IMG/VR virus record: IMGVR_UViG_2711768050_000003
DNA: 35,951 nucleotides
Direction: 5' to 3' (one strand)
Source: a virus
Taxonomy: Duplodnaviria; Heunggongvirae; Uroviricota; Caudoviricetes
Part shown: positions 1 through 35,951 of the stretch, one piece after another
How the letters are laid out: the number at the start of each line of letters is the position of its first letter
Position numbering within the stretch: position 1 is the first letter of the stretch
Notes under the pieces: model-generated
The model's database searches: none
What the model was told of the DNA's origin: nothing
What the model saw: only the letters and a program-made list of their open reading frames with translations
Program-made: the position numbers and the translations under genes

Positions 1-1254
1 ATGCTGGAACAAATGGGCATTGCCGCGAAGCAAGCCTCGTATAAATTAGCGCAACTCTCCAGCCGCGAAAAAAATCGCGTGCTGGAAAAAATCGCCGATG
101 AACTGGAAGCACAAAGCGAAATCATCCTCAACGCTAACGCCCAGGATGTTGCTGACGCGCGTGCCAATGGCCTTGGCGAAGCGATGCTTGACCGTCTGGC
201 ACTGACGCCCGCACGGCTGAAAGGCATTGCCGATGATGTGCGCCAGGTGTGTAACCTCGCCGATCCGGTGGGGCAGGTAATCGATGGCAGCGTACTGGAC
301 AGCGGCCTGCGTCTTGAGCGTCGTCGCGTACCGCTGGGGGTTATTGGCGTGATTTATGAAGCGCGCCCGAACGTGACGGTTGATGTCGCTTCGCTGTGCC
401 TGAAAACCGGTAATGCGGTGATCCTGCGCGGTGGCAAAGAAACGTGTCGCACTAACGCTGCAACGGTGGCGGTGATTCAGGACGCCCTGAAATCCTGCGG
501 CTTACCGGCGGGTGCCGTGCAGGCGATTGATAATCCTGACCGTGCGCTGGTCAGTGAAATGCTGCGTATGGATAAATACATCGACATGCTGATCCCGCGT
601 GGTGGCGCTGGTTTGCATAAACTGTGCCGTGAACAGTCGACAATCCCGGTGATCACAGGTGGTATAGGCGTATGCCATATTTACGTTGATGAAAGTGTAG
701 AGATCGCTGAAGCATTAAAAGTGATCGTCAACGCGAAAACTCAGCGTCCGAGCACATGTAATACGGTTGAAACGTTGCTGGTGAATAAAAACATCGCCGA
801 TAGCTTCCTGCCCGCATTAAGCAAACAAATGGCGGAAAGCGGCGTGACATTACACGCAGATGCAGCTGCACTGGCGCAGTTGCAGGCAGGCCCTGCGAAG
901 GTGGTTGCTGTTAAAGCCGAAGAGTATGACGATGAGTTTCTGTCATTAGATTTGAACGTCAAAATCGTCAGCGATCTTGACGATGCCATCGCCCATATTC
1001 GTGAACACGGCACACAACACTCCGATGCGATCCTGACCCGCGATATGCGCAACGCCCAGCGTTTTGTTAACGAAGTGGATTCGTCCGCTGTTTACGTTAA
1101 CGCCTCTACGCGTTTTACCGACGGCGGCCAGTTTGGTCTGGGTGCGGAAGTGGCGGTAAGCACACAAAAACTCCACGCGCGTGGCCCAATGGGGCTGGAA
1201 GCACTGACCACTTACAAGTGGATCGGCATTGGTGATTACACCATTCGTGCGTAA
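1..1254 (+). CDS. proA: gamma-glutamyl phosphate reductase (proline biosynthesis)
   Basis: 417-aa ORF starting at base 1; translation recognised as essentially full-length enterobacterial ProA; its chromosomal neighbour thrW follows. Confidence 0.93.
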
Positions 1255-1368
1255 ATAAAACCGGGTGATGCAAAAGTAGCCATTTGATTCACAAGGCCAT
1301 TGACGCATCGCCCGGTTAGTTTTAACCTTGTCCACCGTGATTCACGTTCGTGAACATGTCCTTTCAGG

Positions 1369-1444
1369 GCCGATATAGCTCAGTTGGTAGAGCAGCGCAT
1401 TCGTAATGCGAAGGTCGTAGGTTCGACTCCTATTATCGGCACCA
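1369..1444 (+). tRNA. thrW: tRNA-Thr (anticodon CGU)
   Basis: 76-nt sequence GCCGATATAGCTCAGTTGG...GGTTCGACTCC...GGCACCA with D-loop, T-loop, anticodon loop CATTCGTAATG and encoded CCA; matches remembered E. coli thrW. Confidence 0.9.
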
Positions 1445-1458
1445 TTTAAATCAATAAG
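1399..1458. other. Probable attL region (3' part of thrW plus junction); exact core not determinable without attR
   Basis: tRNA-targeting tyrosine integrases recombine within the tRNA 3' end; the int stop lies 15 nt after the tRNA. Boundaries are approximate. Confidence 0.3.
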
Positions 1459-2622
1459 TTACACATCATTAGTACCTTCCTTATTTATTGACTGGGACAA
1501 ATTTGGGACCGATGGGTTCAGGATCGAGTCTATTTGCCGTGCGTGTTCGGTAAGGTGATTAGGTGCAAGGTGAGCATATCGACGAACCATTTCGATAGAC
1601 TCCCAGCCTCCCATTTCCTGTAACACTGACAACGGGACTCCGGCTTGAACCAGCCAACTTGCCCAGGTGTGTCTCAGGTCGTGAAATCTGAAATCATCAA
1701 TACCAGCCCGTCTCAGCGCCGCTTTCCAGGCTGTGTTTGCGTCATACCGCATCTTCCTTACTGTTGGCGCTTTCGTTCCGTCTGGTTTGGTACAGCTTTC
1801 CTTGTACACAAATACCCAACGGTGATGATTCCCGATTTGTTTTTTCAAAACGCGACATGCAGTATCATTCAGCGCAACGCCGATTGCGCGGTTTGATTTA
1901 CTCTCTTCCGGGTTTATCCATGCCACCCGGCGCTGCATATCTATTTGTTGCCATTCAAGGTTGATGATGTTCGAGCGTCTTAAGCCTGTTGCCAGTGCAA
2001 ATTCAACAACAGACTTTAATGGCTCCGGACATTCATCAATCAGCCTTTGTGCTTCATGGGGCTCCAGCCAGCGGATCCGTTTATTCTTTGGTTGAGGCAC
2101 TTTAATAATTGGTGCCTTATCCAGCATTTTCCATTCACGCTCTGCGGCTCTTAGTAGGGCCTTTATAAATGAAAGATGCGTAGCCTTCGTTGCAACGGAC
2201 GCTGGTTTTGGCGTGTATTCTGGAACAGGTTTCCCTTTTTTTCTGCATGCTTCTGCCCTGAGTTTCCAGTTTTCCTCATGACGCCGGTTCGTCATTTTCT
2301 GCATTGCTGAATAAATTTTTGATTCAGTAATGTCTCTTAGTTGCATTCCTGCGAAATGTTGAAGCCAGAATCCGATCCGGCTTTTGTCATCGTCCAGTGA
2401 TTTTTTATGTGCTTTCTCTTCAAGCCACCTGACACATGCTTCCTCGAACGTTATATCAGGTATTTCACCAAGTTTACTGACCCGCCATGCTTCAGCCTTT
2501 AGCTTGTCATGGAGTTCTGTCGCCTGCCTTTTGTCCTTTGTTCCAAGAGACTGTTTAAATCTTTTACCGTTCGGCAATGTGAAACTGGCGTACCATATTT
2601 CACCTCTGCGGAAGAGTGACAT
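1459..2622 (-). CDS. int: phage integrase, tyrosine recombinase
   Basis: 387 aa; N-terminus [14 protein letters not shown] typical of lambdoid integrases; C-terminal catalytic motifs ([18 protein letters not shown] with the Tyr); adjacent to the tRNA. Confidence 0.9.
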
Positions 2623-2849
2623 TTTCTTTCCTCTGTTATGCCATCACCCGCGCTCACCTGGACAGTATGCAGCGGAGACTGAAGAGCCGCAATGCAGGCT
2701 TGTCGTGTTGTGAGGTAAGGAGATTTATTCTTAGTGGGATCTTTGCGTGTTGCCTGAAGACGCCCTGTGCGTATCCAGTTAATAGCAGTCGGTCTGGATA
2801 TCTTGAGAAAATGACAGGCCTCATCGAGTGTGAGGCTGTATGGCTCCAT
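2499..2849 (-). CDS. xis: excisionase-like HTH protein (AlpA/Xis family)
   Basis: Internal ATG at 2849 gives [31 protein letters not shown], a typical excisionase HTH; ATGA overlap with the upstream gene stop. The frame stays open to 2499, so it overlaps int by 124 nt. Confidence 0.55.
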
Positions 2850-3193
2850 TATTTCACCTCTTGCTGTGACATTGTTGAAAAACGGATACCAGCTCGTTGC
2901 TGCCAGACGATCCAACTGAGAGTCATATCCCATGCCATGTATTCGTTATCGCCGTTTTTTGCTCTCCGACGATCGACTGTTTTACCGAAACGCTTTTCCA
3001 TAAATAATTCATAGGCTGCGCGTTCATCTGGCTCAACTTCCAGAGATGCCAGTGCAATCCGTGCCAGTTCTAAATCATTTTCAAGCTCAGCGCGAATCTC
3101 AGCGAATGCACTCTGTGTTAAGGCGAACTCAATGCTCTGCACTTTATTCCGTGCGCGCTCAAGCAGTGCATGGTAGTTAATTTCGGTTGTCAT
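2849..3193 (-). CDS. hypothetical early protein
   Basis: 114-aa ORF with GAGGTAGGGG RBS; ATGA-type overlaps with both neighbouring genes suggest translational coupling. Confidence 0.5.
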   Translation of the reverse strand: MTTEINYHALLERARNKVQSIEFALTQSAFAEIRAELENDLELARIALASLEVEPDERAAYELFMEKRFGKTVDRRRAKNGDNEYMAWDMTLSWIVWQQRAGIRFSTMSQQEVK

Positions 3194-4062
3194 ACCCCTA
3201 CCTCTTCGAATTCCAATTGATCACCCCAGATTTCACATGACTCTGAACACGAACCGGTATCGAATCGCCTGGCCTGTACCATCGCCTGATACAAATTTCT
3301 GTAGTCGCTGTTGGCAGACATTCTGGCAATTCCGTCAAGCGTCAGGTGACCACGGTACATAATGTCTTTACCTGTTCTGCGATGACCATCCCTGACGTGT
3401 TTGCCTGTAACCAGCTCATTAAAAACTCGCATCAGACCTGGTTCGTCTTTACATGCAAGCCCCAGCTTTTGCGTTGACTTTTTGATGCAGAAAACACAGT
3501 TCCCGAGATGCTCCGGGATTTGCAAATCAAAAGGTTGTTTTCGCCACCACCGGATAACATCCGACTTATCAAAATCTGATAGCTCGGCAAGATACCGGAC
3601 GCCCGATTTCGGTTTCAGCCTACGGGGTTCGTCTGCACGAATACCCAGCCATGTGATGTAATTACCTCGCCCGAAATGGTTATCGCAGTATTTCGTGAAA
3701 GGGATGAGTTTTAGCCTGTCAGTACAGAACGCGCCGCCGATGTATGGCGTGCCGTACTTTTTAACCATGTCCATAAACGGTTTAAGCACCGGCATTCGTG
3801 TCTGAATATCCTTTGGCTCCCATTCTGTATAACCATTTGGCTGCCCAAGCTCAGGATTTATATCGACCTGTAACAAAGTTAGTGGTATGTCCCAGAACTT
3901 TACAACCTCCCGGATAAAGCGGTATGTCAGCGGATGTTCGCAACCGGTATCCATAAAGATGTAGCAGACGTTATTGCCAGCCTTTCTTTGTTCTTCCATC
4001 AGGTGAACAAGATATGCGGATGTTCTCCCGCCAGAAAAACTAACTACATGAGTTATGCACAT
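3190..4062 (-). CDS. phosphoadenosine phosphosulfate (PAPS) reductase-family protein, phage type
   Basis: N-terminal VVSFSGGRTSAY PP-loop-like motif typical of the PAPS-reductase/ATP-PPase fold; start chosen at the ATG just before the motif (4062), alternative start at 4179. Confidence 0.55.
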   Translation of the reverse strand: MCITHVVSFSGGRTSAYLVHLMEEQRKAGNNVCYIFMDTGCEHPLTYRFIREVVKFWDIPLTLLQVDINPELGQPNGYTEWEPKDIQTRMPVLKPFMDMVKKYGTPYIGGAFCTDRLKLIPFTKYCDNHFGRGNYITWLGIRADEPRRLKPKSGVRYLAELSDFDKSDVIRWWRKQPFDLQIPEHLGNCVFCIKKSTQKLGLACKDEPGLMRVFNELVTGKHVRDGHRRTGKDIMYRGHLTLDGIARMSANSDYRNLYQAMVQARRFDTGSCSESCEIWGDQLEFEEVGV

Positions 4063-4589
4063 TTGCGTAATTCCGATAACTCGTTGAAGCGTTCCATAAA
4101 CATCCCGTAGGCATGGCCCGGTGCCAGTGGAATAACTTTGAACATCTCTGTTGCCGGGATACCTTCCAGTACAGGCCATAAAGAGCCATCATCAAGCCCG
4201 AGATCACGGCGTTCGGTTGCCAGCATAATGAGATCGGCATATTTCACTGGCGTGCTCATAACAGGAGGTAACCCGTATTTCTCACGGATTACTGCATCTA
4301 TTTTTTCTTCCATCCGTTTATAGTCAGGAAGAAGGCGTTTCAGTGGTGCGGGGATGTCCTGGCAATACGCTTCTGTTGCATCATGCATTAACGCTTCAAA
4401 AGCAAATTCCTGCGGCACCAGCTGGCTGCAAAGCACCGCATGTTGGGCGACACTGTAGAAGTGAGAAAGATGACCGGCAAAGCGACAGATATTTGAAAGA
4501 GAAACCGCGATATCGTTAATCACGATGTCGTCTTTATTTATCTTGTCATAATAAAAATGCTTCCCGGAAAAAGTTTTAATAAATGACAT
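4053..4589 (-). CDS. HD-domain phosphohydrolase (YfdR-like 5'-deoxynucleotidase family)
   Basis: 178 aa from the ATG at 4589, preceded by a GGAG RBS; HD-superfamily residues (ICRFAGH, MHDATEAY); length matches remembered E. coli prophage protein YfdR. Confidence 0.65.
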   Translation of the reverse strand: MSFIKTFSGKHFYYDKINKDDIVINDIAVSLSNICRFAGHLSHFYSVAQHAVLCSQLVPQEFAFEALMHDATEAYCQDIPAPLKRLLPDYKRMEEKIDAVIREKYGLPPVMSTPVKYADLIMLATERRDLGLDDGSLWPVLEGIPATEMFKVIPLAPGHAYGMFMERFNELSELRKCA

Positions 4590-4716
4590 TTTGTTCTCCA
4601 CGTATATGCGCTGCACCGCGCTGAGTTTGGGTAAAAGGAAGCCCTCACCATCCGGTGATTATTGAGTTAATTACGTTTCCATAAATGCCCCCGCAGGGGC
4701 ATTTGCAGTAATGAAA

Positions 4717-5541
4717 TCAGGCGGTGAAAGTGCCAATAAAGGTTTCTACTTTGCTGTCTTTGAATTTCTCAACAAGCAGATCACGAAATTCGTTAGCCAT
4801 ATCTTCCTGCACTGCTTCCAGCTGAATAATGCGCAGAACCAGTACAGGACGATCGCCAGTGATAATGCTGAGGCGTAATTTAAACGGACGTTCTTTCAGA
4901 CCTTCAAACGGAACGCATTTAAATTCAAATGCCACTGGCATAATGTCTTTGGTCTTCGCTTCGACAGATTCCATCAGGGAGCGTTTGCCGCTGAAGTCAT
5001 TATCTTCAAAATCAGCGGTCTGGTTTGCTTCAATCGTGATTTTACGGATTGCCGCAGCCGCTTTTGTTGCCTGAATGGCGTCACCATTAGCATCAAAGCC
5101 CACAAGGTAGTCGGCCCAGTCTTCAATCCATTCTGCCAGTGATTTCTGGGAGTTACGCTCGCCGTTAACAGACAACAGGGCAGAGAACGGTGCTGTCTTT
5201 TTCAGTTTGAGAGTGGCGGTGTTATCTGCGTGACCTGGTTCATCAATAGTACCTAGGTTAAGCACACTGACGGCACGCATATTATCAGCATCGATAAAGC
5301 AGCGGGTGCCTTCATCTGCAAGATCTTTAGAATAACGGGTAAAGTCATCGATGCTGGCAGTGGAAAGCGCACCACGGAAACGGAAGCGATTTAAATTAAA
5401 TTTTTCCAGATCATGAATGCGGAAATTCTCAGGCAATGCCACAGCATCGGCACCAATCTTACTGATAATTTCATTAACACCCTGAGCAGAAATAAGGGCA
5501 TGGATTTGATTAATTGCGGTTGCGTCTAAGTTCTGAGACAT
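4717..5541 (-). CDS. YfdQ-like prophage protein (DUF2303-type), function unknown
   Basis: 274 aa, GAGGAC RBS; sits next to the YfdR-like and YfdP-like genes as in the remembered CPS-53 yfdP-yfdQ-yfdR module. Confidence 0.55.
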
Positions 5542-5606
5542 AATAAGTCCTCACTATATAAAGATATTCAGTGATGAGATAAATAATCAGTTAATTAAAA
5601 ACGATA

Positions 5607-5969
5607 TTAACGACCTGCTGCGCGGAGTTTTCCGTCAGGTTCACCGGCAAGAGTCAGCAACTGTCCCTGGTCTTCCTGCAGAATAGTCAGGCGACCACCG
5701 CGATTGACATACATCGGCGTTTCGGTGGTGTCTTCTTCGGAAATTTTCCCGCGGTTAGTCGGGCGAACATATGAGAGTTTGTGTTTGATTTTCACTCGGT
5801 TCTCATCAAACGGTTCGATTTCTAGGTTGAGCGAGACCTTACCTTTGGTTTTCGTGTTCATCACACCGGAAGCGACTTCACTGAGTACTGCGCCGATTTT
5901 GGTTTCAAATACGCCGCCGTCCAGCTCCCTGATAAATGCCTGCACATCAGTACTGCGTTCGCTAGCCAT
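5607..5969 (-). CDS. YfdP-like prophage protein, function unknown
   Basis: Start at the internal ATG (MASERSTDVQ...) with GAGGAG RBS; the longer 226-aa six-frame ORF would run through GC-rich structured DNA with junk-like translation. Confidence 0.5.
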   Translation of the reverse strand: MASERSTDVQAFIRELDGGVFETKIGAVLSEVASGVMNTKTKGKVSLNLEIEPFDENRVKIKHKLSYVRPTNRGKISEEDTTETPMYVNRGGRLTILQEDQGQLLTLAGEPDGKLRAAGR

Positions 5970-6017
5970 TTTGCTGCTCCTCATCATATCGACCCTGCAA
6001 GGCCGGTTAGTTTCTCC

Positions 6018-6106
6018 ACAAAACAGAGAAGAACACCTGCGGTGACTGCCGCCCGGATGGATTGGGTTATGAGCCCGTCGTCCGGTGATGCTCTTCTCTG
6101 TTTTGT
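6018..6106. repeat. Long inverted repeat: 14-15-bp perfect stem (ACAAAACAGAGAAG / CTTCTCTGTTTTGT) closing a ~60-nt GC-rich loop
   Basis: Direct reading of both arms; located 48 nt upstream of the YfdP-like start in the leftward transcript. Confidence 0.6.
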
Positions 6107-6115
6107 AAAAAGGAC

Positions 6116-6150
6116 GGTACCAGCCGGAAGCAAGGGTACAAGCTGGTACC
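6116..6150. repeat. Perfect 9-bp hairpin GGTACCAGC-N17-GCTGGTACC containing GGTACAAG
   Basis: Direct reading; three GGTAC(A/C) motifs, and GGTACAAG is identical to one arm of the cI/cro operator palindrome at 7975..7995. Confidence 0.55.
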
Positions 6151-6375
6151 GCCAAGACTACACACAGCATAAAGTTGTGGTGCCGGGTGCCTCCCGGTGC
6201 CTGGCGAAGGTTGCACACCAGGCGGGTGGGTATCCACAGAAGGTCGACTGTCAGCCTCAACCTTAACCCGCGTGCGCTGAGCCGCATTCACCACAACGCT
6301 AAGGATTCTCTCTGGTTGAAAATACTTAGCTGTTATGTGCCTGCTTTTAGCCACATCAGGCGAGGTGGACCTAGT

Positions 6376-6422
6376 TATTCCCCAACAACAAGGATTCGGT
6401 TAATCTGGTTATCCCCAACAAC
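6376..6422 (+). repeat. Direct repeat TTAT(T)CCCCAACAAC x2 immediately upstream of the 6438 gene
   Basis: Copies at 6376..6390 and 6409..6422; the second ends about 16 nt before the ATG. Possible regulator-binding or promoter element. Confidence 0.5.
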
Positions 6423-6437
6423 GCAAAAGGAAAAGAA

Positions 6438-6872
6438 ATGTCCGGTAATATCTATACGCTGTACAAATCCCACTGTGAAAATGTTGGAAAGTATCGGGGC
6501 ATTGAAATCAGTGGGGTAGTGTCATCAGTCGAAATAAGCAAAGTTGAATCAAGGGCAACATTACTTACTCTTTTGGACCTTGTCTTACATGAGCACCGGA
6601 AGAAATTCGGCACTCCCTATAATCAGTTGAATGGGAAAAAGGCTCTGGTTCACCTTATTCTGATGAAGCATCACTGGATGCCAAAACAGATTAATGAGAT
6701 GAAATTTGATGAACTTCTTCTTTCAATTCAGGATGAACTCACACTTGATAAAATAAGCGTAACCGCCCAGAAATTTTTAGATTATCGAGACTGGAGATCA
6801 CAAATTCATCACTTTGATGATTTTGACGAAAATGAATGGGATCCTAATTTGTCTGCACAATATCTAAAGTAA
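6438..6872 (+). CDS. hypothetical protein, AT-rich cargo gene transcribed opposite to the early-left operon
   Basis: 144 aa with AAAGGAAAAG RBS; visibly AT-rich against GC-rich flanks; 3' end overlaps the convergent 6844..7050 gene by 29 nt; no recognisable motifs. Confidence 0.55.
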   Translation: MSGNIYTLYKSHCENVGKYRGIEISGVVSSVEISKVESRATLLTLLDLVLHEHRKKFGTPYNQLNGKKALVHLILMKHHWMPKQINEMKFDELLLSIQDELTLDKISVTAQKFLDYRDWRSQIHHFDDFDENEWDPNLSAQYLK

Positions 6873-7050
6873 CATCCTGTGATAAAACCGTGATTTCCTG
6901 ATCCAGTTTTTTTAAGGAGTCTATTGTTTCCTGTCGATAAGACAGCACTTCACGAAGCTGGTTTATAGCTGCCAGCTTCTTTGTCATCCACTCATAAATT
7001 TCCTCATCTGTGTAGCCAGGCGCGACGATTTTGGGTTCTGTTTTGTGCAT
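6844..7050 (-). CDS. hypothetical protein, first gene of the leftward PL operon
   Basis: 68 aa from the internal ATG (MHKTEPKIV...) with GGAGA RBS; lies directly downstream of the predicted PL. Confidence 0.45.
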   Translation of the reverse strand: MHKTEPKIVAPGYTDEEIYEWMTKKLAAINQLREVLSYRQETIDSLKKLDQEITVLSQDVTLDIVQTN

Positions 7051-7109
7051 TTCACATCTCCTCAAGTTATCAGTTACTTGTTGATGGGGACCAGATTGTT
7101 AAAGAGCTA

Positions 7110-7132
7110 AGCGTCCTGTAGGGCGCTTTTTT
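7110..7132 (+). terminator. rho-independent terminator, rightward
   Basis: AGCGTCC-TGTA-GGGCGCT stem-loop followed by TTTTTT; no U-tract on the opposite strand. Confidence 0.5.
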
Positions 7133-7211
7133 GTTGCTAACGAATCATCCTGGACTTCATATGCCCCAAGCGGCTACTTCGTGGGCGTCCTGCCTGTTCG
7201 TTGTTTCTCTT

Positions 7212-7246
7212 GGGTACATTATGTATCTCAAAGGTACATTGTCAAG
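7212..7246 (-). promoter_or_regulatory. PL-like early leftward promoter with overlapping operator half-sites
   Basis: On the minus strand: -35 TTGACA (7240..7245), 16-nt spacer, -10 CATAAT (7218..7223); GGTACA motifs overlap both hexamers. Confidence 0.5.
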
Positions 7247-7249
7247 TAT

Positions 7250-7270
7250 AAAAAAACCTGCCGAAGCAGG
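7250..7270 (-). terminator. rho-independent terminator downstream of cI
   Basis: Minus strand reads CCTGC-TTCG-GCAGG followed by UUUUUUU; 15 nt after the cI stop. Confidence 0.55.
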
Positions 7271-7284
7271 TTCATAAACATTGA

Positions 7285-7959
7285 TTAGGCTTTGATTTTG
7301 TATCTTCTTGGTTTTCCTGAGAAAATCACTGTACCAATTATAGAGCAATTACCGTTGATCTTAATGTAAGGCTCAGGCCAGTTTGGGTTTAACGCTTTGA
7401 GATAACGCTGTGTCCCATCTTCTATCAACCTTTTGAAGGTGGTTTCGCCTGTATCGTGCATCAATGCAATAACGTCGTCACCGTGGCAGGCAGGTACTTC
7501 AGGATCGACAAAAATCATGTCTCCCGGGCGGTACTCATCAATCATTGAATCACCTATCACCCGCAAGATATAAGTCATTTCCCCACAGGGTACAGGGCAG
7601 GGATACGTTTCTGCTGTGCTCAAATCAACCTCAGAATATCCAACTTCTTTCCATGCTCCGGCCTGTACCCATGATATGACAGGGACTAATGTGATTTGTT
7701 TATTAGTGATTGAAACATCAGGTTTTTTTGTGATGTTCGTTGTCTGGTGTTCTTGATCGAGCCATCCGACAGGCAGGTCGAAACATTTTTCGATGTGTCG
7801 TGCCATGCTGTCACCGATATTTTTAGTAGCACCATCTCCCATAAACCTGCTGGTCTGGGTTGGCTCGCGATCAATCATAGTGGCAAAGGAAGAATTCCCG
7901 CCAACACCATCTCTCAGTTTTCTGGCGTTAGACCGCCGGATGTCATGGATTGTTTTCAT
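7285..7959 (-). CDS. cI: CI-like repressor (HTH plus S24 LexA-like autopeptidase domain)
   Basis: 224 aa; C-terminal domain with GDSM (Ser) and FKRL (Lys) dyad; divergent from the cro-like gene across an operator-rich intergenic region. Confidence 0.85.
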   Translation of the reverse strand: MKTIHDIRRSNARKLRDGVGGNSSFATMIDREPTQTSRFMGDGATKNIGDSMARHIEKCFDLPVGWLDQEHQTTNITKKPDVSITNKQITLVPVISWVQAGAWKEVGYSEVDLSTAETYPCPVPCGEMTYILRVIGDSMIDEYRPGDMIFVDPEVPACHGDDVIALMHDTGETTFKRLIEDGTQRYLKALNPNWPEPYIKINGNCSIIGTVIFSGKPRRYKIKA

Positions 7960-7974
7960 AACGAAATTAAAACC

Positions 7975-8044
7975 CTTGTACCGTTAAGGTACAAGTATCT
8001 TGAAGGTTCATTTCAATCATGTAATATGTACACCGGAGGTACAT
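7975..8044. promoter_or_regulatory. OR/PR/PRM-like immunity switch region
   Basis: Perfect palindrome CTTGTACC-GTTAA-GGTACAAG (7975..7995); second GTAC-centred site TGTACACCGGAGGTACA (8027..8043); rightward promoter -35 TTGAAG (8000..8005), 16-nt spacer, -10 TAATAT (8022..8027). Confidence 0.5.
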
Positions 8045-8049
8045 ATTGT

Positions 8050-8250
8050 ATGAAAGCGTATTGGGACTCTTTAACCAAAGAACAGCAGGGCGAGTTGGCC
8101 GGAAAAGTTGGCTCAACACCTGGCTACTTACGGCTGGTTTTCAATGGCTATAAAAAAGCCAGTTTTGTGCTGGCTAAAAAACTTGAGCAATGCACGTCAG
8201 GTGCAATTACGAAATCTGACTTAAGACCGGATATCTATCCGAAAGATTAG
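8050..8250 (+). CDS. cro: Cro-like repressor (YdaS/Cro family HTH)
   Basis: 66 aa from the ATG at 8050 with GGAGG RBS; divergent from cI; resembles YdaS-type Cro proteins. Confidence 0.65.
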   Translation: MKAYWDSLTKEQQGELAGKVGSTPGYLRLVFNGYKKASFVLAKKLEQCTSGAITKSDLRPDIYPKD

Positions 8251-8281
8251 CAGAACACTTTCAATTTTTAACCACAGAACG

Positions 8282-8851
8282 ATGAGGCTAACCGTGGGTA
8301 AGCATCACTGGAAAATAGAAAAACAGCCTGAGTGGTACGTGAAAGCTGTCAGAAAAACTATCGCGGCGTTGCCGGGTGGTTACGCTGAAGCGGCTGACTG
8401 GCTCGATGTAACAGAAAACGCTTTATTCAACCGCCTTCGTGCAGATGGCGATCAGATTTTCCCGCTGGGATGGGCAATGGTTTTACAGCGTGCTGGTGGC
8501 ACTCACTTCATTGCTGATGCTGTGGCGCAGTCTGCAAATGGCGTCTTTGTGTCTCTTCCTGACGTCGAGGATGTGGACAACGCCGATATCAACCAACGCC
8601 TGCTGGAAGTCATTGAACAGATCGGCAGTTATTCAAAACAGATTCGTTCAGCAATCGAAGACGGTGTAGTGGAACCGTATGAGAAGACAGCAATTAACGA
8701 CGAGCTGTATCTCTCAATTTCGAAGCTGCAGGAGCATGCAGCACTTGTCTACAAAATTTTTTGCATTTCAGAAAGTAATGACGCCCGCGAGTGTGCAGCT
8801 CCGGGCGTCGTGGCGTCGATTGCTTCTGGTTGTGGAGAAACTAACGCATGA
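8282..8851 (+). CDS. CII-like / YdaT-type early regulatory protein
   Basis: 189 aa in the position between cro and the replication gene occupied by cII-like regulators in lambdoid prophages; family assignment from memory only. Confidence 0.4.
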
Positions 8852-9186
8852 ACAGTTTAACAACACACTACCGTCGCTCGCAACTGATTGCGCTTCCTGT
8901 ACCGGGTGGAAAAGCGAAGGTGGAATATTGCTATGCAGTGAATGTACCAGGTGACAGGGAAATTGTAACCCACAGCTTTGCAGAGTGGGCTGTGGGTGAT
9001 TTCAACCGGCAGAAGGAGACAGTCCTTTGCGACAAGTTAACCGCTGGTTCAAAGATCACTACGGAGTGCCCGTCAGAGTCATTCGTTGGGAGCCGGAAAC
9101 ACAACGGGTTATCTACCTCCGCGAAGGTTATGAGCATGAATGCTTCAGTCCGCTCGAACAGTTTCGTCGTAAATTCAGGGAAATAG
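8848..9186 (+). CDS. hypothetical protein (possibly only the first ~60 codons are real)
   Basis: 112-aa ORF with ATGA overlap to the upstream gene; the C-terminal half is Ser-rich and low-complexity and overlaps a better-looking frame. Confidence 0.3.
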
Positions 9187-9206
9187 AGGTCGGTCATGAG
9201 CACTAA
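9027..9206 (+). CDS. small hypothetical protein with TTG start, missed by the ORF track
   Basis: AGGAG (9014..9018), 8-nt spacer, TTG at 9027; 59 codons ([40 protein letters not shown]...) ending 11 nt into the replication gene; no in-frame ATG. Confidence 0.35.
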
Positions 9207-10137
9207 ATTAACCGGCTATGTATGGGATGGTTGCGCTGCATCAGGCATGAAGTTATCCAGCGTGGCAATTATGGCCCGCCTGGCTGATTTCAGTAATGAC
9301 GAAGGTGTGTGCTGGCCATCAATTGAAACCATTGCCCGCCAGATTGGCGCGGGGATGAGTACCGTCAGAACGGCTATCGCACGGCTGGAAGCTGAAGGCT
9401 GGTTAACGCGTAAGGCGCGTCGCCAGGGTAACCGCAATGCGTCGAATGTTTATCAGCTTAACGTTGCGAAGCTTCAGGCAGCGGCATTTTCTCAACTGTC
9501 AGATTCTGACCCGTCAAAATCTGACGCATCAAAATCTGACCCGTCAAAATTTGATGCGTCGAAATCTGGCAAAAAAGCGGGTTTTCACCCGTCAGAATCT
9601 GGCGGGGATCCGTCAGTAAAATCAAAACATGATCCGTCAGATAAAAATACTTCTCGTCCGGACGCTTCGCAACCGGACACGCAGACGGCTGAACAGGAGT
9701 TTTTAACTCGCCATCCTGATGCGGTTGTATTCAGCCCTAAAAAGCGCCAGTGGGGAACGCAGGATGATTTGACCTGCGCACAGTGGCTCTGGAAAAAAAT
9801 CATCGCCCTGTACGAGCAGGCCGCCGAATGTGACGGCGAGGTGGTTCGTCCCAAAGAACCGAACTGGACAGCCTGGGCAAACGAAATTCGCCTGATGTGT
9901 GTGCAGGATGGTCGTACTCACAAACAAATCTGCGAGATGTACAGCCGCGTCAGCCGCGATCCGTTCTGGTGCCGTAACGTGCTCAGCCCGTCGAAGCTGC
10001 GGGAAAAATGGGATGAGCTTTCCCTGCGCTTATCGCCGTCCGTCAGCACGCACACAGAAAAACGCGAAGACCCGTACTTCAAATCCAGTTACGACAACGT
10101 GGACTACAGCCAGATCCCGGCAGGATTCAGGGGGTGA
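9196..10137 (+). CDS. replication initiation protein (N-terminal HTH, internal iteron region, DnaT-like C-terminus)
   Basis: 313 aa; N-terminal HTH (IETIARQIGAGMSTVRTAIARLEAEGWL); gene body contains tandem 15-bp iterons as in lambda O. Confidence 0.65.
   Translation: MSTKLTGYVWDGCAASGMKLSSVAIMARLADFSNDEGVCWPSIETIARQIGAGMSTVRTAIARLEAEGWLTRKARRQGNRNASNVYQLNVAKLQAAAFSQLSDSDPSKSDASKSDPSKFDASKSGKKAGFHPSESGGDPSVKSKHDPSDKNTSRPDASQPDTQTAEQEFLTRHPDAVVFSPKKRQWGTQDDLTCAQWLWKKIIALYEQAAECDGEVVRPKEPNWTAWANEIRLMCVQDGRTHKQICEMYSRVSRDPFWCRNVLSPSKLREKWDELSLRLSPSVSTHTEKREDPYFKSSYDNVDYSQIPAGFRG
9505..9650 (+). repeat. Origin-like iteron array inside the replication gene
   Basis: Tandem 15-bp units TCTGACCCGTCAAAA, TCTGACGCATCAAAA, TCTGACCCGTCAAAA, TTTGATGCGTCGAAA (9505..9564), then degenerate CCGTCAG copies and an A-rich tract. 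Confidence 0.6.
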
Positions 10138-10139
10138 TC

Positions 10140-10628
10140 ATGAGTCTGTTAAATGACGTTCATAAATTCATTGAAGCCCATCCGGGGTGTACTTCCGGAG
10201 ACATTGCGGATGCTTTTGCTGGTTACTCACGGCAGCGCGTTCTGCAGTCAGCAAGCAAGTTACGTCAGAGTGGGCGTGTGGCTCACCGTTGTGAAGGGGA
10301 TACACGCAGACATTTCCCGCGCCTGACTGAGAGAGCGCAGGAGCCGGAACCACAACCAGTTCGTGAAACCAGACCTGCGCGCAATTTCTATGTCGGCACT
10401 AACGATCCCCGGGTGATTTTGTGCCTGACCCGCCAGGCGGAAGAACTGGAGTCAAGGGGCTTATACCGTCGTGCTGCAACCGTGTGGATGGCGGCATTCC
10501 GTGAAAGCCACTCCCAGCCAGAACGAAACAATTTTCTGGCGCGTCGTGAGCGGTGCTTACGGAAAAGCAGCAAGCGCGCTGCATCGGGTGAAGAGTGGTA
10601 TCTGTCAGGGAATTACGTGGGGGCTTAA
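10140..10628 (+). CDS. PerC/ANR-family-like transcriptional regulator (tentative)
   Basis: Start at the ATG at 10140 after AGGGGG; C-terminal region resembles the PerC-type motif. Confidence 0.35.
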   Translation: MSLLNDVHKFIEAHPGCTSGDIADAFAGYSRQRVLQSASKLRQSGRVAHRCEGDTRRHFPRLTERAQEPEPQPVRETRPARNFYVGTNDPRVILCLTRQAEELESRGLYRRAATVWMAAFRESHSQPERNNFLARRERCLRKSSKRAASGEEWYLSGNYVGA

Positions 10629-10954
10629 TGACGACGTTAACTCAATGCCAGCAGCAGGTGCTGGATATGCTGATTTCTTATCAGAAAGAACGTGGCTTCC
10701 CGCCAACCAATCAGGAGGTGGCAACCATGCTGGGATACCGTTCAGTGAATGCAGCGGTGGAGCATCTTCGCGCACTGGAGAAAAAAGGTGTCATCACGAT
10801 AAAGCGTGGCGTGGCCCGGGGTATCACTCTTCATACCGCGGTGAAGGACGACGACAGCGAGGCGGTCGGGATTATCCGCGCACTGCTTGCCGGTGAGGAA
10901 AACGCAAGGCTGCGTGCAACCCACTGGTTACATGAGAGGGGCCTGAAAGTATGA
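10628..10954 (+). CDS. LexA-like DNA-binding-domain protein lacking the S24 peptidase domain
   Basis: 108 aa; MTTLTQCQQQVLDMLISYQKERGFPPTNQEVATMLGYRSVNAAVEHLRALEKKGVITIKRGVARGITL aligns residue-by-residue with the LexA N-terminal winged HTH; TAATG overlap with the upstream gene. Confidence 0.7.
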   Translation: MTTLTQCQQQVLDMLISYQKERGFPPTNQEVATMLGYRSVNAAVEHLRALEKKGVITIKRGVARGITLHTAVKDDDSEAVGIIRALLAGEENARLRATHWLHERGLKV

Positions 10955-11340
10955 AGCTGATCCTGCCTTTTCCGCCCAGCGTGAACACGTACTGGCGACA
11001 CCCCAACAAAGGGGCGTTTGCTGGTAAGAGCCTGATAAGCGCGGCGGGGCGAAAATTCCAGAGCGCAGCGTGCGCAGCAATAGTTGAGCAGTTACGTCGT
11101 CTGCCGAAACCAACGTCGGCACCTGCTTCAGTGGAGATCGTGTTGTTTCCTCCGGATAACCGGATCCGCGATCTGGACAACTATAACAAGGCGCTGTTTG
11201 ACGCCCTGACCCACGCGGGTGTGTGGGAAGACGACAGCCAAGTGAAAAGAATGTTGGTGGAGTGGGGACCGGTTATCCCGGAAGGGAAGGTCGAGATCAC
11301 TATCAGTAAGTACGAGAAACCGGCGGGTGCAGCCGCCTGA
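10951..11340 (+). CDS. rusA: RusA-family Holliday junction resolvase
   Basis: 129 aa; conserved RDLDNYNKALFDALT acidic motif and N-terminal PPSVNTYW typical of RusA. Confidence 0.8.
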   Translation: MKLILPFPPSVNTYWRHPNKGAFAGKSLISAAGRKFQSAACAAIVEQLRRLPKPTSAPASVEIVLFPPDNRIRDLDNYNKALFDALTHAGVWEDDSQVKRMLVEWGPVIPEGKVEITISKYEKPAGAAA

Positions 11341-11359
11341 TTAAGAGGAGAAACGAAGT

Positions 11360-12157
11360 ATGAATAATCTGATGGTCATTGATGGTATTGAAGTTCGTCG
11401 TGATGCTTATGGTCGTTACAGCCTGAACGATCTGCACAGGGCTGCCGGTTCTCTGGATAAGCATAAGCCTGCATTCTGGCTCCGCAATGAGCAAACTGAA
11501 CGTTTAATAAGCGAGTTGCAGATTTGCAACTCGGTCAATATAGAGCCAGTTAACGTTATTCGTGGCGGAAATAACCAGGGGACGTATGTCTGCAAAGAAC
11601 TGGTGTATGCCTATGCAATGTGGATCAGCCCGTCATTCCATCTGAAGGTGATCCGTACTTTCGACATGGTAACCAGCGCACCGGAAAAATTATCCGGACA
11701 GGCTGCTGACAAGATGCAGGCTGGTGTGATTCTGCTGGACTTTATGCGCCGGGAATTAAACCTGTCTAACTCTTCAGTGCTTGGTGCCTGTCAGAAACTC
11801 CAGGAGGCTGTTGGCTTACCGAATCTGGCACCGCGCTATGCCATTGATGCTCCTGCTGACGCGCCTGATGGCTCAAGCCGCCCCACGCTGTCACTGAGTG
11901 CACTGCTGAAGCAGTATGGTATCCGCCTGACAGCTAATCAGGCATATCACCAGATGGCGAAGCTGGGGATCGTCGAGCTGCGCGAACGATACAGCCGTAC
12001 CGCGATTAACAACATCAAAAAATTCTGGTCGCTGACGGCGAAAGGCTGCATGTTCGGCAAGAACATCACCAGTCCGGCAAATCCGCGTGAGACGCAGCCG
12101 CATTTCTTCGAATCCCGATTCCCTGAGCTGTTAAAGCTGCTCGATACCGTTCATTGA
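11360..12157 (+). CDS. KilA-N domain protein
   Basis: N-terminal KilA-N signature (YSLNDLHRAAG...KPAFWLRNEQT...YAYAMWISPSFHLKVI); GAGGAG RBS. Confidence 0.7.
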   Translation: MNNLMVIDGIEVRRDAYGRYSLNDLHRAAGSLDKHKPAFWLRNEQTERLISELQICNSVNIEPVNVIRGGNNQGTYVCKELVYAYAMWISPSFHLKVIRTFDMVTSAPEKLSGQAADKMQAGVILLDFMRRELNLSNSSVLGACQKLQEAVGLPNLAPRYAIDAPADAPDGSSRPTLSLSALLKQYGIRLTANQAYHQMAKLGIVELRERYSRTAINNIKKFWSLTAKGCMFGKNITSPANPRETQPHFFESRFPELLKLLDTVH

Positions 12158-12158
12158 G

Positions 12159-13154
12159 GTGACCGTGAGAGCACTACTGACCCCTGAAATAGCCCCGCGT
12201 ATGGGGATCGTATTGTTCAGACCCGGTTCAGAGCTGATGCCCCTGTTTATGCAGGGGCGTGTCCTGCTGGAGCCTGAGCCGGAACGTTATTCATCTTTCG
12301 CCAGTGGTGCCGTTCCCGCGGCATCACAACCGCTGGCGGATGATCCTGCCGTTCGGGCCGTGTTCTGCAATGAGGCAGTGATCCGTCGTGCTGGTGGCGT
12401 GGAATGTCTTGAAAGCTGGTTACTTCGTGAAAAGGGCTGTCAGTGGCCTCATTCCGACTGGCACAGCGAGAACATGACCACAATGCGACACGCGCCGGGC
12501 GCGATCCGTCTGTGCTGGCACTGCGATAACCAGCTGCGCGATCAGTTCACGGAACGGCTGGAATCAATGGCAACGGATAACTGTGCCCGCTGGGTGTTGT
12601 CTGTTGTGCGTCGGGATCTCGGTTTTGATGACAGTCACGTTGTGACAATGCCGGAACTGTGCTGGTGGCTGATTCGTAATGACCTGGCGGATGCCTTACC
12701 GGAAAGTGCAGCCCGTAAGGCACTGAGATTACCGAAGCCTGTTGTGCCGTCTGTCACCCGGGAAAGTGACCTTGTGCCTTCGATTCCTGCCACCAGCATC
12801 ATCCATGATAAGGCGAAAAAGGTGCTGGCGCTGAAAGTGGATCCGGAGTCGCCGGAGTCTTTTATGTTACGCCCAAAACGTCGCCGCTGGGTTAATGAAA
12901 AGTACACGCGCTGGGTTAAGACACAGCCGTGTGCATGTTGTGGAAAGCCTGCTGATGATCCCCACCACCTGATAGGTCACGGTCAGGGTGGAATGGGTAC
13001 AAAAGCGCATGACCTCTTTGTGTTGCCTTTGTGCAGAAAGCATCACGACGAGCTGCATGCGGATACCGTGGCATTTGAAGAGAAGTATGGCTCCCAGCTG
13101 GAGCTGATATTTCGTTTTATCGATCGTGCGCTGGCAATTGGCGTGCTGGCGTAA
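12159..13154 (+). CDS. DUF968-type protein with C-terminal Cys/His HNH-like motif
   Basis: 331 aa; C-terminal CACCGKP...HHLIGHG...CRKHHDELH cluster; GTG start (alternative GTG at 12165). Confidence 0.5.
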   Translation: MTVRALLTPEIAPRMGIVLFRPGSELMPLFMQGRVLLEPEPERYSSFASGAVPAASQPLADDPAVRAVFCNEAVIRRAGGVECLESWLLREKGCQWPHSDWHSENMTTMRHAPGAIRLCWHCDNQLRDQFTERLESMATDNCARWVLSVVRRDLGFDDSHVVTMPELCWWLIRNDLADALPESAARKALRLPKPVVPSVTRESDLVPSIPATSIIHDKAKKVLALKVDPESPESFMLRPKRRRWVNEKYTRWVKTQPCACCGKPADDPHHLIGHGQGGMGTKAHDLFVLPLCRKHHDELHADTVAFEEKYGSQLELIFRFIDRALAIGVLA

Positions 13155-13167
13155 GTGGAGAACGAGC

Positions 13168-13920
13168 ATGAACCTTGAAGCCTTACCAAAATATTACTCC
13201 CCAAAATCTCCAAAATTGAGCGATGACGCACCGGCGACAGGCTCAGGTGGTTTAACGATTACGGATGTGATGGCTGCGCAGGGGATGGTGCAGTCGAAAG
13301 CACCGCTTGGGTTTGCCTTATTCCTGGCAAAAGTTGGTGTTCAGGATCCTCAGTTTGCGATTGAAGGTCTGTTCAATTACGCGATGGCACTGGATAACCC
13401 GACATTGAACAAATTGAGTGAAGAAACCCGGTTACAGATCATCCCTTACCTTGTGAATTTTGCCTTTGCTGATTATTCCAGGTCTGCGGCAAGTAAGGCT
13501 CGCTGTGAGCATTGTGCTGGTACTGGATTTCATAATGTATTGCGCGAAGTGGTGAAACACTCCAGAAGCGGGGAATCTGTTATCAAGGAAGAGTGGGTGA
13601 AGGAACTATGTCAGCATTGCCATGGTAAGGGAGAAGTCAGCACCGCGTGCAGAGGGTGTAAGGGTAAAGGTATTGTCCTGGATGAAAAAAGGACCCGGCT
13701 TCATGGCACGCCTGTTTATAAGATTTGTGGGCGTTGCAATGGAAACCGGTTTAGCCGTTTACCAACCACACTGGCGCGGCTTCATGTCCAGAAGCTGGTA
13801 CCAGACCTGACGGATTATCAGTGGTACAAAGGATATGCAGATGTCATTGATAAACTGGTTACAAAGTGCTGGCAGGAGGAAGCTTACGCTGAAGCACAAT
13901 TGAGAAGGGTGACGAGATAA
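13168..13920 (+). CDS. late-gene antiterminator Q-like protein with DnaJ-type zinc-finger repeats
   Basis: Four CxxCxGxG repeats; GGAGA RBS before the ATG at 13168; positioned immediately upstream of the lysis region as Q is in lambdoid phages. Confidence 0.5.
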   Translation: MNLEALPKYYSPKSPKLSDDAPATGSGGLTITDVMAAQGMVQSKAPLGFALFLAKVGVQDPQFAIEGLFNYAMALDNPTLNKLSEETRLQIIPYLVNFAFADYSRSAASKARCEHCAGTGFHNVLREVVKHSRSGESVIKEEWVKELCQHCHGKGEVSTACRGCKGKGIVLDEKRTRLHGTPVYKICGRCNGNRFSRLPTTLARLHVQKLVPDLTDYQWYKGYADVIDKLVTKCWQEEAYAEAQLRRVTR

Positions 13921-14027
13921 GCGATTTTCGCCGAAGATAACGACATAATACTTGTGTTTCTCAAAAAATATGGATAAGATTTTCTCAACGATGGGGCTTG
14001 TGTATCTATCGTTGAACAATTTTTACG

Positions 14028-14052
14028 ACCTCGCTATTGCGAGGTTTTTTTA
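14028..14052 (+). terminator. rho-independent terminator downstream of the Q-like gene
   Basis: ACCTCGC-TATT-GCGAGGT followed by TTTTTTT. Confidence 0.6.
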
Positions 14053-14065
14053 TGGTTTTTTTCTA

Positions 14066-14097
14066 TTCAATCTACATCAAAATCAATGTGTTATAAT
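14066..14097 (+). promoter_or_regulatory. Extended -10 promoter (TGTTATAAT) driving the AT-rich cassette
   Basis: TGnTATAAT at 14089..14097, about 38 nt upstream of the 14135 ATG; no good -35. Confidence 0.45.
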
Positions 14098-14134
14098 GTT
14101 TTCTGTAAAACAACATTAAAGACAGGAGAACATT

Positions 14135-14404
14135 ATGAAACTGACCTCTATCCATCTTGAAATACTACGTCGAGTGAATGAATTGCAGCCAAAGGATTCT
14201 AGAATTCAGGCTACATCATTACCTCATCTCTCAGCAAAAGAGGTTAATTTTGCTATTTCAGATCTTGCTGATATAGGTTTTATCGATGTTATACGAAGCA
14301 AATCTGCCGAAGGTGGATTGATTGCTAATGAGATAACGTCAAAAGGTTTTGCTTTTTTGAGTGAGATTGGCGCTGAAAAAAATTCATCGATGAGCACTCA
14401 TTGA
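14135..14404 (+). CDS. small hypothetical protein, cassette gene 1
   Basis: 89 aa, strong RBS GACAGGAGAACATT-ATG; AT-rich; any winged-helix assignment is speculative. Confidence 0.65.
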   Translation: MKLTSIHLEILRRVNELQPKDSRIQATSLPHLSAKEVNFAISDLADIGFIDVIRSKSAEGGLIANEITSKGFAFLSEIGAEKNSSMSTH

Positions 14405-14418
14405 TTTCTGCTTCAATC

Positions 14419-14436
14419 GGCTGCCAATTGGCAGCC
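14419..14436 (+). repeat. Hairpin GGCTGCC-AATT-GGCAGCC, left copy of a repeated hairpin flanking cassette gene 2
   Basis: Perfect 7-bp stem, no U-tract; near-identical to the terminator hairpin at 15442..15459. Confidence 0.55.
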
Positions 14437-14601
14437 TAAACTGTAAAGTGAATTTAAAATCGCCTACAATTGATGCTTAAATTTTGTTCTGTATCATCTG
14501 CAGGTTTAGGGATATCACAGTAGCTTTCTGACAAGAAGAGTTCTTTTCTTCTACCAATGAAGTGGTTATGTTAACCTGCGCCAAATCGAGACTGGTGCGG
14601 A

Positions 14602-15408
14602 GTGGAATCGAAAGTGTCATATTTTTACAGAAGCAAGAATATTTCAGGTGTTTCTATAAATGAAGATAGCTTGATTAGCTTAAGCACGGCAATTGTCGAA
14701 CGCTGCGTTAAAATGAATGAGCAAGCTCAAAAGGAAAGTAGGGAAGTTTGTGCTCAATGTGTTTTTTTTATTTTGTTCGATGGTAAGGGGTATAAAGTTG
14801 ATTCTATCGGTGAGCTTGTGAAATACTTTAGACAGGCCACTAGGATTGATCAAATAATTTTTACTATTGAAACTTATCAAAGTCGACAGTCTAACAGGAT
14901 GAATGGATCTTGGATGGAGCTACGAATTGATGAGAGGAATTCAAATAGCAGCACAATGATTGTAGCATCGGAAGATAATGAGTGGGTTGACTCGTTATGG
15001 ATTACGATTCAGGATTTACTTAACAAGTGCAAAAATAAATTTAGATTTTTTAGAACAGCTTGGACTATGTTAAGTATCCAGATTTCAGGTGTGACAGTTG
15101 GCTTTTTGCTTAGCTTATGGACAGCCTCAAAACTGGCGCCAAAACTATCAATCGATGGTGCATTTGCTTTATCATTTATTTGTATCTTTATTTTGTTTTC
15201 GAACTTATGGAGCTTTGCTATTCCATTAATAATTAAGCTTATCGACTTTTTGTTTCCTAGTGTTAAGTTTGTTATTAATGGTAAAAATTACTTTCACTGG
15301 AGTGTTCAGGCTATAATTGGAGCGATTGCCAGTGCGGTTATATTGTATTTTATTAGCTCCATGTTGCTTTTTGCATTAGAAATGTTAAATAGCATCATTA
15401 AGAAATAG
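14602..15408 (+). CDS. hypothetical membrane protein (soluble N-terminal domain, 3-4 C-terminal TM helices), cassette gene 2
   Basis: 268-aa ORF, AT-rich; hydrophobic segments in the C-terminal 120 aa. Start uncertain: GTG 14602, GTG 14614 or ATG 14713. Confidence 0.55.
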   Translation: MESKVSYFYRSKNISGVSINEDSLISLSTAIVERCVKMNEQAQKESREVCAQCVFFILFDGKGYKVDSIGELVKYFRQATRIDQIIFTIETYQSRQSNRMNGSWMELRIDERNSNSSTMIVASEDNEWVDSLWITIQDLLNKCKNKFRFFRTAWTMLSIQISGVTVGFLLSLWTASKLAPKLSIDGAFALSFICIFILFSNLWSFAIPLIIKLIDFLFPSVKFVINGKNYFHWSVQAIIGAIASAVILYFISSMLLFALEMLNSIIKK

Positions 15409-15441
15409 TTAATGAATTAGTTATAATTACATCAATTCTAT

Positions 15442-15466
15442 GGCTGCCAAATGGTGGCCTTTTTTA
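15442..15466 (+). terminator. rho-independent terminator after cassette gene 2
   Basis: GGCTGCC-AAAT-GGTGGCC stem (two G-U pairs) followed by TTTTTT. Confidence 0.55.
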
Positions 15467-15516
15467 TTCCTCTCATTTCTATTTCTGAGAGGACTCACTG
15501 CAATAAGAGGTGGCTA

Positions 15517-15903
15517 ATGTCCGATCCGATTTCCGGCACAGGGTTAGCTGGTGGAGCCCTAACGGGCGCTAGTATTTATGGACTGCTGACCGGAACTGAT
15601 TACGGCGTTGTTTTTGGCGCATTTGCAGGGGCTGTATTCTATATAGCAACAGCAGCAGATCTGAGTGCATCGCGCCGACTGGCATATTTTATCGTGTCAT
15701 ATATTGCTGGGATCCTTTGCTCTGGATTGGTTGGCTCCAAGCTGGCAAACTTGACCGGATACAGTGATAAACCTCTGGATGCTATTGGTGCCGTAATCGT
15801 CTCTGCTTTAGCCGTTAAAATCCTGACGTTCCTGAATAATCAGGATATCGGCTCGCTGGTGGCGCTCATAACGCGCCGGGGAGGTTCAGGTGGAGCTAAA
15901 TGA
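15517..15903 (+). CDS. putative holin
   Basis: 128 aa from the ATG at 15517 with AGAGGTGG RBS; Gly/Ala-rich TM segments; first gene of the lysis cassette. Confidence 0.55.
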   Translation: MSDPISGTGLAGGALTGASIYGLLTGTDYGVVFGAFAGAVFYIATAADLSASRRLAYFIVSYIAGILCSGLVGSKLANLTGYSDKPLDAIGAVIVSALAVKILTFLNNQDIGSLVALITRRGGSGGAK

Positions 15904-16171
15904 CCCGACAGCAACTATTAATGCGCTGTTATGTGCTTGTGTTGTTATTACTCTGATGTTTTATCGTCGTGGTGATTCGCGGCATCGTCCGTGGGTTTCA
16001 CGTTTAGCCTGGCTGATTACTGTTACATACAGTGCTGTTCCGTTGGCCTATCTCTGTGGGATTTATCCCCATTCCTCATGGCCCATTATCGTGGCGAACA
16101 CTATTTTTCTTTCCGTGCTGGTGGCTGTCAGAGGCAACGTTGCACGTCTGGTTGATCATCTGAGGCACTAA
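15890..16171 (+). CDS. small lysis-cassette membrane protein (second holin or antiholin-like)
   Basis: 93 aa, two hydrophobic helices; GTG start overlapping the holin stop, ends at the endolysin start. Confidence 0.4.
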   Translation: MELNDPTATINALLCACVVITLMFYRRGDSRHRPWVSRLAWLITVTYSAVPLAYLCGIYPHSSWPIIVANTIFLSVLVAVRGNVARLVDHLRH

Positions 16172-16785
16172 TGAACCAACAATTATTTCAAAAGGCGGCT
16201 GGTATTAGCGCCGGGCTGGCTGCGCGCTGGTTTCCGCACATTGATGCGGCGATGAAGGAATTCGGCATTACAGCACCAGCGGATCAGGCAATGTTTATCG
16301 CTCAGGTAGGCCATGAGTCGATGGGGTTTAGCGCCGTAGTTGAAAATTTTAACTACACACCATCTGCGCTTGTGGCGACGTTCGGAAAGAGGATCACACA
16401 GCAGCAGGCTGATGCCCTTGGCAGAACATCCGGACATGCAGCTCGTCAGGATGCTATTGCCAATCTGGTGTATAGCAACCGACTGGGTAACAAAGCACCA
16501 GGTGATGGCTGGAAATATCGTGGTAGAGGATTAATTCAAATCACTGGCCTCCATAATTATCGCATCTGTGGCGCGGCGCTGAAGTTAGATCTGGTGACTT
16601 CACCTGAACAACTGGAACAGGAGCTACAGGCCGCGCGCTCAGCTGCATGGTTCTACACCTCTAAAGGTTGCATGGTCTACGGTGCCGATATTAATCGTGT
16701 TACGCGCATCATTAACGGCGGTCTGAACGGTATTGAGGATCGTAAGGTTCGATACAACAAGGCGCGGGCGGCGCTGCTGGTATGA
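16171..16785 (+). CDS. endolysin, glycoside hydrolase family 19 (chitinase-like)
   Basis: 204 aa; GH19-type motifs (QVGHESMGF, NFNYT, GRGLIQITG). Confidence 0.8.
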   Translation: MNQQLFQKAAGISAGLAARWFPHIDAAMKEFGITAPADQAMFIAQVGHESMGFSAVVENFNYTPSALVATFGKRITQQQADALGRTSGHAARQDAIANLVYSNRLGNKAPGDGWKYRGRGLIQITGLHNYRICGAALKLDLVTSPEQLEQELQAARSAAWFYTSKGCMVYGADINRVTRIINGGLNGIEDRKVRYNKARAALLV

Positions 16786-17174
16786 AGATGAGTTATTGGG
16801 CGCTCATTTTAGCGTTTATTGCTTGTATTGCTGGTGGTCTTGTCTGGTCAGCGAATCACTACCACGGAAAGTTTCTGGAGGAGCAGAAGCGTGCTGACGC
16901 TGCGGAACAGCGAGCTGATTCTACTGAGGCTATCACCGCGAATGTTCTGCGTACTATGGCAATAACGAACATCATTCAGGAGGCGAATCAACATGCAAAA
17001 CAGCAGATCGCACTGGAGTCACAGAGAACCCAGGAAGATATCAAAGTGGCTGTTGCGGATGATGATTGTGCTCTACGCCCTGTGCCTGCTGCCGCTGCTG
17101 ACCGGTTGCACCGGTACGCGGACAGTTTACGTGCCAGTTCCGGTGATACCACTACCGGCGAACCTGACCGCTGA
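16782..17174 (+). CDS. i-spanin (Rz-like)
   Basis: 130 aa; N-terminal signal-anchor TM followed by a charged coiled-coil region; overlaps the endolysin stop. Confidence 0.7.
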   Translation: MKMSYWALILAFIACIAGGLVWSANHYHGKFLEEQKRADAAEQRADSTEAITANVLRTMAITNIIQEANQHAKQQIALESQRTQEDIKVAVADDDCALRPVPAAAADRLHRYADSLRASSGDTTTGEPDR

Positions 17175-17364
17175 AACCCCGCAACCGGTTATTCCTGATC
17201 CATTGACCTACGGTGGAAGCTTGGATTTGAATGTGAGTCTGTTGTCGGCTCTGGCTGCCTGTAATAGTGATAAAGCTGATATTCGTAAAATTGAGGCAGA
17301 GAGGAGCTGGCCATTAAGCTGTAAAGCGGAAAGACCGCAGCAAGTAGTGTCAATGCAGCAGTAA
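17059..17364 (+). CDS. o-spanin (Rz1-like lipoprotein)
   Basis: Starts at ATG 17059 in the +1 frame inside Rz; lipobox LLTGC; Pro-rich mature region. Confidence 0.65.
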   Translation: MMIVLYALCLLPLLTGCTGTRTVYVPVPVIPLPANLTAETPQPVIPDPLTYGGSLDLNVSLLSALAACNSDKADIRKIEAERSWPLSCKAERPQQVVSMQQ

Positions 17365-17634
17365 TGACGCTGCCCCGAATACTCAAAGTTGCTGGTAGCC
17401 AGTTTCAGGTAAAAAGCTGAGAGCGCACTGGTGAGGGTTAACGGGAAGAAGCGCACCGGTGCTCTAGGCTGATAGCCAGTCAGCTTCCGGTTAGTTATGA
17501 GGGATTCACGAGATACCCCTGACACATGGTCTCAAGGGCATGATCGCGGCCATTGCGAAAGTGTGGATGCAGAAAATAATGAAAAGCAGCTCAATATGAG
17601 CCGCTTTGATTTTCCGCTCTTGTTGAAATGAAAG

Positions 17635-17916
17635 TTAGCTACCTGACCCCATTCTGTAAGTCATAGTCACAAAACCAGGCTTTTCAGGGTCAGCGCTTAT
17701 TGTTGTCTGGATATTATGAGATGAAATCTCAGAGGATCCGTTTTTTTGGGTAATAGTGATATGGCTACCATTTTCATACTCAAAGTACTTAACGGTATTT
17801 CCATTAACTACAGACTCTTCAGCTTTAACTAAGCCTTTATCATCAATGGTGATCTTGGAAATTTCTTCCTCAACCTTCATTTCACCACTTTTTGCATCAA
17901 ATTGAATTTTTGGCAT
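17635..17916 (-). CDS. hypothetical protein, AT-rich moron between lysis and packaging genes
   Basis: 93 aa from the ATG at 17916 with GGGAGA RBS; extended -10-like TGGTATAAG about 30 nt upstream on the minus strand; opposite orientation to the flanking late genes. Confidence 0.5.
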   Translation of the reverse strand: MPKIQFDAKSGEMKVEEEISKITIDDKGLVKAEESVVNGNTVKYFEYENGSHITITQKNGSSEISSHNIQTTISADPEKPGFVTMTYRMGSGS

Positions 17917-18175
17917 GTTTTCTTCTCCCAAGAATTGAGTATTTTCTTATACCACAAAATACTCATGCTAAACACAGTAACCTACTGGAAGCCGTAGTTT
18001 GGTGATGGGTATATATATAATGATGGGTTAAAAACCTGGTCTGATGAGGGAAAACAAATTGTGCGTAATCGCCTAAAACCAAGCTGACACCGAATCGGAT
18101 TCAAGTTCAGTACTGGCCATCACACTCAATTCAAGCTACTAGAATTCGCTAGCGTTTATTTATTTTGGAACACCC

Positions 18176-18526
18176 ATGCCACCACGAATCCCAAAGGCCT
18201 GCCGTGTTCGCGGCTGCCGCTCTATAACCACAGACCCGTCAGGTTATTGCGAAAGCCACAAAAGCGAAGGCTGGAAGCAATACAAACCTGGACAATCCCG
18301 TCATCAGCGCGGCTACGGTTCGAAGTGGGACGTTATCCGCGCGCGTGCGCTGAAACGTGACAAAGGTTTATGTCAGTTATGTCTGCGTGCCGGTGTGGTG
18401 CGTGAAGCGAAAACCGTTGATCACATCATCCCTAAAGCGCATGGCGGCTCTGATGCCGACAGTAATCTGCAGAGCCTGTGCTGGCCGTGTCATAAGGCGA
18501 AGACGGCCCGTGAACGGCTGAAGTAA
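18176..18526 (+). CDS. HNH endonuclease (terminase-associated)
   Basis: 116 aa; Cys-rich with DHIIP...H...CWPCH motifs; immediately upstream of the terminase small subunit. Confidence 0.8.
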   Translation: MPPRIPKACRVRGCRSITTDPSGYCESHKSEGWKQYKPGQSRHQRGYGSKWDVIRARALKRDKGLCQLCLRAGVVREAKTVDHIIPKAHGGSDADSNLQSLCWPCHKAKTARERLK

Positions 18527-18651
18527 GAACCAGTTCCCATTGCCAGAGGGGAGGGGCGGGTCAAATCCCTGTGACCTGACGTCTTCCGGACTGCCCGCCC
18601 CATCGTTTTTTTATACCCGCGAAAAATGAAATTTAACCAGGAGTGCCGCAT

Positions 18652-19146
18652 ATGGCTGGAACGGCGGGGCGTTCCGGGCGTCGCCCCAAGCCAACGGCGC
18701 GCAAGGCGCTGGCCGGAAACCCCGGCAAGCGAGCCCTGAATAAAGATGAACCTGTTTTTACGCCCATCAAAGGTGTTGAGCCACCGGAGTGGTTCGCAGA
18801 AGAAAATCTCCCTCTCGCCACGATCATGTGGCAACTGACAACCAAAGAACTCTGCGGTCAGGGCCTGTTGTGCGTGACTGACCTCGCGGTGCTTGAGCGG
18901 TGGTGCGTGGCCTATGAGTTCTGGCGACGTGCCGTGAAAAATATTGCCATACAGGGCAACACCATCACCGGTGCAATGGGCGGCAGGGTCAAAAATCCGG
19001 AGCTGACCGCCAAAAAAGAACAGGAGTCCGAGATGAGCAGCACGGGGGCAATGCTCGGACTCGACCCCAGCAGCCGCCAGCGTCTGATTGGCCTGGCGGG
19101 GCAGAAGAAAGCCACTAACCCGTTTCTGAAAATCATCGAGTCATGA
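18652..19146 (+). CDS. terminase small subunit (P27-family-like)
   Basis: ATG at 18652 preceded by AGGAG with 10-nt spacing (the track's GTG at 18643 has no spacer); stop overlaps the large-subunit start. Confidence 0.7.
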
Positions 19147-20876
19147 GCCGGAAATCTTACCCCAACGTAAATGCTGCCAATCAGTATGCCCGTGATGTTG
19201 TGCGCGGAAAGATTGTGGCCTGCCAGTTTGTGATTCAGGCCTGCCAGCGCCATCTTGATGACCTGATGGCGGAAAAAAGTAAGTCGTTTCGTTACCGCTT
19301 CGACAAGGACCTGGCTGAACGGGCCGCCAAATTTATTCAGCTGTTGCCGCACACCAAGGGTGAGTGGGCATTCAAGAGGATGCCCATCACGCTGGAGCCG
19401 TGGCAGCTATTTGTGGTCTGCTGTGCGTTTGGCTGGGTCAATAAAGGGTCCCGGCTGCGCCGCTTCCGGGAGGTGTATACCGAAATCCCCCGTAAGAACG
19501 GCAAATCGGCAATCTCTGCCGGTGTTGCCCTGTATTGTTTTGCCTGTGATAACGAGTTTGGCGCGGAAGTGTATTCCGGTGCCACGACAGAGAAACAGGC
19601 GTGGGAAGTCTTTCGCCCGGCGCGACTGATGTGTAAACGCACACCCATGCTGACGGAAGCGTTCGGGATTGAGGTTAACGCCTCAAACATGAATCGTCCG
19701 GAGGATGGCGCGCGGTTTGAACCGCTGATCGGTAACCCCGGTGATGGTTCATCACCCCACTGTGCGGTGGTGGATGAATATCACGAGCACGCCACCGATG
19801 CGCTTTACACCACGATGCTTACCGGGATGGGGGCGCGACGTCAGCCACTGATGTGGGCCATTACTACTGCCGGGTACAACATTGAGGGGCCGTGCTACGA
19901 CAAGCGACGGGAAGTTATCGAGATGCTCAACGGGTCGGTACCCAACGATGAACTGTTCGGGATCATCTATACCGTTGACGAAGGCGATGACTGGACCGAC
20001 CCGCAGGTGTTGGAAAAAGCTAACCCGAATATTGGCGTGTCGGTTTATCGCGAATTTTTGTTAAGTCAGCAGCAGCGTGCGAAAAATAACGCCCGTCTGG
20101 CAAACGTCTTTAAAACAAAACACCTCAATATCTGGGTGTCGGCGCGTTCGGCGTATTTCAACCTGGTGAGCTGGCAGAGCTGCGAGGATAAATCACTGAC
20201 CCTTGAGCAGTTCGAGGGGCAGCCGTGCATTCTGGCCTTTGACCTGGCCCGTAAGCTGGATATGAACAGCATGGCGCGACTTTATACCCGCGAGATTGAC
20301 GGTAAAACGCATTACTACAGTGTGGCCCCGCGTTTCTGGGTACCGTATGACACGGTGTACAGCGTCGAGAAAAATGAAGATCGCCGGACAGCCGAACGCT
20401 TTCAGAAATGGGTGGAAATGGGCGTCCTGACCGTTACCGATGGTGCAGAGGTGGATTATCGCTACATCCTCGAAGAGGCCAAAGCGGCGAACAAAATCAG
20501 CCCGGTCAGCGAGTCACCCATCGACCCCTTCGGGGCGACCGGGCTGTCACATGACCTTGCTGATGAAGACCTGAATCCCATCACCATCATTCAGAACTAC
20601 ACCAACATGTCCGACCCGATGAAAGAGCTGGAAGCGGCAATTGAATCGGGGCGCTTTCATCATGATGGCAATCCCATCATGACCTGGTGTATCGGCAACG
20701 TGGTCGGCAAAACCATTCCGGGTAACGATGATGTGGTGAAGCCCGTCAAAGAGCAGGCGGAAAACAAAATCGATGGTGCAGTTGCGCTGATTATGGCGGT
20801 TGGCAGAGCCATGCTGTATGAGAAAGAAGACACGCTGTCCGACCACATTGAGTCCTACGGGATCCGCTCGCTTTAA
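19143..20876 (+). CDS. terminase large subunit
   Basis: 577 aa; N-terminal ATPase region and C-terminal nuclease region typical of HK97-type large terminases. Confidence 0.9.
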
Positions 20877-20887
20877 CTGAGGTAATT

Positions 20888-21070
20888 ATGATCATGCTGA
20901 TTCTCGCGCCTCTGGTGGGCGTGCTGGGGGGGCTTTTGCTGGCGTATGGTGCCTGGCTGATTTATCCCCCGGCGGGGTTTGTTGTTGCCGGGGCGTTGTG
21001 CCTGTTCTGGTCGTGGCTGGTGGCGCGATATCTCGACCGTACACAGTCGTCTGTCGGCGGAGGTAAATAG
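20888..21070 (+). CDS. small hydrophobic protein
   Basis: 60 aa, two predicted TM helices, between terminase and portal. Confidence 0.3.
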
Positions 21071-22311
21071 TGTTCTTTTCGGGATTATTTCAACGAAAAA
21101 GTGACGCACCGGTGACCACGCCAGCAGAGCTGGCGGATGCTATCGGGTTGTCCTACGACACCTATACCGGAAAGCAGATCAGCAGCCAGCGGGCCATGCG
21201 ACTGACGGCGGTTTTTTCCTGTGTCAGGGTGCTGGCGGAGTCGGTCGGGATGTTGCCCTGCAACCTGTATCACCTGAACGGCAGCCTGAAGCAGAGAGCC
21301 ACTGGCGAACGTCTGCATAAGCTGATCTCCACGCATCCCAATGGCTATATGACGCCGCAGGAGTTCTGGGAGCTGGTGGTCACCTGTCTGTGCCTGCGGG
21401 GAAACTTTTACGCCTACAAAGTGAAAGCATTTGGCGAAGTGGCTGAACTGCTGCCCGTCGATCCCGGCTGTGTGGTACCGAAGCTTAACAGTAGCTGGGA
21501 GCCGGTCTATCAGGTCACATTCCCGGATGGCTCCACGGATGTACTGAGCCAGGAAGATATCTGGCATGTGCGCACGCTGACGCTGGACGGACTGGTGGGG
21601 CTGAATCCCATCGCCTATGCCCGCGAGGCAATATCGCTGGCGGCAGCGACCGAAGAGCACGGGGCCAGACTGTTCAGCAATGGCGCGGTGACGTCGGGTG
21701 TGTTGCGTACAGAGCAGACGCTGTCAGATCAGGCTTATGAGCGCCTGAAGAAAGATTTTGAGGAGCGTCACACCGGGCTTGGCAATGCTCACCGCCCGAT
21801 GATCCTTGAGATGGGGCTGGACTGGAAGTCGATGGCGCTGAACGCCGAGGACAGCCAGTTCCTGGAAACCCGCAAGTTTCAGCTTGAAGAAATCTGTCGT
21901 CTGTTCCGGGTGCCATTGCACATGGTGCAGAACACCGATCGCGCCACCTTCAACAATATCGAAGAGCTGGGGCTGGGATTTATCAACTATTCACTGGTGC
22001 CGTATCTGACCCGCATTGAGCAGCGGATCAACACCGGACTGGTACGAAAAAGTAAGCAGGGCGTTTATTACGCCAAATTTAACGCCGGGGCCTTACTGCG
22101 CGGGGATATGAAGTCCCGTTTTGAAGCCTACGCTACCGGGATCAATTGGGGAATTTACTCTCCCAATGACTGCCGCGACCTGGAAGATATGAATCCGCGT
22201 CCCGGTGGTGATGTCTATCTCACACCGATGAACATGACCACGAAACCCTCCGATGGCAGTAAAGCCGGTAAGCAGAAGGATAACACCAATGCAGACGAAA
22301 CAACGTCTTGA
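21070..22311 (+). CDS. portal protein (HK97 family)
   Basis: 413 aa; GTG start after GGAGGT; position and translation consistent with HK97-family portals. Confidence 0.85.
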   Translation: MFFSGLFQRKSDAPVTTPAELADAIGLSYDTYTGKQISSQRAMRLTAVFSCVRVLAESVGMLPCNLYHLNGSLKQRATGERLHKLISTHPNGYMTPQEFWELVVTCLCLRGNFYAYKVKAFGEVAELLPVDPGCVVPKLNSSWEPVYQVTFPDGSTDVLSQEDIWHVRTLTLDGLVGLNPIAYAREAISLAAATEEHGARLFSNGAVTSGVLRTEQTLSDQAYERLKKDFEERHTGLGNAHRPMILEMGLDWKSMALNAEDSQFLETRKFQLEEICRLFRVPLHMVQNTDRATFNNIEELGLGFINYSLVPYLTRIEQRINTGLVRKSKQGVYYAKFNAGALLRGDMKSRFEAYATGINWGIYSPNDCRDLEDMNPRPGGDVYLTPMNMTTKPSDGSKAGKQKDNTNADETTS

Positions 22312-22939
22312 TGTACCGCTGAGTCTGAAATCTGTCAGTGACTCCGGTGAGTTTGAAGGGTATGGCTCCGTCTTTGGTGTAAAGGACAGCCACGATGATG
22401 TGGTGATGTCAGGGGCATTTGCCGCTTCCCTGCGGGCGTGGAGTGACAGAAAAGCGTTACCTGCGCTGCTCTGGCAGCACCGCATGGATGAACCCATCGG
22501 TGTTTACACCGAAATGAAGGAAGACGATGTCGGGCTTTACGTCAGGGGACGGTTGCTTATTGATGATGATCCCCTCGCAAAACGCGCACATGCACACATG
22601 AAGGCCGGTTCGTTAACCGGCCTTTCTATTGGGTACGTCCTGAAAGACTGGGAATACGACCGGACGAAAGAAGCCTTTCTGCTGAAAGAAATCGACCTCT
22701 GGGAAGTCAGTCTGGTGACGTTCCCGTCTAACGACGAGGCGCGGATCAGCGACGTCAAGAACGCGCTGGCCCGCGGGGAAATCCCCGAACAGAAAAAAAT
22801 CGAAAGAGTCCTGCGTGATGTCGGACTCTCCCGTACCCAGGCCAAAGCATTCATGGCCGGGGGCTATGGCGCACTGTCCCTGCGCGACGCTGAGGATGTG
22901 AGCTCTGCACTGAATGCACTGAAAAATCTGAACTTCTAA
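22289..22939 (+). CDS. prohead protease (HK97 family)
   Basis: Start at ATG 22289 (MQTKQRL) with AAGGA RBS; overlaps the portal 3' end. Confidence 0.75.
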   Translation: MQTKQRLDVPLSLKSVSDSGEFEGYGSVFGVKDSHDDVVMSGAFAASLRAWSDRKALPALLWQHRMDEPIGVYTEMKEDDVGLYVRGRLLIDDDPLAKRAHAHMKAGSLTGLSIGYVLKDWEYDRTKEAFLLKEIDLWEVSLVTFPSNDEARISDVKNALARGEIPEQKKIERVLRDVGLSRTQAKAFMAGGYGALSLRDAEDVSSALNALKNLNF

Positions 22940-22953
22940 TCAGGAGAAATACG

Positions 22954-24159
22954 ATGGCGGTAGATATTAAAGATGTCGAACAGGTCGCGCAGGAGCTGCA
23001 GCAGAAGTTTGACGACTTCAAAGCAAAGAACGACAAGCGCGTGGATGCGATTGAGCAGGAAAAAGGCAAGCTTGCCGGGCAGGTGGAAACCCTGAACGGG
23101 AAACTCAGCGAGCTGGAAAACCTCAAAAGCGATCTTGAAAAAGAGCTGCTTGAGCTGAAACGTCCGGCAGGTGGTGCGCAAAATAAACTGGCCACCGAGC
23201 ATAAAGAAGCGTTTGTGGGCTTCCTGCGTAAAGGCCGTGAAGATGGTCTGCGCGATCTGGAGCGCAAGGCATTACAGGTGGGCACCGATGAAGACGGCGG
23301 CTATGCCGTGCCGGAAGCACTGGATCGCAACATTCTCACCCTGCTGAAAGATGAAGTGGTGATGCGCCAGGAAGCCACGGTGATCACCGTTGGTGGTTCC
23401 GACTACAAAAAACTGGTGAATCTGGGCGGCACGGCTTCCGGATGGGTTGGCGAGACTGACGCGCGCTCCCAGACTGCCACCTCAAAACTGGGCCTGATTG
23501 AACCTTTCATGGGGGAAATCTACGGTAACCCGCAGGCCACCCAGAAAATGCTGGATGATGCCTTTTTCAACGTGGAAGCATGGATCAACAGCGAGCTGGC
23601 AACCGAATTTGCCGAACAGGAAGAAATTGCCTTTACCGCCGGCGATGGTACCAAGAAGCCGAAAGGGTTCCTGGCGTATGAATCCACGGATGAAACCGAT
23701 AAGGTCCGGGCGTTCGGCAAACTTCAGCATATTGTATCCGGCGACGCGACGGCGGTGACCGCAGACGCCATTATCAAACTGATTTACACGCTTCGTAAGG
23801 CACACCGCACCGGCGCGAAATTCATGATGAACAACAATAGCCTGTTTGCCATCCGTCTGCTGAAAGACAGCGAGGGTAACTATCTGTGGCGTCCGGGGCT
23901 GGAGCTGGGGCAGCCGTCCTCTCTGGCGGGTTACGGTATCGCTGAAAACGAACAGATGCCCGATATCGCCGCTGATGCGAAAGCCATTGCATTTGGTAAC
24001 TTCAAACGGGGTTACACCATCGTTGACCGTATCGGCACCCGCATTCTGCGTGACCCGTACACCAATAAACCGTTTGTCGGTTTTTATACCACCAAACGCA
24101 CCGGCGGCATGCTGGTCGATTCGCAGGCCATCAAACTGCTGAAGATTGCAGTGGCGTAA
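22954..24159 (+). CDS. major capsid protein (HK97 fold)
   Basis: 401 aa; N-terminal coiled-coil delta-domain-like region followed by a capsid domain; strong RBS CAGGAGAAATACG-ATG. Confidence 0.85.
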   Translation: MAVDIKDVEQVAQELQQKFDDFKAKNDKRVDAIEQEKGKLAGQVETLNGKLSELENLKSDLEKELLELKRPAGGAQNKLATEHKEAFVGFLRKGREDGLRDLERKALQVGTDEDGGYAVPEALDRNILTLLKDEVVMRQEATVITVGGSDYKKLVNLGGTASGWVGETDARSQTATSKLGLIEPFMGEIYGNPQATQKMLDDAFFNVEAWINSELATEFAEQEEIAFTAGDGTKKPKGFLAYESTDETDKVRAFGKLQHIVSGDATAVTADAIIKLIYTLRKAHRTGAKFMMNNNSLFAIRLLKDSEGNYLWRPGLELGQPSSLAGYGIAENEQMPDIAADAKAIAFGNFKRGYTIVDRIGTRILRDPYTNKPFVGFYTTKRTGGMLVDSQAIKLLKIAVA

Positions 24160-24207
24160 TCACTCAGGGGCGCGGAACCGCGCCCCTGTTCTGACGGGTG
24201 AAGAATC

Positions 24208-24408
24208 ATGATCCTGAAACAAGATCTGAAATGGTCACCGGACGGTATGCGTGTTGAGGTCATTCGGGCCGGTGAGTATGACGACGGGGCGCTTCCTGCC
24301 CGGGTGCAGGAGATTGCACTTCAGGCCGGGTTAGCAGAGCGCGGAACCAGTGCAAAAAGCAGTAAAGCGACAAAAGAGAAAAAAGCCACGACCAGTAAAG
24401 AGGGCTGA
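24208..24408 (+). CDS. small hypothetical head-region protein
   Basis: 66 aa with a Lys/Ser-rich C-terminus; between capsid and connector genes. Confidence 0.35.
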   Translation: MILKQDLKWSPDGMRVEVIRAGEYDDGALPARVQEIALQAGLAERGTSAKSSKATKEKKATTSKEG

Positions 24409-24410
24409 GT

Positions 24411-24734
24411 ATGCTTCTGACAATGGAAGAGATTAAAGCCCAACTCCGGCTGGATGAGGATTTCGATGCTGATGACCGCCATCTGCAACTGCTGGCCTGT
24501 GCGGCACAAAAGCGGACGGAAACGTATCTGAACCGGAAGCTCTATGCACCGGATGAAACCATTCCGGACAGCGATCCGGACGGGCTGCACCTGCCGGATG
24601 ATATTCGTCTGGGGATGCTGATGCTTATCAGCCATTTTTACGAAAACCGCTCGTCGGTTACGGAAGTGGAGAAACTCGACATGCCGCAGAGTTTTGGCTG
24701 GCTTGTCGGCCCGTACAGGTACTTTCCGCAATGA
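24411..24734 (+). CDS. head-tail connector (gp6-like)
   Basis: 107 aa; MLLTMEEIKAQLRLD N-terminus typical of gp6-like connector/adaptor proteins. Confidence 0.65.
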   Translation: MLLTMEEIKAQLRLDEDFDADDRHLQLLACAAQKRTETYLNRKLYAPDETIPDSDPDGLHLPDDIRLGMLMLISHFYENRSSVTEVEKLDMPQSFGWLVGPYRYFPQ

Positions 24735-25141
24735 AAATTCGTCAGGCGCAGACCAGCGCAACCTACATTCTGCCGGACCCCGGTGAACTGAATAAACGCG
24801 TCCTGATCCGCCAGCGGGTGGATATGCCCGCGGATAACTTTGGCGTGGAGCCTCAATACCCGGTTACGTTCCGGACATGGGCGAAGGTTATCCAGACCAG
24901 TGCCACCACCTGGCAGGAAACCGCGCAGACCGGGGACGCCATCACCCATTACATCACCATTCGTTACCGCCGGGGGATCACTGCTGATTATGAGGTGGTC
25001 TGTGATGACAGTGTGTACCGGGTGAAACGTCAGCGTGATCTGAACGGGGCGCGGCGCTTTCTGCTGCTGGAGTGTACGGAGCTGGGCGAATGTAGGCAGA
25101 GTCACGGAGGCAGCAATGGCGACTCCCTTTTTTCACGTTGA
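24731..25141 (+). CDS. head closure / head-tail joining protein
   Basis: 136 aa; position after the connector; overlapping stop/start. Confidence 0.5.
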   Translation: MKIRQAQTSATYILPDPGELNKRVLIRQRVDMPADNFGVEPQYPVTFRTWAKVIQTSATTWQETAQTGDAITHYITIRYRRGITADYEVVCDDSVYRVKRQRDLNGARRFLLLECTELGECRQSHGGSNGDSLFSR

Positions 25142-25622
25142 TGTTCAGCAGCCCGCCGAGATGCGCTTTAACCGCGCCCGTGTCCGGCGGGCGTTTGTCA
25201 CGATTGGGCAGCGTCATATGCGTGATGCCCGTCGGCTGGTGATGCGCCGTGCGCGGTCGGCACCGGGTGAAAACCCCGGTTATCAGACCGGACGCCTGGC
25301 TCGTTCGATTGGTTATATGGTGCCGAGAGCCAGTAAAAAGCGAGCCGGTTTTATGACACGCATTGCCCCTAACCAGCGCAACGGGAAGGGGAACCGGATG
25401 ATCTCTGGTGACTTCTATCCGGCGTTTCTGTTTTTTGGTGTCCGGGGAGGAGCAAAACGTCGTCGTAGTCATCATCGTGGTGCATCCGGTGGCAACGGCT
25501 GGCGACTGGCTCCACGTAATAACTTCATGGTGGAAACGCTTGAAAAGAACCGCAGCTGGACACGCTATTTTCTGGCGCGGGAATTGCGTAAATCACTGAA
25601 GCCGGAGCGACGACACAGATGA
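25116..25622 (+). CDS. HK97 gp10-like tail-component protein
   Basis: 168 aa; GGAGG RBS; family assignment from position and remembered similarity. Confidence 0.5.
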   Translation: MATPFFHVDVQQPAEMRFNRARVRRAFVTIGQRHMRDARRLVMRRARSAPGENPGYQTGRLARSIGYMVPRASKKRAGFMTRIAPNQRNGKGNRMISGDFYPAFLFFGVRGGAKRRRSHHRGASGGNGWRLAPRNNFMVETLEKNRSWTRYFLARELRKSLKPERRHR

Positions 25623-26179
25623 AACTGACGCCTGTTATTGCTGCACTGCGTGCCCGTTGTCCGTATTTTGAAAACCGGGTTGCAGGCGCGGCCCAGTTCA
25701 AAAATCTGCCGGAGGTCGGAAAGCTGAAACTCCCGGCGGCATATGTTGTACCGGGTGATGATTCTCCGGGAGAAAACAAAAGCCAGACCGACTACTGGCA
25801 GGAGCTGAAAGAGGGTTTCTCCGTGGTTGTCATACTGAGTAACGGGCGTGATGAGCGCGGTCAGTTTGCCTCGTATGATGTGGTGGACGATGTCCGGCAG
25901 ATGCTCTTTAAGGCTCTGCTGGGCTGGAACCCGGAGGCGTGCGGTAACCCGATTACCTATGACGGCGGCACGCTGCTGGATCTGAATCGTCATGAGCTGA
26001 TTTATCAGTTCGATTTTTCGGTCATCAGCGAGCTGACTGAAGACGATACCCGCCAGCAGGATGATCTGAACAGTCTGGATGAACTGCAAACGCTGGCGAT
26101 TGATGTTGATTATCTCGAGCCCGGTAACGGGCCTGACGGCGATATCGAACATCACACCGAAATAACCCTTCCTTCCTGA
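25619..26179 (+). CDS. tail completion / tail terminator-like protein
   Basis: 186 aa; immediately upstream of the sheath gene. Confidence 0.4.
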   Translation: MKLTPVIAALRARCPYFENRVAGAAQFKNLPEVGKLKLPAAYVVPGDDSPGENKSQTDYWQELKEGFSVVVILSNGRDERGQFASYDVVDDVRQMLFKALLGWNPEACGNPITYDGGTLLDLNRHELIYQFDFSVISELTEDDTRQQDDLNSLDELQTLAIDVDYLEPGNGPDGDIEHHTEITLPS

Positions 26180-26187
26180 GGATCCTC

Positions 26188-26358
26188 ATGTTTGTCAAAC
26201 CTGTTAAAGGGCGGTCAGTGCCTGACCCTGCCCGCGGCGACCTTTTGCCCGCCGAAGGGCGAAATGTTGACGAGAACAACTACTGGCTGCGCCGTGAAGC
26301 AGCGGGTGATATCCGGCGCGTGAATAAAAAGGTGAACACCGATGACGATAAGCTTTAA
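26188..26358 (+). CDS. small conserved protein preceding the tail sheath
   Basis: 56 aa (MFVKPVKGRSVPDPARGDLLPAEGRNV...), below the ORF-track length cut-off; GAGGA RBS; overlaps the sheath start. Confidence 0.4.
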   Translation: MFVKPVKGRSVPDPARGDLLPAEGRNVDENNYWLRREAAGDIRRVNKKVNTDDDKL

Positions 26359-27838
26359 CACCATTCCGTCGAATACGCTGGTTCCGCTGTTTTATGCGGA
26401 AATGGATAACCAGGCGGCGAATACTGCACAGGACAGCGGGGCATCGCTGCTGATTGGTCATGCCAATAACGGTGCAGATATTGTTGCCAACAGTCTGGTG
26501 CTGATGCCATCGGCAGACTATGCACGCCAGATTTGTGGTGCGGGAAGTCAGCTGGCGCGTATGGTCGAGGCTTATCGCCAGACCGACCCGTTTGGTGAAC
26601 TGTATGTGATTGCCGTTCCTGAATCCACGGGCGCGGCGGCAACAGTTACGCTGACGGTGACCGGCGCGGCAACCGAAACCGGCACGGTGAATGTTTATGT
26701 GGGACGTACCCGCGTGCAGGCACCGGTGACCAACGGCGATAACGTCGCGACGATTGCCAGCAGTATCCAGGATGCCATCAATGCCGTTCCGGCCCTGCCG
26801 TTTACGGCCTCATCTTCGGCTGGCGTGGTTACATTGACCGCGCGTCATAAGGGGCTTTGCGGGAATGAAATTCCTGTCAGCCTCAATTACTACGGCTTCG
26901 GTGGGGGCGAAGTGCTGCCAGCGGGCGTACAGATTGCCGTGGCGACGGGGACCGCCGGAACGGGCGCTCCGGTTCTCACCGGCGCGGTGGCTGCAATGGC
27001 GGATGAGCCGTTTGATTATATCGGCCTGCCGTTCAACGACACGGCCTCCGTTAACACGCTGGTGACCGAGATGAACGATACCAGCGGTCGCTGGAGCTAT
27101 GCGCGTCAGCTGTATGGTCATGTGTATACGGCAAAGACCGGTACGCTGTCAGAACTGGTGACCGCAGGTGACCAGTTTAACCAGCAGCACATTACCCTGG
27201 CGGGGTACGAAAAAGAGACCCAGACGCCTGCCGACGAGCTGGCGGCAAGCCGTACCGCCCGCGCAGCGGTGTTTATCCGCAACGATCCGGCACGTCCCAC
27301 GCAGACCGGTGAGCTGGTGGGTATGCTGCCTGCGCCGAAGGGGAAACGGTTCACGATGACCGAACAACAGACCCTGCTGTCTCATGGCGTGGCAACGGCG
27401 TATGTCGAAAGCGGGGTACTGCGCATTCAGCGTGATGTCACCACGTACAGGAAAAACGCTTACGGGGTTGCGGATAACAGCTACCTCGACAGTGAGACGC
27501 TGCATACCAGCGCGTATGTACTGCGCAAACTGAAATCCGTCATTACCAGTAAGTACGGGCGTCACAAGCTTGCCAGTGACGGTACCCGCTTTGGTCCCGG
27601 TCAGGCGATTGTCACTCCGGCGGTGATCAAAGGGGAACTGCTGGCAACCTACCGTCAGCTTGAGCGTGCGGGGATCGTGGAAAACTACGAACTGTTTAAG
27701 CAGTACCTGGTTGTGGAGCGTGATGCCAGCGATCCGAACCGCCTGAACACGCTGTTCCCGCCTGACTATGTTAACCAGTTGCGTGTTTTTGCCGTGGTTA
27801 ACCAGTTCCGTCTTCAGTATTCAGAGGAGTCTGCATAA
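26342..27838 (+). CDS. contractile tail sheath protein (Mu gpL-like)
   Basis: 498 aa; followed directly by a small tube protein and Mu-type baseplate genes. Confidence 0.8.
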   Translation: MTISFNTIPSNTLVPLFYAEMDNQAANTAQDSGASLLIGHANNGADIVANSLVLMPSADYARQICGAGSQLARMVEAYRQTDPFGELYVIAVPESTGAAATVTLTVTGAATETGTVNVYVGRTRVQAPVTNGDNVATIASSIQDAINAVPALPFTASSSAGVVTLTARHKGLCGNEIPVSLNYYGFGGGEVLPAGVQIAVATGTAGTGAPVLTGAVAAMADEPFDYIGLPFNDTASVNTLVTEMNDTSGRWSYARQLYGHVYTAKTGTLSELVTAGDQFNQQHITLAGYEKETQTPADELAASRTARAAVFIRNDPARPTQTGELVGMLPAPKGKRFTMTEQQTLLSHGVATAYVESGVLRIQRDVTTYRKNAYGVADNSYLDSETLHTSAYVLRKLKSVITSKYGRHKLASDGTRFGPGQAIVTPAVIKGELLATYRQLERAGIVENYELFKQYLVVERDASDPNRLNTLFPPDYVNQLRVFAVVNQFRLQYSEESA

Positions 27839-28194
27839 TGGCCCGTATCGGGGGAACCTGTTATTTCAAAATTGACGGTCAGCAGCTATCGCTGACCGGC
27901 GGCATTGAGGTGCCCATGAACAGGACGGTCAATGATGACATCATCGGCCTGGACGGTTCAGTGGACCGCAAGGAAACTCACCGTGCGCCTTATGTCAAAG
28001 GGACCTTCAAGGTGCCGAAGAATTTTCCGGTGAGCAAAATCACCTCGTCTGATGAGATGACCATCACTGCCGAGCTGGCGAACGGTCAGGTCTATGTATT
28101 GTCGTCCGCCTGGCTGCACGGAGAAGCGAACCATAATGCCGAAGAAGGCACGGTTGATCTTGAGTTCCACGGTGAAGAAGGGGATTACCAGTAA
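27838..28194 (+). CDS. tail tube protein (Mu gpM-like)
   Basis: 118 aa; immediately after the sheath; RBS GAGGAG. Confidence 0.7.
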   Translation: MARIGGTCYFKIDGQQLSLTGGIEVPMNRTVNDDIIGLDGSVDRKETHRAPYVKGTFKVPKNFPVSKITSSDEMTITAELANGQVYVLSSAWLHGEANHNAEEGTVDLEFHGEEGDYQ

Positions 28195-28463
28195 TGAAAG
28201 AGCTTGAGTTAAAGAAACCGATTATCGCTCATGGTGAGACACTCTCCGTACTGGAGTTTGATGAACCCACCGGGAAGGATGTCCGCGAGCTGGGGTATCC
28301 CTACCAGATGAATCAGGATGAGTCCGTCAGACTTCTGGCGCATGTGGTGTCGAAATACATTGTGCGGCTGGCGAAAGTGCCGCAAAGCTCTGTCGACCAG
28401 ATGTCTCCGGCAGACCTGAATGCAGCGGCGTGGCTTGTGGCTGGTTTTTTCCTCCAGGCCTGA
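28194..28463 (+). CDS. tail assembly chaperone (G-like)
   Basis: 89 aa; between tube and tape measure; contains a slippery site near its 3' end. Confidence 0.6.
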   Translation: MKELELKKPIIAHGETLSVLEFDEPTGKDVRELGYPYQMNQDESVRLLAHVVSKYIVRLAKVPQSSVDQMSPADLNAAAWLVAGFFLQA

Positions 28464-28612
28464 CGGCTGAATACCTCACTGATCGCTTCTTTGACTGCGC
28501 CAGCTACTGGCGCATTAATCCCTTCGAATTGCTGAATATGCCGATCAGTGAAATTCCCTTGCTGGTCAGTCAGGCAAACAGGATAGAGCAGGAGAAACGC
28601 ACACATGGCTGA
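28194..28612 (+). CDS. tail assembly chaperone, predicted -1 frameshift fusion (GT-like)
   Basis: Slippery heptamer T-TTT-TTC at 28445..28451 in the zero frame; the -1 frame is open through 28612 and ends at the tape-measure start. Confidence 0.45.
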
Positions 28613-30440
28613 ATTTGAGCTTAAGGCGTTGATCACCGGTGTCGACAGGCTTTCTCCCGCGCTGTCGAAAATGCAAAAGAAAATCCGGGGATTTAAACGC
28701 CAGGCGGAAGAAGCGTCACAGGGTGGGCTGGCGCTTGGTGGCGGACTGGCAGCGGGGCTGACGCTTTCCCTGAAATCTTATGCCGATCAGGAAAACGCCG
28801 CTACCGGGCTGAAAGTCGCCATGATGGATGCGAACGGCGAGGTTGGAAAGAGCTTTCAGGACATCAATAAACTGGCTATTGGCCTGGGTAACCAGCTACC
28901 CGGTACAACGGCTGATTTCCAGAACATGATGCAGATGCTGGTGCGTCAGGGGATCCCGGCAGAAAACATTCTGGGTGGTGTGGGTAAAGCGACAGCTTAT
29001 CTTGCGGTACAACTGAAAAAAACACCGGAAGCGGCTGCCGAGTTTGCAGCAAAGATGCAGGATGCTACCGGAACGGCCTCAGAAGACATGATGGGGCTGT
29101 TCGACACAATTCAGAAGGCGTTTTATCTGGGCGTTGACGACACCAACATGCTGTCATTCTTCACTAAAACCAGCTCTGTTCTGAAGATGGTGAATAAGGA
29201 CGGTCTTCAGGCTGCACAGAGTCTTGCCCCCATCAGTGTCATGATGGATCAGATGGGGATGAACGGGGAGTCGGCAGGTAATGCCCTGCGAAAAGTTATC
29301 CAGTCCGGATTAAGCGTTAAGAAAATCAGGGACGTCAATAAAATCATGGCACGCCAGAAACTCGGGGTACAACTAGATTTTACTGATGGCAAAGGGAGTT
29401 TTGGCGGTCTTGATAACATGTTCAGGCAACTGGCAAAGCTGCGAAAACTGACCGACGTTAAGCGAACCGGTGTACTTAAGGCAATATTTGGTGATGATGC
29501 CGAAACCCTTCAGGTGGTCAATGCGCTGATCGATAAAGGAAAAGATGGCTACGATCAGATCCAGCAGAAGATGAATAAACAGGCCAGCCTGAATAAACGT
29601 GTTCAGGCTCAGCTTGGTACGCTGTCCAACCTGTGGGAGGCAATGACGGGGACCGCAACTAACGGCCTTGCGGCTATTGGCGGCGCATTTTCTGGTGACG
29701 CTAAGAACATCACGCAGTGGCTGGGGGAGTTGGGGGAGAAATTCACGAAGTTTGCGGATGAAAATCCCCGGGTTATTCGCGGTGTCGTCGGGCTTGCTGC
29801 CGGTCTTGCGATTCTGAAACTGGGATTGATGGGCGTGGGCAGTGCCATCAGCATTGTCAGCAGGATCATGTCGATGACGCCGATTGGCATGATTGCGACG
29901 GCGATAGCCCTGGCTGCGGGATTAATTATCACTAACTGGGATGTTGTCGGACCTTATTTCAAGAAGCTCTGGGAAACCATTGGTCCTTATTTTGAGGCTG
30001 GCTGGGAACTCCTTAAGAAAGTTTTTGCCTGGTCGCCGCTGGGGATGGTGATCAATAACTGGGGGCCGGTTGTTAAGTGGTTTCAGGATATGTGGGACAA
30101 GCTGAAGCCAATTATTGAGTGGTTTACCGACAGTTCCGGTGACACGGTCGATGCCATTAACTCTGCGCAGTGGGGCGCGGGTGCTTATGATGCTTATGGG
30201 ACGGGAATACCGGCGCGGGGATACACACCTTATCCGGCGGTAGATCTGGCTCAGTCAAACAACGCCTCCGATGCCACAGGCCCGAATCCCTTCATGATTA
30301 ACAAAGCTTCTGCGCCAAAAGTTGATGGTGAGATCAAGGTCTCTTTTGTGAATTCGCCTCCGGGTATGCGGGTTATGGAAACGCGAACCAGCGGTTTTGA
30401 TGTCAGCCATGATGTTGGCTATACGCGCTTTGGCAGGTAA
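28605..30440 (+). CDS. tail tape measure protein
   Basis: 611 aa; Ala/Gly/Leu-rich helical protein with C-terminal hydrophobic segments; downstream of the chaperone pair. Confidence 0.85.
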   Translation: MAEFELKALITGVDRLSPALSKMQKKIRGFKRQAEEASQGGLALGGGLAAGLTLSLKSYADQENAATGLKVAMMDANGEVGKSFQDINKLAIGLGNQLPGTTADFQNMMQMLVRQGIPAENILGGVGKATAYLAVQLKKTPEAAAEFAAKMQDATGTASEDMMGLFDTIQKAFYLGVDDTNMLSFFTKTSSVLKMVNKDGLQAAQSLAPISVMMDQMGMNGESAGNALRKVIQSGLSVKKIRDVNKIMARQKLGVQLDFTDGKGSFGGLDNMFRQLAKLRKLTDVKRTGVLKAIFGDDAETLQVVNALIDKGKDGYDQIQQKMNKQASLNKRVQAQLGTLSNLWEAMTGTATNGLAAIGGAFSGDAKNITQWLGELGEKFTKFADENPRVIRGVVGLAAGLAILKLGLMGVGSAISIVSRIMSMTPIGMIATAIALAAGLIITNWDVVGPYFKKLWETIGPYFEAGWELLKKVFAWSPLGMVINNWGPVVKWFQDMWDKLKPIIEWFTDSSGDTVDAINSAQWGAGAYDAYGTGIPARGYTPYPAVDLAQSNNASDATGPNPFMINKASAPKVDGEIKVSFVNSPPGMRVMETRTSGFDVSHDVGYTRFGR

Positions 30441-30461
30441 TGAAAAATTAATCTGTTAATG

Positions 30462-30485
30462 AGTCCCACTTCGGTGGGCTTTTTT
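30462..30485 (+). terminator. terminator-like hairpin within the tail operon
   Basis: AGTCCCAC-TTCG-GTGGGCT followed by TTTTT. Confidence 0.4.
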
Positions 30486-30500
30486 ATATCCGGAGTTTAT

Positions 30501-31829
30501 ATGACGTGGAAAGACAGGCTTCAGGATGCGTCATTTCGAGGTGTGCCGTTTAAGGTTGAAGAAGAAAGTGCGGGAACCGGCCGTCGTGTGGAAACACACG
30601 AATATCCGAACCGCGACAAACCCTATACCGAAGATCTGGGAAAAGTCACTTTCCGCCCGTCCATCACAGCTTATGTGGTGGGAGATGACTGCTTTGACCA
30701 GCGCGATCGCCTGATTGAAGCGCTGAATAAACCCGGTCCCGGCACGCTTGTCCACCCGACATATGGTGAGCTGAAAGTCTGTGTTGACGGGGAAGTTCGG
30801 GTCAGCACATCGAAAAGTGAAGGGCGTATTGTCCGCTTTGACCTGAAGTTTGTCGAAGCGGGAGAACTCTCTTACCCCACATCAGGTGCGGCGACGGCGC
30901 AGACGCTGATGTCATCCTGTTCTGCACTGGATGACTGCATCAGTGACAGTTTCAGTGGTTTCAGTATCGATGGCGTGGCAGATTTTGTGCAGAACGACGT
31001 CGTCGGTAATGCCGGCACAATGCTTGGGTATATTTCTGATGCGATGAAAGTGGTGGATTCTGCCGTATCGGATGCCGCCAGGCTGTTGCAGGGGGATATC
31101 TCGGTACTTCTGCCGCCGCCATCGTCAGGCAAAAATTTCGTTGAGCAGGTGCAGAAAATGTGGCGTACCGGGAAACGCCTTTATGGTAACGCCAGCGACC
31201 TGGTCACCATGATCAAAACGCTTTCCGGTGTCAGCCTCGGCAGCGATCTGCAACCGCGCGGCGTCTGGAAAACGGACAGTAAAACCACCGCTACGGCGAC
31301 GCAGCAGCGTAACGTGGTTGCCAGCACCCTTCGTACGACCGCAATCAGCGAAGCGGTGTATGCCGTCACCCGATTGCCTGCGCCAACAACTTCCGCGGTG
31401 GTGCAGGATGCCGCAGTGGGGCAGGCAACAACAGCTGCGCAGAGCACCGGCTGGCCTTCCGTCACGCATCCGGCACTGAACAATGCACCGGCGGTGAAAA
31501 ACACGGTTGATCTGCCGACGTGGGAAGAACTGACTGACATTCGCGACACACTGAATACGGCAATTGATAAGGAGTTGTCCCGTACAACCAGTGATGCGCT
31601 GTTTCTGGCGCTGCGCCGGGTGAAAGCAGATCTGAATGCGGATATCAACACGCGCCTTGAACAGTCTGCACGGATCATTCAGCGCACGCCGGATGAGGTT
31701 TTACCCGCGCTGGTGCTGGCGGCGACCTGGTTTGATAACGCGGCGCGTGACGCGGACATTATCCGGCGTAATGCCATTACGCATCCCGGCTTTGTGCCGG
31801 TGATCCCTCTGAAGGTGCCAGTGCAATGA
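30501..31829 (+). CDS. DNA circulation protein (Mu gpN-like)
   Basis: Start at ATG 30501 (MTWKDRLQDASFRGVPFKVE) with GGAG RBS. Confidence 0.7.
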   Translation: MTWKDRLQDASFRGVPFKVEEESAGTGRRVETHEYPNRDKPYTEDLGKVTFRPSITAYVVGDDCFDQRDRLIEALNKPGPGTLVHPTYGELKVCVDGEVRVSTSKSEGRIVRFDLKFVEAGELSYPTSGAATAQTLMSSCSALDDCISDSFSGFSIDGVADFVQNDVVGNAGTMLGYISDAMKVVDSAVSDAARLLQGDISVLLPPPSSGKNFVEQVQKMWRTGKRLYGNASDLVTMIKTLSGVSLGSDLQPRGVWKTDSKTTATATQQRNVVASTLRTTAISEAVYAVTRLPAPTTSAVVQDAAVGQATTAAQSTGWPSVTHPALNNAPAVKNTVDLPTWEELTDIRDTLNTAIDKELSRTTSDALFLALRRVKADLNADINTRLEQSARIIQRTPDEVLPALVLAATWFDNAARDADIIRRNAITHPGFVPVIPLKVPVQ

Positions 31830-32905
31830 ACGATAACGTCACGCTACGGGTAAATGGCCGGGAGTGGAATGGCTGGACATCGGTGCGCATCGGTGCCGGT
31901 GTTGAACGACTGGCGCGGGATTTCAGTGTGGAGATCACCCGCCAGTGGCCGGGAGATGAGGGTATCACCACGCTTCAGCCGCGCATTAAAAACGGTTCAA
32001 AAGTGGAGGTGCTGATTGGTGATGAGCTGGTGATCACCGGCTGGGTGGAGGCGACGCCCGTTCGTTACGATGCCCGTTCGGTCAGCACCGGTATTGCCGG
32101 ACGCAGTCTGACCGCTGACCTGATTGACTGTGCAGCCGAACCGACACAGTTTAACGGACGATCGCTGGTACAGATTGCGCAGGCGCTTGCTGCGCCTTTC
32201 GGCATTGAGGTGGTGAACAGCGGTGCGCCGTCGGGTGTTATTCCTGATGTCCAGCCTGATCACGGTGAAACGGTGATTGAGGTAATCAACAAAATACTCG
32301 GTCAGCAGCAGGCGCTGGCTTATGACGACCCGCACGGCAGGCTGGTGATTGGCGGTATTGGCTCAACGCGGGCACATACCGCGCTGGTACTTGGGGAAAA
32401 CATCCTTTCCTGTGATACGGAGAAGAGTATCCGGGAGCGGTTTTCAGTTTACCAGGTGGCGGGGCAGCGTGCCGGAAACGACGATGATTTCGGTGAGGCC
32501 ACCACCACCGCGCTGCGGGCCCGCACAGAGGACGCATTTATTGCTCGTTACCGTCCGATGTATATCAGGCAGACAGGGCAGGCCACGGGGGCAGGCTGTA
32601 TTGCGCGTGCTGACTTTGAAGCCCGACAACGGGCGGCGCGGACGGATGAAACCACCTATGTGGTGCAGGGCTGGCGACAGGGTAACGGTACGCTGTGGCA
32701 GCCCAACCAGCGGGTGATTGTCTTCGATCCGGTCTGTGGTTTCGACAATACCGAACTGCTTGTCTCGGAAGTCACGTTTACTCAGGACCAGAACGGCACC
32801 CTGACGGAAATCCGTGTCGGCCCACCTGATGCTTATCTGCCTGAACCCGAAGCCCCCGGCGCGCGGAAAAAGAAAAAAGCCAGAGTACAGGAGGACCCGT
32901 TCTGA
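31826..32905 (+). CDS. baseplate hub protein (Mu gpP-like)
   Basis: 359 aa; position and translation consistent with Mu P-family proteins. Confidence 0.65.
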   Translation: MNDNVTLRVNGREWNGWTSVRIGAGVERLARDFSVEITRQWPGDEGITTLQPRIKNGSKVEVLIGDELVITGWVEATPVRYDARSVSTGIAGRSLTADLIDCAAEPTQFNGRSLVQIAQALAAPFGIEVVNSGAPSGVIPDVQPDHGETVIEVINKILGQQQALAYDDPHGRLVIGGIGSTRAHTALVLGENILSCDTEKSIRERFSVYQVAGQRAGNDDDFGEATTTALRARTEDAFIARYRPMYIRQTGQATGAGCIARADFEARQRAARTDETTYVVQGWRQGNGTLWQPNQRVIVFDPVCGFDNTELLVSEVTFTQDQNGTLTEIRVGPPDAYLPEPEAPGARKKKKARVQEDPF

Positions 32906-33453
32906 TGAGGACGATTGAAGCCATGCAGCGACAACTCCTCGGCCTGATTGGGCGGGCAGTGGTGAAAAGCATCAGTGCCGCCACGAAATGTCAGACCGTG
33001 GATGTGTCCCTGATTGCCGGTGAACCCAAAGCCGGGGTTGAACATCTTGAACCCTACGGTTTTACCGCAAGGGCAAACAGCGGTGCGGAAGCGGTGGTGT
33101 TGTTTCCGGATGGCGACCGTTCTCATGCGGTGGTTGTTACGGTGTCGGACCGGCGCTACCGCCTGAAAGGGCTGCAGACGGGTGAGGTGGCTGTCTATGA
33201 CGATCAGGGGCAGTCCGTGACGCTGACCCGGGCGGGGATCGTGGTGGACGGTGCAGGTAAAACGATCACGTTTCGCAATGCGCCTAAGGCTCGTTTTGAA
33301 ATGGACCTGGAAGTGACCGGACAGGTGAAAGACCTGTGCGACTCCAGCGGCACCACCATGTCAGCGATGCGGCTTGCCTATAACGGGCATCGTCACAGAG
33401 AGAACGGTCAGGGCAGTAACACCGACAAACCTGATAAAGCGATGGAGGCATGA
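32905..33453 (+). CDS. baseplate assembly protein V / spike (Mu gp45-like)
   Basis: 182 aa; gpV-like N-terminal OB-fold region. Confidence 0.65.
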   Translation: MRTIEAMQRQLLGLIGRAVVKSISAATKCQTVDVSLIAGEPKAGVEHLEPYGFTARANSGAEAVVLFPDGDRSHAVVVTVSDRRYRLKGLQTGEVAVYDDQGQSVTLTRAGIVVDGAGKTITFRNAPKARFEMDLEVTGQVKDLCDSSGTTMSAMRLAYNGHRHRENGQGSNTDKPDKAMEA

Positions 33454-33878
33454 TGGAACTGTGGCTGACGGTGAACGGTAAACGCACCTGCGCCAGCGCA
33501 CCGCTGGATCCGCTGACCCGTGCCGTGGTGATTTCCCTGTTCACCTGGCGGCGGGCTGAACCTGATGACAATGCCGACGTCCCGATGGGATGGTGGGGGG
33601 ATACCTGGCCTGCGGTACAGAATGACCGTTACGGCTCCCGACTGTGGCTGCTTCAGCGCAGCAAACTGACCAATCAGCTGGTGCAGACGGTAAGGGGGTA
33701 TATCCGCGAATGCCTGCAATGGATGATTGATGACGGCGTGGTGTCCCGTATTGATCTGGATATCCGCCGCACCGGGATTAATGAACTGGGTAACAGTATC
33801 ACTCTCTGGCGTCGTGACGGACCGGTAATGATTTCTTTTGATGATCTGTGGAGTGCGATAACTCATGGCGGACAGTGA
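33450..33878 (+). CDS. GP46-family baseplate protein (Mu gp46-like)
   Basis: 142 aa; gene order gp45-gp46-gp47-gp48 as in Mu. Confidence 0.6.
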   Translation: MMELWLTVNGKRTCASAPLDPLTRAVVISLFTWRRAEPDDNADVPMGWWGDTWPAVQNDRYGSRLWLLQRSKLTNQLVQTVRGYIRECLQWMIDDGVVSRIDLDIRRTGINELGNSITLWRRDGPVMISFDDLWSAITHGGQ

Positions 33879-34923
33879 ATTTCAGCGCCCGACGCTGGCA
33901 GAAAATATCAGTATGCTCCGTAACGATTTATTCGCCAGGCTGGACGTCAGCGACACGCTCCGGCGCATGGATGAAGACGTGCGGGCAAAGGTGTATGCGG
34001 CGGCGCTGCATACGGTTTACGGTTACATCGATTATCTGGCAATGAACATGCTGCCTGACCTGTGCGATGAGTCCTGGCTGGCGCGACATGCTGCGATGAA
34101 ACGGTGTCCGCGCAAGGGGGCCACGGCTGCCAGCGGGTATATGCGCTGGGAAGGTGTCAGCGATGGCCTGAAGGTGACCGCCGGGAGTGTTATTCAGCGC
34201 GATGACCTGGTTCAGTACACGGCAACTGCCGATGCAACCAGCTCCGGTGGTGTCCTGCGCGTGCCGATCGCCTGCTCAAGTGCAGGAGCGGCCGGTAACG
34301 CTGACGACGGTACGTCATTAATCCTGGTCACGCCGGTGAATGGTCTGCCGTCTTCCGGCGTGGCAGACACCCTGACAGGTGGATTTGATACTGAAGAGCT
34401 GGAAACGTGGCGCGCCCGCGTCATTGAGCGGTATTACTGGACGCCTCAGGGCGGGGCTGACGGGGACTATGTTGTCTGGGCTAAAGAAGTGCCAGGCATT
34501 ACCCGTGCATGGACATACCGCCACTGGATGGGAACGGGGACTGTCGGTGTGATGATTGCCGGCAGTGACCTGATTAATCCCATTCCGGAAGAATCAACGG
34601 AAACGGCGGCAAGACAACACATTGAGCCACTGGCCCCGGTGGCAGGCTCTGATTTGTATGTATTCAGGCCGGTGGCGCATAAAGTGGATTTTCATATCCG
34701 CGTGACGCCGGACACACCGGAAATACGGGCTGCCATCACCGCCGAGTTGCGTTCGTTCCTGCTGCGTGATGGTTATCCGCAGGGAGAACTGAAGGTATCG
34801 CGTATCAGTGAGGCGATTTCCGGTGCGAACGGGGAATACAGCCATCAGTTGCTTGCACCGGCGGACAATATCTCCATTGCAAAAAATGAACTGGCGGTAC
34901 TGGGGACGATTTCATGGACGTGA
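33865..34923 (+). CDS. baseplate J-like protein (Mu gp47-like)
   Basis: 352 aa; typical baseplate-J size and position. Confidence 0.75.
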
Positions 34924-35498
34924 CAAACGATGATTACATCCGTCTGTTGTCGGTACTGTTGCCACCCGGTCCGGCGTGGTCAGCCAGCGATCCGGCGATT
35001 GCCGGTGCAGCACCGTCATTAACCCGTGTTCATCAGCGTGCGGATGCCCTGATGCGGGAGCTGGATCCGCGCACCACCACCGAACTGATAAACCGCTGGG
35101 AGCGTCTGTGCGGCCTGCCGGATGAATGTATTCCTACAGGGACACAGACCCTTCGCCAGCGTCAGCAACGGCTGGATGCGAAGGTTAACCTGTCGGGTGG
35201 CATCAACGAGGATTTTTATCTTGCACAGCTTGCTGCCCTGGGCAGACCAGATGCCACCATCACGCGATACGACAAAAGCACGTTCACCTGCTCATCGGCC
35301 TGTACTGACGCTATGAACGCGCCTGAATGGCGGTATTACTGGCAGGTCAACATGCCAGCCGCCACCAACACCACCTGGATGACATGTGGCGATCCCTGTG
35401 ATTCCGCACTGCGTATCTGGGGCGACACAGTTGTCGAATGTGTGCTTAACAAACTCTGCCCGTCGCATACCTACGTAATTTTTAAATATCCGGAGTAA
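34914..35498 (+). CDS. tail protein (Mu gp48-like, DUF2313-type)
   Basis: 194 aa; follows baseplate J and precedes the tail fibre. Confidence 0.6.
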
Positions 35499-35501
35499 TC
35501 C

Positions 35502-35808
35502 ATGCATCGTATAGACACGAAAACCGCGCAGAAGGATAAGTTCGGCGCGGGTAAGAACGGTTTTACCCGTGGTAACCCCCAGACCGGCACGCCTGCCACC
35601 GATCTGGATGATGACTACTTTGACATGTTGCAGGAGGAGCTTTGCAGCGTTGTGGAGGCGTCCGGTGCCAGCCTGGAGAAGGGGCGGCACGACCAGCTAC
35701 TTACCGCGCTTCGCGCGCTGCTGTTAAGCCGCAAGAATCCGTTTGGCGATATCAAATCGGATGGCACGGTGAAAACGGCTCTCGAAAACCTTGGTTTGGG
35801 AGAAGGCT
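35502..35808 (+). CDS. tail fibre protein, N-terminal fragment truncated by the contig end
   Basis: ATG at 35502 opens a frame with a conserved-looking tail-fibre N-terminus; the frame continues into adapter sequence from 35809, so the real gene is incomplete. Confidence 0.55.
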
Positions 35809-35951
35809 CTGTCTCTTCTACTCATCTCCGAGCCCACGAGACTAAGGCGAACCTCCTATGCCGTCCTCTGCTTGTAAAAAAAAACTTCATACACGGATAT
35901 TTCCCGTCATGTTCGCATCGTCTTTCACACTACAGTATTATATCAGTATTT
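35809..35951. other. Sequencing artefact: Illumina Nextera adapter read-through with i7 index, poly-A and low-quality tail
   Basis: CTGTCTCTTcTAcTCATCTCCGAGCCCACGAGAC (two mismatches to the Nextera transposase adapter), then TAAGGCGA (N701 i7 index as seen in read-through), then a degraded P7 sequence, then a poly-A run. Confidence 0.85.

Follow-up and report, generated by a model that had tools for sequence, protein, structure and literature searches.

Four neighbouring genes lie on one strand between the excisionase gene and the immunity region of the prophage analysed here, and the question that they raise is whether they serve one function or have been brought together from separate sources. 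The first-pass annotation had taken them for a single conserved module. The window, by which we mean the whole 35,951-nucleotide stretch of DNA in IMG/VR record IMGVR_UViG_2711768050_000003, does contain the four genes, all on the minus strand at 3190-5969 with xis (2499-2933) on one side and cI (7285-7959) on the other, and Pfam and PHROG profile searches bore out the family proposed for each. The idea of a single conserved module did not survive, since our alignments and co-occurrence counts put ninC in a swappable cassette and leave yfdP-yfdQ as the invariant unit.

Organization of the early-left region

The prophage, integrated at thrW beside proA, is intact: genes for immunity, replication, lysis and structure are all present. 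The features considered below are as follows.

6104-6327, minus strand: STnc100-like structured RNA element, upstream of yfdP when read on the operon strand and closed by a terminator-like hairpin and U-run
5607-5969, minus strand: yfdP, 120 aa, start MASERST at 5969, common to all homologues
4717-5541, minus strand: yfdQ, 274 aa, DUF2303
4683-4704, minus strand: hairpin AAATGCCCC-tgcg-GGGGCATTT, 9 bp and GC-rich, 13 nt past the yfdQ stop (read from the sequence)
4053-4589, minus strand: yfdR, 178 aa, HD-domain phosphohydrolase
3190-4062, minus strand: ninC-like gene, 290 aa, PP-loop/PAPS-reductase superfamily
3045-4055, minus strand: mosaic cassette of about 1 kb, made up of ninC and the 5' portion of the yfdT-like gene (alignments A4 and A5)
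2849-3193, minus strand: yfdT-like gene, 114 aa, phrog_660, next in the same operon

The mechanical open reading frames of yfdP and ninC reach 6287 and 4179, respectively, and that of yfdR begins at GTG 4616; we placed the yfdP start from its homologues and chose ATG 4062 for ninC from the family alignment and the start of lambda NinC. The genes had been called tightly coupled, which is true of yfdR, ninC and the yfdT-like gene: yfdR and ninC share 10 nt, as read from the sequence, and the ninC stop overlaps the ATG of the yfdT-like gene by 4 nt (ATGA). It is not true of the upstream genes, where spacings of 65 nt (yfdP-yfdQ) and 127 nt (yfdQ-yfdR) were found, the latter containing the hairpin at 4683-4704. 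There is no U-run behind this hairpin and a terminator scan made no call there.

The link to the yfdP-yfdQ-yfdR cluster of CPS-53, offered in the earlier reading, was correct. YfdP, YfdQ and YfdR are 97.5%, 100% and 98.3% identical, respectively, to their K-12 counterparts, and the three genes follow the same order on one strand. The resemblance to yfdPQRST of CPS-53 (KpLE1), whose counterparts are orf29-32 in SfV and gp30-34 in SfIV, extends to the position before excisionase and integrase genes and to the stop/start overlap at the end of yfdR; CPS-53 differs in using an argW site and in having lost its immunity region. A published account (PMC12315714) calls the cluster common in early-left operons of lambdoid phages and its function unknown. 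It is thus already in the literature and, with the same genes present at 97-100% protein identity in K-12, SfV and SfIV, is ordinary as a sequence feature. We consider it probable that two independent units make up the region, which would be a mosaic part of the early-left (pL-type) operon in a lambdoid prophage of the SfIV/SfV kind.

The yfdP-yfdQ pair is the core of the cluster

YfdP adjoins YfdQ in 80 of 80 viral loci and, among the 64 species-level loci having upstream sequence, in 62 by tblastn and in all 64 by ORF clustering. YfdR adjoins the pair in 77 of 77 viral loci and in 44 of 64 species-level loci (about 70%), while ninC stands behind yfdR in 9 of 72 E. coli viral (IMG/VR) loci and in none of 62 species-level loci. 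A YfdS-like protein adjoins in 47 of 72 viral loci. Of 5426 complete E. coli genomes, 2496 (46%) have yfdPQ, in up to seven copies, and 283 have the yfdR-ninC junction. The recurrence claimed for the four-gene combination therefore applies to yfdP-yfdQ, often with yfdR, but the full set is a minority arrangement. The yfdP-yfdQ pair is the obligate, invariant core of the cluster, and YfdR is a frequent yet separable HD-domain phosphohydrolase beside it.

Size of the pair is near-constant and pairing strict across phages of Enterobacterales, Vibrio, Pseudomonas and Xanthomonas/Xylella; it is this breadth, together with its presence in close to half of complete E. coli genomes, that makes the pair worth attention. 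YfdP homologues lie directly upstream of the DUF2303 gene in five distant phages (PA2, VvAW1, 44E38.1, pAN and Usme), and in diverse gammaproteobacterial phages the neighbours of yfdPQ are SSB, exonuclease or recombinase genes. YfdP belongs to phrog_204 (E 8e-50). YfdQ gives a full-length, single-domain match to Pfam PF10065 (DUF2303; E 4.3e-93, profile positions 2-269 of 269), a family whose members are of uniform length.

A structure of YfdQ has been deposited (PDB 9o7m), in which the protein is present as 36 chains; our literature search found no publication describing the entry. The 36 chains are compatible with a large assembly. Chains A and B of 9o7m may be another molecule, a guess that we make since the example chain for YfdQ is 'C'. 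When the PDB was searched with a profile built from alignment A2, no match for YfdP came up, and the predicted folds of YfdP and YfdQ had no match among solved folds in libraries that lack 9o7m. Neither protein shows sequence or fold similarity to known annealases or exonucleases (Rad52, RecT, Erf, Sak4). The statement that the genes have no established role requires some revision: binding of YfdR to DnaA and an anti-Dnd segment have been published and 9o7m has been deposited. It still holds for YfdP and YfdQ, for which we found no report of biochemical activity in the literature, and any activity given to either protein below is one that we infer.

ninC occupies the yfdS slot

Outside the cassette, the prophage shows 97.6% identity to SfIV across the region. 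Identity to K-12 and SfIV extends through the yfdR stop and the ATG that follows it (ATGyGCATrA), breaks off directly behind them and is regained inside yfdT, with DNA homology returning at about 3045. In K-12 and SfIV, yfdS together with the 5' portion of yfdT is found where the cassette stands here. The 5' third of the yfdT-like gene is accordingly part of what was swapped, and the C-terminal 81 aa of its product are 80% identical to K-12 YfdT. No YfdS homologue was found in the window by tblastn. The complete yfdPQR(ST) order, with yfdS (DUF551) followed by yfdT, is therefore not what the window holds; ninC fills the slot that yfdS occupies in K-12, SfIV and most E. coli relatives. In K-12 yfdS is joined to yfdR by an identical 10-nt overlap, so coupling of yfdR to the next gene belongs to the slot and not to ninC.

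The canonical home of ninC is the nin region, beside ninB (lambda, O276). Lambda has the gene on the early-right side, flanked by ninB and ninD, whereas in the window it lies early-left behind yfdR. The nin region of the window (about 10.1-13.1 kb) has RusA and HNH genes and neither ninB nor ninC. Here ninC is a relocated lambda nin-region gene, carried on a swappable cassette in the yfdS slot.

YfdR and a possible link to host replication

YfdR matches phrog_318 (HD/YfbR-like; E 1e-110), whose name is a transferred annotation, and RefSeq names the K-12 protein 5'-deoxynucleotidase. It aligns with the HD protein of PDB 2gz4 (E 5e-13) over the H...HD motif, and its metal-binding residues would be H50, H69-D70 and D119 (178-aa numbering; D119 was read from the sequence). 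YfdR thus shares the HD fold and the H...HD...D residues with the E. coli 5'-deoxynucleotidase YfbR, but it falls below the cut-off of the Pfam YfbR-like model (24.2 versus 25.9 bits) and far below that of NCBIfam PRK03826 (19.8 versus 122 bits), and DnaA binding has been reported only for YfdR. [quoted passage not shown]

The precedent for a role in replication comes from work in K-12 (PMC4776307). [quoted passage not shown] This inhibition was seen with multicopy over-expression, which the authors concede may be artefactual, and deletion of yfdQRST gave no initiation phenotype (PMC4776307). Because yfdP was dispensable in the hda-185 suppression assay (PMC4776307), the assay is uninformative about the P-Q pair. 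Furthermore, since the window lacks yfdS and likeness to YfdT covers only the C-terminal two-thirds of the yfdT-like protein, the set of Q, R and S or T may be incomplete here.

NinC and a possible link to phosphorothioate-based immunity

The PAPS-reductase-like protein is 79% identical to lambda NinC over 284 aa, both proteins being 290 aa long, and it keeps the PP-loop and every invariant Cys of the lambda protein. Lambda ninC, which encodes a PAPS-reductase family protein, can be dispensed with in the laboratory. The window protein matches phrog_33262 and phrog_424 (E 1e-87 to 1e-90) and scores 33.4 bits against Pfam PAPS_reduct (PF01507; cut-off 22.5, E 5.9e-8); matches to PAPS/APS reductases in the PDB were restricted to the N-terminus (E 0.008-0.015). 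Its invariant motifs (alignment A3) are VVSFSGGRTSA, DTGxEH, Cys113, Cys126, GNCxFCxKK and GSCSESCE. Conservation extends to the PP-loop and to six invariant Cys, which would be compatible with a metal cluster. A CysH-type role in sulfate assimilation, as an auxiliary metabolic gene, was rejected: the score against NCBIfam PRK02090 was 19.8 bits (equivalog cut-off 154) and involved only the N-terminal 67 residues, with nothing matched at the catalytic ECGLH Cys motif that marks the C-terminus of CysH.

In a PADLOC scan NinC matched SspD (E 1.6e-14, aa 5-152), BrxP (2.7e-4) and DndC (about 6e-3). In phosphorothioation, DndC and SspD serve as the 'PAPS reductase' components that transfer sulfur (PMC12707154). 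Judged from these profiles, the nearest defence-system relatives of NinC are the phosphorothioation enzymes SspD, DndC and BrxP. The similarity lies in the N-terminal PP-loop domain and is confined to the N-terminal half of NinC, the C-terminal CxxC/CxxxC region being NinC-specific. The same scan found no matches for the six neighbours (YfdP, YfdQ, YfdR, the yfdT-like protein, ECs1072 and phrog_1744), and no partner ATPase, DNA-binding or desulfurase protein like those of these systems among the seven early-left proteins. We therefore do not assign NinC to a Dnd or Ssp phosphorothioation system, there being no DndD/SspC or DndE/SspB partner among the six neighbours scanned.

A further pointer comes from Vibrio phage 44E38.1, where p0018, which belongs to an 'anti-Dnd system', encodes a NinC-Dam fusion. 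Its N-terminal 285 aa or so are 55% identical to the window NinC and align with it end to end, motifs included; the difference is that p0018 continues into a C-terminal Dam methylase domain, whereas the window NinC stands alone. The window protein ends where the Dam domain of P0315 starts. Transfer of the segment carrying p0018 and p0019 allowed a sensitive phage to infect a Dnd+ host (Piel et al., bioRxiv 10.1101/2021.05.05.442762). No homologue of p0019 was found in the window. The anti-Dnd transfer involved two genes, one of them fused to a Dam domain, and the share of the PAPS-like domain was not separated. For NinC, a classic lambda orphan of 40 years' standing, sequence similarity and one genetic experiment both point to phosphorothioate-based immunity.

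Proposed roles and alternative explanations

The explanation that we favor, and think more likely than not, is a two-unit mosaic. Unit 1 would be the CPS-53-type yfdP-yfdQ-yfdR cluster with the yfdP-yfdQ pair as its core. By transfer from K-12, YfdR would bind DnaA domain I and, when over-expressed with YfdQ and YfdS or YfdT, would inhibit initiation at the host origin; during lytic growth initiation at oriC might thus be dampened in favor of the O-like replication system of the phage. Unit 2 would be ninC, moved in for yfdS on its cassette of about 1 kb, and NinC may act in counter-defence against phosphorothioate-dependent restriction, as genetically suggested for the Vibrio-phage homologue. 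The roles of YfdR/YfdQ and of NinC during infection are what we infer in this scheme. A more elaborate version, which we put forward only tentatively and consider rather unlikely, is that YfdP and YfdQ form an obligate two-protein complex of unseen fold that acts as a large oligomer on DNA or replication proteins and, together with YfdR-DnaA binding, makes up a widespread 'host-origin shut-off' system present in nearly half of E. coli genomes, with stand-alone NinC, that of lambda included, separately countering phosphorothioate-dependent restriction. The activity of yfdP-yfdQ and the part played by NinC both lend themselves to simple phage genetics, given how little the K-12 and lambda alleles differ from those found here.

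The themes raised by the first-pass annotation are reasonable when taken singly (anti-defence for ninC, nucleotides or host replication for yfdR) but do not fit as a joint pathway. A scheme in which all four genes make one nucleotide or DNA modification pathway, the HD enzyme supplying or removing a nucleotide substrate, the PP-loop enzyme activating it and YfdP/YfdQ serving as accessory subunits, could draw on the shared strand, the translational coupling of yfdR and ninC through their overlap, the nucleotide-handling folds of two of the four proteins and the 283 E. coli genomes with the yfdR-ninC junction, as well as on Stx2a phages such as PA2, in which a diverged yfdPQ (52% identity) is found two genes away from a ninC of 92% identity. 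However, NinC is missing beside yfdPQR in 63 of 72 E. coli viral and 62 of 62 species-level loci, its usual home is the nin region, the coupling is a property of the slot, and the gene between yfdQ and ninC in PA2 does not encode an HD protein. The co-occurrence counts already largely refute this scheme, which we rank as the least likely of all. Very unlikely, too, is that YfdP-YfdQ(-YfdR) is an unrecognised recombination module with annealase and/or end-processing activity. In the genome the cluster sits where exo-bet-gam would be, the stretch from xis to cI showed no known Rec genes, the window has 11 Chi sites versus 1.4 expected, like the 'no Rec module' class, and in other phages the pair keeps company with SSB, exonuclease and recombinase genes; against these stands the lack of resemblance to known annealases and exonucleases described above.

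Improbable, though less so than the two preceding schemes, is that YfdP-YfdQ is an anti-defence device expressed early against a host immune system, for instance a sponge or inhibitor in the form of a large oligomer, to which yfdR and ninC would add more cargo of this kind in one accessory region. The place of the pair in an early operon, within mosaic accessory DNA that has a probable anti-Dnd gene beside it, would suit such a device, as would the 36 YfdQ chains of one solved entry, the high frequency and copy number in E. coli, and the location of the Vibrio-phage pair within a 5.7-kb segment differing between Ec48 retron escapers and non-escapers. The retron escape mutations, however, mapped to the exonuclease and not to yfdPQ (bioRxiv 10.1101/2021.05.05.442762), strict pairing and near-constant size resemble a core DNA-transaction function more than fast-turnover anti-defence genes, and YfdP and YfdQ have neither PADLOC or other matches nor an experimental link to defence. 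That the genes are cargo of benefit to the lysogen, conferring host stress tolerance instead of serving the lytic cycle, we hold to be as unlikely as a recombination module. K-12 deletions of CPS-53, yfdQ or yfdS are more sensitive to H2O2, and that of yfdQ also to MMS (PMC4776307); yfdPQ mRNA is detectable in growing K-12, where SrsR binds upstream of yfdP (PMC9181523). Nevertheless, the pair is retained in non-integrating or virulent-looking phages. Moreover, the genes lie downstream of a repressor-controlled early-left promoter region and a terminator-like element and should therefore be silent in a lysogen, and since CPS-53 has no immunity region and the SrsR boxes are iterons of a phage origin, the expression seen in K-12 is probably an accidental outcome of decay.

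Sequences upstream of yfdP

No SrsR boxes were found upstream of yfdP; the boxes sit in the O-like gene. An RNA conserved across taxa upstream of yfdP was also considered and rejected, on the sub-gathering score of the element in the window and on its absence from eight distant yfdPQ loci, none of which had an RF02076 element at gathering score. The STnc100-like element is an adjacent feature, and membership of a module is not implied by its position; it matches Rfam RF02076 over the full length of the model with 43.4 bits (gathering score 47) and an E value of 4e-8.

A known cluster joined to a relocated lambda gene

The four genes that the first-pass annotation had read as a conserved early-left module are present where it placed them, all on the minus strand, and Pfam and PHROG profile matches show that their family calls were right.

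Features of the left part of the prophage (window coordinates)
1-1254, proA, at the start of the window
1369-1444, thrW, tRNA-Thr(CGU), preceding the lambdoid prophage
1459-2622, minus strand, integrase
2499-2933, minus strand, excisionase
2849-3193, minus strand, 114-aa gene between excisionase and the four genes
3190-4062, minus strand, ninC-like; Pfam PAPS_reduct (E 5.9e-8), PHROG 'PAPS reductase' (E 1e-87 to 1e-90)
4053-4589, minus strand, yfdR; weak Pfam YfbR-like/HD match (24.2 bits against a cut-off of 25.9), PHROG 'dNMP phosphatase' (E 1e-110)
4717-5541, minus strand, yfdQ; Pfam DUF2303 (E 4e-93), phrog_210
5607-5969, minus strand, yfdP; phrog_204
6438-6872, plus strand (opposite to the four genes), ECs1072-family gene
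6844-7065, minus strand, small phrog_1744 gene
7285-7959, minus strand, S24-type cI repressor
Rightward of cI, CII-like gene, O-like replication initiator, RusA, Q, lysis and virion genes

The annotation's link to yfdP-yfdQ-yfdR of the E. coli K-12 prophage CPS-53 was also correct, as YfdP, YfdQ and YfdR are 97.5%, 100% and 98.3% identical to their K-12 counterparts. What was not borne out is the idea of a single uncharacterised four-gene module, since NinC follows yfdR in 9/72 IMG/VR loci and 0/62 species-level loci. The fourth protein is 79% identical to lambda NinC across 284 residues (both are 290 aa), and its gene is ninC, relocated from the nin region, which in this window contains RusA and neither ninB nor ninC. 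The region is therefore already known in its parts, being the yfdPQR cluster and a known lambda gene united by ordinary lambdoid mosaicism. Its interest is modest and lies only in what yfdP-yfdQ and NinC do.

The closest DNA to region 2400-7100 is that of Shigella phage SfIV (97.6% identity, 79% of the length covered); SfV and a number of E. coli phages are nearly as close. The K-12 order is yfdP-yfdQ-yfdR-yfdS-yfdT-torI(xis). In DNA alignments, identity to K-12 and SfIV spans the yfdR stop and the ATG of the following gene, drops at once, and resumes within yfdT at approximately position 3045. Thus, a ninC cassette of about 1 kb takes the place of yfdS and the 5' part of yfdT, with the same stop/start overlap reused. 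The coupling of ninC to yfdR belongs to this slot and is no evidence of a common pathway. In one 294-aa homologue cluster (P0261), PAPS_reduct is annotated together with the YfdS domain DUF551; the protein probably arose by recombination across the yfdS/ninC slot and would be without the PP-loop.

Co-occurrence across YfdQ loci

We compared two sets of YfdQ-homologue loci, 80 from IMG/VR (all E. coli-type, with YfdQ about 99% identical) and 67 taken as one genome per GTDB species, and scored YfdQ neighbours by tblastn and by ORF clustering. YfdP is directly upstream of YfdQ in 80/80 IMG/VR loci and in 62/64 (tblastn) or 64/64 (ORF clustering) species-level loci, and the pairing persists at 36-43% YfdQ identity, in Rhodanobacter and Pontibacterium loci. 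YfdR is directly downstream of YfdQ in 77/77 IMG/VR loci and 44/64 species-level loci, with four more at greater distance, and a YfdS-like gene follows yfdR in 47/72 and 4/62, respectively. Among 5426 complete E. coli genomes, the yfdPQ segment is found in 2496, the window's ninC allele in 423 and the yfdR-ninC junction in 283; 72 of the allele's locations are on E. coli plasmids of ~90-115 kb. In Stx2a phages such as PA2, a ninC with 92% identity is located two genes away from a divergent yfdPQ pair (52% identity), and the intervening gene in PA2 does not encode an HD protein.

In 45-48 of the 64 species-level loci, yfdPQ is accompanied by a CII-like gene, phrog_1170 and an O-like initiator (window 8282-10137). 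A functional tie to this replication module is conceivable because YfdR binds DnaA, but simple synteny would explain the co-occurrence just as well. Adjoining the window's O-like gene, no P-like helicase loader was seen.

The yfdP-yfdQ pair

A YfdP profile built from enterobacterial members and searched against distant phages picked out the small gene that immediately precedes DUF2303 in five of them (PA2, Vibrio VvAW1, Vibrio 44E38.1, Pseudomonas pAN and Xylella Usme; E 1e-25 to 1e-53), where the neighbours of the pair include SSB, DEDD/RNase T-type exonucleases and recombinases. We considered the possibility that the pair substitutes for a missing Rec module and rejected it because PA2 carries gam-recT-exo-ssb immediately upstream; a 2025 survey of lambdoid phages likewise concludes that the pair is no such stand-in (PMC12315714). 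According to the same survey, early-left operons commonly carry the yfbR(yfdR)-yfdQ-yfdP cluster, and the functions of yfdQ and yfdP are unknown (PMC12315714); our literature search found no reported activity for either protein.

The YfdQ family comprises about 1800 clusters at 50% identity, and its best-scoring 150 members are nearly all single-domain proteins of 260-290 aa. Predicted structures were usable (pLDDT 79 for YfdQ, 77 for YfdP), and Foldseek against the PDB returned nothing at E<=0.001 (best 0.17). The sole solved sequence match to YfdQ is PDB 9o7m, 'YfdQ Protein' (E 2e-44, 36 chains), for which a literature search found no paper and in which a PDB search found no YfdP homologue. 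Mass spectrometry of CsCl-purified virions of Burkholderia phage JC1 revealed a DUF2303 protein, whose gene shares the early region with RecT and YqaJ (PMC9144972). In Vibrio phage 44E38.1 (L152 7540-8828), p0027 and p0028 are the YfdP and YfdQ homologues. Piel et al. tied a 5.7-kb segment of the recombination module to retron Ec48 escape; judged by its gene list, these appear to be the segment's two unknown-function proteins, and the escape mutations mapped to the adjoining exonuclease (Piel et al.).

NinC as a candidate counter-defence protein

The NinC family is invariant in a PP-loop (VVSFSGGRTSA), a DTGxEH motif and six cysteines, including CxxC and CxxxC. A CysH-type PAPS reductase was rejected, as only the N-terminal ~65 residues match, far under equivalog cut-offs. 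The best PADLOC relatives are SspD (E 1.6e-14), BrxP and DndC, the sulfur-transfer enzymes, called 'PAPS reductase', that serve DNA phosphorothioation (PMC12707154). The 44E38.1 protein p0018 has a NinC-like domain that aligns end to end at 55% identity and is fused to a Dam methylase, whereas the window's NinC stands alone. Transfer of p0018 and p0019 into a sensitive phage allowed infection of a Dnd-carrying host, and Piel et al. describe this anti-Dnd system as 'related at least in part' to the PAPS domain. On the basis of this result and the SspD/BrxP/DndC similarity, our best-supported guess is that NinC acts in counter-defence against phosphorothioate-dependent restriction. Lambda ninC is dispensable in the laboratory.

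YfdR and replication

The H...HD motif of YfdR aligns with the HD protein 2gz4, and the downstream Asp is present as well. Because YfdR and YfdQ are 98% and 100% identical to the K-12 proteins, experiments on the latter apply directly here. Multicopy yfdQ and yfdR with either yfdS or yfdT suppressed hda-185 over-initiation and also inhibited wild-type initiation, yfdP being dispensable, and purified YfdR bound DnaA in a Phe46-dependent manner (PMC4776307). However, deletion in K-12 had no initiation phenotype, and the authors concede that the over-expression effect is possibly artefactual (PMC4776307). The window has no yfdS and only a partial YfdT match, so the active set may be incomplete here. 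[quoted passage not shown]

The O-like replication gene (9196-10137) contains four TCAGATTTTGA-like 11-mers with 15-bp spacing (window 9499-9554), which resemble origin iterons. The four 'SrsR boxes' reported for the K-12 yfdO/yfdP spacer (PMC9181523) match three of them exactly and the fourth closely; given this match, the strongest K-12 SrsR site may be a remnant phage origin of CPS-53. Chi sites (GCTGGTGG) number 11 in window 8492-27320, 10 of them on the plus strand; shuffled sequences give an expectation of 1.4. The early-left region showed no Red, RecET, Erf or Gam genes, in keeping with the lambdoid phages that PMC12315714 classes as 'no Rec module, Chi-rich'.

Gene boundaries and small elements

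Mechanical ORFs at 3190-4179 and 5607-6287 are overlong and not real genes. Family alignments and lambda NinC set the ninC start at the ATG at 4062, and yfdP starts with MASERST at 5969, which is common to all YfdP homologues and equals the end coordinate of the first-pass annotation. The yfdR start is most likely 4589, which yields a protein of 178 aa, the same length as in K-12 and SfIV. SfIV gp34, deposited as a 226-aa long form of YfdP (L001 5162-5842), and gp35, an antisense ORF, are probably both over-annotations.

The description of the genes as tightly coupled holds for the promoter-distal half, where yfdR and ninC overlap by 10 nt (ATGTGCATAA) and ninC overlaps the next gene by 4 nt (ATGA), but not for the rest, where yfdP-yfdQ and yfdQ-yfdR are separated by 65 and 127 nt. 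The latter gap contains a 9-bp GC-rich hairpin (4683-4704, minus strand; AAATGCCCC/GGGGCATTT), 13 nt past the yfdQ stop and without a U-run.

The ECs1072-family gene is inverted between a putative pL (promoter-like site 7245-7218) and yfdP, and overlaps the end of the phrog_1744 gene; terminator-like hairpins follow it at 6954-6979 and 7109-7128. It looks like a moron, since some of the near-identical E. coli loci lack it. The operon strand also carries, before yfdP and after the pL-proximal genes, a full-length but sub-threshold match to the Rfam sRNA STnc100 (window 6104-6327, minus strand; 43.4 bits against a gathering score of 47, E 4e-8); a scan of eight distant yfdPQ loci gave no STnc100 match at gathering score. 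The element's 3' end forms a terminator-like GGTACCAG...CTGGTACC hairpin (about 6105-6150) with a U-run, and is overlapped by a weak DicF-like match.

Follow-up and report, generated by a model that had tools for sequence, protein, structure and literature searches.

The interval 5970-6437 of the window (the whole 35,951-nucleotide stretch of DNA analysed here) probably represents a transcribed, untranslated part of a pL-type operon, the minus strand of which carries a composite non-coding RNA formed by an STnc100 core and an adjoining module of the KilS/DicF type. The locus belongs to known families of prophage RNAs, as a rearranged member with scores below threshold, and its most likely product would be an Hfq-type sRNA released from pL transcripts by termination or processing. 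A first-pass annotation had described the interval as GC-rich, highly structured and devoid of credible ORFs, and had considered a structured RNA (leader, processing site, antitermination-type element or sRNA) and/or a distal repressor-binding site. Every feature listed there was recovered in place by repeat search and sequence inspection. That the interval encodes a structured RNA was borne out by an STnc100 match, by covariation and by a fold z-score of -5.9; the sRNA, leader and processing-site readings pointed to the right territory but left the strand unassigned, the RNA being located on the minus strand.

Setting and layout of the interval

The window represents an E. coli prophage of the lambdoid, SfV-like type, with a CI repressor (7285-7959, minus strand) 99 % identical to SfV CI and with genes of the cro, ymfL and yfdPQR types flanking cI. 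The interval 5970-6437 is bounded by yfdP (5607-5969, minus strand) and a moron gene of the ECs1072 family (6438-6872, plus strand). Among 5426 complete E. coli genomes, 2782 carry it in conserved form, and it is also present in the phages SfV, SfII, SfIV, ST64B and others. The GC-rich character noted at first pass holds, GC content amounting to 54-58.5 % over 5900-6399 as compared to 34-43 % in the adjacent moron. For a 376-nt stretch, RNAfold versus shuffles gave z-scores of -5.9 (minus strand) and -3.4 (plus strand), and the region is not a chance fold. A tRNA-like gene was also considered; ARAGORN found none in six related loci.

A pL-like promoter, overlapped by the operator-like sequence ATGTACC..GATACAT, is located on the minus strand directly downstream of the cI terminator, so that the early-left operon would read leftwards through 5970-6437. 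This promoter is the putative source of transcripts covering 6330..5970, which would run antisense to the moron gene for about 430 nt before reaching the RNA locus; a weak terminator-like site (6769..6754) lies between promoter and RNA locus. No sigma-70-like promoter for the RNA was found between 6330 and 6437 by scan and by eye, nor on either strand of 6369-6437. The best candidate between 6330 and 6437, TATTTT with a poor -35 element, is unconvincing. The principal features of the region are the following:

7273..7254: cI terminator
7245..7218, minus strand: pL-like promoter TTGACA-16-CATAAT, from sequence scan
6369..6437: moron-side spacer with direct repeat (6375-6389, 6409-6422), beyond the mosaic break and outside the conserved RNA
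6298..6330, minus strand: P0 hairpin with arms 6330..6318 and 6310..6298, from repeat search and RNAfold
6174..6297, minus strand: STnc100-type core, a five-helix junction with pseudoknot, from Rfam, model R1 and covariation
6107..6173, minus strand: KilS/DicF-type sRNA module, from KilS/DicF alignment and terminator
6018..6106, minus strand: long hairpin in the 5' UTR of yfdP, from repeat search and RNAfold
5982..5977, minus strand: Shine-Dalgarno sequence GAGGAG
5969..5967, minus strand: start codon of yfdP

The moron-side spacer is delimited by a mosaic breakpoint at about 6368, with SfV, SfII and mEp460_4F5 matching only up to query position 399. The direct repeat reported for this part is present (TTATTCCCCAACAAC at 6375-6389 and TTATCCCCAACAAC at 6409-6422), but belongs to the moron-proximal spacer outside the RNA core. 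On the minus strand, the repeats read GUUGUUGGGGA(A)UAA and resemble the 5' edge of core helix P1, GUUGUGGUGAAU. Hairpin P0 is located immediately 5' of the core. Hairpins of different sequence occupy its position in ST64B, phiES15 and phage P1, and in the Qin and Rac prophages its place is taken by the DicF/KilS terminator. Comparison of the window P0 with that of ST64B revealed one compensatory change from C-G to A-U.

The pseudoknotted core and its relatives

The Rfam covariance-model scan proposed at first pass supplied the key lead. Run permissively, it matched STnc100 (RF02076) to 6327..6104 on the minus strand (43.4 bits, E=1.2e-7, model positions 1-206). This score is below the Rfam gathering threshold of 47 bits, and annotation pipelines therefore miss the window copy; for comparison, the K-12 dicB-leader copy scores 34.4 bits and a canonical Klebsiella-phage copy 85.1 bits. 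R1, our own covariance model built from the window subtype and yielding only rough E-values, scores the window core with 101.3 bits at 6304..6167 and picks up canonical STnc100 copies with 40-63 bits. It aligns window-type and canonical copies, and the pseudoknot is common to both. At least 120 viral contigs contain the 22-mer CACCGGGAGGCACCCGGCACCA of the window without mismatch, and the window-subtype motif GGTGAATGCGGC..AGCGC.CGCGG occurs in at least 120 further viral contigs. The 22-mer and GGUGAAU (DNA GGTGAAT) are both present in the window, at positions which are at least 95 % conserved over 93 distinct sequences.

The likeness to STnc100 extends over the whole model, including the closing helix, GGUGAAU, the P2 loop and the 22-mer, and a 3' intrinsic terminator is predicted in the window as well (6153..6112 hairpin and U5 tract). 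Differences concern P2/P3, which read GCG/CGC and CGGNN/NNCCG in the window and CCCC/GGGG in canonical copies, as well as the pseudoknot and the P3 found here, both of which are missing from the Rfam consensus structure. The window copy, moreover, is located between cI and yfdP in the early-left operon, whereas canonical copies reside in the late region between the Q antiterminator and lysis or nanS-p genes; tandem arrays of the core occur in late operons. According to promoter and terminator calls over 57 window-subtype and 29 canonical copies, which are heuristic, a promoter of the TTGACA-17-TAAATT type ends 3-6 nt before helix P1 in 10 of the 29 canonical copies, and a terminator follows within 160 nt in 23 of them. 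A promoter in register was found for none of the 57 window-subtype copies, which are hence operon-internal. Canonical STnc100 corresponds to EcOnc27, which binds Hfq and measures about 235/247 nt (PMC4104026 Table S2; PMC12711010), and a 2026 preprint relates canonical STnc100 copies to PasD (10.64898/2026.05.13.724894). In E. coli O157, EcOnc27 also bears the name sRNA103. EcOnc20 of O157 Sakai, considered as a possible homologue, is the N leader of Sp5 and unrelated.

Comparison of 38 + 31 sequence clusters yielded one common architecture, comprising P1, J1/2 (AAU), P2, P3, P4, P5 and the 3' strand of P1. Its elements in the window are:

6297..6289 with 6182..6174, minus strand: P1
6288..6286, minus strand: J1/2, AAU
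6285..6271, minus strand: P2 region
6270..6266 with 6227..6223, minus strand: P3
6264..6258, minus strand: PKa, AAGGUUG, pairing with the P4 loop
6222..6216 with 6206..6200, minus strand: P4
6213..6207, minus strand: P4 loop, CAACCUU, pairing with PKa
between P4 and P5, minus strand: J4/5, CA
6197..6183, minus strand: P5, CCGGG-AGGCA-CCCGG

Across the family, the PKa strand just inside P3 pairs with the P4 loop. More than 20 distinct duplex sequences are found at this same position, among them CAGUUAA/UUAACUG, AAGGCUGG/UCAGCCUU, GACUGACAAA/UUUGUCAGUC and UGGUUAU/AUAACCA as well as CCAGUC/GACUGG, CUGGUG/CACCGG and AUCAGCA/UGCUGAU. At least 6 contiguous base pairs are formed in 38 of 43 distinct site/loop combinations, as compared to a mean of 9.7 and a maximum of 18 with permuted loops (2000 permutations). 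The IMG/VR loci being redundant, distinct sequences or duplex types were counted instead.

The covariation analysis over homologues, also suggested at first pass, was based on alignment A3, which is fitted to model R1 and favours the structure. Paired cells account for 94 % in this alignment versus 72 % in shuffles and 33-45 % with slid partners, and 26 of the 30 core pairs display compensatory changes on both sides, a number reached by none of 500 shuffles. RNAalifold on an independent MAFFT alignment detected compensatory changes in P1 and P5. For pair counts in P3/P4, the MAFFT alignment A2 was dropped (registers differ between subtypes), and A3 together with an anchor-based script was used. 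Covariation support for the core fold is strong. Positions invariant over the 93 distinct sequences are mostly unpaired (J1/2 AAU, P2 loop CU..GCG, the A of J4/5 and P5 loop AGGCA), whereas the core helices and the pseudoknot vary freely in sequence.

On the minus-strand reading, G-U cells outnumber A-C cells by 191 to 32, which assigns the core to the minus strand; the same strand is indicated by the U-tract that follows hairpin 6153..6112 and by the lower z-score of the fold. It is therefore very unlikely that the structures belong to a plus-strand RNA, namely a long 5' UTR of the moron gene (6438-6872). Such a leader would suit a moron gene without a recognisable promoter in 6300-6437 and a plus strand which also folds better than shuffles (z = -3.4), and in phage P1 the 5' UTR of upl, as placed by the predicted upl promoters, would lie antisense to the core. 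However, besides the excess of G-U cells, the U-tract follows the hairpin on the minus strand only, the core occurs without the moron gene in SfV, ST64B, Qin, Rac and phiES15, and mosaic breakpoints split 6369-6437 from the RNA.

The mode of variation also bears on a protein-coding reading. The statement that no credible ORF covers the interval stands insofar as a coding signal is unsupported, but open frames of 49-114 aa do cross it, and PGAP places a pseudo-CDS with a frameshift on the minus strand. Two PHROG families, both of unknown function, also coincide with the interval, PHROG 3651 matching a 74-aa plus-strand ORF (E=6.6e-49) and PHROG 33599 a 49-aa minus-strand ORF (E=1.9e-17). That the interval encodes a protein, either the PGAP minus-strand CDS or the PHROG 3651-like plus-strand ORF, is nevertheless hardly credible. 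The frames are broken in the window, and the open frames are unconserved in phiES15 or phage P1. Substitutions between window and ST64B distribute over the codon positions as 45/41/39 and, hence, lack 3-periodicity, single-base indels occur between the two, no Pfam match was obtained for ORFs in the interval, and the variation is compensatory for RNA pairing. PHROG families are built from annotated ORFs and can be ORF-calling artefacts on conserved RNA; PHROG 3651, PHROG 33599 and the PGAP pseudo-CDS probably reflect such ORF calls.

E. coli K-12 carries the core twice. The Qin copy in the dicF-dicB spacer (NC_000913 1649447-1649588) scores 124.7 bits with R1 and 34.4 bits with Rfam STnc100, and the Rac copy between kilS and kilR scores 122.3 bits with R1; helix P1 comprises about 20 bp in both. 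RefSeq annotates nothing at either position. The order of elements is dicF - core - dicB in Qin, kilS - core - kilR in Rac, core - module - kil in phiES15, and dicF-like region ... core - tciA in phage P1, within the C1-controlled ban operon, the dicF-like region being annotated as such. The Qin-type order dicF - core - dicB makes up the largest window-subtype cluster. A more divergent core with the same P1 helix edge is located at the window's position in mEp460, WGPS2 and phiNP (R1 25-35 bits, missed by Rfam). By eye, the Qin ydfC-dicF spacer partly resembles this divergent core (shared GCGGCGG.AAGUA...GGGG segment). Cleavage of the ydfC-dicF spacer region by RNase III gives rise to the 190-nt DicF precursor (10.1101/2023.04.14.536235).

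The KilS/DicF-type module and the yfdP leader

The module adjoining the core on its 3' side consists of three parts:

6173..6154, minus strand: single-stranded UUUAUGCUGUGUGUAGUCUU, directly 3' of P1
6153..6112, minus strand: terminator hairpin with a perfect 10-bp part, 6151..6142 / 6124..6115
6111..6107, minus strand: U5 tract

Together, hairpin and U5 tract constitute a predicted Rho-independent terminator on the minus strand. The hairpin had been described as a perfect 9-bp structure at 6116-6150; it is present, but its arms (6115-6124 / 6142-6151, separated by 17 nt) form 10 bp at 100 % identity. In ST64B the stem sequence is unrelated, yet a 9-bp hairpin and a U-tract are kept.

Alignment with the 66 nt at the 3' end of K-12 KilS yielded 52 identical positions out of 71, including a single-stranded 14-nt stretch, UGCUGUGUGUAGUC, which is identical to the KilS seed region (14/14). 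Identity with DicF amounts to 48 of 69 positions. Shared with both RNAs are the sequence GGCGGYAYCAG, which opens the terminator hairpin, the U-tail, and the place in a repressor-controlled early operon adjoining the same core. KilS, encoded in the Rac prophage of K-12, is an sRNA which was predicted by Hfq-based RIL-seq and verified by Northern blotting (PMC8175672); its gene id is b4833. DicF is made from an operon transcript by termination and RNase III/E, resulting in RNAs of 190 and 53 nt (10.1101/2023.04.14.536235).

The module differs from both RNAs in the distal half of the hairpin (GGUACC arms), in its location 3' of the core rather than 5' as in Qin and Rac, and in its downstream gene, which is yfdP and not kilR or dicB. 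The ftsZ-pairing loop ACUCCG of DicF is absent. Because the distal hairpin half differs, the Rfam DicF model (RF00039) matches 6166..6112 only weakly (19.4 bits, E=0.34; threshold 48 bits); over other variants of the module, the Rfam DicF score falls stepwise from 76.7 through 61.1, 42.8 and 38.1 to 29.2 bits, to be compared with the 19.4 bits of the window. RNAduplex against the ftsZ translation start yielded z = -0.16 for the window module, in an assay in which the positive control, K-12 DicF, also failed (z = -1.25).

The terminator hairpin is also the place where a distal repressor-binding site had been suggested. As reported, GGTACAAG (6135-6142) is identical in sequence to an arm of the OR palindrome at 7975-7995. 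It represents a half-site only, inside the terminator stem and without a full palindrome at 6116-6150, and the suggestion was dropped. A scan of the window for CTTGTACC-N5-GGTACAAG found no palindrome with up to 3 mismatches outside 7975-7995, and the 8-mer GGTACAAG occurs once outside OR, as compared to 0.68 expected per window. The same hairpin is kept at 91-93 % identity in mEp460 and WGPS2, the repressor of which has an unrelated DNA-binding part, while ST64B substitutes another terminator stem. Apart from the shared operator arm, these findings make a distal CI operator in the 6116-6150 hairpin exceedingly improbable.

Downstream of the terminator, the yfdP leader contains the long inverted repeat of the first-pass annotation, with perfect 15-bp arms (6018-6032 / 6092-6106) and 59 nt between them; repeat search extends it to 25-nt arms at 84 % identity. 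In the minus-strand RNA, 6106..6087 pairs with 6037..6018 over 20 contiguous bp including G-U, and the stem is capped by a conserved two-hairpin apex. About 35 nt separate the hairpin from the Shine-Dalgarno sequence of yfdP downstream of it. It is conserved in ST64B-like phages with compensatory changes (G-C to A-U, G-U/C-G to G-C/U-G) and travels with yfdP in mEp460, WGPS2, cdtI and Stx2c phages, which carry a different core and display a mosaic break at window position 6155. In yfdP of K-12 CPS-53, homology starts only at the Shine-Dalgarno sequence, the upstream RNA element being absent. Judging from its stem length, the long hairpin is likely a candidate RNase III site.

Proposed expression, possible action in cis and significance

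By analogy with DicF, KilS and EcOnc27, a course of expression may be outlined for the composite RNA. Upon loss of CI, RNA polymerase from pL would transcribe P0 and the core. A fraction of the transcripts would stop at the 6111..6107 terminator, giving an RNA of about 190-225 nt, which RNase E/III might trim, as for DicF, to about 65 nt, leaving a KilS-like RNA whose 3' end is of the Hfq type. The AU-rich linker CAAC/UUUAU between core and module may serve as cleavage point for the 65-nt RNA, which would then act in trans with Hfq. Read-through RNA would carry the 20-bp hairpin 6106..6018 into yfdP and the downstream early genes.

Within this arrangement, the core may mainly be a cis-acting 5'-UTR element and the sRNA a separate adjacent unit, because 49 of the 57 window-subtype copies precede an ORF start within 90 nt rather than an sRNA module. 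These ORFs are located 32-44 nt downstream of the core and encode small proteins such as DicB, KilR, phiES15 Kil and P1 TciA, most of which inhibit cell division or are toxic. Taken further, the core would be primarily cis-acting, be it as a riboswitch-like sensor, in control of translation or stability for toxic early genes, or as a put-like element by which RNA polymerase reads through the terminator that follows, and the sRNA module would be a mere neighbour. In addition to the placement upstream of small ORFs, this explanation, which is considered unlikely, draws on the unpaired nucleotides that stay invariant while helices and pseudoknot vary, on the terminator that directly follows the core both in the window and in 23 of the 29 canonical copies, past which downstream genes still need expression, and on the lack of an evident N homologue. 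However, by eye the 3' strand of P1 does not overlap with the terminator or the Shine-Dalgarno sequence in the manner of a switch, and P1 of about 20 bp in Qin and Rac is too stable for switching. In both K-12 prophages the core comes after the DicF/KilS terminator, so that it could not antiterminate at that site, and the canonical copies give rise to terminated RNAs which accumulate bound to Hfq (PMC4104026).

The antitermination-type element considered at first pass is not supported as far as the known kinds, nut and put, are concerned. Neither boxA nor boxB is present within 5970-6437, the only boxA-like 13-mer of the window being located at 7108..7096, and boxA is absent from other core-bearing leaders. 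HK022, the put of which is dissimilar, contains no match to Rfam STnc100 or R1, and homology to its put was rejected. The put element comprises about 70 nt with two stem-loops and is located directly at pL and again after pR (PMC9378689). Common to nut/put and the window core is a structured RNA in an early-operon leader upstream of a terminator, in a phage without recognisable N; no N homologue is evident, and the neighbouring small proteins match no annotated family. The window core differs from put by its length of about 124 nt, by its five helices and pseudoknot, by sequence, and by its single copy in the window.

A tentative possibility is that the core represents an unrecognised class of cis-acting phage RNA which binds a conserved host factor or ligand, the 'STnc100 sRNA' being a terminated by-product. 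Partners proposed for such a class are RNA polymerase, the ribosome, an RNase or a small molecule, with control of read-through, processing or translation.

The composite RNA within a pL-type operon remains the preferred explanation of the interval. A published description was found neither of the pseudoknotted five-helix fold, nor of the core in the dicF-dicB and kilS-kilR spacers of K-12 (the dicB and kilR leaders) or upstream of tciA in phage P1, nor of the modular link between STnc100, DicF and KilS; the study of dicBF regulation mentions no structure in the dicF-dicB spacer (10.1101/2023.04.14.536235). About half of the complete E. coli genomes carry the interval, now annotated as 'hypothetical protein' or 'frameshifted', the RNA locus being mis-annotated as coding because both Rfam scores (STnc100 and DicF) are sub-threshold. 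STnc100/EcOnc27/PasD, DicF and KilS, hitherto treated separately, apparently belong to a single modular system in early and late operons of prophages. With the core present in K-12, its function can be tested in a standard laboratory strain, beside two cell-division inhibitors.

Core copies in K-12 and other prophages

In both cryptic prophages of E. coli K-12, the same pseudoknotted STnc100-type core lies directly upstream of a gene for a cell-division inhibitor (dicB and kilR, respectively), in the Qin and Rac spacers in which the core is unannotated in RefSeq. The closing helix P1 of these copies is a ~20-bp helix beginning immediately 3' of the U-tail of the small RNAs DicF and KilS.

Core copies in comparison loci (own coordinates; R1, our covariance model from window-subtype cores)
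L236 2948-3089: core, dicF-dicB spacer, K-12 Qin, R1 124.7 bits
L238 2756-2898: core, kilS-kilR spacer, K-12 Rac, R1 122.3 bits
L132 3095-3232, 3490-3609 and 4632-4777: Fels-1, tandem array
L018: four copies in ~1.1 kb, tandem array
L026: three to four copies, tandem array
L005 1805-1953: second, weaker copy, phage RCS47, 33.6 bits
L006 2349-2497: type-2 core, mEp460
L007 2349-2497: type-2 core, Stx2a phage WGPS2
L009 about 2250-2560: type-2 core, phiNP

Tandem core arrays are located between the antiterminator gene Q and the lysis genes in some prophages and, among the matches listed, the invariant 22-mer of the core occurs in several contigs as exact pairs ~484 nt apart. The weaker copy of RCS47 is positioned just 3' of two tRNA genes in the P1-type ban operon, where it overlaps the antisense gene plp at that gene's 3' end.

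The divergent type-2 core (mEp460, WGPS2, phiNP) retains the P1 edge GUUGUGGUG...CACCACAAC and differs in its interior; the loop of its last hairpin, AGAUCAGCA, is complementary to the P2 loop AGGCUGAU. The pL leaders of WGPS2 and phiNP constitute 600-900 nt of non-coding RNA, in which ARAGORN detected no tRNA despite the presence of T-loop-like segments (GGUUCAAUUCC, GUUCGAUUC).

Annotations, repeats and a boxA-like site in the window

Window features
6042-6266 (+): frame annotated as PHROG 3651
5984-6133 (-): frame annotated as PHROG 33599
5984-6294 (-): frame annotated by PGAP as 'frameshifted hypothetical protein'
6375-6389 and 6409-6422: direct repeats, minus-strand reading GUUGUUGGGGAAUAA, GUUGUUGGGGAUAA
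7108..7096 (-): boxA-like sequence AGCUCUUUAACAA, rrn-type, 12/13 positions matching UGCUCUUUAACAA
1369-1441 (+): tRNA gene, anticodon CGU (Thr), 71.8 bits

The three protein annotations overlie the RNA and probably reflect artefactual ORF calls in a conserved non-coding stretch. In their minus-strand form, the direct repeats beside the moron gene are similar to GUUGUGGUGAAUGC, the conserved sequence at the core's 5' edge, and may be recombination relics at this shared edge.

On the minus strand, ~105 nt separate the pL-like promoter from the boxA-like site downstream of it. The hairpin AAGCGCCCUACAGGACGCUU lies 5' of this site, yielding the boxB-boxA order known from rrn (window 7096-7128, -). 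Such a match is expected by chance 0.05 times per window, and was not found in the other core-bearing leaders examined. The site could serve to shield the ~1-kb untranslated pL leader from Rho.

Neighbouring small RNAs and tRNA

The tRNA-Thr gene of the window is consistent with the thrW attachment site of SfV-family phages. No gathering-level match to isrK or C4 antisense RNA was obtained in the window. In SfV and ST64B, both RNAs are encoded in the rightward operons; in L137, they directly follow a core copy.

Small RNA matches in comparison loci
SfV (L002) 5987-6175: isrK and C4 antisense RNAs
ST64B (L003) 5736-5924: isrK and C4 antisense RNAs
L137 5046-5234: isrK and C4 antisense RNAs
Klebsiella phage ST11-VIM1phi8.1 (L131) 3328-3406: isrJ, 57 bits

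ST11-VIM1phi8.1 displays the order Q gene, isrJ, promoter-bearing STnc100 copy, tRNA-Asn and lysis genes. Since isrJ is thus placed between Q and an STnc100 copy with its own promoter, the short pR' transcript may represent a unit separate from STnc100.

Follow-up and report, generated by a model that had tools for sequence, protein, structure and literature searches.

A mobile pair of convergent, conserved genes at the early-left promoter of an SfIV-like lambdoid prophage

A two-gene convergent cassette beside the immunity region

We found that two small genes beside the immunity region of a lambdoid prophage, here called gene A (144 aa) and gene B (68 aa), form a mobile, non-essential, two-gene convergent cassette in which both members are conserved as proteins. 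The window, that is, the whole stretch of 35,951 nt that was analysed, is an SfIV/SfV/CPS-53-like lambdoid prophage. Around the cassette it is 98.1% identical to Shigella phage SfIV (window positions 5900-7300) and 99.7% identical to Escherichia phage Kati (5900-7202). Read from right to left, the order is cro, OR, cI, the cI terminator, PL, a hairpin at 7109-7128, gene B, gene A, a GC-rich non-coding stretch, yfdP and yfdQ. GGTACA operator half-sites flank PL, and the same half-sites occur again at OR. The features of the region are as follows.

1369-1444: tRNA-Thr(CGT) gene, adjoining the prophage
Leftward beyond yfdP: yfdQ (DUF2303) and further early-left genes
5607-5969: yfdP, left of the non-coding stretch
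6104..6327, minus strand: STnc100 (RF02076)-like sRNA of prophages, enclosing a DicF-like segment, in the GC-rich left flank
6376..6422, plus strand: direct repeats (T)TAT(T)CCCCAACAAC, 33 nt apart, upstream of gene A
6402-6421: left arm of the inverted repeat that brackets the cassette, formed by the second direct repeat
6427..6431, plus strand: Shine-Dalgarno sequence AAGGA of gene A, 6 nt ahead of the ATG
6438..6872, plus strand: gene A, 144-aa ECs1072-family protein (ORF with NCBIfam and PHROG match)
6844..7050, minus strand: gene B, 68-aa acidic coiled-coil protein (phrog_1744), first ORF after PL
6954..6979, plus strand: terminator-like hairpin, a 9-bp stem followed by TTTGTCAT, 82 nt after the stop of gene A and inside gene B
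7063..7058, minus strand: Shine-Dalgarno sequence GAGGAG of gene B, strong, read from the sequence
7078..7097, plus strand: right arm of the inverted repeat, TTGTTGATGGGGACCAGATT, complement of 6402-6421
7109..7128, plus strand: predicted strong intrinsic terminator, an 8-bp stem and TTTTTTGTTG, at the right edge of the slot just beyond the start of gene B
7218..7245, minus strand: PL promoter, TTGACA-16-CATAAT, 11/12 consensus match
7254..7273, minus strand: intrinsic terminator of the cI transcript
7285..7959, minus strand: cI repressor (Peptidase_S24)

An earlier note on this DNA had described a 144-aa ORF with a good ribosome-binding site, transcribed rightward against the PL operon, preceded by direct repeats and overlapping the first PL gene convergently by 29 nt. 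This description agrees with our map: the ORF occupies 6438..6872 on the plus strand behind the AAGGA at 6427-6431, PL lies at 7245..7218 on the minus strand with its 11/12 match, the repeats are at 6376-6389 and 6409-6422, and the convergent overlap with the first ORF downstream of PL (6844..7050, minus strand) is 29 nt. The same note had pictured an AT-rich gene between GC-rich flanks, which holds for the left side only. The GC content of gene A is 37.9%, compared with 51.7% for the window and 52.8% for positions 5970-6437, whereas on the right the AT-rich tract runs on through gene B (40.6% GC).

The left flank contains the STnc100-like region, which matched the full-length model with a score of 43.4 bits, where the gathering threshold is 47 (E 9.4e-8), and the DicF-like core inside it gave a weak match. 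This STnc100/DicF-like sRNA region lies downstream of gene B in the PL transcript, and a 2026 preprint located STnc100 and PasD in just such a prophage context.

Gene A is a conserved coding gene of a catalogued family

Gene A had been called an orphan in the earlier note, with remote homology searches proposed as a check. The orphan status did not survive these searches, which found a named and widespread family, while the fold searches among them gave no match. Gene A matched the NCBIfam model NF033230 (ECs1072 family) with 157.8 bits, residues 4-144 aligning to model positions 2-142 of 142, where the curated cutoff is 70 bits over the full model, and it matched phrog_5286 (PHROG 5286) with E 1.5e-90. 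Its protein is 100% identical to gp36 of SfIV, and equally so to those of three more sequenced coliphages, Kati, 569R4 and 689R6. A sensitive scan of 1.8 billion cluster representatives (E <= 1e-3) returned 65 clusters at the 50% level, nearly all of 143-157 aa. The homologues are spread across the Enterobacterales, with named sources in Escherichia, Salmonella, Serratia, Rouxiella, Enterobacter, Proteus, Providencia, Hafnia, Xenorhabdus, Erwinia, Kosakonia and Phytobacter. The exact gene A protein occurs on at least 1000 contigs, and the cassette (positions 6300-7130, over at least 80% of its length) was found in 410 of 5426 complete E. coli genomes. A related-locus search with the query A1 returned three genome loci and 80 identical IMG/VR copies; none were found by related-locus searches with the queries P0082 and P0017, and Sakai ECs1072 had no tblastn match in the phage collection.

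The alignment of the A family stays colinear down to 23-38% identity. Among 38 aligned sequences, H72 and W134 are invariant, the other conserved columns are R39, L46, L50, R54, L64, G66, A69 and W80, and there is no conserved stretch of 7-10 columns. The closest view of how gene A changes came from a prophage of E. albertii, whose flanks are 95-100% identical to those of the window while gene A alone falls to 78% nucleotide identity, with a dS of 0.76. Compared with this 72%-identical allele, gene A has a dN/dS of 0.225; for cI in the same comparison, dS is 0.20 and dN/dS is 0.03. A different allele has thus been exchanged in, precisely at the gene A borders.

We also considered that gene A might have arisen by chance, or be decaying, within AT-rich junk DNA and have no function, as could be suggested by its lack of a recognisable domain and by the lack of a consensus promoter in the window. 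This is effectively refuted by the dN/dS of 0.225, by the length and motifs conserved in 65 clusters, by the pLDDT of 93.9 of the predicted structure described below and by the occurrence on at least 1000 contigs, which leaves it a negligible chance. Judged from these sequence comparisons, gene A is truly coding and under purifying selection.

Gene B is the conserved partner of gene A

Gene B belongs to a family of 222 clusters and is intact in 79 of the 80 IMG/VR loci that carry the identical gene A. We defined an A/B pair as two ORFs on opposite strands that overlap at the 3′ end of the A-family member, the B-family member being the one that runs with the surrounding lytic operon; the window contains such a pair. 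In nine loci the 3′ overlaps of A and B measured 29-95 nt, that of the window being 29 nt, and in the paired loci A was always antisense to the lytic operon and B always sense.

The partnership extends to distant relatives. In two other prophages with distant A homologues (38% identity), a small convergent overlapping ORF is found, again by an S24 repressor gene, and blastp related these two small ORFs to gene B (39% identity, E 5e-15; 34% identity, E 6e-10). The B proteins of the PL type and of the late type were linked by blastp down to E 3e-6 and by profile-profile comparison with hhalign (probability 74.6%, E 2.6e-5), and both share an N-terminal P..xxG(M/Y)TxEE(L/I)ExW(L/M) followed by a coiled coil. 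An HMM built from seven B sequences picked the independent partner in Serratia with E 2.9e-23. When the look-ups were started from B, in Klebsiella and Citrobacter, an overlapping convergent A of 148-152 aa was always present (A-profile E 1e-43 to 1e-53). What the earlier note had taken for the first PL gene is thus the conserved partner of A and belongs to the same cassette instead of being a resident early gene. The accessory insertion beside the immunity region and antisense to PL that the note had proposed is upheld; what was inserted is a two-gene convergent cassette instead of a single gene.

Gene B is not obligatory, because A also occurs without a recognisable B, in the prophage locus L004 (56% identity) and in apparently chromosomal or degraded contexts where it stands alone, including L010, L017 and L102. 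B of the E. albertii allele has a frameshift after residue 48. In late-type pairs, the palindrome TGGGATCC encodes, on opposite strands, the W-D-P that is invariant in A (DWDPxEN) and the FPWDPSP found in B. Given that A keeps its W-D-P motif where B is absent, the tail of B looks overprinted on A.

Protein properties and searches for function

The AlphaFold2 model of gene A, computed from the alignment of 38 sequences, was all-alpha with eight helices (pLDDT 93.9, pTM 0.88). The proteins have a pI of 6.4 (A) and 4.8 (B), and both are soluble: the maximum Kyte-Doolittle hydropathy over 19 residues is 0.84 for A and 0.29 for B, with no membrane segment in either. Database searches with these proteins gave little. 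A BFVD fold search with the A model returned nothing, and Pfam contained no family at E <= 0.1 for A, for B or for the 38 A-family members. PADLOC-DB 2.0 gave no match for A or B and a single chance-level match (E 0.036) for the 38 A-family members, and PDB-sequence profile searches with A, B and the 38 members yielded nothing usable.

Several candidate identities were tried and rejected. An HD, HD-GYP or HDOD helical domain was dismissed for A, since no HD doublet occurs among the conserved columns. Neither A nor B fits the Rex or SieB type of exclusion protein, as they show no Pfam homology to RexA, RexB or SieB and have no membrane segment. A type II toxin-antitoxin operon was discarded because the genes are convergent and carry no Pfam or PADLOC toxin-antitoxin domains. 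The Gifsy gene gipd474 does not belong to the A family, being a gene of about 1.1 kb.

In the literature, ECs1072 showed a growth-phase-dependent microarray signal in uninduced Sakai (PMC2241611), an indirect hint of expression from the repressed prophage. The full-text literature on ECs1072 amounted to one microarray table, and the SfIV genome paper held nothing on gp36. One alternative reading of the cassette is a lysogenic-conversion factor that acts on host physiology and not in phage defence. A could for example be a small regulatory or adaptor protein with a nucleotide or a host protein as its ligand, and B a small lytic-phase protein that is unrelated or merely co-resident. We regard this as improbable.

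The cassette lies in a slot with exchangeable cargo

Presence or absence across related prophages was another check named in the earlier note, and here the outcome supported an accessory insertion, with SfV and PhiR29 sharing the flanks and carrying unrelated cargo. SfV matches the window as far as 6368 and again from 7139, and PhiR29 as far as 6422 and again from 7091; their flanks are 97-99% identical to those of the window, and other cargo lies in between. In PhiR29 this is an unrelated plus-strand ORF of 171 aa, and mEp460 and SfII carry yet other small ORFs in the slot. None of the alternative cargos of SfV, PhiR29, mEp460 and SfII is a known defence gene. Salmonella phage ST64B has an empty PL slot and carries an A/B pair in its late region. 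[quoted passage not shown] The A/B cassette is dispensable for the switch.

Mosaic exchange can also be followed at the edges. Breakpoints toward other immunity types fall at about 7200-7210. Among the 80 IMG/VR contigs with the identical A, homology breaks on the right at about 7200-7210, at PL, in roughly 35, and on the left it breaks at about 5980-6000 or about 4060. Given these break positions, the block of sRNA, A, B and terminator travels as a mosaic unit between different immunity regions. Taken together with SfV, PhiR29 and ST64B, the cassette shows the presence or absence with sharp mosaic borders that marks a moron.

The pair occupies three genomic positions

The pair is PL-proximal in the window and in the loci L005, L008 and L009. 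Between Q and holin it was found in L012 (an E. coli prophage), ST64B, Klebsiella phage KPP5665-2, three Proteus prophages, a Serratia prophage, Klebsiella and Citrobacter. In ST64B (AY055382) the small ORF is sb50, and the antisense ORF of 151 aa, at 36414-36869 and opposed to the late operon, is unannotated. The three Proteus prophages are related to each other and keep the pair unchanged, with different defence cargo next to it. ECs1072 itself, now named ECs_5703, marks the third position: in the Sakai prophage Sp4 it lies between cII and O, antisense to PR, and a B-like ORF converges on it (B-profile E 0.006); the long B variant of the Sakai type is called by other annotators as a protein of 166-169 aa. 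ECs1072, the namesake of NF033230, differs from the A of the window in its cII-O position, and it is a divergent member of the family. Because the pair also occurs at cII-O and at Q-holin, the immunity-side position is just one of three homes. The 5′ end of A abuts the DicF/STnc100-like sRNA in the window, O in Sakai and the holin/lysis cassette at the late position.

These positions bear on the main rival to the defence reading that we favour below. In this rival, the convergent transcription of A, perhaps together with the A protein, would block leaky read-through from PL, PR or PR' into toxic functions, and B would open the gate at full firing. In its favour, a harmful function (the sRNA, O or holin/lysis) comes directly after the pair in the lytic direction at all three positions, the convergent overlap is conserved, and the Proteus prophages keep the pair as their defence cargo changes. 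However, phages with the same cI, Cro and PL (SfV, PhiR29) have the pair replaced or missing, and the PL slot of ST64B is empty. Transcriptional interference alone would need no conserved protein of 145 aa, and the solitary chromosomal copies of A have no lytic operon to gate. We therefore consider this rival unlikely.

Candidate signals of a separate transcription unit at gene A

Upstream of gene A, the first direct repeat is TATTCCCCAACAAC (6376-6389) and the second is TTATCCCCAACAAC (6409-6422), and an inverted third copy lies at 7080-7093. The repeat has 10 matches with up to 3 mismatches in the window, compared with 3.2 expected. PhiR29 has the same inverted-repeat arms around its unrelated cargo, with a matching base change in both arms. 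The flanking inverted repeats pair in the minimum-free-energy fold of the cassette, and the RNA fold of the whole cassette is no more stable than that of shuffled sequences (z -0.9).

Across the family, an extended -10 motif TGnTAnnnT occurs 25-48 nt upstream of the start of A in 11 of 16 loci, where 0.026 would be expected per 40 nt. Its typical forms are TGGTATCYT or TGATATYGT, and solitary chromosomal copies of A are included among the loci that have it. Regions of the TGGTATCCT type are found upstream in L009, L105 and SfV. The window and the near-identical L005 have no exact TGnTAnnnT upstream of A, and in neither does a consensus sigma-70 promoter occur there. The direct repeats of the window contain variants that are one base longer, TAGTTATTCC and TGGTTATCC, of which TGGTTATCC resembles the extended -10 TGGTATCC(T) of the family, and from their sequence they look like a duplicated, altered copy of the family element. 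An own promoter of A is thus well supported for the family and putative for the allele of the window, which has only the longer variants.

Candidate terminators lie on the same strand. Besides the hairpin at 6954..6979 inside B, A-strand hairpins occur inside B at five late-type loci, including L012, L014, L006 and L007. The terminator at 7109-7128 is shared with PhiR29, in which it lies about 40 nt past the alternative cargo, and an A transcript ending there would cover all of B in antisense. As far as such motifs can tell, gene A carries candidate signals of a transcription unit of its own.

Convergent units that overlap at their 3′ ends, a putative terminator of A inside B and a prophage location are also what a toxin-antitoxin-like or addiction module with convergent 3′-overlapping transcripts could look like. 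Against such a module, both partners are conserved soluble proteins and neither is a small hydrophobic toxin. Further, the state in which only A is made would be the lysogen, which is the stable state, A stands alone in several genomes, and there is no toxin-antitoxin or PADLOC match. We consider this reading highly unlikely.

Discussion

Our best explanation, which we put forward tentatively, is that A and B form a self-contained accessory (moron) cassette expressed in the lysogen, in which A is shut off by convergent lytic transcription, A serving in defence or interference and B as its antagonist at the time of induction. In the dormant prophage, cI would keep PL shut and A alone would be transcribed, the 3′ part of its mRNA being antisense to B. 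Upon induction, strong transcription from PL would read through B and would silence A by transcriptional collision and antisense pairing. Because PL firing would silence A, as the layout suggests, A and B would be made in mutually exclusive states, and given its reversed placement at the entrance of lytic operons, A is probably made only in the dormant prophage. There, A may work as a cytoplasmic protein, for instance in defence against, or interference with, phages that arrive from outside or reside in the same cell. Produced once the phage's own lytic operon fires, B would counteract or replace A, so that the resident phage is unhindered.

Prophage defence genes are known to reside in immunity regions (PMC12724215; PMC8585504), and BstA shows that such a gene can bring along its own self-immunity for the time of induction (PMC8585504). 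We favour the defence reading because of these precedents, of the allele swapping confined to A and of the free replaceability of the cassette. A broader proposal is that the pair represents a new kind of module, composed of A as an effector of the lysogenic state and B as its antagonist in the lytic state, which are made mutually exclusive by convergent overlap and stationed at three gates (after PL, before O and before holin). A would hamper the lytic development of other phages or of co-resident prophages, and B would make the carrier immune when its own operon fires. This we hold to be rather doubtful.

Several observations speak against the best explanation. The window lacks an exact extended -10 motif and a sigma-70 consensus ahead of A, A is found without B at some loci, and B is frameshifted in the allele of E. 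albertii. A pair at Q-holin would yield B late only, which suits an early self-immunity role poorly. In addition, there is no Pfam, PADLOC, PDB-sequence or fold match, and the alternative cargos of the slot are not defence genes.

The A family is already catalogued with its function unassigned, and a moron in a variable slot is a well-known kind of element. What appears to be new is the A/B pairing, the fixed polarity at three operon entrances, the putative terminator of A in B, the dual-strand W-D-P and the family-wide extended -10; in the literature, we found no paper on the A/B pairing, its polarity, the B-embedded terminator, the dual-strand W-D-P or the extended -10. A and B are annotated only as hypothetical, and reference records often miss one partner. 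Seen as one conserved convergent unit, the two formerly anonymous ORFs become a testable module, for which state-specific, mutually exclusive expression and A-B antagonism are predicted. If A is a defence or interference factor, it would be a small, soluble, single-domain system with a new fold and a new logic of self-immunity.

Comparison with known systems

Lambda rexAB, sieB of lambda and P22, BstA-aba of Salmonella, and remAIN and gipd474 of Gifsy resemble A in being non-essential and lying beside the repressor of a temperate phage. None of these (rexAB, sieB, BstA-aba, remAIN or gipd474) has sequence or fold similarity to A or B. rexAB shares a transcript with cI, and SieB and RexB reside in the membrane, in contrast to the soluble A and B.

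The layout of the pair, antisense over a 3′ end, recalls that of lambda oop, a 77-nt non-coding RNA that lies antisense over the 3′ end of cII, and in Sakai Sp4 the likeness extends to the cII-O position antisense to PR. Unlike oop, A encodes a conserved protein of about 145 aa. Should A prove to be a transcriptional gate, it would represent a protein-coding counterpart of antisense control of the oop type. The layout also resembles that of txpA/RatA and bsrG/SR4, which are prophage type I systems with convergent 3′-overlapping transcripts.

The nearest concept is that of morons, the autonomous accessory transcription units of lambdoid prophages (the Hendrix/Juhala concept). Like them, the A/B cassette varies in presence among near-identical phages, deviates in base composition, has its own ribosome-binding site and sits at an operon junction, with a promoter motif at the level of the family and terminator-like hairpins. 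In contrast to a typical moron, it is a conserved convergent pair with overlapping coding regions, one member of which lies in the lytic sense.

The left flank of the cassette and the prophage end

At the left of the prophage lies a tRNA gene:

Window 1369-1444 (+): tRNA-Thr (anticodon CGT)

This is presumably the attachment-site tRNA, of the thrW type, and the window would therefore begin in host DNA. In the GC-rich flank to the left of ORF144, the prophage sRNA family STnc100 (RF02076) gave a full-model match at window 6104-6327 (-), with a score of 43.4 bits (E 9.4e-8) that falls just below the family's gathering score of 47, and a DicF-like core was weakly matched within this element at 6112-6166 (-). 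The SfIV annotation covers the same stretch with two coding sequences, yfdP (SfIV_34, 226 aa) and SfIV_35 (114 aa). SfIV_34 is probably over-extended, and the start of ORF144 overlaps with SfIV_35. The interval from yfdP to the STnc100-like element contains a long imperfect hairpin (window 6018-6042 / 6082-6106), with arms of 25 nt that are 84% complementary and a loop of 39 nt, which may serve for processing or belong to the sRNA precursor.

Other cargo of the PL slot

The slot that holds ORF144 in the window is occupied by an unannotated ORF in SfV:

SfV (U82619) 3008-3253 (+): 81-aa ORF

Its RBS context resembles that of ORF144, with GTGGTATCCT upstream, and it is overlapped by 83 nt by the convergent orf33 (3171-3467, -). 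This convergent pair differs from that of ORF144 (A) and its 68-aa partner (B) and is arranged in the same way. In PhiR29 (locus L003, PhiR29_1), the start of the annotated 242-aa CDS (2827-3555) falls within the conserved sRNA region, and the actual cargo is probably a 171-aa ORF from the GTG at 3040. This shorter ORF encodes a coiled coil followed by a CxxC...CxxC zinc-ribbon-like tail, and is bracketed by inverted repeats and a terminator that are common to the window cassette.

The A/B pair in other prophages

The PL slot of Salmonella phage ST64B is empty, and a full-length, unannotated member of the ECs1072 family runs antisense to the late operon, in the interval from the Q region to the holin:

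ST64B (AY055382) 36414-36869, minus strand of the record: ECs1072-family ORF, 78% identical to an E. coli member

The annotated sb50, with which it overlaps, is the B-type partner. Pairs of this Q-holin type share the palindrome TGGGATCC, through which W-D-P is coded on both strands in the overlapping genes, as part of DWDPxEN (A) and FPWDPSP (B):

L012 (E. coli prophage) 3811
L105 5400
L007 3747
L006 (ST64B) 3683

At the counterpart site of the window (6837), B ends just short of the palindrome position. In an E. albertii prophage that carries a 72%-identical A allele, B (L005 1070-1312, -) carries a frameshift after residue 48, which may point to a pseudogene, to a sequencing error or to an effect of the allele swap across the overlap.

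In three Proteus prophages (L014, L015 and L016, about 6800-9700), the pair is constant while the adjoining stretch differs between relatives, containing a 449-aa unknown protein, a SIR2_2 and DUF87 (HerA-like) pair, or a 733-aa SMC_N/AAA_13 protein. The arrangement suggests that a hotspot for defence cargo adjoins the pair. The Q-to-B interval in Klebsiella and Citrobacter (L109, L114) contains a PhdYeFM-type antitoxin pair, an N6_N4 methyltransferase or DUF6731.

ECs1072 in Sakai prophage Sp4

The Sakai locus of ECs1072, now named ECs_5703, also contains a convergent B-like ORF:

Sakai (NC_002695), locus L018, 19117-19677 (+): B-like ORF
Sakai (NC_002695), locus L018, 19361-19816 (-): ECs1072

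The B-like ORF is without annotation in the RefSeq record NC_002695; elsewhere it has been annotated with a length of 166-169 aa (P0236, P0237). In Sp4, ECs1072 is antisense to PR, with a cII-like gene on one side and the replication gene O on the other, which is the same position as that of oop in lambda.

Follow-up and report, generated by a model that had tools for sequence, protein, structure and literature searches.

Conserved same-strand overlap of ymfM and a DUF4222 gene suggests a dual-coding module ahead of the replication gene of e14-type prophages

Introduction

Pairs of same-strand genes that overlap extensively out of frame, the inner one having an internal start codon and Shine-Dalgarno (SD) sequence, are known from Rz/Rz1 of phage lambda and from A/B and D/E of phage phiX174. 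Both frames of these pairs have been retained in evolution. Programmed -1 frameshifting operates in genes such as dnaX, orfAB of the IS3 family and G/GT of lambda, and in E. coli the shift can be stimulated by SD-like elements. In the early operons of lambdoid phages, genes that meet in ATGA stop/start junctions are translationally coupled.

The gene ymfM is cited as SfiC, the SOS-inducible inhibitor of division that had long been sought, and it is in use as a tool for making filamentous E. coli. According to the available text of the study by Ansari et al. (bioRxiv 10.1101/2020.11.19.390815), pBAD24 carrying the ymfM open reading frame abolishes Z rings and causes filamentation, a sulA mutant filaments less in the SOS response when ymfM is deleted, and ymfM is sfiC. 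In the same text the constructs carry the whole open reading frame (ORF), the deletion is of the whole gene, the ORF is treated as a single gene, and no frame-specific mutation, tag or immunoblot is described (bioRxiv 10.1101/2020.11.19.390815). An expression-library screen of 2018 gave an enriched region of 1.8 kb only. In the searchable literature, no gene inside or overlapping ymfM is mentioned and DUF4222 is named in gene lists only, and the accessible supplementary tables of start-site-mapping studies do not mention ymfM.

Here, we analyse the segment 8848-9206 of an IMG/VR record of a tailed phage (the window, 35,951 nucleotides). An earlier prediction from the sequence alone had proposed two readings of this segment: either a small gene with a TTG start had been missed ahead of the replication gene, or a single ancestral gene carried a frameshift. 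We argue that it is probably a dual-coding module between ymfL and an O-like replication gene, which would give two proteins from one early rightward transcript.

Results and Discussion

The locus and its gene order

The segment is the ymfL-ymfM-replication part of the early-right operon of an e14/SfII-type lambdoid prophage of E. coli (Table 1). Over 651 nt the locus is 100% identical to strain LD91-1 and has 99.7% DNA identity to the e14 prophage of K-12 MG1655, with the same flanking genes. Its orthologous position and near-identical sequence place it in the ymfM/sfiC locus of e14. The stop codon of ymfL (TGA, 8849-8851) shares the tetranucleotide ATGA with the ymfM start (ATG, 8848). The replication gene contains 15-nt iterons at about 9484-9606. 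A scan of 7900-9400 for promoter-like sites returned none at its threshold. The prophage module is very common in E. coli, with a match in 2,685 of 5,426 complete genomes. The e14 prophage of K-12 is itself defective, and its replication gene is truncated.

Table 1. Features of the ymfL-ymfM-replication region (positions in the window).
Feature	Position	Strand	Evidence and remarks
LexA-like repressor	7285-7959	minus	
Cro-like gene			Between the LexA-like repressor and ymfL in gene order
ymfL, CII-like regulator	8282-8851	+	Pfam Phage_CP76, E 1.1e-12; PHROG 101 (CII-like activator); RefSeq "protein YmfL"
ymfM long frame, 112 aa	8848-9186	+	phrog_1170; conserved N-domain and overprinted tail
ymfM non-overlapping part, N-terminal domain of ~58-60 aa	8848-9026	+	phrog_20047; coding-type substitutions
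SD sequence AAGGAG of the DUF4222 gene	9013-9018	+	Read directly; AGGAG at 9014-9018
DUF4222 gene, 59 aa, TTG start	9027-9206	+	PF13973; PGAP WP_001250269.1; stop TAA at 9204-9206
Dual-coding stretch	9028-9183	+	52 codons of the ymfM tail over DUF4222 codons 1-53
Long-frame stop TAG	9184-9186	+	Formed by DUF4222 Ile53 ATA (a rare xTA codon) and the next G
GAGG (9186-9189), 6-nt spacer and ATG (9196) of the replication gene	9186-9198	+	In the ymfM frame; read directly
O-like replication initiator, 313 aa	9196-10137	+	phrog_391, E 1.3e-135; Pfam HTH_36
PerC-like gene			After the replication initiator in gene order

Direct reading of the two ORFs agreed in every detail with the layout given in the original prediction. 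The ORF that starts with TTG at 9027 is preceded by AAGGAG (9013-9018) with an 8-nt spacer, comprises 59 codons up to position 9206, and is read in the -1 frame with respect to the 112-aa ORF (9027 is 0 modulo 3, whereas 8848 is 1 modulo 3). It terminates 11 nt inside the replication gene, which starts with ATG at 9196. The two genes overlap by 160 nt (9027-9186), the inner one has its own SD and start codon, and there is selection on both frames (see below). The pair resembles Rz/Rz1, A/B and D/E in its orientation, in the extent of its out-of-frame overlap, in its internal initiation signals and in the evolutionary retention of both frames. Unlike inner genes of the Rz1 type, the DUF4222 gene is only partly embedded: its last 20 nt lie beyond the ymfM stop and reach into the next gene. 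In contrast to Rz/Rz1, the function of the pair is unrelated to lysis.

A DUF4222 gene under strong purifying selection

The 59-aa product matches the Pfam family PF13973 (E 8.6e-19, 67.3 bits for a cut-off of 27, profile positions 3-52 of 53) and phrog_1343 (E 2.1e-34). This sequence match is far beyond chance. The protein is a full-length, above-threshold and free-standing member of PF13973/PHROG 1343, a group of small phage proteins of ~60 aa found in enterobacterial prophages, from which it shows no difference in sequence. Its homologues form 139 clusters across Enterobacteriaceae (Escherichia, Salmonella, Klebsiella, Enterobacter, Citrobacter, Kosakonia, Atlantibacter, Kluyvera, Pluralibacter and others) and are free-standing proteins, mostly of 59-70 aa; distant members have 57-78 aa. 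RefSeq/PGAP annotates the gene with exactly the same coordinates as WP_001250269.1 ("DUF4222 domain-containing protein") in LD91-1, K-12 and O157:H7. The small gene with a TTG start, one of the two readings of the original prediction, is real, and it is under strong purifying selection. It was missed only where annotation retains the long ORF, since 9027-9206 is already called by RefSeq/PGAP. New for DUF4222 are the regular overlap of its gene with ymfM and the association with the gene of the YmfM N-domain. The gene being known to RefSeq, its conserved dual coding with ymfM is the fuller answer.

We compared 265 loci, corresponding to 223 unique segments of 440 nt from about a dozen genera, among which the IMG/VR sequences are not fully independent. 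A first viral scan contained near-identical E. coli alleles only and was used for the within-lineage test only, whereas a scan for distant loci (P0224) mostly returned the same clade again. The two-frame layout was found in prophages of E. coli, Shigella, Citrobacter, Enterobacter, Kosakonia, Klebsiella/Raoultella, Atlantibacter, Buttiauxella, Silvania and other hosts, and also in the viable phages SfII, Kati and mEp390. The start codon of DUF4222 occupies the same position in all 223 unique segments. It is ATG in 143 of them, TTG in 61 and GTG in 19, TTG being the state of the e14 lineage of E. coli and Shigella. An SD-like purine run precedes it in 220 of the 223 sequences. In the window, a stop codon at 8997-8999 leaves the DUF4222 frame open for just nine codons upstream of the TTG.

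The substitution pattern is that of a protein-coding gene. Counted by parsimony on a neighbour-joining (NJ) tree, which makes these and the other event counts approximate since recombination among mosaic phages can inflate them, there were 668 events in the DUF4222 frame, distributed as 130/73/465 over codon positions 1/2/3. Of these, 467 were synonymous and 201 nonsynonymous. Within the E. coli lineage that uses TTG, 25 of the 26 substitutions were synonymous. The amino acids of DUF4222 are 70-98% conserved across genera while the other frame drifts. AlphaFold2, run with an alignment of 51 sequences, predicts that DUF4222 folds as a small five-stranded beta-barrel with a short helix (pLDDT 82).

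The long frame has a conserved N-domain and a drifting tail

The part of ymfM that precedes the overlap (8848-9026) also evolves as coding sequence. In three sequence groups, the events at codon positions 1/2/3 were 7/3/23, 89/66/182 and 129/156/283, and this excess at third positions identifies a coding region in the long frame. The ATGA overlap with ymfL is present in 219 of the 223 unique segments. The N-domain is moderately conserved, with the first ~52 residues kept among homologues, in line with the plausible N-terminal half that had been noticed in the 112-aa ORF. The structural model of the N-domain has three strands and two helices (pLDDT 55-73), within a model of the whole YmfM that is of low confidence (mean pLDDT 53). 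A search for a Pfam or NCBIfam family gave no match for the long frame.

The tail was described in the original prediction as a Ser-rich, low-complexity sequence, and the comparison agrees. It is rich in Ser/Thr, diverges among homologues and is predicted to be disordered (pLDDT <50 for residues 68-112). In the e14 lineage it accumulated 25 nonsynonymous changes for 1 synonymous change. The amino-acid sequence of the tail is unconstrained, and the long frame is selected here for openness only (see below). Alternatively, the Ser/Thr-rich tail may have a function that depends on its composition. This is where the locus departs from Rz/Rz1, A/B and D/E: the overprinted part of its outer gene is unconstrained in sequence and seemingly selected only for staying open and for the position of its stop. 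Selection that acts on the openness of an extension and on where it stops, leaving its sequence free, is an unusual signature.

Stop codons are avoided in the long frame

The long frame is open in all 223 unique segments and ends at +160 from the DUF4222 start (+163 or +166 in sequences with in-frame insertions). When we shuffled synonymous codons while keeping the DUF4222 protein fixed, the long frame stayed open with a probability of 0.03-0.13. A stop in this +1 frame arises where a Val, Leu or Ile codon ending in A/G precedes a codon starting with A. Val/Leu/Ile codons ending in A/G were found at none of the 545 positions at risk, versus 240 of the 654 safe positions. At column 16 of the alignment, for example, Val is encoded by GTC in 47 of 47 sequences if the next base is A, whereas 28 of 108 use GTG/GTA otherwise. 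Codons covary in the same way within columns 14 and 19. We expected 25.7 synonymous and 8.4 nonsynonymous events creating a stop in the long frame, and observed none. The absence of the synonymous ones has P of about 7e-12, and a three-fold inflation of the expectation would still leave P at about 3e-4.

We considered two general causes for the open frame, and both were ruled out. The +2 frame, used as a control, averages 4.2 stops per sequence, and therefore there is no general avoidance of stop trinucleotides. A general bias for codons ending in T/C is excluded by the use of A/G-ending codons wherever they are safe.

The stop of the long frame is conserved as well. It is made of an xTA codon of DUF4222 (the rare ATA, TTA, CTA or GTA) followed by A/G in 155 of 155 sequences, despite replacements between Ile, Leu and Val. 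The distance from this stop to the downstream ATG is exactly 9 nt in 218 of 221 sequences, and the long frame shares the frame of this ATG wherever the downstream gene was found. The 9-nt spacer is kept in front of at least five unrelated downstream N-termini (MSTKL, MSLLM, MSRIF, MNTLI and MSSKL), and the overlap of the DUF4222 stop with the downstream gene varies from 11 to 50 nt. In the window, the TAG at 9184-9186 overlaps the GAGG at 9186-9189, and the ATG at 9196 follows 9 nt after the stop.

These comparisons of sequences show selection on both frames and conservation of both starts, of the long-frame stop and of the module as a whole. The pattern is opposite to that expected if the 112-aa frame were conserved end to end and the -1 frame were not. 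That the 112-aa frame would, on the same evidence, also be kept by selection, acting on its openness and on the position of its stop, had not been foreseen. Since the long frame is also maintained by selection, the answer is "both genes" rather than one or the other. The locus is therewith a clean case of same-strand dual coding, with good statistical support, in a very common prophage module of E. coli.

A distant clade encodes the two proteins in adjacent genes

In a distant clade (loci L270-L310), the homologue of the YmfM N-domain is a separate gene of 58-98 aa, in another frame relation to DUF4222 (+2). This gene stops 8-11 nt into DUF4222, and each of the two genes has its own start and stop. 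DUF4222 in turn shares 4 nt of the ATGA type with the start of the replication gene, and in most lineages stops interrupt the +1 frame within DUF4222. The clade provides a counterpart of the locus in which the long extension is lacking: the genes have short overlaps at all three junctions, as usual in coupled lambdoid operons, of which the ATGA shared by ymfL and ymfM is a further example.

From these gene arrangements, the N-domain gene and the DUF4222 gene are an older two-gene module, whose pairing is kept in two architectures. The comparison also bears on the proposal of a single ancestral gene carrying a frameshift, which it contradicts. The two-frame layout is kept in 223 of 223 unique segments, always with a start codon proper to DUF4222. 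The homologues do not form one continuous protein: they are separate adjacent genes in the distant clade, and the only fusions are sporadic and of the indel type. The separation in this clade and the lack of signs of frameshifting indicate two genes travelling together, and therefore not one broken gene.

Alternative explanations

Two of the alternatives would keep only one of the genes. If DUF4222 alone were real, the 112-aa ORF, or its tail, would be an untranslated chance ORF kept by annotators for its length. The lack of a Pfam or NCBIfam family for the long frame and the fact that PGAP does not call ymfM agree with this, as do the low complexity, the predicted disorder and the 25 nonsynonymous to 1 synonymous changes of the tail. 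However, the 58 N-terminal codons evolve as coding sequence and have conserved homologues, including the versions that are separate genes, and the ATGA coupling to ymfL is kept in 219 of 223 segments. A chance ORF would also not account for 0 stops against about 26-34 expected, for the covariation of codons or for a stop kept through rare codons, and stops in the +1 frame do occur in the clade that does not use the long frame. We regard this explanation as improbable. The converse, in which YmfM is the one real product and the small TTG ORF, like its SD, arose by chance, can appeal to the GenBank records of phages, which carry the long frame only, and to the filamentation phenotype, which was published as that of ymfM. 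It has practically no probability left: it is refuted by the Pfam match (E 8.6e-19) and by the substitution pattern, with 465 of the 668 events at third positions of DUF4222 codons, and is at odds with amino-acid conservation of 70-98% across genera, the 25:1 ratio of synonymous to nonsynonymous changes and the confidently predicted fold.

The other two alternatives make one gene of both. Programmed -1 frameshifting, as in dnaX or the tail-chaperone genes G/GT, would fuse the YmfM N-domain with DUF4222 into a protein of about 118 aa. As in dnaX, orfAB and G/GT, the downstream domain is in the -1 frame and an SD-like element, AAGGAG, lies nearby, upstream of the junction. Moreover, an A_AAG motif, slippery at the A site only, is found at +25 in 137 of the 223 segments, and databases contain in-frame fusion proteins (P0031, P0053, P0060 and P0065). 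But each of these fusions needs one or two indels and comes from short-read, Logan or ENA assemblies. Unlike the known frameshift genes, the locus has neither a conserved slippery heptamer nor a stimulatory structure. The X XXY YYZ heptamer is absent from the window and conserved nowhere in the permissible zone, where heptamers are lineage-specific (+22 in 2, +97 in 10 and +145 in 88 of the 223 segments). The RNA at the junction lacks significant structure (MFE z-score -0.40 for 8975-9075); a weak 6-bp hairpin, AAGGA/UCCUU, occurs there in the e14 type only. DUF4222 has its own start in 223 of 223 segments, and in 40 of them its frame has a stop 0-1 codons ahead of this start, so that nothing upstream could be joined to it there. 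Beyond any shift site the zero frame stays open for another 52 codons, an openness that frameshifting would not need, and the clade with adjacent genes has a different frame relation (+2) with a separate stop and start. Frameshifting is therefore very improbable. A recent frameshift mutation, or a sequencing indel, that split one gene and left a pseudogene would fit the relation to e14, whose copy in K-12 is defective, and the existence of rare in-frame fusion variants, yet we give it hardly any credit. It is refuted by the comparative data: the identical two-frame layout in 223 unique sequences, in many genera and in viable phages, and strong purifying selection on both parts (25 synonymous changes for 1 nonsynonymous in DUF4222 of E. 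coli).

A model of coupled translation

For the dual-coding module, we infer that both proteins are made in vivo, along with the coupling function and their biochemical roles. We searched the literature for Ribo-seq or proteomic records of YmfM or DUF4222 and found none; the lytic genes of e14 are repressed in culture. In the proposed mechanism, a single early transcript would be translated as a coupled chain. Ribosomes terminating on ymfL would restart at the ATG at 8848 within the ATGA overlap, make the YmfM N-domain and then cross DUF4222 in the +1 frame. They would terminate on the SD of the replication gene, next to its ATG, and thereby promote its translation. Other ribosomes would initiate independently at AAGGAG-N8-TTG (9027) and make DUF4222. 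In the e14 clade, the N-domain ORF would have been extended over DUF4222, with a tail whose sequence drifts while its frame stays open up to a fixed stop.

The geometry suggests that the tail probably couples translation of the replication gene to that of ymfM. With a premature stop in the tail, the replication gene would then be uncoupled, whereas loss of the long-frame stop would fuse YmfM to the initiator, because both share a frame. Either outcome would explain the selection on the long frame. Contrary to the usual coupled operons, the proposed coupling needs an ORF that crosses another complete gene in a different frame. If it is true, the locus would be a compact example of how the order of phage gene expression can be wired into overlapping frames. 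Ribosomes in the DUF4222 frame also terminate near the start of the replication gene and could couple too.

Implications for SfiC and for annotation

The annotated ymfM ORF (8848-9186) contains the SD, the TTG and codons 1-53 of DUF4222, i.e., the whole Pfam domain. The pBAD24 clone of the published experiments, if it spans 8848-9186, carries these parts of DUF4222, and the whole-gene deletion removes them as well, and therefore the published phenotypes do not distinguish the two products. The block of cell division published for ymfM (SfiC) could have its source in YmfM or in DUF4222. We advance, tentatively and as a rather unlikely possibility, that SfiC is the DUF4222 beta-barrel or its complex with the YmfM N-domain, and that the tail is a "transit-only" extension carrying ribosomes to the start of the replication gene.

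The annotations reflect the overlap. The GenBank records of the phages Kati, SfII and mEp390 carry the long frame only, the gene name used in K-12 likewise stands for ymfM, and RefSeq carries DUF4222 only. Each pipeline keeps one frame, and therefore every genome that we inspected lacks one real gene.

Gene layout and junctions

In the distant DUF4222 clade (loci L270-L310), the homologue of the YmfM N-domain is a separate small gene that ends 8-11 nt into DUF4222, and the 3' end of DUF4222 and the replication gene overlap by 4 nt. This layout represents the same two-gene module (N-domain and DUF4222) in a non-embedded form. Six predicted database proteins (P0031, P0053, P0060, P0065, P0090 and P0212) have the YmfM N-domain, or upstream sequence, joined in frame to DUF4222. 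These fusions are sporadic, each requires one or two indels relative to the common sequence, and they probably stem from misassembly or from rare mutations.

The replication gene is in frame with ymfM, and only the TAG and three codons lie between them (window 9184-9198), a same-frame, 9-nt spacing kept in 218 of 221 related sequences. Read-through or loss of the TAG would therefore produce a YmfM-initiator fusion. At the other end of the initiator gene, its stop is overlapped by the GTG start of the PerC-family gene, which is a further link in the chain of stop/start overlaps. The repetitive SDPSKSDASKSDPSKFDASKS stretch of the O-like replication protein is encoded by the iterons. Their array looks like a lambda-style origin lying within the initiator gene.

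Coordinates of the features around ymfM, DUF4222 and the replication gene
Feature	Location	Strand or context	Remarks
Separate-gene layout (example)	L272 1302-1511 and 1501-1683		
Hydrophobic +1-frame ORF	L270-L281, L289; +7 to +175 from DUF4222 start	inside DUF4222	55 aa; MKIQIILIGCIWISAVFVFV...
Antisense ORF	window 8931-9203	minus; opposite DUF4222	90 aa
Iterons	window 9484-9606	inside replication gene	15 nt, five to six copies, TCAAAATCTGACCCG-like
PerC-family regulator homologue	window 10134-10628	directly after initiator	Pfam PerC, E 7.7e-09; RefSeq name yfdN

Other frames and codon choice in DUF4222

The hydrophobic +1-frame ORF occurs in one sub-lineage and is probably due to chance, since its sister lineages have +1-frame stops at +4 or +109. 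The frame that holds the antisense ORF is generally stop-poor (mean of 0.58 stops per sequence), and this ORF therefore seems to be a side effect of the coding constraint on the sense strand. At column 43 of the DUF4222 alignment (window 9153-9155), the leucine codon preceding glutamate is CTC or CTT in every case; CTG does not occur, although it would create no stop in the long frame at this position. This codon choice reflects either an additional constraint or simply ancestry.

Follow-up and report, generated by a model that had tools for sequence, protein, structure and literature searches.

An enterobacterial prophage gene encodes a LexA DNA-binding domain with a conserved, predicted helical tail and no autoprotease, a candidate RecA-insensitive LexA surrogate

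The N-terminal domain of LexA, isolated as the cleavage fragment of residues 1-84, still recognises its operator weakly, and the natural fragment is a degradation intermediate that is removed by ClpXP. Non-cleavable mutants, LexA(Ind-), keep the SOS regulon repressed despite active RecA. [quoted passage not shown] GIL01 is a tectivirus of Bacillus thuringiensis, and its gp6 is a truncated homologue of LexA made early in the lytic programme; it is expressed from a LexA-repressed promoter, binds GaCACAnnTGTGaC, a palindrome that is not an SOS box, at the late promoter P3, and activates that promoter (PMC6182141). The gp6 protein is 66 aa long; it stops where the wing is complete and has no tail.

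Here we analysed a gene for a LexA-like protein in a window (the whole stretch of DNA under study, 35,951 nucleotides) that is a lambdoid, SfV-like prophage whose insertion site adjoins tRNA-Thr on the downstream side of proA. The features of the locus are collected in Table 1. The LexA-like reading frame is intact on the + strand, with 108 codons that begin at the ATG (10628-10630) and are closed by a TGA (10952-10954); a preliminary description, which had placed an open reading frame for 108 aa at 10628-10954, therefore had its coordinates and length right. That description had left the similarity to LexA to be decided by an HMM search for the LexA DNA-binding family, and the Pfam model PF01726 (LexA_DNA_bind) matched the 108-aa protein over its full extent (model positions 1-65 of 65; E=2.9e-19; 69 bits, gathering score 23.7). 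In a phmmer search against all PDB sequences, the DNA-binding domain of E. coli LexA (1LEA) aligned with residues 2-70 without a gap (E=6e-16). The AlphaFold model of the protein (mean pLDDT 82) has a helix-helix-helix-wing topology, with helices at residues 6-22, 28-35 and 40-52 and a wing (56-68) whose strands span 56-58 and 66-68; comparison of the model with 1LEA and with the LexA-DNA complex 3JSO in Foldseek gave an rmsd of 1.0-1.3 Å over 66-69 residues at 49-52% identity. Pfam gave no match to the S24 peptidase (PF00717) in the 108-aa protein, and the NCBI lexA equivalog TIGR00498 scored 70.5 bits, below its cut-off of 110.95, and covered only profile positions 1-91 of 203, as expected from the earlier claim that the S24 domain is missing. 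The protein is thus a LexA DNA-binding domain without the S24 autoprotease, and the similarity is far beyond chance.

Table 1. Features of the prophage locus (positions in the window) and the evidence for each
Feature	Position	Strand	Evidence or remark
cI-like S24 repressor	7285-7959	-	
O-like replication initiator	9196..10137	+	phrog_391, E=1e-135; Pfam HTH_36; first gene of the overlapping chain
PerC-like gene (yfdN type)	10134..10628	+	Pfam PerC, E=7.6e-9; phrog_1324; PGAP 'yfdN'
LexA-NTD-like gene, 108 aa + stop	10628..10954	+	PHROG 362 member; PGAP 'LexA family transcriptional regulator'
Winged helix-turn-helix, residues 1-68	10628..10831	+	AlphaFold model, pLDDT about 87; Foldseek vs 1LEA/3JSO
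Recognition helix region, residues 39-52 (SVNAAVEHLRALEK)	10742..10783	+	Ungapped alignment to E. coli LexA
C-terminal helical hairpin, residues 75-102	10850..10933	+	AlphaFold pLDDT about 88; conservation; dN/dS 0.18
RusA Holliday-junction resolvase gene	10951..11340	+	Pfam RusA, E=6e-15

The claim that the protein aligns along its length with the winged helix-turn-helix of LexA is correct for residues 1-68, but residues 75-102 form a separate, conserved helical hairpin. In the AlphaFold model its helices span residues 75-87 and 93-102, and a low-confidence linker (69-74) joins it to the wing. The alignment of close relatives from Escherichia, Salmonella, Citrobacter and Hafnia revealed that the hairpin is kept in all four genera, and an exhaustive HMMER search showed that relatives at 40-50% identity share both the length of the protein and the tail motif ..LLRALL..x..AR.RA..WL...G. 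Quantification of dN/dS in a divergent subfamily (P0131-type; 70 distinct gene sequences) gave 0.18 for the tail and 0.20 for the winged helix-turn-helix, indicating that both domains are under purifying selection. The LexA-like protein is therefore not a simple truncation of LexA, as the hairpin is specific to the family, conserved and under purifying selection. The hairpin would be a dimerisation or interaction module that stands in for the C-terminal domain of LexA.

These values also bear on whether the gene is what remains of a captured lexA that is decaying and no longer has a function. The protein does resemble the front half of LexA, and the E. coli K-12 remnant prophage CPS-53, which keeps yfdO-yfdN-yfdM, has lost the gene without obvious consequence through a deletion that runs from there to the tail-fibre genes. 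Nevertheless, a 1.4-kb stretch around the gene is found in 2703 of the 5426 complete E. coli genomes at 95-99% identity, the reading frame is intact in all 16 of the aligned full-length cluster representatives, and selection at dN/dS of about 0.2 on both domains of the divergent subfamily, together with the constant length and tail motif of distant members, is not what decay would leave behind. We consider a functionless remnant highly improbable.

The gene is already annotated and very common, and is not a discovery: PGAP names it 'LexA family transcriptional regulator' or 'LexA family protein' in E. coli genomes, thousands of records carry such an annotation, and the 1.4-kb stretch is present, about 97% identical, in 51 phage records that include SfV (orf42), SfII, mEp460, Stx2c-converting phages and some Stx2a phages. 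The 108-aa protein matched phrog_362 with residues 1-108 on profile positions 1-106 of 106 (E=1.2e-59), and all four sampled subfamilies also match PHROG 362 over their full length; the P0213 scan of viral contigs gave no match. A full-text literature search returned no functional study of the enterobacterial PHROG 362 family, and the loss of the gene from CPS-53 of K-12 may be the reason for this lack of study.

The HMMER alignment with LexA runs past the winged helix-turn-helix to LexA residue 86-91, into the first helix of the tail, and places A88-G89 of the phage protein opposite the Ala84-Gly85 cleavage site of LexA. We rejected the notion of a vestigial cleavage site in the tail, since the glycine is not conserved (Citrobacter-type members have Asn in place of Gly89, and distant members have yet other residues) and the structure model makes this segment a helix. 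The same alignment might be read as a sign that the protein works through protein contacts, the tail mimicking the linker and cleavage segment of LexA so as to engage RecA filaments, the catalytic domain of LexA, CI or UmuD-type proteins, or ClpXP, and thereby modulating SOS induction or repressor cleavage. It would fit such a role that conservation of the tail equals that of the DNA-binding domain and that one subfamily travels with DinI-like and UmuD'/HumD-like genes (see below). However, the variability of Gly89 and the predicted helix, which leaves no extended cleavage loop, argue against it, and selection still acts on the DNA-contacting residues of the winged helix-turn-helix, which points to DNA binding instead. 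Judged by this evidence, a role in protein contacts is improbable.

Next, we examined the position of the gene. The early-right operon comprises, from its 5' side, cro and the cII-like, O-like, PerC-like, LexA-like and rusA genes, and continues to Q; its O-like, PerC-like, LexA-like and rusA genes form a chain of overlapping stop and start codons, which is followed by the KilA-N, DUF968/HNH and Q-type antiterminator genes. Members of PHROG 362 occupy the nin-like region of lambdoid prophages, from the replication genes to Q, and usually lie directly 5' of rusA (in the window, SfV, and the loci L001, L094, L162 and L208). No promoter-like or terminator-like site was found on the + strand between about 8160 and 11340, an interval that includes all of the operon sequence 5' of the LexA-like gene, indicating that the gene is part of the early-right lytic transcript. 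From this position we infer that the protein is made after induction or infection and that the gene is silent in a quiescent lysogen.

The preliminary description had also presented the gene as translationally coupled to the upstream PerC-like gene. The overlap is real, as the TAA stop of the PerC-like gene lies on the ATG of the LexA-like gene in a TAATG at 10626-10630, but it is incidental: SfV and most relatives carry a 654-bp dam gene between the two, the dam gene then overlapping the LexA-like reading frame, and the PerC-like gene adjoins in the window only because that dam gene is missing from this copy. The LexA-like gene overlaps rusA at its other end, its TGA lying on the rusA start codon in an ATGA at 10951-10954, and this junction is shared by the window, SfV and two subfamilies with 44-48% identity (L094 and L162). 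It is conserved across the three subfamilies in which rusA directly follows. The conserved coupling is therefore that of the LexA-like gene with the downstream rusA. A functional unit with the PerC-like gene was rejected, given the dam gene that intervenes in SfV and most relatives; a component of a defence system was likewise rejected, as the PADLOC match was marginal and irrelevant.

Five residues of helix III of E. coli LexA contact DNA, namely Ser39, Asn41, Ala42, Glu44 and Glu45 (PMC3091678). Four of the five are at identical positions in the phage protein (S39, N41, A42 and E45), and the fifth, Glu44, is replaced by valine. Among relatives down to 40% identity S39 is invariant and N41 nearly so, whereas position 44 is never Glu in any aligned member of the family and is taken by V, A, F, T, L, I or Y. 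The kept residues are compatible with recognition of a CTGT half-site, though they are no proof of it; since Glu44 is replaced in every aligned member, the specificity may differ from that of LexA. With these residues in place, occupation of SOS boxes independently of RecA is plausible. Our main reading, to which we give a probability of roughly 40%, is that the protein is a RecA-insensitive surrogate of LexA that dimerises through its hairpin and, early in lytic growth, occupies SOS-box-like sites once host LexA has been cleaved.

To look for such sites we scored the DNA with a PSSM built from 21 SOS boxes of E. coli, which themselves score 13.4-27.6. No SOS box was found in the 36-kb window, where the best score was 11.3 against a mean shuffle maximum of 11.5, or in a complete sister prophage that is 97.9% identical to the window over the late region (maximum 11.1); the host uvrB box that flanks the sister prophage scored 23. 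Matches to CTGT-N8-ACAG with at most one mismatch numbered 19 in the window against 11.5 expected, and none was perfect. The earlier suggestion that the protein could act on phage operators resembling SOS boxes thus found no counterpart in either sequence, and regulation of an SOS-like operator within the window prophage was rejected, the scores being at the level of shuffled sequence. Autoregulation of the LexA type, through SOS boxes 5' of the gene itself, was also absent from the window and the sister prophage and was seen only in a distant subfamily (P0139-type). Because there is no SOS box in cis, any SOS-box targets of the protein lie outside the prophage, in trans.

In the P0139-type subfamily (about 41% identity), a strong SOS box, defined as one of 17 bits or more, lies within 1 kb upstream of the gene in 25 of the 34 loci, and the density of boxes is 0.75 per kb upstream versus 0.053 per kb elsewhere. 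The box either covers the -10 element of a promoter-like site or comes immediately behind it, and this site is 3' of a terminator. In loci L173-L177, for instance, the order is terminator, promoter-like site, the box ACCTGTACATTCATACAGTG right after the -10 element, phrog_1813, the LexA-like gene and phrog_1212; in L195 and loci like it, the place in front is taken by a DinI-like gene that has an SOS promoter to itself, and farther upstream there is a UmuD'/HumD-like gene with another box. Homologues of these partner genes (phrog_1813, phrog_1212 and DinI) are absent from the window. Siblings of the window prophage that carry a near-identical gene often have SOS boxes at three other places, namely 85 bp upstream of a KilA-N allele that comes after rusA (10 loci), where a DNA methyltransferase gene past Q begins (26 loci and SfV), and inside the linker-coding part of the cI allele (24 loci). 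Almost no SOS boxes are near the gene in the P0123-type (52% identity; 56 loci) and P0131-type subfamilies, and we rejected SOS-box linkage as a general property of the family, strong as it is in the P0139-type. The DinI-like genes of many phages without this LexA-like gene also have LexA boxes of their own (PMC7556043), which weakens the linkage, as such boxes are there regardless of the LexA-like gene. Position in a LexA-repressed operon is no proof that the protein binds SOS boxes, and GIL01 gp6 provides the counterexample. Taken on gene context, the links between the family and the SOS response are suggestive and confined to one subfamily.

By analogy with gp6, the protein could instead be a phage-specific regulator, repressor or activator, with an operator of its own that is not an SOS box. 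The precedent is gp6 as a LexA domain retargeted to a phage promoter, and this reading would agree with the replacement of contact residue 44 throughout the family and with the want of an SOS box in the window prophage and most related loci; the label that PHROG gives to family 362, 'transcriptional repressor', is in line with it too, as a name and not a test. We screened 250 related loci from four subfamilies, each up to +/-6 kb, for shared palindromes (5-nt arms, spacers of 0-12). Only two emerged, GGCGG-N6-CCGCC at the 3' coding end of rusA (11322-11337) and AAACT-N11-AGTTT at the junction after the cII-like gene (8838-8858). Both fall within conserved coding sequence and were rejected as phage operators, so that no credible shared operator was found in the 250 loci. 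The four kept LexA contact residues also speak against a foreign operator; a late activator in the manner of gp6 is not obviously needed where a Q-type antiterminator precedes the late genes; and gp6 itself offers neither BLASTP similarity nor a tail. We regard an own-operator regulator as the main rival of the surrogate reading, if on the unlikely side.

Under our main reading, that of a RecA-insensitive LexA surrogate, a DNA-binding protein derived from LexA, which RecA could not inactivate, would be made after induction or infection. Its hairpin would replace the C-terminal domain of LexA as the dimerisation element, and the dimer, judging from the conserved contact residues, would bind operators of the CTGT type that resemble SOS boxes. 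The targets, in trans, would be the host SOS regulon and the LexA-controlled genes of co-resident prophages and plasmids, and the presumed physiological effect would be that repression is re-imposed when host LexA has been cleaved. If the SOS boxes are bound, many E. coli, Shigella and Stx-phage lysogens would have an SOS repressor that is proof against RecA and appears on prophage induction, which could affect how DNA damage is repaired and how much mutagenesis follows it, when lysis occurs, the biology of Shiga-toxin phages and which of several co-resident prophages wins once an SOS signal has been given. A bolder extension, which we put forward with some doubt, is a phage override of the SOS response: about half of the complete E. 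coli genomes would carry an uncleavable LexA surrogate that re-occupies SOS boxes after host LexA has been destroyed, during early lytic growth, turning off the host SOS regulon and silencing the LexA-controlled genes of rival elements. Such an override, if true, would silence, for example, colicin operons and those antirepressors of other prophages that depend on SOS, in the service of host takeover or of competition between mobile elements. Should the protein have its own operator instead, it would join GIL01 gp6 as a second instance, independent of the first, in which a phage has retargeted the DNA-binding domain of LexA.

Compared with E. coli LexA (1LEA, 3JSO; TIGR00498), the phage protein has the same N-terminal winged helix-turn-helix, at about 51% identity and an rmsd of about 1.1 Å. 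It lacks the S24 domain and the catalytic Ser119/Lys156 of LexA as well as a conserved Ala-Gly cleavage site, and where LexA dimerises by its C-terminal domain it has the helical hairpin. Unlike lexA, its gene has no SOS boxes upstream and sits in a phage early operon. The LexA 1-84 fragment and the LexA(Ind-) mutants are functional analogues; the phage protein is instead a stable, selected gene product to which a conserved tail has been added. Regulators of the MntR, DtxR and MepR type, in which dimerising helices follow a winged helix-turn-helix, show weak whole-length similarity in Foldseek (rmsd 8-12 Å), a loose analogy.

Among phages, the protein of the window belongs to PHROG 362, a family of lambdoid enterobacterial phages (SfV orf42, SfII, mEp460, mEp390, the cdtI phage, Stx2c and some Stx2a phages), with the same neighbours; SfV and many siblings carry SOS boxes, whereas the window prophage has none. 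[quoted passage not shown] BLASTP between gp6 and the window protein gave no local alignment at E<=100, and relatedness of the two was rejected on that result: gp6 comes from a Firmicute LexA, the window protein from a gammaproteobacterial LexA, and gp6 and the enterobacterial family are independent derivations of a regulator made of the LexA domain only. What sets the enterobacterial family apart among such phage regulators is its gammaproteobacterial LexA ancestry together with its conserved helical tail.

Within the coding sequence of the cI-like S24 repressor, 24 related loci (including L003, L015, L023-L025 and L033) carry a near-consensus SOS box (LexA-binding pattern CTGT-N8-ACAG), or a variant of it with ...TAT..., which falls in the linker that joins the HTH domain to the peptidase domain; in the window, the cI allele is without this linker box of the sibling alleles. 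We also observed an SOS box between rusA and the KilA-N gene in 10 related loci. The gap in these sibling phages is approximately 150 bp; 85 bp downstream of the box comes a KilA-N gene that belongs to the same PHROG (129) as its window counterpart, and this layout of rusA, box and KilA-N resembles a LexA-controlled antirepressor arrangement. The corresponding window gap is 19 bp and contains no SOS box. Downstream of Q, SfV and many relatives (26 IMG/VR loci) have a DNA methyltransferase gene whose 5' end carries an SOS box; the window has another gene at this position, with no SOS box there.

The P0139-type proteins, a distant subfamily of PHROG 362, are encoded in a discrete operon that has a LexA box and consists of three small genes: phrog_1813, the LexA-NTD gene (phrog_362) and phrog_1212. 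This operon is often preceded by DinI-like and UmuD'/HumD-like genes, each with a separate SOS promoter, and together they form a compact phage "SOS module". Among the relative proteins, P0132, P0133, P0148, P0151, P0153, P0156 and P0159 contain the LexA_DNA_bind domain twice in tandem and lack an S24 domain. They may be single-chain pseudo-dimers, which would be another route to doing without the dimerisation domain of LexA.

At its left end the window contains proA, tRNA-Thr(CGT) and a tyrosine integrase gene, and the prophage is therefore inserted at a thrW-type site; a sister prophage, 97.9% identical, is located elsewhere, between ybhC and ybhB. The CPS-53 remnant of E. coli K-12 keeps an O-like fragment (yfdO), the PerC-like gene yfdN and a truncated methylase gene (yfdM), and everything between yfdM and the tail-fibre genes, including the LexA-NTD gene and rusA, is deleted.

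Coordinates of features in the window and related loci
Feature	Location	Coordinates	Strand	Sequence
proA	window	1-1254
tRNA-Thr(CGT)	window	1369-1444
Tyrosine integrase	window	1459-2622	-
15-bp repeat	window	9505-9568		TCTGACCCGTCAAAA
PerC-like YfdN	window	10134-10628
rusA-end hairpin	window	11322-11337		GGCGGGTGCAGCCGCC
rusA/KilA-N gap	window	11341-11359
KilA-N gene	window	11360-12157
cI-internal SOS box	L003	1540-1559		TACTGTTTTTACATACAGTA
rusA/KilA-N SOS box	L006	6765-6784		TACTGTATTTATGAACAGTG
Methyltransferase SOS box	L207 (SfV)	8671-8690		TACTGTAAAAATAAACAGTG
Methyltransferase SOS box	L073	8321
P0139-type operon	L173	5507-6608
P0139-type operon	L195	4837-6527
CPS-53 remnant	L209 (NC_000913.3)	2471544-2473246

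At the 3' end of rusA, we noted a GC-rich hairpin that three subfamilies keep in 74-82% of their loci and that is itself coding sequence (...AGAAA* C-terminus). The PerC-like YfdN protein is bipartite. Its N-terminal half (residues 6-68) is winged-helix-like, with weak MarR/BilQ-type matches, and residues 98-149 make up the PerC domain, with a weak match to ANR-family regulators. Finally, the O-like replication gene contains 4.3 copies of a 15-bp repeat encoding DPSKSDASKS repeats, reminiscent of the origin iterons embedded in lambda O.

Follow-up and report, generated by a model that had tools for sequence, protein, structure and literature searches.

The interval between the late antiterminator gene Q and the holin gene of an E. 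coli lambdoid prophage is best explained as a classic cargo ("moron") slot holding two AT-rich add-on modules in tandem, both closed by a copy of a terminator hairpin widespread in phages; for this explanation as a whole, which amounts to ordinary phage architecture, a probability of roughly 65% is given. The window, that is, the whole stretch of DNA analysed, comprises 35,951 nucleotides of this prophage, and the gene order in the interval is Q antiterminator, tR'-like terminator, orf89 (wHTH-like), hairpin 1, orf264 (membrane protein), hairpin 2 and holin. The features are:

13168..13920, + strand: Q-type late antiterminator gene (Pfam PF03589 Antiterm, E 6e-53; phrog_127; RefSeq "antitermination protein").
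14027..14054, + strand: tR'-like intrinsic terminator, GACCTCGC-TATT-GCGAGGTT plus T7 (terminator scan).
14089..14097, + strand: TGtTATAAT, an extended -10 promoter-like element preceding orf89, read from the sequence and absent from the two-hexamer scan list.
14135..14404, + strand: orf89, cargo gene 1, small winged-helix-like protein (weak DUF2513 and HTH_45 matches; phrog_32916).
14419..14436, no strand assigned: hairpin 1, GGCTGCCAATTGGCAGCC, perfectly palindromic and lacking a U-tract on both strands.
14614..15408, + strand: orf264, cargo gene 2 (phrog_30208), with a soluble N-terminal alpha/beta domain and C-terminal transmembrane helices.
15442..15468, + strand: hairpin 2 and its U-tract, GGCTGCC-AAAT-GGTGGCC TTTTTTATT, the right end of the cargo region.
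15469..15492, + strand: holin-leader hairpin CCTCTCA...TGAGAGG, directly 3' of the hairpin 2 terminator, read from the sequence and part of the conserved holin leader.
15517..15903, + strand: holin (Phage_holin_8; Pfam PF16931, E 8.5e-35; RefSeq annotation).

The Q gene forms the left conserved flank of the slot, and the holin, the first gene of the lysis cassette, forms the right. Entirely different cargo fills the Q/tR'-holin slot in related E. coli prophages (L002, L003, L335, L336 and L345 of UTI89). Homology to related prophages breaks on the left at tR' (14014/14050) and on the right either at hairpin 2 (15435-15447) or just 3' of its T-run (~15481, up to 15486). The tR'-like terminator is the left boundary of the variable region, the homology of other E. 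coli Q modules stopping at 14014/14015 or 14050, and comparison with other prophages finds the same holin leader behind many different upstream modules. The G+C fraction is 0.32-0.38 within 14001-15500 vs 0.47-0.56 in the flanks, and both cargo genes lie inside this AT-rich island.

The morons of lambdoid phages, a concept of Juhala and Hendrix (reviewed in PMC3594210), are represented here in the pR'-proximal slot that extends from Q to the lysis genes. In relatives the genes that border the cargo are adjacent or enclose other DNA, so that the cargo counts as extra; its base composition also differs from that of the surrounding phage genes. As in other lambdoid morons, the extra genes are absent from related phages and low in GC, are located downstream of Q, pR' and tR' and upstream of the holin, and include a gene (gene 2) with its own predicted intrinsic terminator, and there are candidate promoters of their own. 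The element TGtTATAAT at 14089-14097 is inferred to be a candidate moron promoter for orf89, and a scan places a second promoter-like site (9/12 sigma-70-like) at 14470-14497, before orf264, although the scan total is no higher than in shuffles. An own terminator is found for orf264, with which hairpin 2 and its T-run are co-inherited, and not for orf89; unlike a typical moron, gene 1, whose terminal hairpin lacks a U-tract, is therefore not a complete promoter-gene-terminator unit.

A sequence-only reading had reported two look-alike 7-bp hairpins on either side of gene 2, of which only the downstream one has a U-tract, and both observations hold. Positions 14418-14436 read CGGCTGCCAATTGGCAGCC, with C rather than the T written earlier as the first base, and 15441-15459 read TGGCTGCCAAATGGTGGCC, followed by TTTTTTATT. 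The identity of the two 19-mers is 15/19 and not about 16 of 19 as first given; the cores, GGCTGCCAATTGGCAGCC at 14419-14436 and GGCTGCCAAATGGTGGCC at 15442-15459, agree at 15/18 positions. In hairpin 1, seven Watson-Crick pairs enclose an AATT loop, the 18 bp forming a perfect palindrome; hairpin 2 has seven pairs (5 G-C and two G-U wobbles) around an AAAT loop. RNA folding of both elements, which had been proposed as a check, gave -15.7 kcal/mol for hairpin 1 (z -3.9; 0/200 shuffles equally good) and -11.4 kcal/mol for hairpin 2 (z -2.4; 5/200 shuffles equally good). A search of both strands of the 35,951 bases with up to 3 mismatches returned exactly two sites, hairpins 1 and 2, compared with 0.03 such matches expected by chance from shuffles, and 0/100 shuffles contained two.

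The hairpins bracket the ORF at 14602/14614-15408, hairpin 1 lying 14 nt after the orf89 stop codon and hairpin 2 lying 33 nt after that of orf264, and both match the 18-nt family pattern GGCTGCCAWWTGGYRGCC exactly. As an intrinsic terminator requires, the G+C-rich stem-loop of hairpin 2 is followed by a U-tract (TTTTTTATT), whereas behind the stem of hairpin 1 come TAAACTGT (+ strand) and GATTGAAG (- strand); the terminator scan calls only hairpin 2 terminator-like. Likewise, the T-run that characterizes the hairpin family (T5, then NN, then TT, 3' of the stem) is present behind hairpin 2 and absent behind hairpin 1.

Comparison of orf264 with its homologues (P0006-P0013) separates the two hairpins. 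A terminator is found at the same position behind homologues at 79% (L337), 77% (L147), 62% (L343/344) and 51% (L340-342). The 3' arm retains GTGGCC plus T5-6 in all of these, with the full GGTGGCC kept at 79-62%, and the 5' arm varies, GGCTGCC giving way to GGCTACC and then to GGCCCACC. A G-to-A change in L147 turns a G-U pair of the hairpin 2 counterpart into an A-U pair; pairs in the five orf264 terminators were read by eye, as the MAFFT alignment was too gappy for pair counting. Hairpin 2 stays with the orf264 homologues across two holin families, including a downstream Phage_holin_2_1. At seven other loci the homologues have the downstream hairpin only; the upstream hairpin is present in none, and the upstream neighbor there is an N6_N4 methyltransferase. 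Hairpin 2 with its U-tract is thus the predicted intrinsic terminator of orf264 itself, and the bracketing of orf264 is not conserved, because the homologue loci lack the upstream hairpin. No match to orf264 was found in Pfam, PADLOC or NCBIfam, and its AF2 model (mean pLDDT 71, N-terminal domain ~85) has no significant neighbor in the PDB (best Foldseek E 0.03).

Hairpin 1 is absent from all orf264-homologue loci outside the present cassette, and the homology of L147 to the window begins at 14565, 128 nt past hairpin 1; these comparisons place hairpin 1 outside the orf264 module. Most likely it is a U-tract-less copy of the family hairpin that closes the orf89 module. It could instead be convergent rather than copied, because the fully Watson-Crick form GGCTGCC...GGCAGCC is generic across unrelated bacteria. 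Its invariance across 7 distinct cassette variants is uninformative, since the cassette is at least 99% identical wherever found and, among 14 variable sites in 1,461 nt, 0 fall in the hairpins vs 0.4 expected, too few for covariation. The wHTH assignment of orf89 is below Pfam thresholds. Protein searches and scans of IMG/VR and metagenomes found no orf89 relatives outside the cassette, all copies having at least 96% identity and lying in the same cassette; an apparently different context in L333 proved to be merely a frameshift. An ancestral form in which the orf89 end runs through the hairpin into a T-run (TCAATCGGCTGCCAWWTGGYRGCCTTT) had no match in IMG/VR and metagenome contigs.

GGCTGCC-AWWT-GGYRGCC is a terminator-hairpin type very widespread in temperate phages of Enterobacteriaceae. 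The motif occurs in at least 120 IMG/VR viral contigs, and at least six of the nine nucleotides behind it are T in 106/123 instances among the matches listed. Roughly 38 distinct upstream and 39 distinct downstream contexts are represented, rough counts given that IMG/VR is redundant and that the instances are those among the matches listed. Column conservation over these contexts is confined to A(-1), the hairpin and the T-run. Stem-permuted controls returned 14 and 46 matches, of which 2 and 16 were terminator-like (T-run), vs at least 106 for the motif. Pre-holin positions are among the sites, as are tail, capsid, AAA ATPase and colicin-M-like genes and the 3' ends of sRNAs. The sequence-only reading had held that a common terminator at unrelated loci would speak against a special role for the pair, and this is what the search of other genomes returned. 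Tandem family hairpins around short segments are also present in L071, L060 and L020. STnc100 copies ending in the family hairpin were found at L071 8974 and 9256 and at L056 5839; the family hairpin as simply the STnc100 terminator was rejected, 4/120 instances among the matches listed lying behind an STnc100 core. PasA and PasD were likewise rejected as its source, the printed partial sequences of PasA (including the predicted seed) and PasD1/D2 being without GGCUGCC. The predicted PasA seed is said to overlap its terminator stem, and PasA lies on the strand opposite to its flanking genes.

When one genome per species was scanned, matches to the motif were scattered across taxa and mostly in perfect-palindrome form, the fully Watson-Crick GGCTGCC...GGCAGCC making up 77/120 matches, and only the contrast between wobble and Watson-Crick forms informs on phage ancestry. 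The ratio of the wobble form GGCGGCC to the Watson-Crick form is 38:4 in phage contexts (among the matches listed) and 10:56 in species genomes (Fisher p = 2e-15). Enrichment over the permuted controls and the wobble signature argue for common descent of the family hairpin.

In the lambda late operon, Q antitermination at pR' reads through tR' and downstream terminators. The window resembles it in having a Q gene, a terminator ~100 nt downstream and then a lysis cassette, and by analogy terminators between pR' and the lysis genes would have to be read through in lytic growth. Unlike in lambda, Q here belongs to the PF03589 (82/21-like) type, and qut, pR' and read-through would be expected here by analogy. 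From lambda biology, hairpin 2 would halt cargo-initiated transcripts short of the holin in the lysogen, and Q-modified RNA polymerase from pR' would pass it, as it would tR', in lytic growth. For hairpin 1 the most likely reading is a terminator copy that was disabled or never complete, and it would mark the joint at which recombination brought the orf89 module, together with Q and tR', next to an orf264-terminator-holin block. Its activity may be at most that of an RNA 3'-end stabilizer or weak pause site, and co-transcription of orf89 and orf264 is therefore possible.

Since two modules in tandem each have a 3' hairpin, the bracketing of gene 2 would be a by-product and not a pair of dedicated cassette ends. 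The earlier suggestion of a modular cassette boundary survives in that each hairpin, on the comparisons above, forms the 3' border of a cargo module inherited on its own; it falls in that seven loci keep the downstream hairpin only. A duplicated terminator is an apt description insofar as the hairpins belong to one family, and not insofar as hairpin 1 has no U-tract. Nothing points to the recombination or processing site also proposed. Neither a form without gene 2 nor a second location of the 1-kb unit turned up in the searched E. coli genomes, IMG/VR or metagenomes, and IMG/VR and metagenome contigs likewise yielded no orf89-hairpin-T-run junction.

Among 5,426 E. coli genomes searched at blastn sensitivity, 41 contain the cassette, with one full-length copy each and no partial or independent forms. 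No excision, orf264-less form or second site of the 1-kb unit was found in these genomes, IMG/VR or metagenomes. Strain XB2, considered as a different left flank, is a deletion-decayed prophage with a frameshifted methyltransferase pseudogene where the window has Q. No integrase or transposase is present in the annotated neighborhood, the neighbors being Q and the holin. A dedicated recombination site at the hairpins is unsupported.

It is possible, though not probable, that the hairpin with its T-run, ~25-30 bp in all, provides a short stretch of homology at which flanking modules are swapped by phage or host recombinases, in the manner of the promoter-early stem-loops (PeSLs) of T4-type phages; the two copies in the window would be what such exchanges left behind. 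As an evolutionary mechanism, this would fit the two-moron explanation. Mosaic junctions adjoin the family hairpin in many contig pairs, and the hairpin is the sole shared island between otherwise unrelated flanks, with breakpoints on either side. The same upstream sequence is joined to different downstream sequence in L003/L066 vs L048/L092, L010 vs L056 and L019 vs L041, and the same holin_8 leader is found behind at least 8 different upstream modules. The motif's enrichment over stem-permuted controls fits such a role, and the excess of the wobble form in phages (p = 2e-15) argues for common descent over convergence. However, in most E. coli holin_8 prophages homology breaks past the T-run and the terminator is absent or different (L335, L336, UTI89), so the hairpin is not required for cargo exchange. 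The recombinant between hairpins 1 and 2, which would have lost orf264, occurs in none of the 5,426 genomes, IMG/VR or metagenomes, and selection for terminators at module ends combined with illegitimate recombination would look similar.

A stronger version, which we regard as doubtful, makes GGCTGCC-AWWT-GGCGGCC-U(n), with its conserved U-G wobble, a single-origin portable element and module-swap linker, the lambdoid counterpart of the PeSLs, which in T4-type phages lie on either side of ORFans and bring about the shuffling of modules (PMC2839356, PMC4122927). Both are conserved stem-loop terminators repeated at the borders of variable genes where mosaic junctions coincide, and by analogy the family hairpin may likewise insulate downstream late genes from cargo transcription. 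Unlike PeSLs, which pair a strong sigma-70 promoter with the stem-loop, the present family conserves the hairpin and T-run only, with no promoter component; it is present in one or two copies per genome, vs ~50; deletions between copies were not found in the searched genomes; and the phages are temperate and lambdoid, not T4-like. If this version is true, the element has dispersed among temperate phages of Escherichia, Klebsiella, Salmonella, Citrobacter and relatives, the swapped modules would include cargo genes, sRNAs, lysis cassettes of several holin families and even structural-operon joints, and hairpins 1 and 2 would be the footprints of two exchanges.

A rather unlikely role for hairpin 1 is that of an intercistronic RNA element, a 3'-exonuclease barrier or processing site prolonging the life of orf89 mRNA over that of orf264 within one transcript. 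Its stability (-15.7 kcal/mol, z -3.9) 14 nt past the orf89 stop codon is consistent with this, as are its persistence in the fold of a 240-nt context and the missing U-tract, so that polymerase should pass. It is also invariant in all cassette copies, although with 0.4 variable sites expected this is uninformative, and orf264 could be transcribed separately from the promoter-like site at 14470-14497.

It is quite unlikely that hairpin 2 serves to terminate a small regulatory RNA, whether one derived from a 3'UTR or one starting from the promoter-like site at 15398-15427. The neighborhood directly upstream of holin operons is shared with prophage sRNAs: AgvB, AsxR, PasA/C/D and STnc100 (RF02076) cluster in the moron slot by holin-lysozyme operons (PMC4104026; bioRxiv 10.64898/2026.05.13.724894). 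Several STnc100 copies use the same GGCTGCC...GGCGGCC terminator, among them the L071 and L056 copies noted above, and hairpin 2 is closely preceded by a TTAAGA-18-TATAAT site. A transcript from that site would be only ~32 nt, however, and the site overlaps the AT-rich coding end of orf264. Unlike the terminators of these sRNAs, hairpin 2 stands behind a protein-coding gene, and a covariance-model search of 13500-16000 against Rfam, including STnc100, AgvB and AsxR, gave no match even at E<=1; over the whole window at gathering score, tRNA was the sole match. The STnc100 core precedes few family hairpins (4/120, as above).

It is very unlikely that hairpin 1 is a DNA operator at which a dimeric regulator, such as the wHTH-like orf89 product, controls orf264. 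The position of a perfect palindrome behind a putative wHTH gene and ahead of the following gene suggests this, but its sequence is explained by a terminator-hairpin family found at dozens of loci without orf89, no second half-site or repeat was found elsewhere in the window, the palindrome center lies ~77 bp upstream of the nearest predicted start, and the wHTH assignment is itself sub-threshold.

Integron attC sites are imperfect palindromes of 57-141 bp with GTTRRRY core sites and an associated integrase. That the hairpins are a mobile-cassette site pair of this kind, or MITE-like ends, moving gene 2 is an idea suggested by the bracketing itself and is already contradicted, the hairpins being 18 bp long without GTTRRRY and without an integrase or transposase nearby, gene 2 homologues lacking the left hairpin, target-site duplications being absent, and the 1-kb unit never occurring alone or elsewhere (41 E. 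coli genomes, one full-length copy each, no partial matches).

The Q-holin interval can accordingly be annotated as two tandem morons with a terminator, and no special recombination machinery needs to be invoked. By analogy with lambda, the terminator immediately ahead of the holin would be expected to leave the lysis genes unexpressed in the lysogen. Enterobacterial temperate phages have the single 18-nt hairpin at dozens of joints unrelated to one another, and it is a usable marker of module boundaries and a candidate short-homology recombination linker in lambdoid phage mosaicism.

The window is an E. coli lambdoid prophage, and its interval 13900-15600 is found at 99% identity or higher in 41 of 5,426 complete E. 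coli genomes. Gene order was taken from RefSeq annotation and Pfam together with a terminator scan; a DUF968 gene precedes the Q antiterminator gene, and the interval then reads:

13168-13920, Q antiterminator (PF03589)
14027-14054, terminator resembling tR', the terminator after Q
14135-14404, orf89 (cargo gene 1), weak wHTH/DUF2513 similarity
14419-14436, hairpin 1, between orf89 and orf264
14614-15408, orf264, membrane protein with no family assignment
15442-15459, hairpin 2, between orf264 and the holin gene
15517-15903, holin (Phage_holin_8)

A second holin-family gene, an endolysin gene and the terminase genes follow. The G+C content falls to 32-38% in 14001-15500 from roughly 47-56% on either side. 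Upstream of orf89 is an extended -10 element (TGtTATAAT, 14089-14097), and a weaker promoter-like site (14470-14497) lies 5' of orf264. The orf89-orf264 interval occupies the classic slot for morons, add-on genes with their own transcription signals, downstream of Q/pR' (PMC3594210; PMC4104026). The same cassette persists in a heavily decayed prophage of E. coli XB2 (L209, NZ_CP162303.1 1713715-1721415), where it adjoins yfdP, yfdQ and yfdR, the tail genes are truncated, and a frameshifted methyltransferase pseudogene stands at the window's Q position. At the left end of the window's prophage, a tRNA gene (1369-1441, plus strand, Rfam 71.8 bits) adjoins a 387-aa ORF (1459-2622, minus strand), probably the integration site with a putative integrase gene. 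Further right, a strong 11-pair hairpin followed by a T-rich run (TCATTATTTT) lies on the minus strand at 17583-17607, overlapped by a 5-pair terminator-like site on the plus strand (17589-17601). Around both sites GC drops to 39% (17501-18000); they lie between the lysis genes and an ORF on the minus strand (17635-17931), and the low-GC patch with them is probably another moron.

Read directly from the window, 14418-14436 is CGGCTGCCAATTGGCAGCC and 15441-15459 is TGGCTGCCAAATGGTGGCC, followed by TTTTTTATT. The two look-alike hairpins described in the sequence-only reading are confirmed, with their likeness corrected from about 16 to 15 of 19 positions (15 of 18 across the hairpin cores) because the first base of copy 1 is C and had been misread as T. 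A window search allowing up to three mismatches returned these two sites only (chance expectation 0.03). Hairpin 1 is a perfect 18-bp palindrome, and two of the seven pairs of hairpin 2 are G-U; both fold as RNA hairpins, as proposed (-15.7 kcal/mol, z -3.9, and -11.4 kcal/mol, z -2.4, respectively). The U-tract had been assigned to the downstream copy only, and the terminator scan likewise calls only hairpin 2 terminator-like; hairpin 1 has the same type of stem and loop without a U-tract on either strand.

By its anatomy hairpin 2 is a predicted intrinsic terminator; it is co-inherited with orf264 and closes the cargo region on the right. Every close copy, whether in E. coli genomes (41), IMG/VR contigs (12) or metagenome contigs (5), has the complete set of orf89, hairpin 1, orf264 and hairpin 2. 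A protein search brought up more distant orf264 homologues; in each of the retrieved loci a terminator stands at the same place 3' of the gene.

Terminators 3' of distant orf264 homologues (L-numbers denote other phage and prophage loci compared with the window)
L337, 79% identity to orf264, GGCTGCC-AAAT-GGTGGCC-T6
L147, 77% identity, GGCTACC-AAGT-GGTGGCC-T6
L343/344, 62% identity, GGCTACC-gcgact-GGTGGCC-T5
L340-342, 51% identity, GGCCCACC-tata-GTGGCC-T5

The 3' arm and T-run are constant and the 5' arm varies with pairing kept (A-U replaces a G-U pair in L147), which argues that hairpin 2 is orf264's own terminator. A different lysis cassette lies downstream in L343/344 and L340-342, starting with a Phage_holin_2_1 holin in L340. 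None of the seven distant loci has a hairpin upstream of the orf264 homologue, where the neighbor is an N6_N4 DNA methyltransferase gene (PF01555) in six and a short unassigned ORF in L340, and L147 homology to the window starts only at 14565. Hairpin 1 therefore belongs to the orf89 side. The proposal of a duplicated terminator at module boundaries thus survives as one terminator type at module edges, whereas the bracketing of orf264 is not a conserved feature; overall, the earlier interpretation is partly supported. The methyltransferase and membrane-protein pair recurs in the Q-holin slot (L147, L337, L338, L341-L344; orf264 homologues of 51-79% identity), and orf89 takes the methyltransferase's position in the window's lineage.

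E. coli prophages with related Q or holin modules carry quite different cargo at the Q-holin position (L002, L003, L335, L336 and UTI89 L345). In related prophages, left homology to the window stops at 14014/14015 or at 14050, within the tR' T-run. Right homology starts at the 5' edge of hairpin 2 (15435-15447), inside or directly after it (15453-15466), or, in the majority, past the T-run (15481-15486). Prophages of this last group lack a terminator there (L335) or have one of unrelated sequence (GGCCGC-CTTAAT-GCGGCC in L336, GGCCG-TAACGAA-CGGCC in UTI89). Hairpin 2 therefore marks a real module boundary, one independent of this particular hairpin. A second conserved hairpin, CCTCTCA...TGAGAGG, with a loop of variable length, is present in all holin_8 leaders, after the terminator T-run and ahead of the ribosome-binding site of the holin gene (window 15469-15492; also L002, L003, L010, L335, L336 and further loci); in the window copy a T repairs a C-A mismatch present in most others. 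This leader hairpin may control holin translation.

The hairpin type is not tied to one cassette: pattern GGCTGCCAWWTGGYRGCC, matched by both window hairpins, occurs at many unrelated loci, with at least 120 IMG/VR contigs carrying it. Far fewer matches came from two stem-permuted control patterns (14 and 46 contigs, with 2 and 16 T-run instances, in complete scans), so the motif is enriched at least 6- to 50-fold. Among the matches listed, 106 of 123 instances have at least six T within the next 9 nt, about 38 upstream and 39 downstream contexts are distinct, and only an A at -1, the hairpin and T5-NN-TT are conserved across contexts. These include at least three kinds of lysis-cassette leader (holin_8, lambda-S-like holin_3_1 and lysozyme-first), sites upstream of AAA ATPase, colicin-M-like, major capsid and tail L genes, and the joint of the tail-terminator and major tail subunit genes, with T-run, in Klebsiella phages 2b LV-2017 and vB_Kpn_RAH1 and in L004-type loci (24 IMG/VR contigs among the matches listed). 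The tail-gene copy is internal to the late structural operon; polymerase would need to read through a full terminator at that position. In phage contexts among the matches listed, the U-G wobble form GGCGGCC and the Watson-Crick form GGCAGCC stand at 38:4, vs 10:56 for terminator-like matches in one-genome-per-species bacterial DNA (Fisher p = 2e-15), a contrast that points to shared descent within phages, not repeated convergence. The same contrast shows that hairpin 1, as a perfect palindrome, is of the generic form.

When loci are compared in pairs, unrelated flanks share just the hairpin and T-run as an island, and the break may lie on either side: upstream is shared and downstream differs in L003/L066 vs L048/L092, L010 vs L056 and L019 vs L041, and the holin_8 leader follows at least eight different upstream modules. 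This pattern fits module exchange at a short conserved hairpin linker, as described for promoter-early stem-loops (PeSLs) of T4-type phages (PMC2839356, PMC4122927), and would arise equally well if terminators were selected for at the ends of modules. The hairpin type shares the PeSL definition only in part, because it has no conserved promoter half and few copies per genome. A linker is unlikely, and no evidence emerged for the recombination or processing site first suggested. E. coli genomes, IMG/VR and metagenome contigs yielded neither a product of recombination between hairpins 1 and 2 nor an orf89-hairpin-T-run-holin form, and the 1-kb hairpin-to-hairpin unit was not found free or at another position. 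A wHTH operator at hairpin 1 is also unlikely, as is an sRNA terminator at hairpin 2. The hairpin type is found at the 3' ends of some copies of the prophage sRNA STnc100, but no Rfam sRNA family matches at either window hairpin. An attC-like site is contradicted by the data, as the arrangement lacks the defining features of integron cassettes.

Family hairpins also flank short segments in tandem at other loci, as two terminators of STnc100 copies 282 bp apart in L071, three within 1.9 kb in L060, and two at 491 bp spacing in L020. L071 and L056 each have three STnc100 copies (8821-9004, 9082-9286 and 12126-12328; 5129-5309, 5672-5869 and 7928-8124), at least three of the six ending in a GGCTGCC...GGCGGCC terminator; isrI (RF01392) is also in L056 and L020. 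In the window's early-left region, 6104-6327 (minus strand) is a sub-threshold STnc100 (RF02076) match (43.4 bits vs gathering score 47, local E 5e-8) that includes the exact core CCGGGAGGCACCCGG, and 6112-6166 is a weak DicF-like match.

With hairpin 2 as orf264's terminator, transcripts from the putative cargo promoters would end there in the lysogen, and the holin would stay silent. Once the prophage is induced, polymerase modified by Q would run on from pR' through tR' and both hairpins to the lysis and structural genes. Hairpin 1 would be a terminator copy that was disabled or never completed, at most stabilizing the 3' end of processed orf89 mRNA, and would lie at the joint where a Q-tR'-orf89 segment may have recombined onto an orf264-terminator-holin block; other lineages would have a methyltransferase-containing segment there. 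The arrangement is already known in kind: a lambdoid prophage whose Q-holin slot is occupied by morons that bring terminators of their own. In the literature, covered incompletely, no description was found of one 18-nt terminator hairpin reused at mosaic joints, and the breadth of this reuse in Enterobacteriaceae temperate phages may be the new part.

Follow-up and report, generated by a model that had tools for sequence, protein, structure and literature searches.

The window analysed here, a stretch of 35,951 nt representing a viral contig, ends inside an open reading frame with the beginnings of a phage tail fibre, and the first-pass annotation had read its last ~143 nt as Nextera adapter read-through. 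This raises the questions of whether positions 35809–35951 are biological sequence, and of why the contig stops where it does.

Prophage context

The proA start codon ATG opens the window, whose left edge appears trimmed at a gene boundary; its right edge is the raw contig end. The following features place the element and lead up to that end:

1369–1444, tRNA-Thr(CGT) thrW
1459–2622, minus strand, tyrosine integrase
3190–4179, minus strand, PAPS-reductase-domain protein (PF01507, E = 6e-8)
4717–5541, minus strand, DUF2303/YfdQ protein
34914–35498, plus strand, Mu gp48-like/YmfQ baseplate gene (Pfam PF10076 Phage_Mu_Gp48, E = 1.2e-26; YmfQ in the reference genome SC407)
35502–35808, plus strand, genuine 5' part of the tail-fibre gene, constant N-terminal module, codons 1–102 (from DNA identity and translation)

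Products of the early region also include an S24 repressor, a CII-like protein and a KilA-N protein. In the late region, identity to Escherichia phage vB_EcoM-689R6 and the Sf phages is 97%, and its tail genes carry the names Mup38 to Mup48 in the annotation of the related phage. For SfII, SfI, SfIV, SfV and vB_EcoM-689R6, this 97% nucleotide identity spans the genes for packaging, head and Mu-like tail and extends as far as the constant region of the fibre, and integration next to proA at the tRNA-Thr gene thrW is another trait that they share with the window. The early region is shared in part, with a coverage of 84% for the best phage and 54–70% for the Sf phages. In comparison with SfII, SfI, SfIV and SfV, homology stops at about 35805, the end of the pixL crossover site described below, and the fibre C-termini of these phages differ. 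The host element is an SfII/SfV-like prophage with a Mu-like tail module, located at thrW near proA in the E. coli chromosome. In SC407, the right part that the window is missing amounts to ~7 kb more, reaching to paoD/paoC.

Anatomy of the contig end

The terminal part of the window was resolved into the following elements:

35809–35811, plus strand, ambiguous junction CTG, common to the real gene and the adapter start
35809–35842, plus strand, Nextera mosaic end and read-2 sequencing-primer site, reading CTGTCTCTTcTACtCATCTCCGAGCCCACGAGAC, with 2 mismatches to the adapter, at 35818 and 35822
35809–35827, plus strand, the mosaic-end part of this element, 17/19 identical to CTGTCTCTTATACACATCT
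35828–35842, plus strand, read-2 primer site CCGAGCCCACGAGAC, exact
35843–35850, plus strand, i7 index N701, TAAGGCGA, exact
35851–35874, plus strand, complement of the P7 flow-cell oligo, AcCTCcTATGCCGTCcTCTGCTTG, 21/24 identical with miscalls at 35852, 35856 and 35866
35875–35884, plus strand, T followed by A9, calls past the end of the library molecule
35885–35951, plus strand, 67 nt of unmatched, G-poor base-caller noise with no homologue

Read in order, the window closes with ...GGTTTGGGAGAAGG / CTGTCTCTTcTACtCATCTCCGAGCCCACGAGAC / TAAGGCGA / AcCTCcTATGCCGTCcTCTGCTTG / TAAAAAAAAA / CTTCATACACGG...TATTT, in which mosaic end, read-2 primer site, a valid 8-nt i7 index and the P7 complement succeed one another without a gap. 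The string expected from read-through of a Nextera read 1 (mosaic end with read-2 primer site, i7 index and P7 complement) was compared ungapped with the window, revealing identity at 61/66 positions of 35809–35874; the runner-up match to this 66-mer anywhere in the window, both strands included, reached 31/66, and the binomial expectation of a match of at least 61/66 on both strands is ~3e-26. The exact 28-mer CATCTCCGAGCCCACGAGACTAAGGCGA, which bridges the primer site and the index, is found a single time in the window, against an expectation of 0 from 100 shuffles. Measured against the eleven other N7xx indices listed, the index in the window differs at 4–8 positions.

The mosaic end abuts the insert directly, and genomic homology stops at 35808–35811. 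The CTG at 35809–35811 is common to adapter and real gene; the junction is therefore ambiguous by 3 nt, and the insert ends between 35808 and 35811. From there the adapter tail faces outward and is terminal, reaching the last base of the window with nothing genomic beyond it. This alignment bore out the first-pass reading of a Nextera transposase adapter with two mismatches, of the N701 index, of a degraded P7 sequence (3 mismatches) and of a poly-A run (T and A9). The low-complexity junk reported at the very end stood in part: the last 67 nt are unmatched noise, but their composition (A16 C17 G8 T26) is G-poor, not low-complexity.

Truncation of the tail-fibre gene

The fibre reading frame opens with the ATG at 35502 and continues without a stop codon up to the last base of the window. 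Its first 103 amino acids are identical to the SC407 tail fibre protein WP_097710789.1 (260 aa), codon 103 (35808–35810, Ser) still being the same as in the real gene, and its DNA is 100% identical to SC407 through 35811. Residues 104–150 (47 codons) are translated adapter and noise. The C-terminus of the SC407 fibre, absent from the contig, contains a phage tail collar domain (PF07484, E = 1.5e-15); the N-terminal constant module matches no Pfam model, and a Pfam search with the chimeric 150-aa frame returned no family. The label 'tail fibre' is used because of the identical annotated homologue and the Collar domain in the missing C-terminus. The adapter does truncate the tail-fibre gene, as had been proposed, with 103 real codons followed by 47 fake ones where the SC407 gene goes on to 260 aa, and the accompanying warning about the C-terminus was justified, residues 104–150 consisting of adapter and noise.

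Absence of the tail from homologous loci

A megablast search with positions 35300–35951 as the query found the flanking region in 1,865 of 5,426 complete E. coli genomes, three of them carrying it at 100% identity. All listed flank matches stop at query position 512, corresponding to window position 35811, and none of the 1,865 genomes reaches further; independent assemblies of the locus thus do not reproduce the tail. In the alignment with SC407 (100% identical reference; cassette region NZ_LR778141.1 4786343–4788902), divergence begins at 35812: the real gene continues as ...GGCTCTG and then CATTACCTGTTGG..., reading CATTACCTGTTGGTGTGCC... past 35812.

When the 143-nt tail alone was searched against complete E. 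coli genomes at blastn sensitivity (E up to 10), only four other genomes gave matches, confined to the adapter part. The two that were inspected, NZ_CP071328.1 and NZ_CP054388.1, are adapter contaminations with other indices. For the last 77 nt, which follow P7, 28 Gb of E. coli genomes yielded nothing significant, 50,697 phage records (2.3 Gb; best E = 2) only chance-level similarity, and the window itself and all fetched loci no match. A junction-specific 45-mer had no match in IMG/VR or in JGI/ENA metagenome contigs, so that no independent copy of the artefact was found there.

The same read-through in other assemblies

GTDB species-representative genomes were scanned with the 42-mer of adapter and N701, the two miscalls of the window being tolerated. 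At least 120 contigs, drawn from unrelated taxa and phyla, contained the string (L004–L123), with Ruminococcaceae, Collinsella, Streptomyces, Synechococcus and Saccharibacteria among the listed taxa, and all 125 listed occurrences face outward, with 0–69 nt (median 6) from the index to the end of the stretch. Because it is common to unrelated phyla only at contig termini, the string cannot be biological.

Where contigs run longer past the index, P7, poly-A and junk follow in this order. In L077 the index is followed by ACCTCGTATGCCGTCTTCTGCTTG, then A11, then A/C-rich noise, and the succession of P7 and poly-A is found in L092, L080, L032, L181 and L178 as well. Two unrelated contigs, L077 and L095, carry P7 miscalls identical to those at 35852 and 35856 of the window (position 2 T>C, position 6 G>C), suggesting that these are systematic rather than random errors of adapter read-through. 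Public Nextera read-through contaminations have the same composition as the window end (mosaic end, read-2 site, i7, P7, poly-A and noise, outward at a contig end); the copy in the window exceeds most others in length (101 nt past the index, where the median is 6) and carries 5 miscalls, and otherwise there is no difference of substance. In the literature we found no citable survey of adapter contamination in assemblies, only passing mentions of adapter screening.

A contig from a public metagenome assembly (L181, OJJN01002125.1) has a closely related arrangement, in which a homologous fibre gene runs through pixL and 81 nt of another cassette into an adapter tail made of the other Nextera adapter, the i5 index ATAGAGAG, P5, poly-A and ~150 nt of A-rich junk to the contig end. 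Tails of ~207 nt with the Nextera read-2 adapter, i5 ATAGAGAG, P5, poly-A and A-rich junk occupy L181 2640–2846 and L178 4472–4680 (both OJJN01), P5 being degraded in the L178 tail.

Some assemblies are affected repeatedly, with many contaminated contig ends each in UMGS677, UMGS1417 and ERR712388_bin.30. Degraded Nextera adapter, index and P7 were also seen inside 'complete' RefSeq E. coli chromosomes. At NZ_CP054388.1 2622602–2622677 (L003 301–376) the artefact covers part of kdpE at its annotated 3' end, and the C-terminus of the gene product, WP_250910240.1, is probably adapter-derived. At NZ_CP071328.1 3493839–3493913 (L002 301–375) it lies in the acrE–acrS spacer, with index GTAGAGGA and poly-A. 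Two further matches, in NZ_AP024114.1 and within ybjT in NZ_CP069692.1, are weak.

A pixL crossover site at the fibre junction

Immediately upstream of the adapter, the fibre gene contains one more feature:

35779–35804, minus strand, 26-bp pixL crossover site of the Din family of serine invertases (TTCTCCCAAACC AA GGTTTTCGAGAG; core dinucleotide 35791–35792)

The site has the pixL form of two 12-bp half sites around a 2-bp core, inside the tail-fibre gene. Read on the minus strand, 35779–35804 is TTCTCCCAAACCAAGGTTTTCGAGAG, identical to pixL at 26/26 positions with 0 such matches expected by chance. pixL is the left crossover site of the e14 P segment (Din family sites, Table 3 of PMC3241671), and the e14 inverted repeat, given as TTGGTTTGGGAGAAGG (PMC12529663), corresponds to window positions 35791–35806. 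Real sequence ends 4–7 nt past pixL, and the adapter starts 4 nt after it. The site, which the first-pass annotation had passed over, marks the boundary between the constant and variable parts of the fibre gene; an invertase-controlled fibre switch is a known kind of system.

The partner of this site can be followed in SC407, where an exact pixR lies in inverted orientation 1.9 kb downstream. The cassette there consists of Sv and tfa on one strand, inverted tfa' and inverted Sv', pixR and a pinE remnant. Inverting it in silico kept the reading frame open, yielding an alternative fibre of 247 aa against 260 aa in the deposited orientation; by Pfam, one of the two C-termini has the Collar domain, and the other a gp53-like match below threshold (20.3 against a cut-off of 24.9 bits). 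The pinE gene beside the cassette (L001 6526–6762) is a truncated pseudogene, and inversion in SC407 would therefore need an invertase in trans. Of this system the window holds only the left site; the second site, the cassette and the invertase would lie beyond the contig end. Cassette classes of both kinds follow pixL in public contigs, which is variation between samples. In phage vB_EcoM-689R6 (L124 27082–28571), a DNA invertase and a McrA-like restriction gene are annotated downstream of a shorter fibre gene of 171 aa.

Among the closest known systems is the e14 P segment with its invertase Pin and the sites pixL and pixR, to which the Mu G segment with Gin and the P1 C segment with Cin are functional relatives. 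The window shares with it an exact pixL at the constant/variable junction of a fibre gene, and the SC407 cassette has the same canonical layout of Sv, tfa, inverted tfa', inverted Sv', pixR and pin. The difference from e14 is that the cassette resides in an SfII/SfV-like prophage with a Mu-like tail module at thrW, and is known here from its left site alone.

A mosaic, multi-copy cassette and a recurrent break point

In 2,656 E. coli genomes, the SC407 fibre gene is matched as two modules, one covering positions 1 to ~305 and the other running from ~285 to the end, and the matches occur at up to 7 places per genome, plasmids included. In public contigs, at least 10 different continuations follow GGGAGAAG, and the GCTCTG of the window fits the commonest.

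Metagenome and IMG/VR contigs were scanned for the pixL 29-mer ending at GGGAGAAG. Among 241 occurrences, 11 loci end exactly at GGGAGAAG (L251, L314, L182, L185, L189, L205, L220, L222, L264, L329 and L357), one ends at +1 and seven end exactly at +40 (L161, L177, L208, L217, L223, L226 and L230); these are ends of loci, which are not always contig ends since a storage cut is possible, and whole contigs were verified for L251 and L314. At the corresponding zero position upstream no locus ends; of the ends up to 130 nt away, 32 lie downstream and 8 upstream. The constant offset of 40 nt appears to be a k-mer effect.

Origin of the contig end

Positions 35809–35951 are a library and assembly artefact and not biological sequence. 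As to how they came to be there, we consider it very likely that an untrimmed read-through of a Nextera N701 read 1 was attached as a dead-end extension to a contig that had broken at the pixL cassette. With an insert shorter than the read, read 1 would run through the Tn5 mosaic end and the read-2 primer site, next pass the i7 index and the P7 oligo, and then reach the end of the molecule, to be followed by poly-A and noise; the miscalls within the adapter would be late-cycle, low-quality calls. Past the end of the template, four-channel Illumina instruments typically call poly-A and two-channel instruments poly-G, and the run at 35875–35884 points to four-channel chemistry. The assembler would have used the untrimmed read as a dead-end extension, with real sequence stopping at 35808–35811, and the miscalls suggest that very few reads, possibly a single one, support the tail.

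In the contig's own genome, pixL would be followed, as in its relatives, by a P-segment-like cassette of variable C-terminus, tfa, inverted tfa', inverted alternative C-terminus and pixR, with a pin gene or remnant presumably after pixR. Short-read assembly graphs branch at this cassette because it is mosaic and often multi-copy in E. coli, and the contig most likely broke at pixL since the cassette is invertible, repeated or both. The contig keeps 3–6 cassette bases (GCTCTG) past 35805, where an exact graph branch would end it; the assembler's choice of an adapter tip over the real continuation is not accounted for by the branch model.

These extra bases are a point in favour of a rather improbable alternative, that the adapter artefact is real but its proximity to pixL coincidental, the contig having stopped at random or where local coverage failed: a pure branch-point stop does not predict them, and the truncated pinE pseudogene of SC407 indicates that inversion need not be active in every host. 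Coincidence would, however, have to place the real end 4–7 nt after a 26-bp site in a contig of 35.8 kb, and it leaves aside that independent contigs end at pixL or 40 nt beyond it far more often than upstream, and that the region past pixL is mosaic and multi-copy in E. coli. A stronger version of the branching account, in which the fibre module, a determinant of host range, is P-segment-like and actively switching, so that the culture was mixed in orientation and the contig stopped at pixL for that reason, is a tentative proposal that we hold to be distinctly less probable than not; switching of the cassette could possibly be driven in trans by the Pin of another prophage.

Readings in which the tail is real DNA fare much worse. 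A genuine insertion derived from Tn5 or IS50, whether natural or from a laboratory EZ-Tn5 mutant, could be suspected in the fibre gene from the resemblance of the first 19 nt to a Tn5 end, the Nextera mosaic end itself being derived from Tn5. Yet this 19-mer differs from the synthetic mosaic end at 2 positions and from the natural IS50 ends OE and IE at 5 each, no transposon body follows, and what does follow is the read-2 primer site, i7 and P7, parts that in the Nextera design are added only by library PCR, and then poly-A, noise and the contig end; among the complete E. coli genomes searched, none has such an insertion at this place. On the end sequence and the Illumina parts after it, we reject a natural Tn5/IS50 or EZ-Tn5 insertion as vanishingly improbable. 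A chimeric join to real foreign DNA or another replicon, comprising at least the last 67 nt, is also highly unlikely, if slightly less so. In its favour, these 67 nt are not strictly low-complexity, but searches of 28 Gb of E. coli genomes, 2.3 Gb of phages, the window and the fetched loci gave nothing significant for them, they sit after P7 and poly-A, where template is absent, and similar unmatched tails follow the adapter in other public contigs. With matches no better than chance level in E. coli, phages, the window and fetched loci, a chimeric origin of the last 77 nt was likewise rejected.

If untrimmed read-through onto a contig broken at the cassette is the correct account, reads clipped at or after 35805 would continue as GCTCTGCATTACC... 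and/or CGGCAAAACGG....

Implications

As an ordinary library artefact, the contig end is of use as a quality-control flag and for data hygiene. Gene calling on the contig would yield a partial 'tail fibre' of at least 150 aa whose last 47 residues are adapter-derived, and peptides of this kind spread into protein databases and clusters; with 5 miscalls, the tail would be flagged only partly by exact-match adapter screens. The contig is missing the receptor-binding C-terminus of the fibre, the chaperone, the alternative cassette, the invertase and the right end of the prophage, and because these parts are missing, no inference on host range or receptor binding can be drawn from it.

In e14, inversion of the P segment driven by PinQ creates StfE2 (PMC12529663), and by analogy, a fibre module that did switch in this prophage might also alter resistance to other phages. 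Where a contig ends at an invertase site, what this reflects is the known biology of fibre cassettes, which are invertible and mosaic, rather than a prophage boundary.
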